Assembly: GCF_963921235.1 (NCBI RefSeq)
Contig: NC_086108.1
Span: forward strand, 59,088,001-59,152,000
Reading direction: 5' to 3'
Source of the DNA: Mobula hypostoma
Taxonomy: Eukaryota
Length of the DNA: 64,000 nucleotides
The notes under the pieces were generated by a model, which was given only the letters and a program-made list of their open reading frames with translations, had not been told where the DNA came from and did no database searches. The translations under genes were made by a program, and so were the position numbers. Positions 1-64,000 of the stretch are shown here, in pieces; the stretch's first letter is position 1, and every line of letters starts with the position of its first letter.

Positions 1-261
1 ATTCATGCTCAAGGATCCAGTTAGGAAACCCTCAGCTCATATGTTGAAAAACCACCCTTGCACAAAATCTGTACAATGCTGATAAAGCACATAGCAGTGT
101 AGTCAATTCAATCACTGAAACAAACAAGAGGATGTGCCTTGCACTCAATATTTGCATAACAAAGATGATTGACCAACCTACTCTCACTGGACAGCACCAC
201 TCTCTGACAACAAAGACTCATAGCAAGATCCCCTAATATGCAGACCAACATGAACCATCTT

Positions 262-434
262 TTCTTTTTCAATATTTTTATTAATTACTTGCATAGACAA
301 AAACAAAATACATTATGAATTATGGAAACAGAAACAAGATTGAAATGTCCCATAACTATGTATAGTACAAGGTATATTTTATTCTAATCTAAAGCAAAAT
401 CAAAACCCCAAAACAAAACAAAACAAAAAAAAAA
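262..434 (-). mobile_element. Short 3' tail of a LINE (L1/Tx1-like) with A-rich end
   Basis: 10-bp direct repeat GAACCATCTT at 252-261 and 435-444; the minus strand ends AATAAAAATATTGAAAAAGAAAA. Confidence 0.6.
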
Positions 435-1326
435 GAACCATCTTAAGAGGTATCTTTTAGCAAAGGCAAGGCAGATGTTACTGATAAAATTCATCACAGC
501 TTTAAGTCATCAGAGGAATATAATATTCGAAAGTCAAAACTACAAGCTTCATGCAAAACTCATGGATAAATAGCAGCTGTGATCTTTGTCCTCCAGAATG
601 ATTCTGAAATTTGGACCATCTGCAGAAGGTAGATCACAGCACGACGGAGATAATACCAGTGCTATCTCTGAAAATTTGTCCCATCTACAGTCCGTATCCT
701 CTGTAAATATATTTAGCATTGAGTCTGAATGATCCTCATCCAGCTCCACTGGACAGGCCGTGATATTTGCATGCTTGAGTGTCTGTAACAGACACTCTTC
801 TGTGCTCTGTCATGAATAACAATTATGAAGTAGACATGGGAAAAGAGTCAAAGATCTTCTCAAAACTTGGTTGAAAAATGCAACACCCCCATTATCCCTG
901 CACCATGTCTATTCTTAGTGGAAAAGAAACTGAAAACTTCAAGTTCATGCCCCAGCAGCACACAGAAACGCAACGTAACCAGTGGAAAGAGCACACCTGA
1001 CTGCCCACCTAACTCTTCAGGCATTTCCTGTTCCATCTCTGGTAGTGTCAGTGCTTTCTACATTGGCTTCATCAGTCACCTCAAAACTGACAGAACTGGA
1101 GTGGAGGAAAGACATTCTTGGCGGCCTAGGTGGAAGAAAGATTCTAGTCTTTATAGTGATAACTTTACGGAAATTAAATGCAAGTTGCAATGCATAAATA
1201 AACATTCTCATAGTATCAAAGGGTAGAAATAGCCTTCACCAATTATTCTTCTTGAGGAAAACAAGTAAATCTATATGTGCCTGCAGATGAAGTGCAGAGG
1301 GGATGACAGCCAGGCATGATATTCTT

Positions 1327-1362
1327 GGTCCTGACGAAGGGTCTCGGCCCGAAATGTCGACT
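1327..1362 (+). ncRNA. Minimal type-I hammerhead ribozyme motif (stem III palindrome mutated ACGU>AUGU)
   Basis: GGUC-CUGACGA-A-GGGU(CUCG)GCCC-GAAA-UG-UC^GACU. Confidence 0.6.
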
Positions 1363-1430
1363 GTACCTCTTTCTAGAGATGCTGCCTGGCCTGCTGCCTT
1401 CACCAGCAACTTTGACGTGTGTTGCTTGAA
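1330..1430 (+). mobile_element. Miniature PLE derivative (hammerhead plus tail, single arm)
   Basis: Near-identical to the reverse complement of ~43320-43425 of the large PLE; 9-bp TSD ATTCTTGGT at 1321-1329 and 1431-1439. Confidence 0.85.
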
Positions 1431-2094
1431 ATTCTTGGTGTAGCTTTGGCTACTTGATATGTCTCTTGTAATATTTTCACACCCAGTTAAAAAACATTCT
1501 CATAGGAAGCCCCGCATTCTAACTTGAAGCAGTAAATTCAGATGGTGCTTTGAATGTTGCCATTTGAAGTCAGTCTCACATAAGTTTAGTGGTCAATGTT
1601 GGAGTGCAAAAAGAAACATTACAAATTAATTACAAGGAATTATTTTCTGATTTGGTACTCCTGATGTGATTTGTAATTGGCAGCAAAGACTAGAATACAT
1701 CCCCTAATCCATTCTTGAAGAAGTACTATTTTATACATGGCATCTGTATCTGAATTAGTTCTTTATCTACCATTTCCAAGCACCTCTTTTATATAGTTTA
1801 ATTAAAAAGTTCATAGAGGCTGCACATATCTCGGGAAGAGTAAAGTATTGACCAGTTTAGCTCACAAATAACTGAAGTTCTACTTGAGAAAAGTAGCTGT
1901 CGGTTTCCCTTCCAATGATACACAACAGGTACATAACTGGAAACCAGGCATTAGTCATATTTCCAGATGGTTAAAAAATTAGTTACAAATAATAAGTGAT
2001 TGCAAAATCTATTGGCAATGATTATAACTCTCTCTTTAAAATGTAACAATACCTTTGTCATCTTCTAAGCTTAAACAAGAAACAAGACCATTAT

Positions 2095-2190
2095 AAAACT
2101 GTAGATGCTAGAGGTCAGACAGCATCTGAGTGAGAATCAGAATTCAAGTTTCGGGTCAGTGATCCTTCACCAGAACTGGGAAACTGTGAA
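2095..2190 (-). mobile_element. Old degenerate PLE tail/hammerhead relic
   Basis: Minus strand reads ttCTGGTGAaggatcactgaccCGAAAc followed by a gatgctgtctgacc...agcatctacag tail resembling the younger copies. Confidence 0.45.
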
Positions 2191-3487
2191 AACAGGTGTT
2201 TTTTATTCCTGGGAGAGGCAGGGCAGGGAAGAACAAAGGGATACAAGTGATACAGCGGAGGTCAAGGTTGTCCAGATGACACATCCAATGAAGGCCATCT
2301 ACAGAGTCAGAATTTCTTTCAAATTGAAACTGGAAGCATGCTGCAGTTATTCAGTGTTATTATTTTACCAAAACTGACTTGCCTAGGATTGTTCAAAGAC
2401 CTACAGCACCCTAATAAGTTGCGTCTGGGTTCTTTATATTCATCTCCTCATTATTATAGAAGAAATTCATTCTGGTACTAGAGGCAGTGCTAAAGACTAG
2501 AAAAAACTAAAGCCTCTGGTATCAGAAAGAAACACTGTGCTAAATAGCATACACAGGGATAACTAGTAAGCATAACTTCCTGATAAACACTGGCACTTCC
2601 AAATTAATTACATTTTCCCACATCTACAGCAGCCAGAAGATTTACCATTGTTGTACACGTACGTGAATCGACAATTGTGCTCTAATGTTTAACTCTTCAT
2701 TGTGAAATATATCTGCTGATTCATCTAGTGACTCAATTCAATGAAGAAGAACAGCTGGTGGGGTGTCCAATTATAGATAATAAATATTTTTTGAAATGAG
2801 TTAACAAACCCAATTAAGATTTTTGTTTATTTAATTTGTTAAAGCATTTTAATTTTAAAGCGTGATTTAAAAACAATGGCCTCATTTATTGTTATATTTT
2901 TGATGTAAGTTTGACGGACATTCACGGACATTCAATTTTTTTTGACAACACCTAAGACCTGGAGTATGATTGAACTGGTGAGGTGTTTGTCTGAGCAGTG
3001 AAGCTTCATCTATCAAATTACAGCTGGCTTTGGGGATCAAGCTAAGTCTGCTTCTGGGAACTGCAGTTCTAGAATAATACATACAAAATGCTGGAGGAAT
3101 GCTTCCAGCTGCAGTTCTAACTATTAGGGGTGTGGGAATTGTGGGCAGGAAATACAAGTTGTTCTCTGCTCCTTAGAACATTCCACTCATCCATGTCACT
3201 TAACGTTGCTGGGAGTATAAGGTCAAACACACACTTTGGACTGCATTAGTAGTAGGATAAGACTTCTTAATCAAGTTTTGGTAACCATACTTTCTATTGC
3301 CTAGAACCAAGCTCTGGAAATCCCTTTCTCAATTTTATATTTCTCACCTAATGTAGATCAGAGTCTTATTTTGTTTGCATGTGGAACATGTCATGGCAGG
3401 AAATACGTCAGTAAACATTGTTAATGGAGACAAATTTAGTATAGTTATCAGGAAGTAGTTCTTCATACAATGGATAATCAAAAATTA

Positions 3488-4781
3488 CATTGGTGACTGG
3501 GAGTGCCTTAGAGGAGTCTCCACCGTCCAACATTCTGGCCATCATGCCATCATGGAACTTGTGTATCATCTGAATGAATTTGGCAGGGCAGCTGAACATG
3601 ATCCTCCACAGTGTCGGCAGACAGTGTCGAAGGCTTTCGTGAGGTCAACAAATGTTGTGTAGAGTTCGCGATTCTGCTTCTGACACTTCTCCTGAAGTTG
3701 GCGCGCAGCAAAAATCATGTCAATAGTCCCACAACCTTTGCGAAAGCCACACTGTGACTTTGGCAGCAGGCCCAGCTCCAGCTGAGTGACCAGGCGATTT
3801 AGTAGAACTCTTGCAAGGGTTTTTCCTGCAATGGAGAGCAGCAAGATTCCTCGGTGGTTGTCGCATGCTTGATGATTGCCCTTCCTCTTGTAGAGGTGTA
3901 TGATTGCTGCAACTTTAAGTTCCTGAGGAATGGATCCTTGCTTCCAAAAAGACTGGAACAACTCGGTGAGCTTCTCTATAAGTACAGGACCACCGGCTTT
4001 GTAGATCTCTGCAAGTATGGTGTCTGCCCCTGGGGCTTTACCGCTGGATAGCTGGCTGACAGCTTCCGTGCCTTCGGCTACTACCGGTGGGTCATCCATG
4101 GCGCTGTTGATGTCCACCTGGGGAAACTTGTCTATTGCCTCATTGTTAATAGGTGACGGTCAGTTGAGGACAGCTTCAAAGCTTTCAGCCCATCTCTGCA
4201 GGATCTGAGCCTTCCCTGTAATGAGAGTTGTACCATCTATACTCAGGAGGGGGGAGCTTCCAAGAGACTGAGGTCCATAGAGAGTGTTGAGGGCTTCATA
4301 GAATTGTTTCAAGCTGTTTCTGTCAGTGTATCCCTGTATTTCATCTGTCTTGGTACTCAGCCAGGCATCTTACATCTTGCTGGATGAACGCATACCCAAG
4401 CAGCTCCTCTTTGGGGAACTCTCTGCTGGAAGACGCTCGCACGGAAGGCAGAAGAAACGGTACAAAGACATACTAAAGGCCTCCCTGTAGTCATTTGACA
4501 TAGACATGACCTCCTGGGAAATGCTGGCACAAAACTGCCCTACCTGGCGTGGCCTCATCCACAAGGGCTGTCAAGCTTACGAAGCACAACATAAGCACGA
4601 GCTGCGCAAGTCCAGAGCCACCAGCGCAACAACTGCAGTGCCTACACATGTCTGCCCAACATGTGCAAGAGCATTCCGTGCCTGAGTTGCCCTGACCAGT
4701 CACCTTTGGACACACCGCATCCAGTCTCAAAGTGACTAGTGGTGTCGAGGTCTTCATCGACGACGATGGACAAACCACCAG
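3488..4781 (+). mobile_element. RTE-clade LINE, 5'-truncated with 5' inversion
   Basis: 3488-~4380 encodes RT on the minus strand (KAPGAD, QCGFRKG, FVDLTKAFD). ~4380-4781 encodes the RTE C-terminus on the plus strand (DERIPKQLLFGEL...RYKD, CPTC...HLWTH). 10-bp TSD TCAAAAATTA at 3478-3487 and 4782-4791. Confidence 0.85.
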
Positions 4782-5522
4782 TCAAAAATTAGAAAGAAAT
4801 TTTGAGCAGGTGAGTTCTTCAGTTGTTCCTGTGGCAGCAAATTTTGATTTGGTTTTTGAGTACTGGAGATGAAGTAGGTGATAGCAAAGGAAAGAGCAGA
4901 GAAGAATGGTTCACATCTTGGACAGAAGATGAAAAATAAATGAAGCCTTTCATACAGCTAATACAGTGCCTCCATGGATTTTCATTAACAATTAAAAACA
5001 ATAGAGATTAAATTTACATTAATCAATTCTGCTGGATCAGGTAATATAAATACAGATACGTGTCATTAGTTTTTCAGAAATTTCTAGGCTGAAGTGCTTC
5101 CATGTCACAAAACAATACAATGAATTCCTTGCCTTATTTGAACAGGGTTCCACTTTAAAGAACATCTCATGTGATGGTGTCCTGTTGGTTATCCTGCAAA
5201 CAATATCTGATACTTTTTAGGTATTCAGTATAAAAAAGATCAGTGGTGATCCAGATGTCAAAGACTACTTCTCTTCGGTCATATTGTTTTTAGTTTTGAT
5301 TTTTGCCTATTTCTTCACTTATTCCCAGAGACAAAATGTATTGTTTTAGATTTTAAAAATCACATTAATTATTTTGAAATATTGAAGCTTTCCCTCAAAT
5401 AGTTAGTAATGAAATCTATTAAAGCACTTCACATTGGGAAACTTTCTTGCAGAAAAGTAAACCTCATCTTGCCCGATATTTTATTTATGTTAAACACACC
5501 AGTATGAGTTTTATAATCTTAA

Positions 5523-6480
5523 CTAGACAGCGGGTGACCCACTGGGGCACCTTTTAAGAGAAAGGTAATGCAGTGTGATGTGATGTGCTTCGGAAATTGA
5601 AACAGAAGAACTCAGTGTATTAAAGAAGAAAAACATGTAGCAAGGCAAATATTGGTCCTCCTCGTTTAACGAAGGACACTTTTTATGACCACATTTCTGG
5701 TTGATCTGCCACTCTTCAGGAATACTCTAATGTTTTCATTTCTTTTTCCCTGGCTTAAAGCCACATACAGCCGACCATGCTGGAATACCGGTTTCTCCAG
5801 ATACATCAACACATTCTCCATGGTTTGGTCTTGCACCTTATGTATAGTCATAGCAAAGCATGACTATATCGGGAACTGGCTCTGCTGAAGAGGGACATCT
5901 TCCCCTTCTGATAAATTGAGAGTAATTCTTGGGATCACGACAATGTTATTTTTGAATGTACCAATGTTTATCTTTGATACAATGAGATTGTCGTGCAGGT
6001 CTTCCACCATCATTCGCGTTCCATTGCAAAGCCTTGGTGGATCCAAGTTCCTCATTGAAATGATGGGAGATCCCCTCTTCAATTCCAGTTTAAGTGGTGG
6101 CAATCCAGAGAGTTCGATGGAATCAAGGAATTCTGTAGGAAAATGAGTGGTGTTAGCTCCTTCACTTAGGGCATTGAAGAAGCAGTATTCTTTCATGATT
6201 CCAGGGAAGTGTGTAATGCATGTGAAGTTTATTTTTTGCATCATTTCATTAAGAGGAACCAAGATAGAATTCCTCGAGGAGTTCTGCAGGATTGTTGAAT
6301 GTCGGGTAGATGAAATCAATGCACTCTTCCATAGTTTTTGCCAGCAGAATCATATCTTCAGGGAATTCGATTTCATTGTTTTCATTTTTCTCAATCTTGC
6401 CTTCTCTAACATCCAATAAGAACTGAGAATATCATCCTCCCTCACTCAATCACATGTTTCTCTTCAATTGAAACTTGATG
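5523..6480 (-). mobile_element. Helitron 3' fragment with degenerate PIF1-family helicase C-terminus
   Basis: ORFs 5864-6319 and 5666-5851 give PTEFLDS..SGLPP..L.LK.GSPI..RNL.PPRLCNGTR, QFPI, FAMTIHK.Q, VFQHGRLYVALS. Canonical terminus: hairpin GGTGCCCCAGTGGGTCACC (5551-5533), 6 nt, then CTAG (5526-5523) followed by T. 5' limit approximate. Confidence 0.9.
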
Positions 6481-7852
6481 AAGCTTCTCTATAAGTATGA
6501 TTTTTTTAATCACACCAGTGGTTATAGCCTTGCCCCCATTGTTGCAAAAACACATTAAACTGAATTCAGTACTCTAGTTAAGGGGAGCACAAAGTTAATA
6601 CTTGGAGCCCTTTCCTATGCCTTTCATTATCTCGCTGGAAATGTAAATGAGGCAAATCAAATTTTGTTGACAATATCCTATCTCAATAACTTAAGCTGCC
6701 TGATAAAGGAGGAGTTCGTTATGTGACGGATCCCTACCTTCAAAAAGCATATCACTTAAATATTTTTTGCCATTAATTTAGTGCTTACCAAATGTTAGTA
6801 TATAAAAGAATAATCCAAATATATTACAACACTTTATTTCTAAGATTTTATGATGAGATTATTAAGTCCGGAATTAGAAATTATAGCCAGTTTGGAAAAA
6901 ATAGTCATTGTAATAGCATTGTAAATCAGTGGAGGAAAGGAATTGTATGTCCAAATTCTAAATGAAGTTATGCTGAATCAGAGTTAAGGACTCATCACAT
7001 TTAGTGTAAGGGAACTAATAATAATGGAGAAACTAACAGCCCATTCAGTATTCAATGAGATCATACTGCAATGTCACAGCAAAGTCACCAATTTTCCACC
7101 ACCACATTCCCAATAGACGCTACCTGATAACACCTAGTAGTGCTGGAGGTGGGGGAGAGTAGTCATGGAGGTGGGAGGCATCTTCCTTGAATGAGCCTTC
7201 ATGTTGAGGTCCAGTTTGGCAGAAATTGTTAAATCACAATTGGTTGATAACTGGATATGCCTGTTCTACATGCATAATGCTAAGCAACATCACCAAGCAT
7301 GCTACTGCTTTTTGAAACCCGGTGAATATTGTGGCCAGTACAACTAGCACAATGCATATCATGTTGCATAACAAATATTAAACTGTACACAACACAGCAA
7401 CCAAACAGCAGGACACTGAGATCATTCTTTCCTCTTCTGATGCCTGATAATTGCTTCATCAGACTTATTTATGCTCATTTATTGTCATGCCATTTCCTGA
7501 CACTAGTCTGCTCACTGCCGTAACTGTATTGCCATCTGTCTCTTTCTATCTGTTATCTTCTTCTCTCTGTTCACAGATTACTAGGTTCATCCACCAAGGA
7601 TTCAGAGAATAACCAACTATCTTTAAGGATATAAAAGATTATTCAAATAAGCTTATATTCTTAAAAATGCTGTATTTTCCTCTTAAAAGGACAAATTCCA
7701 ATGCTGACAGAAATCTGAGGAGATGTGGTTATCTTTTCTATATTGATGCAGGAGGTAAGAATACAGTTAAAAAATCAAATGCTGGGTGACAGATAGAAAT
7801 TCATAACTGGACAAACAGGAACTTCCACTATTCAATCATAGAATGTGGGAAC

Positions 7853-8064
7853 ACACACCAAGTGCTGGAAGAACTCAGCAGGTCAAGCAGCATCTATGAA
7901 CAGGAATAAAGAGTTGACGTTTCAGCCTGAGACCCTTCATCCTGATCGGGATCATCTTGACTCTTTATTCTTCTCCACAGATGCTCTCTGACTTGCTGAG
8001 TTCCTCCAGCAGTTTGTGTGTGTTGCTCTGGAAGTCCAGCATCTGCAAAACCTCTTGTGTTTAC
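7853..8064 (+). mobile_element. Palindromic miniature PLE derivative (older subfamily)
   Basis: Inverted arms about an axis near 7950; 13-bp TSD AGAATGTGGGAAC at 7840-7852 and 8065-8077; minus-strand core remnant GATGAAGGGTCTCAGGCTGAAACGTC. Confidence 0.8.
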
Positions 8065-8756
8065 AGAATGTGGGAACCAGTATTCCATGCCTGAAAATAT
8101 TGATCCTGTGCTTAATGGATTTCTGACTTAGAGAACAGACTTCCTTTCCTCAAGAATTATAACTGTGATCTATATGGGTGCTAACAACAATCTATTTGGT
8201 CATGAACATATTACAGATATCAGCTTTTTATGCCAGATTTATTTATTTCTGTGCTGTAGTTTCTATGGTTCTATGGTTCTATTATCTTGAATTTAAATTC
8301 CCCAGCTGTTGTGATAGGTTTCAAACTTGGCTCTTGATCAAGAGTCCATACAATTGGAAAATAGTTTAGTAATTTAATCACCAATTATTCATGTGCAATA
8401 GAGAAAAAAGGAAATATTAATTTTCATTCCATAATACAAACATATGGTAAGTTAGTTTCAATACATTGAACCAGAGATCCATGTGCCTGTCCTGATCAGA
8501 GGTGGAGATGGTCAGCAGCTTTAAATTTCTTGGTGTTATCATTTCAGAGGGTCTGTCCTGGGTGGGCACTGACACTAGACACTATTATAAATACAGCATA
8601 CAGTGCCTTTAGTACTGTATTGTATTATGACATACTTTTGTCAGGCTGGTGTCCAAGGCCTTTTTGGTGAAGGAAGGGAATTGATGGAAGTAATTAAGGA
8701 GATATCATGCCAAGTGCCACATGGAGAATAGGTTTTCAGAAGATATCAGTGGTGAT

Positions 8757-10235
8757 GTAAGACCATCAGGAATAGAAGCAGAATTAGGCCATTTGGCCCA
8801 TTGTCTGCTGCAGCATTTCATCCTGCTGATCCAGTTTTTCTTTCAGCCCCAATCTCCTGCCTTCCCCCTCGCATCCCTTCATGTCTTTACCAATTAAGAA
8901 TCTATCATCCTCTGCCTTAAATACCCGTATATGCAATATCCTGGTTAATATTTTTACTGCTATAGTGTAGGTATTTTAGTTTAGCTGTTCTGTAAGAGAA
9001 GTCTGTTCTGGTTTAAGCTACAGATAAGGAGTTGTGATTTTCATGCTTAGGAATGTAGTGCCATCCAATAGGGGTGGTGGAATTGGAAGAGGTTTCTAGA
9101 GAACGCTGGGCGGAGACCAATACTTCCCTGCGAGAGCCCATTTGTTCAAGATGGATTTCGAGCGACATTTGGAAGGTGGTGTGTGCTTTTACGCAGACCG
9201 AGGGTCCAGCACGTGAGTTAAAGACAACTTCAAGATGAGCTCCAACTTATGTGTACATTTGGACTGGGTTAACAGTAATGGGCCCTTTTTATTTTTTTCT
9301 TTTCTTTTTCCTACTAACTTTTCAATAAAGCTGACATTTGTAAATCTACTTTCGTTATAATTGTATGCGGTGTGCGATCTGCTATTTCTTGCCAACAGCT
9401 AACTGCAGGGGGCAGTATTTACACAGTAGTCACACAGATCAGGGTTTGGGTGGGGGAGACATCCCATCTTCCTAGTCTTGGTGGAATCCATGTCATGCTG
9501 ACACTAGACGTACGGAGTCTGGGAAAGATAGTTTTCTCACCGTTGAGTCCAGTGGCTGTTAGCGAGGGGCTAAAGAGTTGTGTTTCTGGAAGCAGCTGGT
9601 AAAAAGGGATTTCTTATGCATATAGACTTGGTGTCCACAGCTGCCTGTGGCAACAGATTCCACAGATTCACCTCTCTCTGGTGAAAGAAATTTCTTACCA
9701 TCTCCGATCTTAAAGGATATCTATTCTGCCTCTGGTCTTAGACTCACCCACCATAGGAAACATCCTCTCCACATCCACTCTATTAAGGCTTTTCACCATT
9801 CAATATGTTTCAATTAGGTCATTCTTCTGAATTCTAGTGAATACAGGCCCAGAGCTTTCAAATGCTCTTCATATGACAAGCCATTCAATCCTGAAATCAT
9901 TTTTGTGAACTCCTTTTAACCCCCTCCTGTTTCAGAATGTCTTTTCGAAGATATGGGGCCCAAAACTGCTCAAAATACTCCAAATGAAGCCTCACTAGTG
10001 CTTAATAAAGTCTCAACATTACATCCTTGCTTTTATATTTTAGTCCTCTTGAAATGAATGCTAACTTTGCATTTGTCTTCCTCTCCACAGACTCAACCCG
10101 CAAATTATCCTTTCGGGAATCCTGCACAGGGACCCCCAAATCCCTTTGCATATCAGATTTTTGTATTTTCTTTCCATTTAGAAAATAGTCTACCCTTTCA
10201 TTTCTTCTACCACAGTGCATGACTGTACACCTCCC
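8757..10235 (-). mobile_element. Degenerate CR1 LINE 3' portion, interrupted by a solo LTR
   Basis: ORF 10002-10220 (QRDLGV...LAFISRGL.YKSKDVMLRLY); CR1 3' tail at 8757-8927 resumes at 9625. Confidence 0.8.
8932..9620 (+). mobile_element. Solo LTR (probably Ty3/gypsy type)
   Basis: TG...CA termini flanked by TATA (8928-8931, 9621-9624); interrupts a contiguous CR1 tail; CCAAT near 9065 and AATAAA near 9325. Confidence 0.6.
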
Positions 10236-11689
10236 ATGGATACCACCCTTTAAGGTCTAAGATTACATATTAAGGGAGACACTGAGAACTCAGTGCAGCT
10301 ACAACAAGGGTTCTGTGGGGAAAAAGCAACAAGTCAAGGCCTTGTGGTGTTGGAATCGATGCAAAAACCCCTCAGGCAGTTTGGCCTTGGAATACATATG
10401 AAAGAACAAGTGATGTATTCCACATTCAGTATATAAAAGGAATGAATTGATTGAAAATAGGGATATACAAAGATGCCTTATTAAATATTTGCAAATCACA
10501 TCATTAATTATATTTTTTGGGGGAAAGGAATGGTTTCTTAGCACCAGCCAGAAATGATAAGAGGATAATACAATTTCAGTAGATTTTCTAAGAAAACTCT
10601 GTACTCAAATATTTTTCATCATTTTTTAAAATGTTCAGAAACATTTAAATGAGGGATGGATATTCAGATGAGGTAGACTCCAAGCTCATTATTCACTGTA
10701 CAATTCTCAACTCTGTCGTAATATAGCCTCTATAAACATGTTGATTTAAATTCAGTGTTTCATATTAAATTTTGCAAGAAGACAAACCCTCCATCTATTC
10801 TGTGATGCTGGACGTCTAATGATAGGGTATGAATGTAGAAATAGAGAAATTAGAGTGCATTACTTCAATCTAAACTCAATTCATTTTGATTGCCTGAGGC
10901 AAAATCCACCAACAATTTTATATACTGCATTTAAAGCTGAAACAATAAAAGGTCAAAATAATTAGTAACTCTTTTAAGTTCCAAGATCGCAGTAGTAAAA
11001 CTCTATAATAATTAATGCCACAAATAATCAACAGATGCACAAGTTCTCATCAGTATTCTTCATTAATTTTGCTAAAGTGCAGCTCTCTCTATTCATATTT
11101 GTTCAAGTCAGAGTCTAACGAGAGGCCATCAGTTGTTAAATTGATGCATTTCTGGTCATTCCTTTGGATTGCAACCAATTATTTTCATCAAACTAATCAA
11201 TGAATTGAAACATATTGCTCATTTATAAAGACATATTATCTGTCAAAGATAATTCCAAATACTTTTCTTAAATCTCATCTATATAAAACTACAAAGCATC
11301 TTTCTGGCAATAAAATAACAACTTTTATGATATTTTTCTGTACTTAAAAGAATACTGTGGATGGCACAGAACGATCATATCATATCATATCATATCATAT
11401 GTTCTTATGACATAAAGAAGGCCATTTGATCCACTGAGTCTGTGAAAAGCAAAAGGGTACTCCTATTACCACATTAATTTTCAGAATAACTTATTCTCCC
11501 ACATTGCAATATTTGAATTTAAGATTCCAACTGTCGGCAGTGAGCATACACTGACTTGAAATAGATCTGAATGTACACATTCTTCTCTGATAAATCATGT
11601 TTGTGCTTGGAGGAAATGCGCTTTGAAGAATTATTGTACCTCTGGTCTAAGGAAAATACTTTGAGAGTAACATACAACAAAACACACAA

Positions 11690-12710
11690 TTTTAAATCAG
11701 ATGTGTCTCAGTTGTGAACACTCTTCACTTGAGTCAGAAGGTGCTTGGTTTAAGTTGCAATGCAGAAACTCGAGCAAAAATTCAGATGGTTGCAATATCA
11801 TTAGAGACTGCAGCAAAAGATCCAGCAGAACTACAGAAAAGGTTAGAATGTGAAATGCACAATAGGCCCCTGAATGGTGCAAAAAGCCTAAAATGTTATT
11901 GATGTGGCAAATCCTCCATTGATGCAAGTGACTGTTGTTTCAAAGAAAATGCTTGCAAGAATTGTTGCAGACAAGGTCACATAGAGAGGGTGTGCAAGGC
12001 CGACAAAAGCACAACCAAAGAGAAAAACCACACTGGGTGAAAAGTTTCAAACAGAAAGCTATGCAAATGTATAAAGTGACCGAATGAGAAACACCATCAG
12101 ACAACACAACATCTGACAAAGGTGTGCTGTCATATCTAGAACTGTACAGTATTATTGAAGCAGATCACAAAATCATATCGATCACAATAAATGTGTCTGG
12201 TGTAAAACTGAAAATGGAGGCGGATACAGGGTCAGTTTTGACTATAATTTCAGAGGCTGACGACAGCAGGCTGTTTTCTAAGCTACTATTAGAGAAGACC
12301 TCAGTGATGCTAAAGACCCACACAGTTGAAAAATGTCTGCAAATGGCAAACTGAAGGTGTGTTATAGAGGCCAAAAACAGCAGTTAGAGCTTTATGTATT
12401 GAAAAGTGGAGGACCAGCACTTTTTGGACAAGAATAGTTGAGAAAAATCCAACTAGACTCAATCAAAGCTCTCAATATGGCATCAACAGGCAACTGCTGC
12501 CCAAACAGTAGCACTAACCAGTGACCGTCACAGATACTTAATGCTAATGACAAGGTGTTTGAGAAGGGAATAGATAAACAAATTTAAGACTTGGCCAAAG
12601 CTCTTCAGGGATGCCAAAAAATTCAAAATACACCCCCAGAGGCAGCGTTACACCCATGGGAGTGATCCTCATCACCATGACAAAGAGTACATATTGACTT
12701 TGCTGGGTCT
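11690..12710 (+). mobile_element. Decayed Ty3/gypsy internal region (gag knuckles, protease, integrase start; RT deleted)
   Basis: Two CCHC-like knuckles (CY*CGK..., CKNCCRQGHIERVC), protease MEADTGSVLTIISE, integrase HPWE...QRVHIDFAG; many stops. Confidence 0.75.
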
Positions 12711-15700
12711 GTGTTGGTCCTTAGCGTTACTGAGGTCTTCTCTAATAGTGGTTTAGAAAATGCAGAATGTGGTCTCTAGGAGTGAGAAGGATGGTTGGGA
12801 GTTTGTTACTGTGCAGGAGCGACAGGACAGAAAATGCACATATAAAGGCAATGGATAAAAGTCTTTCTAAGCTCATCAAACCATAGAGTTAAATTGGGCT
12901 CCTTATTTAAAACGTACATGCCAGCCACCAAGCATCTATCTACACTAATCTCATTTCCCAGCATTCAGCTGATAGCCTTGGGCATCATTGTATTTCATCT
13001 TTGTCTAAACACTTCTTAAACATCATGAAGGTATCTCCCTTCACCAGCCCTCAGGTAGTGTATATCAGGTTTCATATGCCATCAGGATGTTAAAAATTCT
13101 TCTTCAGATCCCCCTGCCCCTTGCTTTAAACCTATATAATGGACGCCTCTTCAGAAGGAGAGAACAATAAGCTTTGCTACTCTTCACCCTACCTACAGCC
13201 CTCATAATTTGTGTACTTCAGTTATGATCTATCTCAGCTTCCTCTGCTCCAAAGAAAAGCAAGTAATCCAATCCAGTCTCTCCTTGTGGTCCAAATGCTC
13301 TATCCCAACATAAGGTTTACAAAAATAAAAAGTAAACCAACAATTAAGATACTACAGCAGCTAAATTGGCTACTAAATTTTAAGTGACTGAAGGTATTTT
13401 CTCTGCATCAAAGGTGGTCTACACATTTCAAATTTATTCCAAAATTACAAACTACATTCTATGTAAGCATGTTGTGATTTGTTTCTTGTTTTATACAAAA
13501 ATAGCCACTGTATCCCATTGGAAGTTACTGCCATCCAATGTGTGAATAACATGTTCATATACGTAGGCTTCCCACATTTCCAAACCTCCAACTAAAGTTA
13601 GTCTGGGAATTAATACATAATTTAGTATTTATATCTGATAAAACCAATAAAGAAGAAAGGTAATTGTGTTCTAAGCAAATGAACACTGCAGCTTGCCATC
13701 TACCACAGCAAAATCTTGAAACAGAAGAGCACAGAGGTGCAAAAAAACTGTAATAACAATGAATAATCCATGCTTAAGTGGTTCTGACTGAATTCAGATC
13801 AGAGTGCATTTCTGACAGGGAAAAAGAAGCGAGAACAACAGATGCATTTGATTGCATTCTTTAAAAGAAACTCCAGGATGAAATCAACATCAAACCAACA
13901 CCACAGGAAGATACAGAAGGAAAATCAAGCCTTCTAATGTACCCATGTGAGTATCTTCTCCAAGAACAATTTTGGCTCTTCTGTGATTATATAAGCAACG
14001 GGTGGTTGATTTCTTGTCTTAAATTCAGTGCTAATGATAGGTGACCAACTATCATTCCTCCTCAGTGCATTATAACTCAGATTCATTGCAAAATCTCTGC
14101 TCCAACTGATAACCTTTGAAAAGTTGAACAACTTTTTTTTCAATCAATGTTCTTTTTCCTCCTAAAATCTCTATGCTTCTAAAATCAAACTTGGAGTCAT
14201 GAAGTCTATCTTTGATTTTGATTATTTTCTTTCCTATTTTTTATGACTTGTAATTGCCTTAAAGAATCTCAGAATCATTTTACCTCAGGAGGGCAGTTGG
14301 ACTCTCGAGCATCTACAAATTTCTTGTAAGCGCAACAGTTAGTTCTAATCTCTGTCCACCCTAGTACTACTGCAATCTTATTTCCTTCAAATACTTGGCA
14401 AACTTCAATTGGATTTACTTCACCGCTGTGTAGGCAGTATAAATAAAATATCTTTTCATTCTTGGTTTCTCTGGTTCTTATTCCAGCCACATTAGATCAG
14501 TGGTATCGATAATTGGCCTTTCAGTGACTGAAAATGGACTATTTTAATCAGTACATTGACTGATCAATTACATGAAGTCACCACTCAAATTCATCTGCTT
14601 TAAAGAGAACTATTCTGGGAAATCTTTTTGCACCCCCTTTAATAGCATTTACATCATTCTTAACACATGGTAACTCAATACTTCAGATGTGATCAAACCT
14701 GTGCTTCAAGAGATTCAAATAAATTCCCTTTTTTTTAACCTAGAAATTCAAATTCAGGCAGTTTTTGTTTGATAATCGGGCACTTCTTACAACTTTAATA
14801 CCAAACCTGAAGTCACACAAAAATATTGCAAGTTGGACGTCCTTGCTTTAAAGAACTATTAGTGTGGTTTGCTCCCCCCTCAAGAGTCTGAAGCCCAGTG
14901 GATATGTTTCACAGATGGCAGCCATTCTGTAGATAGACAGCTGCCATGGCATTCACTGGTGGGTCTGCAATTTACAGCAGGGGTTTATTAAAAATTACAA
15001 GGGATGTATTTTTAAAGAGGAAAACAATGGTCAGTTTTTTTTTACGCATCTAAATAGATAATGATGGAAATACTTGACAGGCTAGGCAGCAACTGTGGAG
15101 TGAGAAACAAAGGCATTTACTTCATTTAATGTGTGTTCCCAGAATTTCTATATATATTTCAGATTTTCAACATCTGTGTTTTTTTGATATTTCATTAATT
15201 CACAAGCATTTCATCCCTTTTTCTGTAATGTGCAGTCGAGCCTCACCTTACAGCTGCTTTAGATGCAGAAATTCACCATTTCAGGATTCACAGTTCACTA
15301 TGGAATAAAATTCACTTTTCTGGAATTTATATTTCCCGGCATATGCTTAGCATATGCAATTTTGCCTAATGGAAAACTGTAACATGGACATTTTTCTATG
15401 AATGCAATGTGGGAGTGACCTGTATTCCATGTGAATTATTTTTAAAGGTCACATGTTGCAATAATAGGATGGAATTTTTGTTATGGAGTAATTAAAACAG
15501 CCCCTAGAATTTGAATGTTTTATCCCATTTACAAAGTATAATAGGAAAATTAACCTGTGGCTGGAAAATGAAACAAAGTGCCAATTTCCCGAAGGAAGCA
15601 ATCTCAACATGGAATGGGCAGACTTAGTTCAAATCAGATGCAAAACACTTTTGATCTAAAATATATGCAAAAATATACAAATGGTTCTTTTTCTAGGCAA

Positions 15701-16419
15701 TGTCTCTTTTTAAAGCCTGTATGGCTTTTGAATGATAAAACAATGGACATTACAGATTATCAAATATCTGTTGCAAAAATTAGATCTCATGGCCCTGCAT
15801 TTTTCATATTATCGTGCAAAATATTTACTTTTGCTCTCTGGAAATTAAATATAGTGGAGAGTATATATGATTGTATTAATTGCATTTGAAATACAAAAAG
15901 AACAGAATCAATAACTAAAGCCTATTCTAATGAAATGTCTCCTTGCATTAAAGCAAACCACAGTTTGGTTCACACTGTGTATGAATAGTCACTGCTATGC
16001 AAAAGAAATTATAGCTAAAATTAAGACTATTGCGTGGTGGATTCAAAATAACAATGATATCAAGTATCAGATTCAGACAATTGGTAGCACCATCATACTA
16101 TCCTGAACAGTGAACAAATATATTACTCTTATACAACACAGAGTAATTATTAGTTTTACACCCATTTGGGATGACTCAAGAATATATTAATGTATTACAT
16201 AAATTAAAGATATTTTATACCACCTTTAAAATTTGTAACTTCAGAGATAATTTGACAGAATTTTATGTGCTATTTTAAAGTGAATCTCAGCTACAAATAA
16301 ACCACTCAGAATGAATTTTATCTATCGCAGTATTCATTTCAGATTTGACCATGTTTATTTGGTTAATCTTAGGAGTAGCAATCCGAGTGTTAGAGCTGGC
16401 CACAGTGAGGGACCAGCTC

Positions 16420-17200
16420 TAACATGAAGAATGTCCCATTTCAGTTGTGCAACCATACTTTTTCAGCCCTTCACTGCAGGGAACAATATCCTTGAGCTTC
16501 TGATCCTATGAACACTGCTGATGATTTGGGTGAGGATCAAATAACTCTTAGTGATATACAGTATTTTAAAGTGTTTATATCAAAGAAGGAAGACATTAGG
16601 CTCTTGCAGCAGTACCAGAGGGCAGTGCTTTTTTTTTAATCATGGGACATCAGCATTAGAAGAGAAAAAAATTGAGTTAAAGAAGGACACTCACACACAA
16701 TCAATATAATAAATTACTGAATTATAACAGGGCTTAGTAAAGTCCATGCTCTTTCTTTGCTATCTGATGGATCAATGCTTTACTGCATCCCTCACTATGT
16801 TTTCACAAGGCTTACCTTGCACTATCAAATGCATTTGTAATGTCTTGGGATTGTATTGTGTCTGGACTGAACAGGTATATGGGCCATCATCAGTGACTTC
16901 AACCTTCTGAATCTGAAGACTATATTCTTGTTTAATGCCTGATACGATTGACACGCGTGGGTCCACAGACCATTTGTCGTTCCCCGCAAAGATGATACTG
17001 GACCGGTTCAACCATGCGCCCTTTGAAGCACCATCTTCCAGATAGCATCTATAAATAACAGAAGAAATCAACACATATAATTTTCCATAAATTCAAATAG
17101 AGAATTTTGTTTTCATTTTTAACAGATCTGATGATTGTTAACATGAAGTGTCACATTTCAGTTGTGCAACAATACTTTTTCAGCCCTTCACCCCAGGAAA
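16420..17200. repeat. ~62-bp imperfect direct repeat pair (16420-16483 and 17139-17200) bracketing the NEGR1 exon
   Basis: taacatgaagaatgtcccatttcagttgtgcaaccatactttttcagcccttcactgcagggaa versus taacatgaagtgtcacatttcagttgtgcaacaatactttttcagcccttcaccccaggaaa. Confidence 0.9.
16816..17048 (-). CDS. NEGR1: Internal coding exon (233 bp, Ig domain 1) of neuronal growth regulator 1 (IgLON family); equivalent to human exon 2
   Basis: Translation (R)[77 protein letters not shown] matches recalled vertebrate NEGR1; the [22 protein letters not shown] motif distinguishes it from LSAMP/NTM/OPCML. Acceptor ...ttatttatAG|A (AG at 17050-17049), donor CAAG|GTAAG (GT at 16815-16814), phase 2/1. Confidence 0.95.
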
Positions 17201-17269
17201 TGTCTGGTAAGATATGGAATGATATTTCATCTCTTTCCACAGAATAGCACATTTAACCTTTATGAAATA

Positions 17270-18550
17270 CAGTGGATTCCAGTAAATCGGGCCATTAGTT
17301 AATTGGGGCAACCACTTATTTGGGACAACTCTTAAAGAACAAAAACTAATCAAGAAAATAGCCAGGATACTTTTCATTTATTTGGTACACCATCCGCTTA
17401 ATTGGGGCAAGTGACTGTTAGCATGCAGTTTCTAACTAGCAATAGACATGTGTTCTGACATGGCTTTAGACACTACACCATACATAGTGACTTTTGACAT
17501 TGATAGTTGGCGAGAAATAAGCAGTGAGATAATTCACAACTGTTTTGAATTGAATTGAATTAGCTTTATTTCTTACATCTTTCACATATATGAGGAGTAA
17601 AAATCTTTACGCTACATCTCTGTCTAAATGTACAAAGTGCAATTTATAGCAATTTGTAATAAATGGTAGTAGTAAATAGTATGTGCAACAGGACAGTCAA
17701 TATAGCATAGAAATAATTGAATTGATCAGACTGATGGCCTGGTGAAAGAAACTGCCCCGGAAACTGTTGGTCCTGGCTTTCATGCTGTGGTACTGTTTCC
17801 CAGATGGTAGCAGCTGGAACAGTTCGTGCTTGGGGTGACTCGGGTCCCCAATGATTGGCAATTGGAAATGCCAGAAATGACCATGAGTGAAAGTGAGGTG
17901 ATTCCACTACTTCAATATGTTAGGAACTATGAAAAACTTGAAGGTATCGATAATCTTCTTGAATGTTATAATGAAAATAAAGATTTGGAAGATGCAATTG
18001 TCTAAAGCACTGTATGAAGGCACTCCAATTTTTTGCATAAACACAAGAAAATCTGCAGATATTAGAAGTCCAAGTAACACACACAAAATGCTTGAGGAAC
18101 CCAGCAGGCTAGGCTGCATCCATGGAAAAGAGTGAACAGTTTACATTGACACTTCATCACAACCCTTCATCACCATGAAGGGTCTCAGTCTGAAGAGTTG
18201 ACTATTTACTCTTTTCCATGGATGCTGCCTGAGTTCCTCCAGCAGTTTGTGTGTGTTACTTCAATATCTGCACAAAGTGTCTGTGATGATATTGTTCATT
18301 TACAGTCAATCAGAAGAACACAACATTGCACACTGGCTGAATCAGTTTTATAGTCCTCTAGTGGTATTGGTAATGTTCAATTTGTTCTGTATTTCATTTA
18401 AATACATAATTTGTTATTCAGTTAAACAGTAGTTTGTGTTTTTTTATACCTTTTTAATTATTTCCATGAAACTTCAGCTAATTGGAGCAGCTGTTTAATT
18501 GGGTCAAAAGGTACTGGGTCCGATGAGTCCCAATTAACCAGAAACTGCTG
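17270..18550. mobile_element. Old pogo/Tigger-like DNA transposon relic with nested LINE tail (~17545-17855) and PLE palindrome
   Basis: TA|CAGTGGATTCCAGTAAATCGGG...CCCAATTAACCAGAAACTGCTG|TA degenerate TIRs with TA flanks; subterminal AATTGGG repeats at both ends. Confidence 0.6.
18039..18257 (-). mobile_element. Palindromic miniature PLE derivative (old)
   Basis: Inverted arms about ~18170 (acccttcatcac-catgaagggt); degenerate TSD actccaattttttgca / acttcaatatctgca. Confidence 0.7.
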
Positions 18551-19207
18551 TACTCAAAGATTGTGTCAAAAACTACCCACTACCAGTTAGTGTGGTACTG
18601 AGTACACCTTGGGTGCACTGGAGTTGGGAAAATTCACTTGAAACTATTAAAACTCAATTTTCCATAGAAGTCTTTCAGCGAGTGTATATTACATTCATTT
18701 TTCTCATTTGTCTGATTTTGAGTTGGAATTGGCAAGGAAGAAATTAAATTTTGTTGCTGGTGCTACAAAGACAATTGTGTATCTATGTGATATTATATTT
18801 TGAGAGAGAAAAAAACAGCAATTGTGCAAAGCAAGCATCACACATTCAGTGTCAGCTTCCTCACTAGAATGGGAATAGCAATGGGAGTTGGCAATAGCAA
18901 TTATACATCCCATTGCATTGCGTTTATCTGCCTGGTGTACTGACTATGCTCAGCCAACACAAGTTGCCATATTTTTCCCCAGAGAAATGGGATGAAAATG
19001 AGCAAATTCTCATGATTTACTTGGACCTTTAGCATACCATTTACAATTTTGCATCCAAATGTCTTTAACATTATTTTAATGTAACCTTAGAACTATCACA
19101 AAGTAGTGTGTCTTATTTTTATTTCCACATTATTAAAGCAGGGAAGCAGCTAATGAGACAGCAATTAATATTCTGCTGCTTAATTATTACTTTGATAAAA
19201 AAAGTTA

Positions 19208-19620
19208 ATAAGATCATAAGATATAGGAGCAGAAGTAGGCTATTCAGCCCATTGAGCCTGCTTCACCATTCATTCATGGGCTCATCCAATTCTTCTAGTC
19301 ATCTCCACTTCCCTGTCTTCTCCCCGTACACTGGCTAATCAAGAACCTATCTATCTCTGCCCTACATGCACCCAATGACTTGACCTCCAAGCTGCTCATG
19401 GCAAAAAATTCCATAGGCTTACCACCTTCTGACTAAAGTAATTTCTCCTCATCTCCGTTCTAAATGGACGTTCTTCAATCCTGAAGTCGTGCCTTCTTGT
19501 CCTAGACTCCCGTACCATGGGAAATAACTTTTCCATATCTAATCTGTTCAGGCCCCCCTTATTTTCCTGAACTCTAGGGAATACAGCGCAAGAGCTGCCA
19601 GATATTCCTCATATGGTATC
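19208..19620 (-). mobile_element. CR1 LINE 3' fragment
   Basis: ataagatcataagatataggagcagaagtaggc tail and body similar to the other CR1 copies. Confidence 0.75.
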
Positions 19621-21860
19621 TAACTGGAATTGTGATTGTGAGTTTTAAGAGTAACTGCAATAGAGATAAAGTGCCATGCGGAATTAGGATAGAATTAGAA
19701 TTAGAATCCATGGAAAATTCTTACTTTGGAAGGCAGTGCATTCACCAATGCATAATGTAGAAAATATAGGTCAGGAGCTTTGCTCAATTTGGTTTCTAGA
19801 TGCAAAAATCTTTTCTCAAAAGGTGGATTGGTTGGATAAGGAACATAATGGATAAGTCCGGAATAAATGGAATTCATGGAATGCCTTTTGTTCTGGGATC
19901 TAGACTCCCAATTTCACAAAAAATTAAAACAGACTAATAGAGTTTATAAATGCACAGTTTTCCATGCAGTGCACACTGTAAATGTTCTTTTATGTAGGGG
20001 ATAATGGGCTGGTGAATCAGACCTTACATGATTTCTTGTGTACCTGCATTCTCATTAAAAAAAAAGAAAAAATCTTCCAAACACAATTTACCAAAGTATA
20101 TACAAACATACTACATAACCAATTTATTTTCATAAAGTTCAATTTTACAAGGTTCCACCAACAGCAAATGAATAAGTGAATACTTTGGTAATTATGTTTA
20201 GTTATATTGGTTGAAGGAGCAATGCTAGCAGGAATATCAGTTCAACTTACTCTGAATTCAGTTATGGCAATATTTTGTTCACCTAAACAATGAGTGGAGA
20301 TCTCAGTCTAAGACTTACCACATTTAGCTCTTCATCAACACTACACAAAGTGTTAATTTGTCTTATCCTCCAAGGAACTCATTCCTATTTCAGTAGGCTT
20401 TTACTAAGGTCTAACAGGAACCTGTCAGAATTAGCACAAATGATGATTCATCTAATGCACCAAAACTTCCTCCCTTCTCATTCCCAACCAAAAGCATTTG
20501 TTGGTCCAGACTCTTCCCAGCCCCACTCACAGACATAGGGAACTGATTAGCTTGAACTCTCTAACTCCAAGACCCAATACAGCAATATTTTCTGTCCCTC
20601 AACATTCCCCTCCCTCTCTCACCTGGTTGACTCCAGTTGCTAATCAGTCCAGATGACCTACTCATCTCTAACCTAAACTAAGCACAGGTCACAGTCACTC
20701 TACCCCACCCCAACCCAACACACCAACAAGATGAATTCCCATTTGGGTCAACTAATGCCAGTTCTCATTCCCCCACCCCTTGAATTCCCTCCCTTGGTCC
20801 CCACAGATTTTTAAAAAATACTTACAGAAAGGGGATCCAATTGAAATGACAGTAAGTGTCTGCCTCAGTTTGGTGGAACCATTTGAGTAGGTTAGTTTTC
20901 TGATTTGTGCTAATGTCATTTTTTTGGACCATGGGTGTGGGACTATTATTCCTGGTTATTAACCCAAGAGGACCTTGGGGTAGCATGTGGACAGAAATCT
21001 TCACACCTAGATGTTCAGTTGTGATATTGTCCAGCACTATAACGGAAGTAAGACTGAAAGAGGTACACTGCCTATTATTGGGGTTTGATGTGTCAGATAG
21101 GAACTATGTTTAGCATCATTTAGGTAAACAACACTCACAAAATGTATTGGTACTGATACTGCATTCCTCTTATATCTCCACAAGATCAGTCAATATCTCA
21201 TTTCAACTCCCGAAATTTCTTGAAATTTTAGATGTCTGTTCTTATAGAACACACCAGTGAGCTCGAATGCGGCGTTACTGTGTTAGGGTTAAATGCTATT
21301 CAGCCCCAGGTTTTCAGTGCTTGGATGTTCACACTAGTTTGGAGCTTGAATACAACCCAACTTTCTGATTTAATGCAAAATCAACTAAATTTTCGTTTTT
21401 TAAAGTTTAAAACTGGTCATATTGGGAACGTTGTAAAAATGGTGATTGATGGAAGTATAAATATATTACTTGTGGCATGAAATGACCCAAAAACCAAGTT
21501 ACTTGTGGGACTACTGTGAAGATGTGCTGCCCATAATTTTCCATCTACTTACACAGACAAAGATAGGCAATGTCAAATATCATCAAATACAGTCCTACCA
21601 ACTTTGTCAGAACTTTTTTGCCTATAGTTTTGTGGTATAGATGTGTAAATAAGTACACAGTTGCCATTCCATCTTGTGTGTGCTCAGAAAATTATCTGAC
21701 TTACAGATTGCTTTGTTCCTAAAGGGATAACTTACTGAACTGTTTTTTTTTCATATTTCTTGTGGACACACTCACATGCCAGAAATGCTCTAAGAAAGCC
21801 AGGTGCAATTAACTGCAATGTTCAGTAAATCACATTCATGCTTAACATTCTGATAAATTT

Positions 21861-22135
21861 ATTGATTTATTTAGAGATACAGCATGGAATAGGCCCTCTG
21901 ACACTTTGAGCTGTGCCACCCAGCATTCGTCCAATTTAATCCTAGCCTAATCATCGGACAATTTACAATGACTAATTAATCTACCAACAAGTACGTCTTT
22001 AGGCTGTAGGAGGAAACTGGAGCACCCAGCGGAAACCCATGTGTCCATGGGGAGAACATAAAATTCCCTACAGGCAGTGGCGGGAATTGAACCTGCGTCA
22101 CTGGTACTGTAAAGCTGTAAAGCACTACACTACCA
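21861..22135 (-). mobile_element. tRNA-derived SINE (HE1/V-SINE-like)
   Basis: Minus strand shows an A-box-like GGTAGTGTAGTG, B box GGTTCAATTCC, central TGGGTTTCCGCTGGGTGCTCCAGTTTCCTCCTACA and a LINE-derived tail ending in (TAAA)n. Confidence 0.75.
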
Positions 22136-24839
22136 TATCACCTCACTGGTAAATGTCACTAAACAAAGAAAGATTCTCTTTTCTTAGGTGTAAAGTTCAA
22201 AAATTGCTCTTCAGCACATAGCACAAATTTGATTTTTTTTAAAGAAATCTTGATGACAAAACTGCCAGTAATCACCGTCTCTGCGGCACAAAATTAATCA
22301 TGCCTTTTGTACATTACAAATCCTTGATAAAGCGCAAAATATGTGGAAACTGTTGTCACTGACATCCAGTTCCTTAACACTATGCCCTCCTGTAGTTATC
22401 ACTGAAGGCTTTCATGAGGAGATCACTGAAATGGAGAGAATTTCAACATTTCATCTACTGTTCTCACCGAATACATTACAGAGTGAACCAAATGTTACAG
22501 AATGAGACACAACCAAGTTATTAATTGGTGTGTTAAGCAATAATTATCAAACATTATCTAAATGGAAACTTAATTTTATATATACAGTCTAACTCACTCA
22601 GATTAATTATTTCAAAGGTCTGATCAAGTTAGATTACTTGTGAGTATATGTTTCAATCTTTATTTTATTCCATATAAAATGTTTAAAAAACTAAAAATTA
22701 CAGCTTTTGACTGCTGCTTTTTTGATGCTGCTTAATTCTTGCTGAATGCTGGAGATTTGATATTAATGTCAGGAAAGGAGCAAATCATGGTAATACTTAG
22801 ATCTTTTAGGGCTGCTTTCCTTTACTTCACCAACGATGCAAAATCCAGCCAATAACTGTTGAAACCATAATTCAAGCAATGGAAGAAATGATCATAGCAA
22901 AGCATTTATCAAGAGTATTACTCATATTCTCTATGATTTAGCTACAAAGCAATCTCAAGTCTTTTTCTTTACTTTGTGAAAAATTATGAAAAACATGCAC
23001 TAAAAGAATAAATAAACTTGATAGCTGCATTGATTAAAATTACTGAAACATTTGTCAAAGTATTAACTCATTTGAAGTGAACTCTGTCATTTGTAAAATA
23101 GTTTTTTGTTGACTGAATGAAGCACATTAAGCCTGGAAATTTCATGCTTTTTAAAAACATATTCTGGAGGTCAAAGCAATTTTATGCATGTGTCATGGGT
23201 CATAATACAGACAGTGAATTATACATACACGTACTTTGACACATTCAATTACAGAATGCAATTTATTTCTGATTTTTTAAAGAGAACTGCAGTCCATCAA
23301 AGAGATCCAAGGAATATATATAGAACAGCTACAAGTACCATAAATCATGCCTATCACTATTGATAACTGTGAAAATGTCAGATCATTAACATCCAGCAGC
23401 TGAGTAAAAAGCACAATGCAAAAGAGAGCATATTCCACTACAATATTTTCAGTTTTTTATCTTGTAAACGTAATCGGCCAAGTACATTTCCAAAAGCACA
23501 TCACAGACACATATGAGCTGTGCTGCCAAAGTCACAGACCTGTTTCACAGGTCCTTGTTAACAGCTAAAACTTACTGTGTATGTATATATTTTTTTATTT
23601 TTATTTAATTTCTAAAACCTCGCAGCAAAATAAAAGGTACTGAGATCATGAAAAAAATATTTGCTGCAAAATTAAGTGCTTGTTTCTGTCTTTCAATAGC
23701 TTACTGATAAGCATTTATTTGCTAAACTTTGATTCTTTTTATTTTAATTTCCCAGCGTTATCAACAGTATAGTTCAGGGGAATTGTTCTATTTCAATTTT
23801 ACATAGTTATGCACTAAATGATAGCTCTCGCTCACTATCAGATAGTTTACACATTCAGACTGCAGGTTAAGATAGTGGTATAAGTACAATTTCACCCATG
23901 AATCAAGCCTGGAACAACCAAATCAAAATCAGACAACAATCAAATCTTACAGCCTTCTAGTCCTTAATAAATATTTAATCCTACATCGGGGTAGACCTAT
24001 CATGTAACTTGGGTGCAATGATGGAATGTTTGTGATATCAATTCAAATGAACCATTTAAAAAAATAATTAGGTGACTGAATATCGTGCTTCAAGTAATCA
24101 TATTTATATTACTTTAGTCCTGATTTTAACTCTGTTTAAGTGGTTGCCAGCTACACCTAGCACATCCTTAGGTCATGTTGGCTGTTAATGCACACAAGGC
24201 GTTTTACTGAATGTTTCAATGTACATGTGATAAATAAATGAATTTGAATCTTAATCTGAGTCTGAAGTTTTTGCTGATAGGTATTGAGGTGTGTAGGAAT
24301 ATATTCAGTGCTTCAATATGAGTCTGGATTAGCTTAAACTGGGAGTTCACTAAAATCTCACATTATTGTGATTGTTCTGATCTTATGAACTAAAGAGAAT
24401 CTACCTTCCTGGCCTCTTCCTTTTTATGGTTCATTTGGCCAAGCACTTAACAATTGGGAAGAGAACAGGCTGGAATCAAAGTAGCAGTCTGGTCCAATAA
24501 TCTCATCAGAATCCAACAGCTGTATGTACTGAAGATCTTGCCAGTTTTGGATGGATCTCCTTGTCCCCACCTTAATGAAGCAAGATAAAATCCAACATGG
24601 TGCAAATCTGGATAGCCATGGCACGTTTTCATCTTTTCTGCAGGATACCTCATTAATGGACAGACATATTGTTAACTGTAAAATTGCTATTATATTATTT
24701 TTAATGTTATATCAGTGCAGTTTCATTTTAAGAAGACATGTATTTCTCCTTATATTTCTGAGTATAGCCAAAATCTTTGAAGTGGCTGTAGCGAACTTAG
24801 GCATTGCTTAGCAATGACCCTGCATAACTTTTCATTTAT

Positions 24840-25370
24840 ATAAGGATCAAGCATTTGCAATTAAAATTGACAACAAGGATGACTTGTTTATACACCGGCT
24901 TTGCTGCTGCTGAGGTGACTAATAGACTAATGCAGGAACTGAAGACTCTTACACATGTGGGTAAGGAGATTAATTGATGAGTTGGGCAAGTGAGTAATTT
25001 TTCAGGTGGCCAAGGTTTCCAGGAACCATTGGGGATGTTACACTTCTTTAAGGAAGCAATGAGCATGGTCTTGAATCTTTTTTTGCTGCCTTGATAATTT
25101 CCTTTCACATCAGAGCTCAGAATATATTCTCCGTTTCATTGGTCATGCAAACAAAATGGCGTGTCCTACATTGCTGACTGAGTAATCAGGGCCGCAGTGA
25201 TTAGGATGTTGGCCTAGGAGAAGAAGCTGATGTTTGGTTTGCTCACAATGAATTTGAACGATATTACGGATATTACGTCTTGACAGGCCTGGAGAGGAGC
25301 AAGAACTATTGTTGCCCAGCAGACTTTGTGTTTTGTTCCTGGATCTTAAAAAAAACGTTGCTTCAATCAA
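24840..25370 (-). mobile_element. Decayed RTE LINE 3' portion
   Basis: Minus-strand remnants such as QGSKKRFKTMLIASLKKCNI and a degenerate CPTC-type zinc finger, related to 4380-4781. Confidence 0.5.
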
Positions 25371-27479
25371 CCAAAGGCTGGGTGGAAATGTAGTATGTGA
25401 AGCAATTGTGCTTTGTCATCCAAGACAATAAGTAGGTAATCAATTATTGCCTATAAATGAGTAATTTGCTGTCCTTGGGTGAGAGTTGAAAATGCAGATC
25501 ACTGAAGGATGGATATATCAAAACAATTTCAATAGAAAGCCCTTCTAAAGAAAATCTGTCTCAGTTGCTTGGTTCAGAAAGATCAATTTCACTTTCAGAG
25601 GACATAGCAGTTGATGTTGAAAGAGCACAAGATATTGTGGGAATAGAATCAATGAAGAAAATAAACACCAGGGGAGGACTTAGAACTTGAAACCACTAAC
25701 AGAGTAAAATTGTCAGTATTAAATGAGACAAAGAGAACCCAGAGCAGTACTTTTATTGTGACAGCAGTTACCTTTATAAGCAGAATGTTCTGCAGAAGGA
25801 AAACTAGTAAACCACATGAAGAACTCAACTGCTTTATGACAGTCTGTTGTTCTGTAAAGCTAATGCACCAGAATTCATGCAGTAAATGTTGAAATTAACT
25901 CAAAGAGCAACAACAAACCTTATGATCTCAAGAATACATTTGTAATCTAGCACACTCATTTGATCCATGGCAAGAAGAGAATATGTGAATCAACATCATT
26001 GCATATCTCAGTGTTTTGAAAAATTGTTAACAGCCTTCAATGTTGTCCTACTCTAATTCAACAAGTTAATTTTGAAGTATTTCCTTACTCTTGCACAAAC
26101 AGTTCTGAAATGTTTCCTTTTAATCACAAATTATATTCAAAATAGAGAGTACTATCATTCTATCTTATGTGTTCTCATGTGCCTCCAGCATTTTTCTGAC
26201 ATTTAATAGAGCATCAGCTCTTTGCAGTATCGAGATCATATTTGTAATCCTACAATCTACCCCACTTGTCAGGAAGCTACAGAACAGTCTGTCAGTATTG
26301 TGATCATCAACATGGTCCCCCAAACTATGACACTAAAAGAAAATCAAAGCTGCACAAAGTAAAATGATGCACTATCTCTGTATGTGACAGCAATTCAGTT
26401 ACTAAAAAAATAATACTTTATAGAAACATATGCTTCATGATGTCCTGCTTATATGGCAAGTCTGAATGTCAACTTCAGAAATTCTCATCCCCAAAATCAC
26501 TACTGGAAGATCCTAAGGGCATTGCTTATAATGGCTGTCAAGGAAAATGTTAAAACTAAACAACAGGGAGAAGACATGATCACTGGGAACAGATAGTTTG
26601 GCTAAAAACAAAATTAACAAATGTTTACAGCAATAAACGATTATAATGACAAACCAGCAGAGAACGATACAAATTTTGAAATTGCCCAAATGTTATTGCT
26701 GGTGTTGATTTTGCAGTCAGTTCTACATCCCAATTACCTATTTGTAATTGCTGTTGACTACAACATATTGCACTGTTCTTGAAATTATCAGTTCTTCATT
26801 CAGAGAGATTACTTCATTCAGAGAGATTACCGCCTTTGTGCTTTTCAACAGTGGCAATGTTAGAAAAATTTGCTAACTACCTAGGTGTCACAGACCCCAA
26901 AGTTACATCTCACTGACCATACAGCAATAGTCAAGGGAAGCAGAAATAACTTTGTAAACATTAAAGAAAGTTATCTGTGTTGCTTCTGTTGAAGGAAATT
27001 TATGGAGGCAATCATTTTTAACAAGGAACAGCGCTGCATTCAGCATAGGAACACCAGCAGCTATCTTCAATGCTGCTTAAACAATGCACATGAGAGCATG
27101 GCAGAATGAAAGAAAAAACATAAAATCAAATACAACAAAACACATGAAATTCAGTTTCGCATCCTTACAGCCTGGGGAGACACTTGTGACCGACAATAAT
27201 TACATAGAGCAATGAACCAACTTCATATGACATGCAATCATTTGAAATGACCACCACTGAGGCATGCATAATTGAGAAATTCCTGTTTCATAGAGAATCA
27301 CATAAAATACATTATTTTACAAAGTGTCCTTCATAACATAACATAGATGGCAGGTCCAAAATTGATGATCTCAATACTCAATAAAGACGGCAGTCTGAGC
27401 TGAGGCAATGCAGTCACGTCCGTGAGTAGAAGTGCCTCTCAGTCCCAAAACATGCCGTAAAAATAACACAATTGCATCT

Positions 27480-28306
27480 CCAGGATGTGTGCTCAGCTTA
27501 CTGCTCTACTCTCCCTATTCTCATGGCTAAATATTATCCAATGACACTATTGTTGTTGGTGGCAGTAAAAAGTTGTACAGGAGTGAGGTAGATGGGCTGC
27601 TTGAGTGGTACCACAACAACAACATCACAGTCAATGTCAGCAAGACCATTGTGGACTTCAGAAAGGAGAAGCCAAGAGAACACATACTAATCCTTAATGG
27701 AAACAGTGAACAGTTTCAAATTCCTGGGTATCAACCACTCAGAGGGTCTATTGTTGGCCCAATACAATGAAGCACTCATGAAGAAGGCACACTTTTGACT
27801 CTATTTTGTTAGGAATTTGAAGAGATTCAGTCTGACACCAAAGACCGTGCAAATTGATGTACCACGGAGAGCACTTGACTGGTTGCATCACACACTGGTC
27901 TGGAAGCTCAACATACAGGACTGGAAGAGGCTGCAGAGTGTTACAGATTCAACCAGTTCTATCATAGGCACAGCCATCCTCACCATCAAGGGCATCTTCA
28001 AGAGGCTAAGCGTCACGAAGATGGGATCCATCACTAAGGATCCTCATCACCCAGGGCATGCCCTCTTTTTATAGGTACCATCAGAAAGGATGTACAGGAG
28101 CCTGAAGACTCACACTAAATGTTTCCGTCATGCCTTCTTCCTTTCTGCCATCAGATTTCTGAATGGTCCATAAAACTCATGCACACTGGCTCTCTATTCA
28201 TTTTCATTGTGCTATTTATTTATTTCTTAAACTGTACGGCTGTCACAAAACAACAAATTTCACAGCGTACTGTAAGTTAGTGATAATAAATGGAATTCTG
28301 ATTCTG
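27480..28306 (+). mobile_element. Decayed Rex1/Babar-type LINE 3' portion
   Basis: QGCVLS remnant, YRSEVDGLLEWY.NNN..VNVSKT.VDFRK, ITKDPHHPGHALF; tail aataaa...attctgattctga. Confidence 0.7.
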
Positions 28307-28765
28307 AAACAAAGGCTATGAAAATTGAAACTGTCCTTTTAATTGATAAGGGGAGGGATATAGTGTGATTTACTTACATTATTGTTCTGTTATATTCATG
28401 CATTTTCTTTTTAGGAACACCATGCATATTTCTTCTTGAAGTATAGACAGGCTGATTTTAGATCTGACAGTGTTTACCTCCTTTACATAATCCAATTTCA
28501 ATAAAGATATGTGGTTTTAACATTGGGGTTGAGGGATCTGCAGATTTAACTCTGCTTCATTAGTGTTTCTGATGTTTAATACAGAGGATACCTAACAAAT
28601 GCACAACTGCATTTCTTTCTTTAGTGTTCAATCTTACATGCTCAGGCCACTCCAGAGAAGTGATCTTCCATAGTATCTGTGAAACTTGGCTCTGAATAGA
28701 TTCTCAATTGGTCCCAGGGCAGTGTTGAGAAACCTACTGGGTAGGCGCCCTCCAATGTAGACACT

Positions 28766-30592
28766 TAAGAACATAAGAAATAGGAGCAGGAGTAGGCCAT
28801 CCGGCCCATCGAGCCTGCCCCACCATTCAATAAGATCATGGCTGATCTGTCTGTAAACTCAGCTCCATCTACCTGACTTTTCCCCAAAATCCTTAATTCC
28901 CCTACTATGTAAAAATCTATCTAACTGTATCTTAAATATATTTAGTGAAGAAGCCTCAGCTGCTTCCCTGGGCAGGGAATTCCACAGATTCACCACTCTC
29001 TTGGAAAAACAGTTTCTCCATCTCCATCCTAAATCTTCTCCCCTGAATCTTGAGGCAATGTCCCCTAGTTCTAGTCTCACCTACCAATGGAAACAACTTT
29101 CCTACTTCCATCTTATTTATCCTTTTCAAAATTTTGTATGTTTCTATGAGGTCCCCTCTCATTCTTCTGAATTCCAGACAGTATAGTCCCAGGTGACTCA
29201 ATCACTCCTCATAGGTTAACCACTTCTTTGGAATCAACCTGATGAACCTCCTCTGCACTGCCTCCAAAGCCAGTATATCTTTCCTCAAGTCTGGAGAACA
29301 GAACAGCACACGGTACTCCAAGTGTGGCCTCACCAGTACCCTGTATAGTTGCAGCATGACCTCCTTGCTCTTGACTTCAATCCCTCTAGCAATGAAGGCC
29401 AACATTCCGTTTGCCTTCTCAATAACCTGTTATACCTGCAAGCCAACTTTTTGCGATTCATGAACAAGCACTCTCAAGTCCCTCTGCACAACAGCACACT
29501 GCAATCTTTCACCATTTAAATAATAATCTGCTCTTCTATTATTCCTTCCAAAGTGGATGATCTCACATTTACCAACATTGTATTCCATCTGCCAGACCTT
29601 GGCCCACTCACTTAACCTATCTATATCCCTCTGCAGACTCTCCACATCCTCTGTACAATTTGATTTTCCAGTTTAGTGTCATCAGCAAATTTTGCTACAC
29701 TACACTCAGTCCCCTCTTCCAAATCATCAATGTAAATGGTAAACAGCTGCGGGCCCAACACCCACCCCTGTGGCACCCCACTCACCACTGACTGCCAACC
29801 AGAGAAACACCCATTTATACCAACCCTCTGCCTTCTATTGGTTAACTAATCCACTATCCATGCCAATACACTTCCTCCAATTCTATGCATCCGTATCTTA
29901 TTTATAGGTCTCTTGTGCGGCACATTATCAAACGCCTCTGGAAAGCCAAGTATACGACATCCACCTGTTCCCCTCTATCCGCTGCACTCATTATGTCCTC
30001 AAAGAACTCCAGTAAGCTTGTCAAGCAGGACTTGCCCTTTCTGAATCCATGCTGCATCTGTCTAATGGAACCACTCCTTTGTAATTGTTTCACTATTTCT
30101 TCCTTAATGACAACTTCAAGCATTTCCCGACTACAGATGTTAAGCTAACTGGCCTGTAGTTACCCATCTTTTGCCTACATCCTTTTTAAAAAGTGGCGTG
30201 ACATTTGCTGTCTTCCAGTCTGCTGGGACCTGCCCAGGGTCTAGAGAGTTTTGGTAAGAGATTACCAACACGTCTACTATAACCTCCGCCAATTCCCTCA
30301 GCACCCTGGGATGCATCCCATCAGGACCAGCAGACTTATCTATGTTCAGGCCCTCTAGTTTGCTCATCACTATCTCTTTAGTGGCAGCGATTTTATCAAG
30401 GTCCTCACCTCCCATTTCATCCATAACATCATTCTTTGGCTTAATAGGCGTGTCCTCCACCGTGAAGACCGACACAAAATAGTTGTTCAATGCCTCAGCC
30501 ATTTCCTTATCACCCAATATCAATTTCCCCTTTTCATCTTCCAAGGGACCTACGTTGACTTTAGCCACCCTCTTCCGCTTTATACATTTATA
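28766..30592 (-). mobile_element. CR1 LINE, 5'-truncated, frameshifted ORF2
   Basis: ORFs 30140-30600, 29902-30123, 29430-29645, 29202-29405 and 28859-29201 (GPDGMHPRVL, QHGF.KGKSCLT, RPHLEY); tail (TTCTTATG)n at ~28766. Confidence 0.9.
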
Positions 30593-31219
30593 AAAAACTG
30601 TTTCTCCTTTGGACTTACTCCTGCAACTGAACCACCCACTTAAACAAACCAATCTGCAGACTTTAAGCATGCCACAGCTGATCACTAAACACCTAATCTG
30701 GCTCAACCAGTAACTGCATTCTCTGATCACTCCTAATCTAGTCCCAAATGACCAAGGGAAACATACTGACAACCTATCAACTTGAATCAACATAAAAAAC
30801 CTTAACATACCACCAACCACCAACCTAAGTACTGATCTGAACATCCAGGATCTCTTTTTTGTAGCTGTCCTTTATCCCATACTGTTGTTTCCAAACCCTG
30901 GACCTATTCAATTTCAAAAACAAAGGCCTTAAATAAGAAATAAAGTTCAGCCCATAAGTGGACACAATAAGTGGGTGCAAAAGGACAAAGTCATTGTGAT
31001 TCTGGAATTAGTCCTTAAACAGTGACAAAGCAATTCATTTAGAAAGTGCCATCCATTTTCCTTCTTTCTGCTGTGTTCGCTGATATTTAAACTCTTCATT
31101 GCTGTTTCTTCAATGCAAGTAACCCTTTATCAGCAAGCTTCATGAATCAAAATTTTGTAATTTGAATTATGCTAATTTCATGGCTCCACTACTCATACAA
31201 TAAGCTGATTTGCTAGGAT

Positions 31220-31743
31220 GCATTCTGACTGGCCGCTTCACAGGCTGGCATGCACAGGAAATCAAGAGGCCACAGAGTGATGGACTCAGCTACTTCCATG
31301 ATGGACACACCTCTCCCCACCATTGAGGATATCTATAGGAGGCAATATCTCAGGAAGACAACATCTGTTATTCAGGCCACACCCTCTTCTCATTGTTTCA
31401 TCTTGTAGCAATGAGAAGAGGGAATCAAATGAGAAGTAAATCAAAACTCATATATATAGGTTCAACAACAGCTTCTTTCCCACAGCCATCAGGTTCCTGA
31501 ATCAACATATAAAAAACCTTAATGCTACCTTGGACTGCATTCATTTTTTCTCTCCCAAAACCTGCACTAATGCCATTATATTTCTTCTATTGTGGTGTTT
31601 AAGTTATGTAAAATTTATGTCAATATAAGTTTATGGTAATTTATGCTAATCATTTTTGTTCTCTATTGTGCTGCTGCAAAAAGCTATTTTTCATGGCATT
31701 TATACCGTGGGTATACATGTGATGACAATAAATTTGAACTTGA
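31220..31743 (+). mobile_element. Old Rex1/Babar-type LINE tail
   Basis: Similar to 27880-28306; ends gacaataaatttgaacttgaa. Confidence 0.5.
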
Positions 31744-33318
31744 AGATGCTAATATAGTATCCTTTAACGCAACAGCAATTTGTGGATGCTGCTTGATATG
31801 CTGAACATTTCCAGCAATTTGTTTTTGTTTCAGATTTCCAGCACATGCAGCTTTTTGCTCCAGTCATATTGCTGTTATGTGCTTTGCAGCTTTCTTGATG
31901 AATCAAACTATTGATTTTCTTGGTATTATTAATCACGTTTAGGTACAATGATACCCTTCTTGTATTTAATTTGGAACATGCCTCTAAAGTCATCCATTGT
32001 TCATTGCTGGTATATTAGATCTTCTTACACCCCAATTATTCTTCATTAGCTGATAATATAATGTAATTTACTGTGCAACAGAATAAGATGACTATTTGTT
32101 GTTAAATGTTATTAAGGAGTATTTTGTGAATAATCTTCATATGTAAATCAAGATAAGTTGGTCTCATTATCTAGTTCTTTTTTTTTCCACATTTGCTGTT
32201 TGTACTTGCAAGTCAAAAGGGAGTTCTGTTTCTGTACCAGTCCCACTATGATATTTCCTAACTTAGCACCTATTTTATTTTCATTATACAGTACGGGAGG
32301 CATGGATTGCAATCTGAATAACATTCTATCAACTCAGTAGTAGCTCATGTTATATTTTCATTTAAATCACTTTGATCTTTTCTGGGACATCACATAATTT
32401 TATAGCTGCTTTTGATGGAAATCTATTAGACAGATTTAAAGAAAAGTTAAAGAAATTTATACCACTATCTCTTTACTTTTAGATGTAAATAGCCTTTTGC
32501 TAACAATAAACTTCAAGACTTGAGTTATGTTGAACAAAGAACATCATCATGAAATAGTATTTCAATGTCAGCATCCAAACAGCAGGGACTCTCTGAAATG
32601 CGTCAATGCACTCCTACATACTGAGCCTAACAAATATCCTTGTGTATCACCAATAACAACTTACATTTACATTGTACCTTCAACAGAGATGAAGGTACAA
32701 TTTTCCAAAATGCTTTATGGAGGCACTCAAGTCTGAATTCCAAACGAAAGCTGGGTGGATGTGTTAGGAGAGGAAATCTAGCATTCAATCAAAGAAGCTG
32801 GTATAAAGAAATTCCTAGAAGAGGTGAGAGGCAGGAGTATTTAATGTTTTTTTAAGCCTGAAGACCAGGCACACTTGCTGAAGAAGGAACAAGGTATTAC
32901 TAGATGGAATACAGTATCACAAACAAATGCTGAGGGGGCTTAAGTATACATAAGCTAGAAGCTAGAAGATCATCAATGACAGAAATAAATTAATTTGGTC
33001 TGGAAATGACAGAACATTTCTGAGTGAACTTCTGAAGCAAACTGACCAGGAAGGAGAGTAGTAGATGTAAACTGCCTTTATGGTGGGGGGAATATATGAT
33101 TGGAATCATAACTCAAGTTCAAGTAGGACATTGAATCCCCAAGTTCAGCTTGAGATAGTGGGTACCTAAGATGACTAAACTATCAGCCAAGATTTGAGTC
33201 CAGTGAAAGAGGGTGAATAGAATGACTTTTTTCCTTTCACAGCTTTACAAGAAGTGTGCCTTGCTTTGTAGAGTTATTTTCTTTCATTTTAAAGCTAAAA
33301 TAACTCCAATTAGCAAAA

Positions 33319-33510
33319 GGCCAGGCAGCATCTCTAGGAAGAAGTACAGTCGACGTTTCAGGCCGAGACCCTTCGTCAGGACTGATGAAGGGTCTCGGCC
33401 CAAAACGTCGACTGTATCTCTTCCTAGAAATGCTGCCTGGCCTGGTGAGTTCACCAGCAACTTTGATGTGTGTTGCTTGAATTTCCAGCATCTGCAGAAT
33501 TCCTCATGTT
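33319..33510 (+). mobile_element. Young palindromic miniature PLE with back-to-back hammerhead motifs
   Basis: 61-bp inverted arms 33319-33379 and 33382-33442 with a 2-nt spacer, then a tail to 33510; perfect 14-bp TSD TCCAATTAGCAAAA at 33305-33318 and 33511-33524. Confidence 0.92.
33347..33384 (-). ncRNA. Minimal type-I hammerhead ribozyme motif, intact, on the NEGR1 sense strand
   Basis: CAGUC-CUGACGA-AGGGUCUCGGCCU-GAAA-CG-UC^GACUG: 5-bp stem I, complete core, palindromic ACGU in place of stem III; predicted cut between 33352 and 33351. Confidence 0.75.
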
Positions 33511-35849
33511 TCCAATTAGCAAAAACATATTTTTGTTGTCAGCTAAATTGTATTGTTTCCAGGCCAGGATTAACCTTTCACCAAAGTCCTAATCAATCCA
33601 ATATTTTACAAGTAAGATTCCTCCACTTAAATGGCATACATATATTGGTGAATGAACTCTAAGCTTGTCACCATTGGCTGTTTCAATTGCAACAACAATT
33701 TCAATTTATATAGTACCTTTAACATAGCAAAAATAATTTGAAGAAACTAAAAGGTGTATTATATAAAAAAGGAAAAAAAAAGATGCTGAGCATGCAAGGA
33801 AATGTCAGGATAGATGATCAAATATTAGCGATATTGAGAAGCTTTTAAGGAGGAGACATGGTTAGAAAGACAGAAGAGTTTTAGAAAGAAATTCCAGGGT
33901 TTAGAATTTGACAGCTAAAGACACAATTGTGAATGATTTGACTTAGAAACGTGCAGAAATCTAGAATTGGAATAGTAGGAATATCTTGGAGGAAGATATC
34001 TAAGGCTGAAGGAGATTACAAACAATGGGAGGAGTTTGAGAATGTAGATGATAATTTTAAGATTAAGGTGTTAGTTGAGAGTCAGCAAGCATAGAGGCAA
34101 TGGTTGAAAGGGCAGATTGGGAAATGGACAATGTACGTGTTATTGAGGAAAAGGTGGTGCAGAATGAGGTAGGCTGATCAGACATGTATTTAAACAGACG
34201 AGCCTTGATGTATCAAAAGCATGGATGAGGGTTCCAACCCCTGAAATGCTGAGCCAAGGTTGGTTTTAGAACTGGAGTGAATAAACAGTTGCAGTTTAAG
34301 AACTTAAGCTAACTGCTGAATAGGAAATGAAAATTATGGAGTTAACTTAGACAAAGACTTCAACCTTTCCAATATTTATATCAGCAGTTTGATAAGTTCC
34401 AATGGAGACAAGACAGGTGAGTATTAGGTAAAACCAGATGTTGTTAGCATACAAGCACAAAGTATTGTTTTGCTTTGAGATTATGTGGCATAGCAGAGAG
34501 ATGACAATTAGGAGGCACTGGTAGACAACAACTAAATAATAGTATGTAGACTTTAGTTAACATGGAAGAGACAGGACAAAATCTGAATCAGCTTTATTCT
34601 CATTTGCTGTTTTGCAGTAGCAGTACGGTTGAAGACACAAAATTTACTATAATTTACAGCAGTAAATTATAAATAGTGCAAATAGAGGAATAAAAAGGTA
34701 GTGTTCATAAATACATGGATCAGTCAGAAATCTGATAGCAGAGGGGTAGAAGCAGTTCTTAAAAAACTAAGTGTAGGACTCCAGGCTACAAGGAGGGGTA
34801 GATTATCTTTCTCAATCACAATCAGGATGCCATTTGTGACTTTTATCATAGTTCTTTTGGTCCTTTTACTTGAAACATGATTGGAGAGACCCAGACAAAG
34901 GATTTCAAACATGTGAATAGAAGACTAAGCACATTCAAGTACTGTGGAGAGTAAGAGGTGATAATTCAAAGGAATGGAAGAACTAACTACCTCTTTTGAG
35001 TACAGGGGTTCTTATAGCAGATTGGACTGAAATAGGGGGGGATCTGAGGAGGGATAATCAATCAATTACAGCAGCCAACAATCTTAATAGCATTCATCCA
35101 GACCAAGAAAACTTCAAAGTTCTTTGGGAAAAGAGGCATAATTCATAATGATAGGTAAAATATATTTCTTAAGTTTCATCTCAAGGCAGAATCTGGACAT
35201 TTGGAACTGAGAATTATAGCAAATAGGTTTGCCTGTGGTGGACTATTATAAACATTTATAGAATTTTATCCATCATTGAAGTAGTAGACATTTGGGCAGT
35301 GAGTACTTTCAATGCTTGATCATACTGAAGCATGGGGGAATATAAAGTGAGAGTATATAACACGAATGCAAAAAATATTCAAATAGCTTTCATAAAAAAT
35401 ACAAATCATTCTAAATGTATGGCAGATATTCATATAGAAACCAACCCAGTCACTATAGTGTTATGAATCCCACCATAATGGGCACAAAGACCACAGCATT
35501 GCAAAACATGACCTGGATGCACCTAAGGAACATGGAACCTAGGCACCAGTCTTAATGAAGTTTGAGTATCTACTATCTGTGATACTTTGCTCTTCATAGA
35601 AATCTGGGAGAACAAGAAACTCAGATAAGGTACACTTGACAAATAACTTTTTTTCTCAATGTTTTACTATAAAAATCTAGATTTGCACTCCAGAGTATGG
35701 AGGAAGTGCTTTATCATTGAAGGTTACATCCTTCTGACAAGACTTTATACTGAAGCTTTGTGTGCTTTCTCAGATAGATGTAAAAGAGTCCAGTACACTA
35801 CCTCAAAGGAAAACGAGGAAATTATCCCCCCGAACATTTTGACACAGTC

Positions 35850-36130
35850 AGACAGCTGATGGAGCTGCTGCCTCAGACCTACAGTGACCTGGTTCAAACG
35901 TGAACCCTAGTGCTATCTGTAAGGGCTCTGTACATCCTAAAAATGTGAGGGTCGTGAGGTAATTAACCACTAAGAAATGCCCTTGCTGCATAAGTGAGTA
36001 ATAGAATATAGAGAGAGTTGATGGGAATGTGGGAAGAATAAACTAATATTAGTATAGGATTAGTGTAAACAGGCAATAAATTATTGGTATGAGTTCAGTG
36101 GGTTGTATGTTTCTGTGCAGTATGATTCTA
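35850..36130 (+). mobile_element. Old tRNA-derived SINE
   Basis: ggagctgctgcctcag...gacctGGTTCAAAcg B-box-like head and a CR1-like tail (...tatgattctatt). Confidence 0.5.
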
Positions 36131-36812
36131 TTCTTCTATCAATATTCCCAAAGCAGATTACTTTGTTGGTTTTGTCACGTTTCCCAACCATCGGGCTCTT
36201 GAACCATAGGGGATAACTTCACTTAACGAAACACTGAACTGTTCCCTCAAGCTATGGACTCACTTTCAAGGACTCTTCATCTCATGTTCTTGATGTTATT
36301 TATTTGCTTGTTTATTAGTTTCTTTATTTGTTTGTTTATTTATTTTTGCATTTGCACAGTTTGTCATCTTTTACAAAGATTGGTTGTTTGTCCATCTCAT
36401 TGTGTGCAGTTTTTCAATGATTCTATTGTGTTTCTTTGCATTTACTGTGAATGCCCACCAAAAATGGTGTTGACATACAGTGCCTATAAAACGTATGCAC
36501 CAACACCAGCCCCCAGATCACCAGAAAAAGACTCTTTCATGTCAAAGTGAAAACAGATCCCTACAAAGTGATCTAAATTAACTGCAAATATAAAACACAA
36601 AATAATTGATTGCGTAAGTATTCACCCCGTCCCCCTTTAGTATGACACACTAAATCATCACTGGTGTAGGGAATTGGTTTTAGAAGTCACATAATTAGTT
36701 AAATGGAGATCACCTGTGTGCAGTCAAGGTGTTTCAATTGATTGTAGTAAAATACACCTGTGTCTGGAAGGTCCAACTACTGGTGAGTCAGTATTCTGGC
36801 AAAAACTACACC

Positions 36813-37828
36813 ATGAAGGCAAATGAACAGTCCAAACAACTACATAAAAAGATTATTGAAGAACACAATTCAGGAGATGGATACAAGAGATTTTGCAAGT
36901 CACTGAATATCCCTTGGAGTAGAGTTAAGTCAATCATCAAGAAATGGAAAGAATATGGCACAGCTGTAAATCTGTCTAGGGCAGGTCATCCTCAAAAATG
37001 GAGAGACCGTGCAAGAAGGGGATTAGTGACAGAGGCCACCAAAAGGTCTATGACAACTCTGGAAGAATTTCAAACTTCAGTGACTGTGATGGGGAAGACT
37101 GTGCAGACAACAACTGTTGCCCAGGTGTTTCAACAGTTGCAGCTTTATGGGAGATTGGCAAAAAGAAAGCCACTGTTGCAAAAAACTCACATGAAATTTC
37201 AGATAGAGTTTGTCAAAAGGCACATGGGAGACTCTGAAGTCAGTGGAAAAAGGTTCTATGGTCTGATGAAACCAAAATTGAGCTTTTTGGCCATCAGACT
37301 GAATGCTATGTTTGGCATAAACCAAACACTGCACATCATCAAAAACACACCATCCCTACCATGAATCATGGTGGTGGCTGCATCATGCTGTGGGGATGCT
37401 TCACTGCAGCAGGCTCTGGAAGGCTTGTGAAGATAGAGGGTAAAATGAATGCAGCAAAATGTGGGGAAATCCTGGAAGAAAACCTGATACAATCTGCAAG
37501 AGAACAACTTGGGAGAAGATTTGTCTTCCAGCAAGACAATGACCCCAAGCATAAAGCTAAAGCTACACAGGAATGGCTTAAAAACAACGAAGTTAATACC
37601 CTAGAGTGGCCAATTCAGAGTCCAGCCCTCAATCCAATTGAGAATTTGTTGCTGGACTTGAAAAGGGCTGTTCACTCACAATCCCCATGCAACCTGACAG
37701 AGCTTGAGCAGTTTTGTAAAGAAGAATGCAGAAAAATTGCAGTGTCCAGATGTTCAAAGCTGATAGAGACCTATCTACACGGACTCAGGGCTGTAACTGC
37801 TGCCAAAGGTGCATCTACTAAATACTGA
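36813..37828 (+). pseudogene. Tc1 DD34E transposase with a single frameshift near 37243
   Basis: HTH region (GYKRFCKSLNIPWSRVKSIIKKW), then WKKVLWSDETK in the shifted frame, QQDNDPKH and SPALNPIEN with 34 residues between D and E. Confidence 0.9.
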
Positions 37829-37975
37829 CTTTAAAGGGGTGAATACTTATGCAATCAATTATTTTGTGTTTTAAATTTGTAATTAATTTAGATCACTTTG
37901 TAAAGATCTGTTTTCACTTTGACATGAAAGAGACTTTTTCAGTGTCAAAAAAGCAAAATTAAATCCCCTGTGATT

Positions 37976-39550
37976 AAAGGGCCAGATGGTCTGCATCCCA
38001 GAGTGCTTAAGGAAGTGGCCCAAGAAATAGTGGATGCATTAGTGATAATTTTTCAAAACTCGTTAGATTCTGGACTAGTTCCTGAGGATTGGAGGGTGGC
38101 TAATGTAACCCCACTTTTTAAAAAAGGAGGGAGAGAGAAACCAGGGAATTATAGGCCGGTTAGCCTAACGTCGGTGGTGGGGAAACTGCTGGAGTCAGTT
38201 ATCAAGGATGTGATAACAGCACATTTGGAAAGCGGTGAAATCATCGGACAAAGTCAGCATGGATTTGTGAAAGGAAAATCATGTCTGACGAATCTCATAG
38301 AATTTTTTGAGGATGTAACTAGTAGAGTGGATAGGGGAGAACCAGTGGATGTGGTATATTTGGATTTTCAAAAGGCTTTTGACAAGGTCCCACACAGGAG
38401 ATTAGTGTGCAAACTTAAAGCACACGGTATTGGGGGTAAGGTATTGGTGTGGGTGGAGAATTGGTTAGCAGACAGGAAGCAAAGAGTGGGAATAAACGGG
38501 ACCTTCTCAGAATGGCAGGCGGTGACTAGTGGGGTACCGCAAGGCTCAGTGCTGGGACCCCAGTTGTTTACAATATATATTAATGACTTGGATGAGGGAA
38601 TTAAATGCAGCATCTCCAAGTTTGCGGATGACACGAAGCTGGGTGGCAGTGTTAGCAGTGAGGAGGATGCTAAGAGGATGCAGGGTGACTGGGATAGGTT
38701 GGGTGAGTGGGCAAACTCATGGCAGATGCAATTTAATGTGGATAAATGTGAAGTTATCCACTTTGGTGGCAAAAATAGGAAAACAGATTATTATCTGAAT
38801 GGTGGCCGATTAGGAAAAGGGGAGGTGCAACGAGACCTGGGTGTCATTATACACCAGTCATTGAAAGTGGGCATGCAGGTACAGCAGGCGGTGAAAAAGG
38901 CGAACGGTATGCTGGCATTTATAGCGAGAGGATTCGAGTACAGGAGCAGGGAGGTACTACTGCAGTTGTACAAGGCCTTGGTGAGACCACACCTGGAGTA
39001 TTGTGTGCAGTTTTGGTCCCCTAATCTGAGGAAAGACATCTTTGCCATAGAGGGAGTACAAAGAAGGTTCACCAGATTGATTCCTGGGATGGCAGGTCTT
39101 TCATATGAAGAAAGACTGGATGAACTGGGCTTGTACTCGTTGGAATTTAGAAGATTGAGGGGGGATCTGATTGAAACGTATAAGATCCTAAAAGGATTGG
39201 ACAGGCTAGATGCGGGAAGATTGTTCCCGATGTTGGGGAGGTCTAGAACGAGGGGTCACAGTTTGAGGATAGAGGGGAAGCCTTTTAGGACCGAGGTTAG
39301 GAAAAACTTCTTCACACAGAGAGTGGTGAATCTGTGGAATTCTCTGCCACAGCAAACTGTTGAGGCCAGTTCATTAGCTATGTTTAAAAGGAAGTTAGAT
39401 ATGGCCCTTGTGGCTACAGGGGTCAGGGGGTATGGAGGGAAGGCTGGGTTCTGAGTTGGATGATCAGCCATGATCATAATAAATGGCGGTGCAGGCTCGA
39501 AGGGCCGAATGGCCTACTCCTGCACCTATTTTCTATGTTTCTATGTTTCT
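37976..39550 (+). mobile_element. Young 5'-truncated CR1 LINE with uninterrupted RT ORF (37970-39454)
   Basis: 494-aa open frame (NYRPVSLTS, YLDFQKAFD, GVPQGSVLGP, FADD); (TTCTATGT)n tail; TSD AAATCCCCTGTGATT at 37961-37975 and 39551-39565. Confidence 0.95.
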
Positions 39551-40994
39551 AAATCCCCTGTGATTCAATGTTGTAAAACATGAAAACCTCTTGGGGGGGG
39601 GGGGCAGGGTTAATACTTTTTTTAGGCACTGTAAATGTACTTTGATTATAAATTTACTTTGAAACAATATGCAGCCCATGTTGTGTCTCATGAGGAACTG
39701 AGACAGAATTTGGTCCTGCCACTGAATGAATAGCTTTCATCTGGAAAGCAGATTATAACAAAAAAAAGAAACAGTCTGTTAATTCTGTTTTATAGTATAG
39801 CCCACTTTACTTATGTACCAAACATTCTGCTGTTTTGCTGAAGTCCATCAGACCTGCAACCACAGAGTATAAAGCTTAAGTGCAAATCTCAGCTTAATAC
39901 TCCACTGCGATCCAGAAGAAAAGGTAGAACATCAGAGATGCTACATTTTGAATGGATTCAACAATGTCTGAGATGTTGAAATTACAATTTACTAACTTAC
40001 ACGTTTCAATAAATACCAAATTGAGTATAAAGACACAATACTTAAATCTTATTTTACTGAAAGCAAAAGTATATTGCACATGTGCAATGATTCTAGATAG
40101 CACTAAAAGTTCTCAGTAGGAAACATTAAACCACATCGGAATATTGCTGACCTTTATCAAATAAGTGTTGGTATCTAAAGGTCTTGCAAACCACTTTCCT
40201 GATTAAAATAACTAAAAATATTAAATCCTCTGAGATTGAATGAAGCCATTAAATTTTTCCCTCAAGCTCAAGTAGAAATACTTTAAAAGACATGGTCCAA
40301 AAATGTTTTCCATGCCAGAAAGATGCATTAAGCTGACAGCAAGCAGCCTGCCAAGTTTTGTTGCAAAAGGTAAAAAGGATTGTGTAAAATGTTACACATC
40401 TGTATAATAATAGAAATGCAAATTTGCTTTATAGGGTTTGAAGATGCACTACTTTTAGGATCTTGGATGAGTCTAGGCAACATAATTCAAAAATCTGTAT
40501 AAAATGAACAACAGTTTAACATAACTATTTCTTTGTATGTAGTACTGTGCTTCCCTAAACTTAAGGGAGTTGATAATGCCCAAACAATAGCTACCAGGCA
40601 AGTTCTTATCCAATGCTTGCATTAAATATAAATGAGATCAATGAGTAAATAGCACAGAAAACTTTAAAAAAAATCACACACTAACGTCCGAGAGACAAAA
40701 CAAAAATCCTTCAAAAATACGGAAGCACCTTGGAGATCACACTCACAAGAGCAGAAACAATGTGTGCAGTATATCTACAGAATTGTTATTTTATCTTGGA
40801 CTACAGGCAGAGCGTGGAATCGTAGAAGTCCCAATTAAAGGAGAAACACCATATAATTATAAAAACAGCAACAGTGAATCAGGTCATAGAGCCAAATGTC
40901 TGATATACTGTCCCAATTTTCCCTTATGTACTTTTCTTGTAATTTACTTTTTGAACGTTCATCCTTTTCATTAAATGTTGATTGTCTTCAAGGA

Positions 40995-41023
40995 TCAAAG
41001 TTCAAAGTAAGTATATTATCAAA

Positions 41024-41062
<39 letters not shown>

Positions 41063-41440
41063 ACCAGATACAACCCTCAGGTTCATTTTCTCGTGGGCAT
41101 ACACAGTAATTCCAAGAAACACAAAAGCCTCAATGAAAGACTGCACCCAACAGGACGGACAAACATCCAGTGTGCAAAAGACAATAAACTGCAAAAACAA
41201 AAGAAAAATAAAAGCAATAAATATTGAGAACATGAGATGAAGAGTACTTGAAAGTGAGTCTATATGTTGTGGGAACAGTTCAGTGATGGCATGTGTAAAG
41301 ATGAATGTAGTTATCCTCTTTGATTCAAGAACCTGATGGTTGAGGGATAATAATAACTGTTCCTGAACCTGGTGGTGTGAGTCCTGAGGCTCCCGTACCT
41401 TCTTCATGATGGCAGCAATGGCCTGGGTGTGTGTGGGTCC
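40995..41440 (-). mobile_element. Rex1/Babar-type LINE 3' tail with (TA)n microsatellite (~41024-41059); sibling copy at ~42466-42818
   Basis: Both copies share aaagttcaaagtaa...tgtcacca.a..caaccct...ctgttc.tgaacctggtggt. Confidence 0.65.
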
Positions 41441-41949
41441 CTACATAACTAGTTAGTTTTAATGAAATAATACATTTTCTAAAACACTTGGCATGAAAAA
41501 ACTTCCATCAACCTTCCATTTAGAAGAGACTGAACACCTACATCAGGTACCAATTTATCCAATTATAAGTCTTTTAATTGTTTGAATCTATGATGACATC
41601 CCAAAATTTAACTGCATCACAAATTACTGGCTTTTATTGCCTTCATAAGCATATTTTCATCTTTTATATGTTTGTAATGAATTTATTCTGTAATTCCAGT
41701 ATTTGAATAAATTTTCTGTAATGGGGTGTTCAAACCCCAGCTGTGGCTAATCAGTACCTTGCATAGTTTCATCATCACATCCTTGTTTTTATAATTAATG
41801 GCCAGAATCTCTTTATTAAAAATCTGAAATTATATTTTAAAATGTCTGTACCTCGAAACCTTTAGCCCCAAAGATGTCTTCCTGACATTGGTTAACTTAG
41901 CACTAATTAGATTGCATTTCACCTCCAGTGAGCTCACAAGTGTGACTCT

Positions 41950-42465
41950 GCTTCCAGTCATCTATTGCTTTAATTCACTGTCCCACTCCCACTCAGGATT
42001 CTGCCACTCTGCCTCCTACGCAGCTTCACTGAAGCTCAAAATAAGCTCAAGGAAGAGTAACCCAGCTTCTGATGAAGTACATTTCAGCGTCTGGGTTGAA
42101 TTCAGCATTTTCAGGCAAAAAGCGTTAACAAAATGTTTGCTGTTATTTCTGATTTCCAGCATCAACAATATTTCCCTGCTGTAATTTCATACTATTATTG
42201 TGTATCTCCTGCTTACATCATCTCTAAACTGATCTTTTCACTTTTTATGTATTCTAGTCCTTAACCTTCTTTTACCTCCCACTATTATACCTTCAGTTAT
42301 ATAATCTTTCCTGCCATCCGCCCCATTACAAATCTAACCTTTTATTCCTTCCTCCCCTTCCACTTTCCCTGCATTTTAGAATCCTCTTTAGGTCCAAAAT
42401 TTCTCAGCTGTGATGAAAGATCATCACATATTAACATAAAATCAGTTTTTCTCTCCATAGATGCT
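41950..42465 (+). mobile_element. Ancient PLE 3' relic (GIY-YIG C-terminus plus pLTR)
   Basis: FNSLSHSHS...EAQNKLKEE resembles HFNSTSHSHS...EATLRLEEQ of the young PLE; pyrimidine-rich tract; degenerate GTGATGAAAG...catagatgct tail split by a LINE insertion at 42466. Confidence 0.55.
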
Positions 42466-43389
42466 CGAAGTTCAAAGTAAAATTTATTATCAGAGTACCT
42501 ACATGTCACCATACCCAACCCTGGGATTCTCTCTCCTGCGGGCATACTCAGCAAAACTAGAGAATTGTAACTGTAAACCGGATCAGTGAAAGAACAAGAG
42601 CGTAGATGACAACAAACTGTTCAGAATGCAGCTATAAATAAATAGCAATAAATAACAAGAGCATGAAATAACAAGATAAAGAGTTCTTAAAGTGAAATAA
42701 TTGGTTGTGGGAACATTTCAATAGATGAGTGTAATTATCCTCTTTTGTTCAAGAGCTGATGGTTAAGGGGTAGTAACTGTTCTTGAACCTGGTGGTACTT
42801 GTCCTGAGGCACTTGTCCCTGACCCATTGATAAATTCTATATATATTTAAAATATACAGTACTGTGAAATTGTTTTAGGCATCTATATATATATAACTAG
42901 GGTGCCTAAGACTTCTGCACAGTACTGTAGTAAATTTATGTATTACACTGTACTACTGCAGTAAAAAAATTCATGATGTATGTGAATGATGATAAACCTG
43001 ATTGTGATATGGGTTTCTATTGTGGACTGAGAGTGGGAAGGGGGCAGGGAGAAGGGAATCATGGTTAGGAAAAGGGGAAAGCAGAGGGGAGGGAGCAGGA
43101 AGCACCAGAGAGCCATTCTGTAATGATTAATAAACCAATTATTAGGAATCAAATGACCCCTTGCCTGGTGTCTCAGGGCTGGGTGTGTCTGCACCTGCAC
43201 CAATCCCTGCCCCTGACACTTCTTCTCTGCCATCTGTCCCACACCCCTCCCGCGGTACTCTACTTTCACCACTCCCAACATCTTTTACTCTTAAACAACA
43301 CGAATTCTGCAGATGCTGGAAATTCAAGCAACACACATCAAAGTTGCTGGTGAACGCAGCAGGCCAAGCAGCATCTATAGGAAGAGGCG

Positions 43390-43427
43390 CAGTTGACGTT
43401 TCAGGCCGAGACCCTTCGTCAGGACTA
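43390..43427 (-). ncRNA. Hammerhead motif in the inverted PLE arm (stem I closing pair mutated)
   Basis: UAGUC-CUGACGA-AGGGUCUCGGCCU-GAAACGUC^AACUG. Confidence 0.6.
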
Positions 43428-44074
43428 ACTGAAGGAAGAGTGAGTAAGGGATTTGAAAGCTGGAGGGGGAGGGGGAGATGCAAAATGATAGGAGAAGACA
43501 GGAGGGGGAGGGATAGAGCCGAGAGCTGGACAGGTGATAGGCAAAAGGGGATACGAGAGGATCATGGGACAGGAGGTCCGGGAAGAAAGACGGGGGGAGG
43601 GTGACCCAGAGGATGGGCAAGAGGTATATTCAGAGGGACAGAGGGAGAAAAAGGAGAGTGAGAGAAAGAATGTGTGCATAAAAATGAGTAACAGATGGGG
43701 TACGAGGGGGAGGTGGGGCCTAGCGGAAGTTAGAGAAGTCAATGTTCATGCCATCAGGTTGGAGGCTACCCAGACGGAATATAAGGTGTTGTTCCTCCAA
43801 CCTGAGTGTGGCTTCATCTTTACAGTAGAGGAGGCGGTGGATAGACATGTCAGAATGGGAATGGGATGTGGAATTAAAATGTGTGGCCACTGGGAGATCC
43901 TGCTTTCTCTGGCGGACAGAGCGTAGATGTTCAGCAAAGCGGTCTCCCAGTCTGCGTCGGGTCTCACCAATATATAAAGGGCCACATCGGGAGCACCGGA
44001 CGCAGTATATCACCCCAGTCGACTCACAGGTGAAGTGATGCCTCACCTGGAAGGACTGTTTGGGGCCCTGTTTC

Positions 44075-45227
44075 TAGCTATGCCTGCCTTTTTGTTGGGT
44101 TTGTGGAACAATCTATGTTCCGTGCCTATTCTGGTATCTGTCCCCCACTTTTCCTTCGCTACATCGACGACTGCATTGGCGCTGCTTCCTGCACGCATGC
44201 AGAACTCGTTGACTTCATTAACTTTGCCTCCAACTTTCACCCTGCCCTCAAGTTTACCTGGTCCATTTCCGACACCTCCCTCCCCTTTCTAGATCTTTCT
44301 GTCTCTGTCTCTGGAGACAGCTTATCCACTGATGTCTACTATAAGCCTACTGACTCTCACAGCTATCTGGACTATTCCTCTTCTCACCCTGTCTCTTGCA
44401 AAAACGCCATCCCCTTCTCGCAATTCCTCCGTCTCCGCCGCATCTGCTCTCAGGATGAGGCTTTTCATTCTAGGACGAGGGAGATGTCTTCATTTTTTAA
44501 AGAAAGGGTCTTCCCTTCCTCCACTATCAACTCTGCTCTTAAACGCATCTCCCCCATTTCACGTACATCTGCTCTCACTCCGTCCTCCCACCACCCCACT
44601 AGGAATAGGGTTCCCCTGGTCCTCACCTACCACCCCACCAGCCTCCGGGTCCAACATATTATTCTCCGTAACTTCCGCCACCTCCAACGGGATCCCACCA
44701 CTAAGCACATCTTTCCCTCCCCCCCTCTCTCTGCATTCCGCAGGGATCGCTCCCTACACAACTCCCTTGTCCATTCGTCCCCCCCATCCCTCCCCACTGA
44801 TCTCCCTCCTGGCACTTATCCGTGTAAGCGGAACAAGTGCTACACATGCCCTTACACTTCCTCCCTTACCACCATTCAGGGCCCCAAACAGTCCTTCCAG
44901 GTGAGGCATCACTTCACCTGTGAGTCGACTGGGGTGATATACTGCGTCCGGTGCTCCCGATGCGGCCCTTTATATATTGGTGAGACCCGACGCAGACTGG
45001 GAGACCGCTTTGCTGAACATCTACGCTCTGTCCGCCAGAGAAAGCAGGATCTCCCAGTGGCCACACATTTTAATTCCACATCCCATTCCCATTCTGACAT
45101 GTCTATCCACGGCCTCCTCTACTGTAAAGATGAAGCCACACTCAGGTTGGAGGAACAACACCTTATATTCCGTCTGGGTAGCCTCCAACCTGATGGCATG
45201 AACATTGACTTCTCTAACTTCCGCTAG
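44075..45227 (+). pseudogene. 5'-truncated PLE RT (C-terminal half) plus GIY-YIG endonuclease, frame open
   Basis: LRYIDDCI, LPFLDL, YYKPTD; Cys-rich linker CKRNKCYTC (Neptune-like); GVIYCVRCSRCGPLYIGETRRRLGDRFAEH...GMN. Confidence 0.92.
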
Positions 45228-45521
45228 GCCCCACCTCCCCCTCGTACCCCATCTGTTACTCATTTTTATGCACACATTCTTTCTCTCACTCTCCTTTTTC
45301 TCCCTCTGTCCCTCTGAATATACCTCTTGCCCATCCTCTGGGTCACCCCCCCCCCCCGTCTTTCTTCCCGGACCTCCTGTCCCATGATCCTCTCGTATCC
45401 CCTTTTGCCTATCACCTGTCCAGCTCTCGGCTCCATCCCTCCCCCTCCTGTCTTCTCCTATCATTTTGCATCTCCCCCTCCCCCTCCAGCTTTCAAATCC
45501 CTTACTCACTCTTCCTTCAGT

Positions 45522-45559
45522 TAGTCCTGATGAAGGGTCTCGGCCTGAAACGTCGACTG
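45522..45559 (+). ncRNA. Minimal type-I hammerhead ribozyme motif in the PLE 3' pLTR
   Basis: UAGUC-CUGAUGA-AGGGUCUCGGCCU-GAAA-CG-UC^GACUG; predicted cut after 45554. Confidence 0.75.
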
Positions 45560-46256
45560 CGCATCTTTTACTCTTGCCAGATCTACATATTTGCTCTCCA
45601 CTCCACGTTGACAGTACTGTGCAAAAGTCTTAGGCACCCTAGCTGCATATATATGTGCTGGAAGCTTTTGCACAGTGCTATATATATTCCCAGTGTCTCT
45701 TTGGGGACCCTAAGCCTTCGTCTTTGTGCATGGCAATTATTCTTTTTCTATTTCTCTGTAATTTTTCATATGGAATTTTCCATTTGATCAAGGTTGAACT
45801 CCATTTTCCATTAACCAGCCCACCCAGCCAAAACCATTATTTGTGGGCTTAGCACCGACAGGCTGGTTGGAACCAATCCTGCATTAATATACCCATGTCC
45901 AGTGGTGCTTGGGAGGTCCAGTAGTGACTGAACAGCAGGTTTCATGAAGGACACAGTGACTGAGGGAGAAGCTACATTTGTTTTTGAACATGGTTGAAGA
46001 GGCTATTGTAGACCCCTACTCTATCTGCATGTTGCAAGTTACCCATGCCAATTTGTCTTGGTGCCAAAACTGCATAACTTTGACATGTGCATTGTATAAG
46101 GATTTCTGAGAATTTCCTCATTAGTGGGAATAAATCAGAACTAGATTTATTATCACTAATAATACTTTAATACCATAATCATTGATATCACTGTAAATGG
46201 GTGCAGTTTCAGTTGACCTGTGCTCTTTCTGAAAGTGCCTCGTGCTAATTCACATT

Positions 46257-47165
46257 ATAGACAATAGACAATAGACAGTAGGTGCAGAAGAAGGCCATTC
46301 GGCCCTTTGCCATTCACTGTGATCATGGCTGATCACAATCAGTATCCAGTTCCTGCCTTATCCCCATAACCTTTGATTCCGCTATCTTTAAGAGCTCTAT
46401 CCATCTCTTTCTTGAAAGCATCCAGAGACTTGGCCTCCACAGCCTTCTGGGGCAGAGCATTCCATATATCCTCCACTCTCTGAGTGAAAAAGTTTTTCCT
46501 CAACTCCTTTCTAAATGGCCTACCCCTTATTCTTAAATTGTGGCCTCTGGTTCTGGACTCACCCATCAGCGGGAACATGCTTCCTGCCTCCAGCGTGTCC
46601 AATCCCTTAATAATCTTATATGTTTCAATGAGATCCCCTCGCAGCCTTCTAAATTCCAGAGTATACAAGCCCAGTCACTCCAATCTTTCGACATATGACA
46701 GTCCCACCATCCCAGGAATTAACCATGTGAACCTACACTGCACTCCCTCAGTAGCAAGAATGTCCTTCCTCAAATTTGGAGACCAAAACTGCACACAATA
46801 ATCCAGGTGTGGTCTCACCAGGGCCCTGTACAGCTGCAGAAGGACCTCTTTGCTCTTATACTCAATTCCCCTTGTTATGAAGGCCAGCATGCCATTAGCT
46901 TTCTTCACTGCCTGCTGTACTTGCATGCTTGCTTTCAGTGACTGATGTACAAGAACACCTAGATCTCGTTGTACTTCACCTTTTCCTAACTTGACTCCAT
47001 TTAGATAATAATCTGCCTTCCTGTTCTTACCACCAAAGTGGATAACCTCACATTTATCCACATTAAACTGCATCTGCCATGCATCTGCCCACTCACCCAA
47101 CCTGTCCAAGTCACCCTGCATTCTCATAACATCCTCCTCACATTTCACACTGTCATCGGCAAATA
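46257..47165 (-). mobile_element. 5'-truncated CR1 LINE
   Basis: ORFs 46675-47148 and 46339-46668 are highly similar to the 37970-39454 ORF; (TCTATTG)n tail. Confidence 0.9.
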
Positions 47166-49179
47166 TGCTATTATGTGTTCACTTGTTCAAGGTTAGGAAA
47201 GCAGTGAATTCAGTCACTGCTGGATTTCATTATGTAGCTTGCGAAGATCTTTTCTTCTTAGACACTCCCTTAAGACTGAGTAAAACCTGCTTCCTTTCTT
47301 GTTCAGTGGGTTCTGAGATAAGTCAATGTGCAGACTTTGCCACTGCTGAGATGGGTGGCACTTGGCAGAGTGTGTGACTGAGTAGTTTGGGAGTTGGTAC
47401 ACCCCTGTCATATTTGCAGAGCCTCTGTTTGTTACTGAAGCTCAATCGCAAGACTCGCAGTTCAATTCCAAGTGCTCAGTCTCCACTTTGAACAAGCATG
47501 GGCTTGTAACTCCAGGAGTCAGTGGGGATATTGCACCATCTCAAAGGTATTGGTAACATCCTTAAATCTTTTTCTCAGTAACCTGTTCCTTATTGTGATG
47601 GAGGTTAGAATTGTGTCTGTTTTGGGGATCTCCCACTAGAGCCGATTTAAGGTAATTGATGCCTGGGGTGGAGATACAAGAGATGGCACAGGCTGGAATC
47701 TGAAGCAAAAGAAACAAACTTCTGGAAGAACTCAGTGGGTCAAGTAGAATCTGTAGAGACAAGGGGATTACTGACACGTCAAGTATTAATGTTTGGGGAT
47801 GTAGGACTGGAAGAGGATGCTAGCCAGTGGATTTGGAGGATTTCATAGAGGCAGCATCGGTGGCACTATCCCAGCACTTTGGGTCACTTGCTGAACCTAC
47901 CCTGATATTCATAAGCATATCGGAGAAACACAGCTCACTGCTGTGGATTGACCTGCTGGTACTGAGATCTTGATCTGCAAACAGCCTTTTTTGAGATTAT
48001 CAAAGGTTACAATAATGAGGGAGATGCATTCATGGAATGTACATAAGATAATTTTTTCTGGATCTAATGTTATGGAACTAACTGGGGATAAGTTCTGCAG
48101 AAGGAGTTTTAACTTGAAAATGTAGTTGTTTCTCTTTCCATGGATGCCTGTCTGCTAGGTGTTTCCAGCATTTTATTTTTATTTTTACATTATTGGAAAT
48201 GCTCTTTTGGTCTTATTTTGTGCAATGTGAAAGGGCTGATTGATGGTCTTGCTGTCAAGGAGCCTCTGAGAAAGAATGAACGTAATGTTACATTGACAAA
48301 TTCAGTGCAAAGCTAGGGTCTTTGATCTGAACAAAGGAAACCAAAAAGTATGAGCAGAGAGTCAACTGTGGTTGTTTGGGAGAATAAAATTAAAACCATG
48401 ATCTTGGACATGTAAAGCAAAATAAAATGCTTTAGTTGAAAAGGAACTGAAGTTTTAGAGGCACGAAAGCTGAAAAGCGACTGACAAGAGGAAGTATTAA
48501 GTGAAAGGATAGGTCTTATAGAATTGTGGAAAATGCAGCAAGCTTTGAGGTGATTAGAATTCAGCAAAACAGAGTCACAGACTCACATAGCACGGGAGCA
48601 GGCTCTTCAGCAGAACTGTCTATATTGACCAAAATCTCATTTGTCCATATTTGGCCTATATCCTTCTGAAACTTTCTTATCCATGTACCTGTCCAGGTGT
48701 CTTTTAAATGTTGTTAATATGCTTGTCTCAACTACTTCCTCTGGCAGTTCATCTTACATGACACCTCTGGTTGAAAGAGTTGCTTCTCAACTACCTCTTA
48801 AATCTCTCACTCTCACCCTAGACCAAGTTCTTGAATCCCAACCCTGGTAAAAAACTGTGCACATTCCCTTTTCTATGTCCATCATTGCTTTATAAATACG
48901 ATCACCTTCAGTTTTCTACTCTCTATTGACTGAAGTCCCAAAACTTGCATGTAACATCCAAACAATTAAGAATTTATAATGATACATAACTAGGAAGAAG
49001 TAAGTGTGGTCCTTCAGAGAATGAAGTTTTTGAATTAACGACAACAGGCAAAGATATGGCTGAAATGATAAAGAGCTTTTCACAGTGGTGAACATTGCAA
49101 ATAATCCAAAGATAACAGATGGATAATATCAAATAATATGGAGGAAACAGTAAAAGTCTACTCACAATGAGTAGATATA

Positions 49180-52100
49180 GTTTCCCATCCTGGTATGAGA
49201 GGGAAAACAACCAGAAGTCTTAATACATGTTGGTACCAACAACATAGGCAGGAAGGGGGATGAGGTCCTGAAGTGTGAGTTTCGAGAATTAGGCAGAAGG
49301 CTGAAGAGCAGAACCTCAAGGGTGGCGTTCTCAGGATTGCTGCCAATGCTACGTGATAGTGATGTTAAGAACTGGAGGAGATGGCAGTTGAATGTGTGGC
49401 TGAGGAGTGGTGCATGGGGCAGGGTTTTAGATTTTTGGATCATTGGGATCTCCTCTGGGGAAGGTGGGACCTGTTCAGATTGGATGGGTTACAGCTGAAC
49501 TCGAGGGGGAGCAATATCCTTGTAGGTAGGTTTGCTAGAATGGTTCGGGAGGGTTTTAACTAATTTGCAAGGGGGATGGGACCTGGAGCGATAGAGCAGT
49601 GGAAGAAGTGCATGGAGTAAAGCCAGAACTAACATATAAAGAGGCTTTAAGGAAAGAGAAGTAGAATAAAGGGTGTAAAGGTAGTAAGGTAGAAGGGCTA
49701 AAGTGCGTGTGCTTCAATGCAAGAAGCATCAGGAACAAAGGTGATGAACTGAGAGTTTGGATACATACATGGAATGATGATGTAGTGGCCATTACAGAGA
49801 CTTAGCTGGCACCAGGGCAGGAATGGATTCTCAATATTCCTGGATTTCAGTGCTTTAAAAGGGATAGAGAGGGGGAAAAGGGGAGGAGGGGTGGCATTAC
49901 TGGTCAGGGATACTATTACAGCTACAGAAAGGGTGGGTAATGCAGCAGGATCCTCTTTTGAGTCAGTATGGGTGGAAGTCAGGAACAGGAAGGGAGCAGT
50001 TACTCTATTGGGAGTATACTGTAGGCCCCCTGGTAGCAGCAGAGATACCGAGGAGCAGATTGGGAGGCAGATTTTGGAAAGGTACAAAAATAACAGGGTT
50101 GTTATCATGGGTGACTTTAACTTCCCTAATATTGATTGGCACCTGGTTAGTTCCAAGGGTTTAGACGGGGCATAACTTGTTATGTGTGTCCAGGACGGAT
50201 TCCTGTCACAGTATGTGGACAGGCCAACTAGGGGGAATGCCATACCAGATCTGGTATTAGGTAACGAACCGGGTCAGGTCACAGACCTCTCAGTGGGTGA
50301 GCATCTGAGGGACAGTGACTACCGCTCCCTGGCCTTCAGCATTATTATGGAAAAGGATAGAAAAGAGAAGACAGAAAAATTTTTAATTGGAGAAGGTCAA
50401 ATTATGAGGCTATAAGGCTAGAACTTGTGGATGTGAATTGGGATGATATTTTTGCAGGGAAATGTACTATGGACATATGGTCAATGTTTAGGGATCTCTT
50501 GCAGGATGTTAGGGCTAAATGTGGCCCAGTGAGGAAGATAAAGAATGGTAGAGTGAAGGAACCATGGGTGACAAGTGAGGTGGAAAATCTAGTCAGGTTG
50601 AAGAAGGCAGCATACATGAGGTTTAGGAAGCAAGGTTCAGATGGGTCTATTGAGGAATATAGGGTAGCAAGAAAGGAGCTTAAGAAGGGGCTGAGGAGAG
50701 CAAGAAGGGGGCATGAGAAGGCCTTGGCGAGTAGGGTAAAGCAGCGGTCCCCAACCACCGGGCCACAAAGCATATGCTACCGGGCTGCGAGGAAACGATA
50801 TGATTTGGCGATATGAGTCCATATTATTTGATATTATCCATCTGTTATCTTTGGATTATTTGCAATGTTCACCACTGTGAAAAGCTCTTTATCATTTCAG
50901 CCATATCTTTGCCTGTTGTCGTTAATTCAAATCGCCATATCGCACCTTTCCTCATTCCCTGTCACGCCCACTGTTGAGTCATTATGCATGCAAGGTCATT
51001 ACCCGCGCGTCATCCATGTCAGGGCGTGAAGGAGATCAACTCCTCCAGCTTGCAAATGACGACAGGCTGAAAAGTATGTTTGACATAACATTTCCGCCGG
51101 CATTCTGGATCAAAGTCAAGACTAAATATCCTGAGATAGCCATGAAAGCACTGAAAACGTTGCTTTCATTTCCAACATTTTTCTGCGAAGCGGAGTTTTC
51201 TGCAATGAATGCAATGAAAACTAAATTGCGGAATAGACTGGACATAAGGAACCCCCTTCGACTATTGCTGCCTCCAATCACCCCTCGATGGGACCGTCTT
51301 GTTGTAGGAAAACAAGCCCAGGTCTCCCACTGATTCAGCGATATTGGTGTGTTGCAATGATCTTATATGTTCATATGGGGAAAATATGTGCTGTGTGTTT
51401 AATATCCAAATGTTACCTAAAATGTTATGATGCTACTGACTTATATAACCATATAACAATTACAGCATGGAAACAGGCCATCTCGTCCCTTCTAGTCCGT
51501 GACGAACGCTACACTCACCTCGTCCCACCGACCTGCACTCAGCCCGTAACCCTCCATTCCTTTCCTGTCCATATAGCTATCCAATTTTTCTTTAAATGGT
51601 AATATCGAACCTGCCTCTACCACTTTTACTGTAAGTTCGTTCAACACTTACTTCAAGCTCCCCTGTCCTCCCCTGATAATTGATTTATCGCTATATTCAT
51701 GCGAGGAAAATATGCGCTGTGTGTTTAATATTAAATTCATTAGATAAATCCTTTTAGAAACAAAATTGAGTGTATTAGCCACTTATCACCTATATTTTGG
51801 TCGTGATTAACACCCCCCCCGAACAGAATCACCAAAAACGATTTGCAGAAAAAAAAATCGGAAGGTACACGCATGCGCAGGTTACGCATGCACAGTGGTG
51901 CCCGCGCAAGGCTTCATGGTTATTGTAGTCTTTCTCGGCGTAAGCTCAACATATTTTACTGCTACTCTTGTCCGTTGGCAACCCTACCCCACTGCCCCAC
52001 CCCACCCCAGTTGGCTGGTCCACAAGAATATTGTCAATATTAAACCGGTCTGCAGTGCAAAAAATGTTGGGGACCCCTGGGGTAAAGGAAAACCCCAAGG

Positions 52101-53895
52101 TATTCTTCAAGTATGTGAAGAACAAAAGGATGACAGGAGTGAAGGTGGGACTGATTAGAGATAAAGTTCGGAAGATGTGCCTGTAGGTTGTGGAAGTGAG
52201 CAAGGTCTTCAATGAAAACTTCTCTTCAGTACTCACCAATGAGAGGGAACTTGATGATGATGAGGACAATATGAGTGAGGTTGATGTTCTGGAGCATGTT
52301 GATATTAAGGGAGAGGAGGTGTTGGAGTTGTTAAAATACATTAGGGCGGATAGGTCTCCGGGCCCTGACAGAATATTCCCCAGGCTGCTCCATGAGGCAA
52401 TGGAAGAGATTGCTGAACCTCTGGCTAGGATCTTTATGTCCTCGTTGTCCACTGGAATGGTACCAGAGGATTGGAGGGAGGCGAATGTTGTCCCCTTGTT
52501 CAAAAAAGGTAGCAGGGATAGTCTGGGTAATTATAGAACGGTGAGCCTTACGTCTGTGGTGGGAAAGCTGTTAGAAAAGATTCTTAGAGATAGGATCTCT
52601 GGGCATGTAGAGAATCATGGTCTGATCAGGGACAGTCAGCATGGCTTTGTGAAGGGCAGATCATGTCTAACAAGCCTGATAGAGTTCTTTGAGGAGGTGA
52701 CCAGGCATATAGATGAGGGTAGTGCAGTGGATGTGATCTACATAGATTTTCATAAGACATTTGACAAGGTTCCGCATGGTAGGCTTATACAGAAAGTCAG
52801 AAGGCATGGGATCCAGGGAAGTTTGACTGGATGGATTCAGAATTGGCTTGCCTGCAGAAAGCAGAGGGTCATGGTGGAGGGAGTACATTCAGATTGGAGG
52901 ATTGTGACTAGTGGTGTCCCACAAGGATCGGTTCTGGGACCAATATTTTTCGTGATTTTTATTAATGACCTGGATGTGTGGGTAGAAGGGTGGGTTGGCA
53001 AGTTTGCAGACGACACAAAGGTTGGTGGTGTTGTGGATAGTGTAGAGGATTGTCGAAGATTGCAGAGAGACATTGATAGGATGCAGAAGTGGGCTGAGAA
53101 GTGGCAGATGAGTTCAACCCGGAGAAGTGTGAGGTGGTACACTTTGAAAGGACAAATTCCAAGAGAGAGTACAAAGTAAATGGCAGGATACTTGGTAGTG
53201 TGGAGCAGCAGAGGGATCTGAGCGTACATATCCACGGATCCCTGAAAGTTGCCTCACAGGTAGATAGGGTAGCTAAGAAAGCTTATGGGGTGTTAGCTTT
53301 CATAAGTCGAGGGACAGAGTTTAAGAGTCGCGAGGTAATGATGCAGCTCTATAAAACTCTGGTTAGGCCGCACTTGGAGTACTGTGTCCAGTTCTGGTCA
53401 CCTCACTATAGGAAGGACGTGGAAGCATTGGAAAGGGTACAGAGGAGATTTACCAGGATGCTGCCTGGTTTAGAGAGTATGCATTATGATCAGAGATTAA
53501 GGGAGCTAGGGCTTTACTCTTTGGAGAGAAGGAGGATGAGAGGAGACATGACAGAGGTATACAAGATATTAAGAGGAATAGATAGAGTGGACAGCCAGCG
53601 CCTCTTCCCCAGGCACCACTGCTCAATACAAGAGGACATGGCTTTAAGGTAAGTGGTGGGAAGTTTAAGGGGGATATTAAAGGAAGGTTTTTCACTCAGA
53701 GAGTGGTTGGTGCGTGGAATGCACTGCCTGAGTCAGTGGTGGAGGCAGATACACTAGTGAAATTTAAGAGACTACTAGACAGGTATATGGAGAAACTTAA
53801 GGTGGAGGGTTATATGGGTGGCAGGGTTTAAGGGTCGGCACAACATTGTGGGCTGAAGGGCCTGTACTGTGTTGTACTATTCTATGTTCTATGTT
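49180..53895 (+). mobile_element. Near full-length CR1 LINE (ORF1 SGNH-esterase part, APE, RT), interrupted by a hAT
   Basis: HVGTNNIG and DGLQLNSRG (ORF1); NARSIRNK and GDFNFPNIDW (APE); RT 52190-53179 with FADD; (TTCTATG)n tail; frame continues across the hAT TSD (ASRVK|ENPK). Confidence 0.92.
50742..52079 (+). mobile_element. Internally deleted hAT (Buster/Charlie-type) DNA transposon
   Basis: TIRs CAGCGGTCCCCAAC / GTTGGGGACCCCTG; 8-bp TSD GGGTAAAG (50734-50741, 52080-52087) with central TA; dimerization domain FWIKVK.KYPEIA.KALK.LL.FPT...CEA.FS..N..KTKLRNRLD...QAQVSH at ~51030-51333. Confidence 0.93.
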
Positions 53896-55085
53896 AAAAG
53901 ATAATTGACAATAAATTAACAGCTCAAAGTATTTGAGCAAGTGTGTTACCATGGACTGAAAACTGTCACAGAAAACAGATTTGAAATAAATTGGTTCTTT
54001 TCAAGCTGGAAGGAATTCTACAGGGGTTGGCTCCTGGCCCTGAATTGTTTACAATTTACATGAATGACCAGGAGGTGGGAATGAAATGTTAGGGACGAAG
54101 TTGGCCTTATCACAGTTACCGATGAGTAGAACTGAAGCAAAGTGAACTCTTAGGATACATAATCACTGCCCTGAACAAAACTGGAGCTCGAAGGAAACAG
54201 GAATAAATAGTTCTTTCTTGAGCGGCAGGCAGTGATCAGAAGTGCCACAGGAATCCATGATCAGGCCACAGCTATTTGTAGTACATTGTATGTCAGTGAT
54301 TTGGTTGAGGTAACTAAAAGCAACATTTCTATGTTTGCATATTACACAAAGCTAGGGGCAGTGGGCTGGAGGCAGGAATGGGTATAGTTAGGCTCCAATA
54401 CAATTTAGGAAAGTTGAGTTATTCATTAAATGCATGGCAGATGCTTTTTAATGCAAATTAATATTAGTTTATTCAATTTGTCTCTAGAAACAGAAAAGCA
54501 TACCTCTGTACATCAGTTACAGAGAGAAGCATTCAGCTGCAGCAAACAGTTATGTTTGTCTTCAGTGCAAGAGGATTTTGGTAGGGGAGCAAGAATACCC
54601 TTCTGTAGCTGGGCTAGCAGGGCGAAGAGGTGAAGATTTATTGGGGAGGATCAGGCTATATTCTCTGGAATGTGAGAGGGGATCCACAGAAATCCATAAG
54701 ATTCAACCAGGAATAGGGCAGCTATTTAATTAGACTGTTCCACATAGCCAACAAAAAGGCAGGCATTGCTGGGAACTTACAACAGACCAGACACGACACA
54801 GAGCAGGTATTCCTGATAGCTGAAGAGTCTAGAAGCAGAAATCACGGCCACAGAATGTTGGGCATTTCTTCACCCAGAAGATGGAATAATTCATCAAACA
54901 AAGCTGCAGAGATCAAGACATCAAATATATTCAAGAAGAAACAAGATATGTTTCTTAATGCCAAAGAGATGAAAGGCATTGGAGGAAAAGCAGGGACCGG
55001 GTATTGAAATGGATGATCAGCCATCATTATGTGGACTGGTGAAGGCTCAAATGACCTTGTCCTGCTCCTATTTTTTCAGTTTCTA
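53896..55085 (+). mobile_element. Highly decayed CR1 relics; the young CR1 appears to be inserted into one
   Basis: Degenerate RT-like segments and a CR1 tail (cctgctcctatttt..gtttcta) near 55060; probably continues ~48960-49180. Confidence 0.5.
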
Positions 55086-56999
55086 AATCTTTCAATTGAC
55101 TCCTTAAGTGCTTCCTTTACCTGTAAAACACAGAAACCAATACTTTCTGCAGTTATTCAGAGCAGCTATTTAAGTACAGAGCTGGGATAAAGATTTCTCT
55201 TTGAATGGAGAATAAATTATAAGCATGTTAAAAAAGTGACTAAGGTATATTAGCTTCCATCGCTAAGATGACTGAAAAACAAATTCTCTCTTTACTATTA
55301 TATGTGGACTGCATTAAACTCAATATAATTGATTCATTTCAGTTTATAGTCAGCAGGATTTCGGTGGAATATGTATTTCATTAGGAGTTCCAGAGTATTA
55401 AGTTAACTGTGCATGAATTCTTTTTCTTTGTACTCTTACACTGTAAAATTGCTCAACACAAAGTGGGCAAATTAAGTATTTGCAGCTTCATTTGTAATGA
55501 TTTTTATTCTTTGAACCCTGTACCAAACCTTTTTAAATTGCAGCTGGATGAAATGCATACTTATCTCTTTTTAACAGTGCAATTACTGCAGTAATTAAAG
55601 TAGACATGGTAATGTCAAATGCACTACAGTGTGGATGCTTTCTTAATTGGGATATTACAATGCATATTAGATCAATGCTGTCTCTCATTCATAATCTCTT
55701 TATTTTTCATTCCTTTATGCCTACTTTTCTTTTGGGAACTAATATTTTTTCACTTAACACATTCTGTCAAAATTCTTTCTCCTCTTATATTGGGCAACTC
55801 ATTATTATTGAAGACAATTATAGTTTTTTTTTTAAATACAGCATTTGAAAACCACTTCTGCTTTACAGAAGTACACTTCAGTTTCCTCCCCAGTAGGGCT
55901 ACTAGATAAACACATTACTTGACCTAGCATGAAATGATTGCATCCTGGAAGATTGAAGGATTTACCTCTGGTCTAGCCTTATCAGATTTCAGATGGAATG
56001 ATTGCTGCTGGAGAGCGACAAATTGCTTTGACTCCTTTAGATGAATGAGTTGGGTTTCTGCTCTTGATTACTACCTATTAGAAATGACACATGTTGGATA
56101 AGGCATCACATATTGGACAAGATAGCACATGTGACATCCCCCGGTTGAATAACTTGCCAAGTCTCACTGGAGTAAAATGACACATAAAAAGAGATCACTT
56201 GAATGAGCTGATAAAGGGCTTGTGAACTTTTATTTCAGCATGGTACATTGCCCTCAGAAAGTAACAGGAAAAAATCCCAGCTGCTGGACCTGAGAACTGA
56301 AACACTTCAGGCAACTTGGGTTGGGTATGCATGGGAAAAGATTTTCTCCTTACTTTCCTGAGATAATTTCTGCTTCTTTTGTAAAAGTTCAATCAGTCCT
56401 TGTGCAGAACTGATAATTCCCTACTTTCTTGTGATCAAACAGGTTCTTGATGCAAACTGTGAGTTGTTTATTTTATAGTCATGCTGCCGATTCGTATTTC
56501 TATTCTGGATTTAGAAATCCTTAAGAATGATTTTTTAAGTGGAATCTCAGTAGGGAGCAGGTTATTCTCTGCCCACAAATTAAATTTTATACCTTCACTA
56601 CATTTATCCACAGCAGTGATGACTGAAAATATGATTACTACTTGAAAGGATCTCAAAATCATAGGAAGCCAACAGATGAAGATTTATGCAGTGATGAGAT
56701 AAACACCTTTCACTGAAAATTCTTGTTCAAAATCAAAATGTTGCATAGTGGCTCCATAAGTATGTTACTGAGCTATTAAGAAAAGAGTTGAAATTTAGTT
56801 TGATGTTTGTGAATTAGTCATTACCTTCAAAAAGATGAGGTTTTAGAACAAGCACACTGGTGCTTACTGGTGAGAATCTAGAACCCCAATTCGCAGATTC
56901 ACCTTGAGTGAATGCAGAAGACTAACCTCGCTCGTCTTCCTGCTCCTGGAAACCAGCATCATGGCTTTAATGCATTCTAGGGTTTGGGTAAGGAAACTC

Positions 57000-59900
57000 A
57001 ATCCTAAACCATGGTAAAGGAGCTGTAGGTGTTTGGGAGGGTGTAAAAGTGGAATGGGCTTTGCGTTATTGATGAAGGAAAGCATCATGCAGGAATGAGG
57101 GAAAATGAGGGCTCTTCAAATGAGGTCTGAGGGTAGAGCTTAGCCTCAATTAAGATTAAAAAGCAAATATACAGGAAAATCACAGAGTTGCAAAAGGAAT
57201 AGGGTTATAGTAGTAGAGAATGTCAACTTTGTCAATATTAACAGCAGTCAAATAAATTTGAAATATGTAGATGAAGTGGAACTTTTAAGTACATCCAAGC
57301 AGAGCTTTTTGAGTCACTACTTCGATACTTCAGCTAAGAATGGGGCATTATTAGACCTGATCCTGTTGAATGAAGCCAGGCAATGGATAAAGTGTCAGTG
57401 AGTGAGCATTTTAGTATAGTGAATATAACTCTGTAAGTTAAGTAGTTATAGAAAGTGATAAGGGATAAGTAATTAGGTGTCTGAATTGGGGGAAGTCTGA
57501 TTTTAATATCATCAGTCTCTACTTGGCAAATGTATATTGGGATCAGCTACTTGCAGGTAAATCCACTTCTGGGAAGTGACAGTCTTTTAGAAGTGAAATG
57601 AGTGAATGTTTAGTAGCAATGTATGCTTCTGAGATTCAAGATTTTTTAATGTCATTTCCAGTACACAAGTTTAAAGAAGAACAAAATAATAGTTACTCTG
57701 GATCTGATGCAGCAAAAAAGACAAAGAATGCAATAAACTGCAAAATAGAATAAATATAAATATGTACATTAACTAGCTTATATACATAGGTTGATTGTAT
57801 GTCCATAAAATGATGCTAGGCACACGAGTGACTGTAGATAAGGTGACTAGGATAGAAAGTGATAAATTGGTGGTGGTGTGGGTGTTCAGGGGAAGTTAGC
57901 AGGTGGAGTTGTTGATTAGCCTTCCTGCTTTGGAAAATCATGTGTACATTGAAACAGTGAAATGTGTCATTTACGTTAACAACCAACACACCTGAGGGTG
58001 TGCTGGGAGCAGCCCACAAGTGTTGCCATACATTCTGGCACCAATATATAATGTCCATAGTGCTCAGCAGAAAATTACAGAACACAACAAACAACAAAAC
58101 AACAACAGCAAAACAAACCACAGTCCTTCCTCTCACACACATACATATACACAGTCCTCTAACCCCAAAATAGTTAATCTTCTTCAGCACTCAGATTTGG
58201 ACTCAGAGTGTAAAGGTGACAGGTGAGGAACGCAAGTCCGTGAAAGTCTGTATATCATGAGATATTTGAGGATTTGCTAAAGGACAAAACAGGCAAGAAC
58301 AGAGAACTAAATACTAGGGCGGGTTTTCAGGAATATTGACAACAGATGGTAATATTTAGAAATCAGGAGGGTAAAGAGGTGTCACAAAATTATCACTGGT
58401 AGAGGAGATAAAATAAATCCCATTCCTCTTTATAAGCAGGTTACAATCAAGAGGTAATCACAGAAAAAGTTGGACCCATCAGAGAGTAAATTAATACTTT
58501 TCATCTGTATTTATCAAGAAGTAAAACATTTAGCTGGGGATTTCTGTTGAAACAGTAAATTTTAGGACATGTTAAGATTATAAAGGAGAATATGTTAAAT
58601 GTCTTACTTGGCATAAGAAGGATAAATCCTCAGGAACAGATGAGATGTACTCAGGTTGCTGTGGGATTCAAAGAAGGAGATTGTTGGGGTCACAGTAAAG
58701 ATATTTAACTCTTCTCTGACCACAGATAAGGTACCAGATGATTAGAAGGAGACAAACTGACACCTTTATTCAAGAAGGACAGCAGGGATGAGCCAGGTGA
58801 TTACAAGCCTGTGTGTCTAACAACAGTGGTGGGGAAATTATTTTAAAACGTTTTGAAGGATAATATTAATCTATGCTTAGAAAGACAAAGGTTGACTTAG
58901 GTTTAAGATCCAATGTGCTTTTTTAATTGAAATTTTCTGAAGAAGTAACTAACTATACTGATAACAGCCATATGGTTAAATGGTTAACCAAGATTTCAGT
59001 AAGGTTTCTGACAAAATCATATATGGATAGCTTGTCTAAAAGGTTAGATCTCATATGATCCAATGCCAATTGGAAAATTTGATCCAAACTTAGCTTGGTA
59101 GTAGGAAACAGAAGGTTGCCTTTGTGATTGGAAGCCTGTTAGCAGTGGTGCATGTACGGATCAGTGCTAGAATCACTGATGTTTGGTAAATGCATTAATA
59201 ACTTAGATGTGGATGTAGGAGTAAAATTAGTAAGTTCAAGATGACACATAAATTAGTGGTGTTGATAATGAGGCAGGTAGTCTTAAGCAACAGAATGAGA
59301 TTAAACAGCTGGTAAATTGGGCAGAGCAACAGCAGATGGAATTAAACCCCGATGGTTGTGAAATGATACATTTTGTGGAGTCTAATAAGAGACAAATAAA
59401 TATGAATGGTAGATCCTAATGAAACACTAAGAAACAAATGAACCTTAGGTGTTCAAATTCAAAGATCTTGAAAGTTGCAGCAAGGGTAGCTGGGGTGGTG
59501 AAGATGGTATCTAGGACGCTTCATGTTATCAGCATGGACATAAGCTATAAGAGCGTGGTAGTCAGTACAACATTATAAAAATATTGTGTGCAGTCCTGAT
59601 TGTCAAACTATAAGACTAATGTAATTACACAGGAAAGACTACAAAGGAGATTTACTGGAATGTTGCTTTCGATGGAAAGTTTCAGTTATGAGGAGAGATT
59701 GAAAAGGTAGGTTATACTTGGAATGGTGGGGGGGGGTGCATGGTAAAGGTACACAAAGTTATGAGAGGTATCAACAGGATGGAGTGTTAATTTTTTCCCC
59801 CACAGGGCAAAGGAATCTAAGATCAGAGGAAATAGGTTTAAACTGAGAAGTACAGAGGATCTAGAGAATTTAGAGAGGATCTAAGTAAGAATGTTTTTAT

Positions 59901-60340
59901 CAAGAGGTTGGGTTAACTCTAGAAAGCACTGACTGAGATGGTATTTGTGGAAGATACTCTCATAATATGTAAGAGGCAAGTGAACAGACATTTGAATTGC
60001 CAGTTTAGTAGGCTATAGGCCTACTAATCTTCATTGGACATGTGATTAGGAAAGGTGAGTTAGGATGCACGGTAATTATGGGAAAGATCAAAGGGAAGAA
60101 AGCAAATGGAAGGCAAAGACAAATGATGATGGAGACAGCAGCCACAGAACTGGAAATGAATACCAATGAATTGATCCACTTGACCCGAAACAGGAGTGTG
60201 TGGGCCACGGCAGTCAAAGCTCATTCTGGGGATGGCACCTGATGATGATGATGATGATAGGCCAAATGCTAATTAGCATGGTTGGCATTGACATGTTGGA
60301 CTAAAGAATCTGTTTCTGTGCTGCATGACACTATGATTCA
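57000..60340 (+). mobile_element. Ancient long CR1 LINE with nested insertions
   Basis: Degenerate APE/RT remnants (DYKPVCLTTVVGKL ~58800, DFSK..DK, GSVL, DDT); CR1 tail ctgtgctgcatgacactatgatt near 60320. Confidence 0.6.
60022..60256 (+). mobile_element. RTE-type LINE 3' end with (GAT)n tail
   Basis: GHVIRKGEL...GKIKGKKANGRQR; (GAT)6 tail; 7-bp TSD ATAGGCC at 60015-60021 and 60257-60263. Confidence 0.7.
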
Positions 60341-60440
60341 AAAAAAATTCTCTTAAGCTCAGATCAGAAAGTTATAATAGCCACTAAGGTTACTTGCTAA
60401 TGGTGACTGGTTCTGTCGCAACAGAACAAAACCTTCAAAT

Positions 60441-60672
60441 CAAACCCAAGAGAATCTGCAGATCCTGCAAATATTCAGCAACACAGACAAACTGCCGGAG
60501 GAATTTAGCAGGTCAGGTAGCATCCATGGAGGGAAACAAACAGTTGATGCTTTGGGCTAAGACCCATCATCTGGACTGATGAGGGGTCTTGACCTAAAAC
60601 GCTGGCAGTTCATTTCTCTCCATGCATGCTGCCTGGCCTGCTGAGTTCCTCCAGCACACTGTGTGCGTGTTG
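60441..60672 (-). mobile_element. Palindromic miniature PLE derivative (old subfamily)
   Basis: Inverted arms about ~60572 (acccatcatctgga-ctgatgaggggt); degenerate 15-bp TSD acaaaaccttcaaat / acaaaagctccaatt. Confidence 0.75.
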
Positions 60673-62119
60673 ACAAAAGCTCCAATTTCTTTTGAAAGGA
60701 GACACTGCTGTTAAGCACATTTCAAACTACCAGACTCATGAAGTAAAAATAATAGAAGCTGGGAGATCTGTTTCTTTAAAATTTAAGGAGTTCTTCAGTT
60801 CCATTCTGAATAATTCTCAATTGTTACTATACACTTTTTTCTCAATCTTTTAGGTATTTGAAATAAAAAGAAGCCTACATCTGTAAAAAATGTTAAAAGT
60901 ATTTAAAGCACTTTTTTTTTCTAATGGTGCACAAGTTAACAAACATCAGTTAGGAATTCTTCTAATTTGGAAATTGGAATCATTAGCATTTTGAGGAAGC
61001 AATAACAATCAATTAGCTCTGGAGAGACCAGTGTTACTCTTGTTACTGCATATCTTGCTAACAGCAGTCTCATGTGGCACATAATGAATGATAAACAGTT
61101 ATCAATAAATGGTGCCTAACAAGCTGACAGAGTGATGAAAGCTTACTGTTCATTACTATTTGCTCTGTTCAATCTTTCTCTTTCTTTAAGTCTAGTATTT
61201 GGCTATTGTAGTGTATTGTGTTGTATTGTATCTAGTTGCCTTGGCTAGGACATGGACTGAACCTTTATAATTAAAGAATGTTAATAAATGATTTTAAGAT
61301 GACCCCAACTGAGATTGCCGCCTGATAAATCCCCCCAGACTGGGGATTGGGGAGCAATTAATTGGAGAGTAAGCACTGCTTAATACACTGTTGGCAACAT
61401 CTTCCTTCCAATAAATGCTGCCTGACCTGCTGAGTTCCTCCAGCATTTTGCGTGTATTGTCATTACCCTCCTTCACTGACGTCTGACGGAACACTAACTG
61501 GATGTTAACTAACTGATTTGTTTTTGTGTGCGAGATATATCCGAGTAATTGTGTAGAACTAGTGCTCTAACTGTACTGGAATAGTATTGCTAGGGATGCA
61601 GCTGGTTCTTGAACTCATGATCTTAGTATAACTGCTGGATGCTGTCCGGTGTGTGGTCTTTGCTGCAGTCATTACTCTTTCCTAATATGATGTGGATTGG
61701 ATTGAATTGGTTAAGTAATGGCTTTAGTGGAGGAAGCTGAGAACTGAGATGAATCATCCACTTAGCACTCTTGAATGGACCTGACTGTGATTATTTCAGT
61801 CTTGTCTTTAGCACTCATGTGCTGCACCCCTGCTCACTGATGATGAGAATGTCTCTTCTTCCTGTTACCTATTTAATTACCCAACACCATTAACAATTCA
61901 TGATCCCTGTGGTTTAGCTTTGCTTATTAACTGCTGCAGACCCATTCCAACAGCTATATTCTTCAGGACTTGGACAGATAGATCAGTGGTGGGGCTACCC
62001 TGTCAGTCTTGGTGGTGAACACTAAAGGTTTGCTAACCCATATTACATTTTGTAATCATGTTAATTGCAGTGCTGTTTAATATGGACAAGTACCAATTCA
62101 TCATTTGAAGGAAGATGTA

Positions 62120-63495
62120 GTTCAGAATCGGGCTTCTTATCACTGACATGTTATGAAAGTTGTTGTCTTGTGGTAGTAATACTGTACAAGACATTAAAAA
62201 ATTACTAAAGTTACAATAAAAATTAAAAAAATATATATAGGGCAGAAGAGGAACAGTTAGGAATTGTTAATGGACCATTCAAAAATCTAATGGCAGAGGG
62301 GAAGAAGCTGTTTCTATAACATTGAGTGTGGGTCTTCATGCTCCTGTACTTCCTTCTTGTGGCAGTAATGAAAAGAGGGCAGGTCCTGAATGGTGGAGAT
62401 CCTTAATGATGACTGCCACCTTCTTGAGACACTGACTTTTGAATATATCCTCGATGGTGGAAGGCTTATGTCCATAATGGTGCTGGGTGACTCTACAACC
62501 TACTGCAGTCTCTTTCCATTCTATGCATTGGAGCCTCTATACCACATGGTGATGCAACCAGTCAGAATGCTCTCGACATTTCATTAGTAGCAATTTTCTA
62601 GAGTCTTTGATTACTTACCAAACTCCTCAAACTTTCTTTTGGCATGTGCGTGCGTGAACTCCTCAAAAGTCTAATGAAATATAGCCACTGGTGTGCCTTT
62701 GTGGTTGCACTAATATGTTGCCTCCAGGATAGAACCTCTGAGATGTTGACACCCAGGAAATTGAATTTGCTGACCCCTTCGTTGAGGACTAGGGTGTATT
62801 TTCCAGATTAGCCTTTCTGAAGTTAACAATCAATTTGTTTTTGGTGATTATAGAGTTCAAGGTTGTTGTTGTTGTGTCATCATTCAATCAGCTGATCTAT
62901 CTCACTCCATTTGTCTCCTTATCGCCAAATGAGATTCTGCAAACAACAGTGGTGTCATCAGCATATTTCTAGATGGTGTTTGAGTGTAGAGAGAGTAGAG
63001 CAGTGGGCTAAGCATGCACTCTTGTGTACCTGTGTTGCTTGTCAGCAAGGAGGAGATGTTGTTATCAATTTGCTCTGACTGTATTCTCCTGATGAGGAAG
63101 TTAAAGGAGGTAGAGAGGACCAGGTTCTGTGGCTTGTTGATTAGTACTGATGATGTTGAACTCCGAGCTGTGACTGATGTAAGTATTGCTGTTGTCTGGA
63201 TGGTTCAAGGCCAAGTGACAAGTTGGTGAGATTGTGTCCGCTGTAGGCTGGTTGTGGTGGTAGTAAACTGCAGCAAGTCCAGGTCCTCGCTTAAGCAGGT
63301 GTTAATTCTAACCATGACCAACCCCCTGAGGCACCTCATCACAGTAAATATGAGTACTACTGGGAAATGGTCGTTGAGGCAGCTCACCTTTCTCTTCTTG
63401 GGTAATGGTATGATTGATGCTCTTTTGAAGCAGGTGGGAACGTTTGACTGCAGCAGTGACAGGTTGGAGATGTTCTTGAACTCTCCAGCCAGTTG
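62120..63495 (-). mobile_element. Decayed Rex1/Babar-type LINE
   Basis: VPTCFKRASIIPLPKKRKVSCLNDHFPV (ORF 63205-63519); YADDTTV near 62950-62970; tail near 62125. Confidence 0.75.
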
Positions 63496-64000
63496 GAAAA
63501 ATAAAATGCTTTCTTTCATTGAGGTGGCTCCAGCACCCTCCTGGCCCTAAAACCCTTGGTTGGATTTCACGGCATCTTTGGCAGTGAATGCAGGGGACAC
63601 ATCATTGTGTTGCGGTCTACATAAGTTACTTGAACATTCACCTTCTTGTGACCTTACTCTACAGTGCAAAGATCTGAAAATGTAATTGCTTATGAAAAAC
63701 AGACATGATCAGTTTACCATAATAGAGGTTACAGAAAGTTGTCCTTTGGGAAATAGCAAATGCTGTCTCAAATACGCAGATCGTACCCTGAGATCAGAAA
63801 GTAGCAAATACGTCCTTTGATTAATATAGAAGCCTAATGTCAGCTATTGGAAATGTTTTAGAATCCATAATTCAAGGTAAATTAGTGAGCATTTAAAAAT
63901 GCTTAGACGAATCAAGAACAGCCAGCACGAATTCGTTAAAATGGAAATTGTGCTTGACAAATGTAATGACCTTTATTTGTAGAAGTGACCAACTGGATAG

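Follow-up and report, generated by a model that had tools for sequence, protein, structure and literature searches.

The question raised by positions 33319-33510 of the window, the 64-kb stretch of Mobula hypostoma DNA that was analysed, is how a palindrome of about 200 bp built from the end of a Penelope-like element (PLE) came to be there, and whether it belongs to a mobile family of its own. A preliminary description of this DNA grouped it with four similar insertions as a distinct non-autonomous class of mobile element made of back-to-back ribozymes. We believe instead that these miniature inserts (minis) are an extreme form of known PLE insertion anatomy and not a new class of mobile element. 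Our main reading, to which we give a probability of roughly two in three, is that minis are severely 5'-truncated PLE inserts in which both ends of the cut target would have been primed on one RNA, with both copies running off where the hammerhead begins.

At 33319-33510 two copies of the PLE terminal repeat are joined head to head as a palindrome between 14-bp target site duplications (TSDs), the right copy (33511-33524, plus strand) matching the left (33305-33318, plus strand) exactly. We number element positions from the A that opens hammerhead stem I (+1) in the natural full-length copy L068, which puts the hammerhead cut site between +32 and +33. By sequence and alignment, the short arm (33319-33383, minus strand) covers +1 to about +65 of the terminal repeat, and the long arm (33382-33511, plus strand) covers +5 to +134, including the 30-40-nt PLE tail. 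The arms are complementary over 62 nt at 90% and overlap by 2 nt of microhomology at the axis (33382-33383), a junction type found at 3 of 50 listed sites. An intact minimal type-I hammerhead motif, with stem I, core, stem II and palindromic stem III, lies at 33347-33383 on the minus strand; it matches our descriptor with a 4-bp stem I, and the predicted cut lies between 33352 and 33351. The complete motif is present on the minus arm only, the plus arm having a mutated core and no stem I. These assignments are based on our own descriptor and on Cervera & De la Pena (2014); an Rfam search of the 64-kb window gave no match. The whole insert is predicted to fold as a single long hairpin (-125 kcal/mol) with the hammerhead motif buried inside.

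All four palindromes and the single-arm copy that had been described are found in the sequence. Those at 7853-8064, 18039-18262 and 60441-60672 are head-to-head minis of older subfamilies, the last with the same junction type as 33319, and 1330-1426 is a single arm on the plus strand. Flanking TSDs, claimed for all five, hold for 33319, for 7853 (exact, 13 bp, 7840-7852 and 8065-8077) and for 1330 (13 bp with one mismatch, 1317-1329 and 1427-1439), but those of 18039 and 60441 are degenerate, since the TSD finder returned only 8-9-nt remnants with one mismatch. The copy at 1330 does begin at the 5' edge of the hammerhead, the point at which it was said to be truncated; its 3' end lies at a short site near +100. 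Every one of these inserts is composed of PLE terminal repeat as proposed, but a full minimal hammerhead exists among the four palindromes only on the minus arm of 33319, and by our descriptor 7853, 18039 and 60441 have an intact core on neither arm. Among 44 minis that were not selected by their axis, the hammerhead is intact on both arms in 7, on one arm in 11 and on none in 26. The phrase back-to-back ribozymes is therefore right about ancestry and wrong about function; minis are unlikely to be working ribozymes, and we predict that they are dead on arrival. One listed copy elsewhere (G000:C1:103023574-103023608) appears to have lost the hammerhead core, so that the two strands of stem I run into each other.

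The PLE origin of these inserts is borne out by a parent. Of 40 ORF-containing matches 20 were analysed, and among them was one full-length partial tandem, L068. It begins at -116 with its 5' repeat, and its hammerhead and tail continue directly into the 5' UTR and an ORF of 1016 aa that starts at +171. Because the tail runs into the 5' UTR, what is called the PLE tail is the front of the next unit, an arrangement also seen in Anolis Poseidon (Frangieh 2024). Pfam finds RVT_1 (E 5.5e-5) and GIY-YIG (E 1.1e-3) in this ORF, both weak and under the curated cut-offs, and we find the motifs DKG, YIDD and, at residue 883, CxxxxCxxC; a Pfam search with the PLE fragment of the window alone gave no match. 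Craig et al. (2021, PMC8557442) describe the CxxxxCxxC linker as a feature of Neptune that is also found in Nematis, and the L068 protein, as translated, appears to have a cysteine linker of the Neptune type. We thus find a single ORF with RT and C-terminal GIY-YIG, partial tandems with pseudo-LTRs in L068 and other copies, and a predicted minimal hammerhead in the pseudo-LTR. An inverted 5'-truncated partner and a one-sided 30-40-bp tail are present in 73 of 73 minis, and likewise in long pairs. Judged by parent, tandem, hammerhead and inverted partner, all features of sequence, minis are insertions of an endonuclease-bearing PLE.

A long inverted copy in the window (43293-45561) has the mini layout at a larger scale, with outward-facing arms that end at +134 and +40 and an exact 14-bp TSD (43279-43292 and 45562-45575). 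In the alignment its long-site arm (43293-44070, minus strand) extends from +134 back to about -645, and its short-site arm (44071-45561, plus strand), which holds the C-terminal part of the RT and the GIY-YIG region, extends from about -1450 to +40. The insert at 33319 was said to match this young copy; the two are 88% identical but differ at the subfamily-marking sites +38, +39 and +50, so they belong to one family but to separate subfamilies. In layout, minis grade into long inverted PLE copies and stand at the short extreme of that series. It is this gradation, together with the absence from minis of positions +134 to +300, which are present in short repeating units, that argues against a distinct non-autonomous class.

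Several other loci deserve a brief record. L067 has an open frame of 1222 codons spanning its PLE copy, longer than the ORF of L068, and L057:1501-3069 is a two-armed mini nested in a longer PLE copy. On the minus strand of G000:C50 at about 59034669-59035341 (L100) there are two PLE units, each starting at +2, joined with a 2-nt overlap, the first extending into the ORF to about +595. We rejected a tandem with a 6.2-kb period (G000:C64:52794859-52819489, L051-L055) as a PLE array; it consists of five repeated blocks, in each of which the same truncated, inverted copy recurs. The window also holds other repeats. Transposase fragments between 105-bp inverted repeats (36524-37940) are presumably Tc1/mariner-like, judging by their translation. 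LINE RT fragments at 37928-39454, 52187-53652 and 46675-47178, one with an open frame of 508 aa, we take to be CR1/L2-like. A perfect 114-bp inverted repeat (49029-49142 and 50818-50931, 1.7 kb apart) adjoins a fragment (50926-51333) that we assume to be hAT-like, and a fragment at 5864-6349 seems to us to resemble a Helitron/PIF1 helicase.

The genome-wide search for further copies that the preliminary description proposed was productive. A 36-nt tail pattern has 55,132 exact matches in the genome (control 0) and a head-to-head junction pattern 6,733 sites (control 1,171). Two-armed minis occur at 22 of the 80 loci that cover the first 86 tail matches on C1, and extrapolation from this 80-locus sample gives about 14,000 minis with one exact arm in the genome. 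The 264 kb around the window contain 48 clusters, 17 of them two-armed, at about twice the mean density of the genome (8 exact matches against about 4 expected). There are tens of thousands of minimal PLE products in this genome, and their value is as evidence of mechanism.

It is important to ask whether so many copies could descend from a few masters. We assembled 73 minis (75 rows less one spurious row and the duplicate of the window); the set is not random, as 29 of the 73 were found through similarity to the 33319 axis. The TSD is 13-14 bp in 51 of them and 13-15 bp in 58, not TA or 8 bp. Junctions read by eye at the first 50 listed sites fall into about 33 types among the 47 that are readable. 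The diverse junctions and 13-14-bp TSDs therefore exclude a DNA MITE, as had been anticipated, and make a few masters unlikely for most copies. In place of the fixed termini, single master and short transposase-type TSD of a DNA MITE we see asymmetric, variable ends and diverse axes. A self-propagating miniature family, whether a retro-MITE or a DNA MITE from few masters, or long palindromes that collapsed after insertion, we regard as highly improbable. In its favour, the commonest junction occurs 6 times among the 50 listed sites and L224 and L226 have their axis in common; yet recurrent types have overlaps of 1-4 nt, so microhomology explains the recurrences, single arms begin at the same point as paired ones, several subfamilies are involved and there is the continuum with long copies. 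Recurrent independent generation, claimed from the five copies of the window, is thus supported by the junction types. Since L224 and L226 share the whole inverted structure including the axis within unrelated flanks, some hairpins may have spread secondarily.

The ends of the arms follow a strict rule. Every mini pairs one end at a long site (+123 to +146) with one end at a short site (+54 to +107), in 73 of 73; long/long or short/short pairs number 0 of 73, and single arms end at either site. The short-arm endpoint was described as variable, but 68 of the 73 short-site 3' ends fall at +86 to +107, and the end of 33319 at about +65 is an outlier. With the 13-14-bp TSDs, this combination of one long and one short end favours priming at both ends of a staggered cut, which had already been suggested.

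The same suggestion placed the two primings on two separate RNAs held together by a palindromic hammerhead dimer, each RNA serving one cut end. The minimal hammerheads are of the type that forms dimers (Cervera & De la Pena 2014, PMC4209133), a duplex of two RNAs has a predicted fold of -32 kcal/mol that is, however, no clean hammerhead dimer, and 4 of 69 pairs are discordant at +50. But equivalent RNAs predict long/long and short/short pairs, of which there are none. Arms of a pair mismatch at three subfamily sites in only 6 of 56, 5 of 64 and 4 of 69 cases, against about 40% when shuffled, and the +50 discordance is at the level of background divergence. At two CpG sites the arms of a pair differ as often as unrelated arms. 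From subfamily agreement with independent CpG decay it follows that the two arms matched when they were inserted and that no homogenisation took place afterwards. Two RNAs from one active source would give the same subfamily agreement. Pairs that mix a mini arm with a long arm number 3 of 64 against 26 expected; these 64 pairs are 71 rows less four spurious rows of L058, one duplicate, one nested and one doubtful row, and small loci undercount long pairs in this set. The coupling of arm lengths could alternatively reflect simultaneous synthesis. Frangieh (2024, PMC11167929) reports that catalytic mutants of the hammerhead leave in vitro insertion unchanged, the mutants described there having an unmutated palindrome. 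Taken with the insertion-specific ends that arms share in 12 of 14 cases, discussed below, the length rule leaves two dimer-tethered RNAs quite unlikely.

A single RNA does not by itself mean two primings, since a cDNA could snap back and copy itself. Such self-priming has been argued for the palindromes of rotifer PLEs (Arkhipova 2013, PMC3846280), and here some junctions with overlaps of 3-4 nt and near-perfect centres, and arms alike at insertion, would suit it. However, a second arm made by fold-back must nest within the first, and at least 12 of the 64 pairs are not nested: the short-end arm extends further 5' and the long-end arm further 3', as in L148, L162, L172, L212 and the window copy at 43293. 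Which arm reaches further 5' varies: among about 18 long pairs judged by eye it is the short-site arm in about 12 and the other in about 6. The ends of the short arms also coincide with a second initiation site that single arms use too. On these alignments fold-back is excluded for non-nested pairs; it may account for a minority of copies, and as a general explanation we give it very little credence.

The other ends of the arms, which meet at the axis, are where truncation is recorded. For 86 consecutive tail-matching arms, six of which had their start adjusted by eye, the rate of stopping per base comes to 0.0035 at +52 to +30, 0.0057 at +29 to +10, 0.020 at +9 to -8, 0.0052 at -9 to -29, 0.0021 at -30 to -99 and 0.0014 beyond. 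The 5' ends of arms therefore peak at the 5' edge of the hammerhead, near +2, at about ten times background, and the non-random axis reported from the window is supported. While 34,025 arms match exactly to -14, another 14,932 lack the reference base there; the first 100 listed of these, read by eye, start at +3 (10), +2 (25), +1 (14), -1 (10), -2 to -7 (27) and -8 to -12 (9), with 5 reading through. Allowing for mutation and chance with a correction of our own, we estimate that about 30% of the arms reaching +3 stop within 16 bases. The edge is soft, with a shoulder to about -12 and some arms stopping at -20 to -28, and in older subfamilies too the axes fall in this zone. We rejected the hammerhead cut site (+33) as the main RNA 5' end, as the excess of starts there is small and by a rough normalisation about ten times below that at +2; among the first 100 listed of 2,309 arms without the reference base at +26, read by eye, +33 is the start of about 10-13 and +30 that of about 11-14.

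What the edge represents can be asked of the bases around it. Right before the hammerhead, L068:430-453 and window 45506-45526 have a branch-point-like motif, a pyrimidine run and two AG, bases that would also suit an initiator and that can form an imperfect pairing with +5 to +15. The promoter and intron of Drosophila Penelope have been described (Schostak 2008, PMC2377424). If the edge were a 3' splice site, minis would be copies of spliced RNA, and the branch-point-like motif at -21 to -15, the pyrimidines and the AG at -4/-3 and +1/+2 are what such a site needs; the intron of Drosophila virilis Penelope has its 3' boundary where helix I starts (Cervera 2014, PMC4209133). We nevertheless find splicing very doubtful. 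The 3' UTR is pyrimidine-rich throughout, a recurring upstream exon is absent among the 100 listed starts, and 15 of 29 single arms have their TSD within 6 nt of the called start or overlapping it (of the others, 4 have 11-28 nt to the TSD, 1 is mis-mapped and 9 have no TSD inside 400 nt). We lean slightly towards the RNA 5' end being a transcription start at the initiator-like motif of +1 over its having been trimmed back to stem I by a nuclease. We set aside a DPE-like motif at +28 to +33, as it is one base off and is accounted for by the hammerhead core.

The edge might also be a pause. The RT would stall on a long template at the hammerhead or at an imperfect hairpin from -14 to +15, and repair would join the stalled cDNAs. 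Folding predicts this hairpin, the peak has shoulders on both sides, four listed junctions use the complementarity of the hairpin, and some second passes of the RT (6 of 26) stop in the zone. Against this, the peak lies in the loop of the hairpin and not at its 3' base, and older subfamilies, judged by eye, keep the axis despite having only a weak hairpin. Stops are, moreover, specific to the insertion and common to both arms, as seen in longer copies.

There are 707 copies that extend beyond the tail into the ORF, of which we examined 70. In 38 of the 70 the copy ends between +176 and +786, and most are then followed by another unit. Read as cDNA, such serial units suggest that the RT, on arriving at a 5' point, switched to another one further downstream, with landings at +200-212 in 7 of 33 and at +255-345 in 21 of 33. 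Jump-type insertions with an inverted partner number 14, counting L224/L226 as one; some of their ends were read by eye. In 12 of the 14, the stop of the partner arm lies no more than 12 nt from the end of the first pass (shuffle mean 3.1), as it does in 8 of 10 insertions without a shared jump (shuffle mean 3.3). The shared ends span +1 to -225, and the partner never passes the first-pass end. In L261 three passes stop at one point, as do two in L277; two insertions are discordant, L228 (-1395 against -1129) and L230 (-849 against -122). Ends that are shared within an insertion and specific to it argue against a pause intrinsic to the sequence, which would give one position throughout, and against two unrelated RNAs, which would not end alike. 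In long-ORF copies, 6 of 26 second passes stop at -29 to +52, compared with 45 of the 86 first passes (p=0.013), where the 26 are 8 long-ORF copies (L068 included and one early-stopping copy excluded) plus 18; this is a further, modest argument against pausing, which on balance we think unlikely. The shared-end evidence comes from 14 jump-type insertions, and from these we infer the same for all minis. In three jump junctions (L241, L264, L276) the end is exactly +1. Such ends fit a start at the initiator-like motif, with ordinary joins losing one base, and exonuclease trimming to stem I fits them too.

Among these loci are also PLE-derived units of 300-430 nt (from about -15..-120 to +260..+330), arranged head to tail in twos and threes, on G000:C1 at L215, L217, L224-L226, L231-L234, L238, L242 and L263. 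Some of their junctions recur within an insertion (L215, L231) or across unrelated flanks (L224/L226, L233/L234). By their structure these tandems look like nascent retrozyme families.

Our main reading would work as follows. A GIY-YIG/RT dimer would nick both strands of the target with a stagger of 13-14 nt. One subunit would start near +133 and the other near +100 of the same RNA, the trailing one displacing the cDNA of the leading one. The bound RNA would often be a short one, beginning at +1 or a little before it and finishing at +200 to +340. Both cDNAs would run off, lose a few bases and have their 3' ends joined via microhomology, a single-arm mini being the outcome when one priming fails. 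Long copies would need a template without an end at the hammerhead edge, such as a circular RNA or a tandem one, or else a jump by homology into the 3' repeat. We read the stagger of the cut, the dimer, the displacement of strands and the ends of the RNA back from DNA products. A stronger version, to which we give a little less than even odds, holds that an asymmetric RT-endonuclease dimer sits on a single short RNA (from the edge to about +200-340) and copies it twice, from two fixed starts, onto the two ends of the staggered break. Anything longer would take a jump, by homology or end to end, comparable to retroviral strong-stop transfer, and minis would be a genome-wide fossil record of PLE integration. 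If true, this one scheme would account for the tails, inverted repeats and partial tandems of PLEs and also for how retrozymes arise. Two familiar systems have parts of it. In L1 twin priming a second priming starts from the other target end and gives inverted pieces that do not overlap, and retroviral strong-stop DNA is a short cDNA that runs off the 5' end of the RNA. Second-end priming and run-off are thus alike, whereas the arms of a mini copy one and the same stretch.

Within the PLEs the architecture of minis is itself already known; the features that the papers we found leave unexplained are the long-plus-short rule, the peak at the edge and the shared ends. Both the inverted partner and the restriction of the tail to one side belong to the usual PLE anatomy (Craig 2021, PMC8557442; Arkhipova 2013, PMC3846280; curation guide PMC8969392), and endonuclease-bearing PLEs as described in these sources have the same head-to-head arms, tail at one end, TSD, partial tandems and junction palindromes (PMC8557442, PMC3846280). 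Minis differ in that the whole insert is about 200 bp, in being present in tens of thousands of copies, in their peaked axis and in a tight TSD of 13-14 bp, against 8-10 bp in rotifer PLEs (PMC3846280). The mechanism behind the inverted repeats and tail is called undefined by Craig et al. (2021, PMC8557442). In the literature we searched, which excluded subscription papers, Dfam and Repbase, there is no account of miniature head-to-head PLE inserts or of double priming on one RNA. Cervera & De la Pena (2014, PMC4209133) describe in Schistosoma pairs of minimal hammerheads, one on each strand and separated by 100-700 bp, along with many solo motifs that stem from truncated PLEs, and the minimal hammerheads of PLE terminal repeats are of the same motif type as those in minis. 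Human UCON13 is classified as Penelope. There is a risk in annotation that hairpins such as these are mistaken for DNA MITEs or genes for structured RNAs.

Non-LTR retrozymes are likewise non-coding, hammerhead-bearing and derived from PLEs (Cervera & De la Pena 2020, PMC7229834), with a mean of 363 bp in chondrichthyans (Li et al. 2026, bioRxiv 10.64898/2026.07.22.740005). Our 300-430-nt repeating units resemble them (PMC7229834; 10.64898/2026.07.22.740005). Minis do not, for retrozymes as described are head-to-tail tandems in which each unit has an intact hammerhead, whereas minis are head-to-head, less than one unit long and rarely intact on both arms. A close system is Poseidon of Anolis in vitro (Frangieh 2024, PMC11167929), where the RT has two internal start sites a tail length apart, both strands are cut and extended, a dimer is predicted, unprocessed RNA is a substrate and truncating the template at its 5' end gives a shorter product. 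Minis and Poseidon agree in starts that lie beyond the hammerhead, where the ORF region begins, in extension of both strands and in cleavage being dispensable; they differ in that the one is an in vitro system of the Poseidon clade and the other is known here from genomic DNA (PMC11167929). The ends of minis predict one RNA, two sites, both strands and run-off at +1/+2, a prediction well suited to the Poseidon system.
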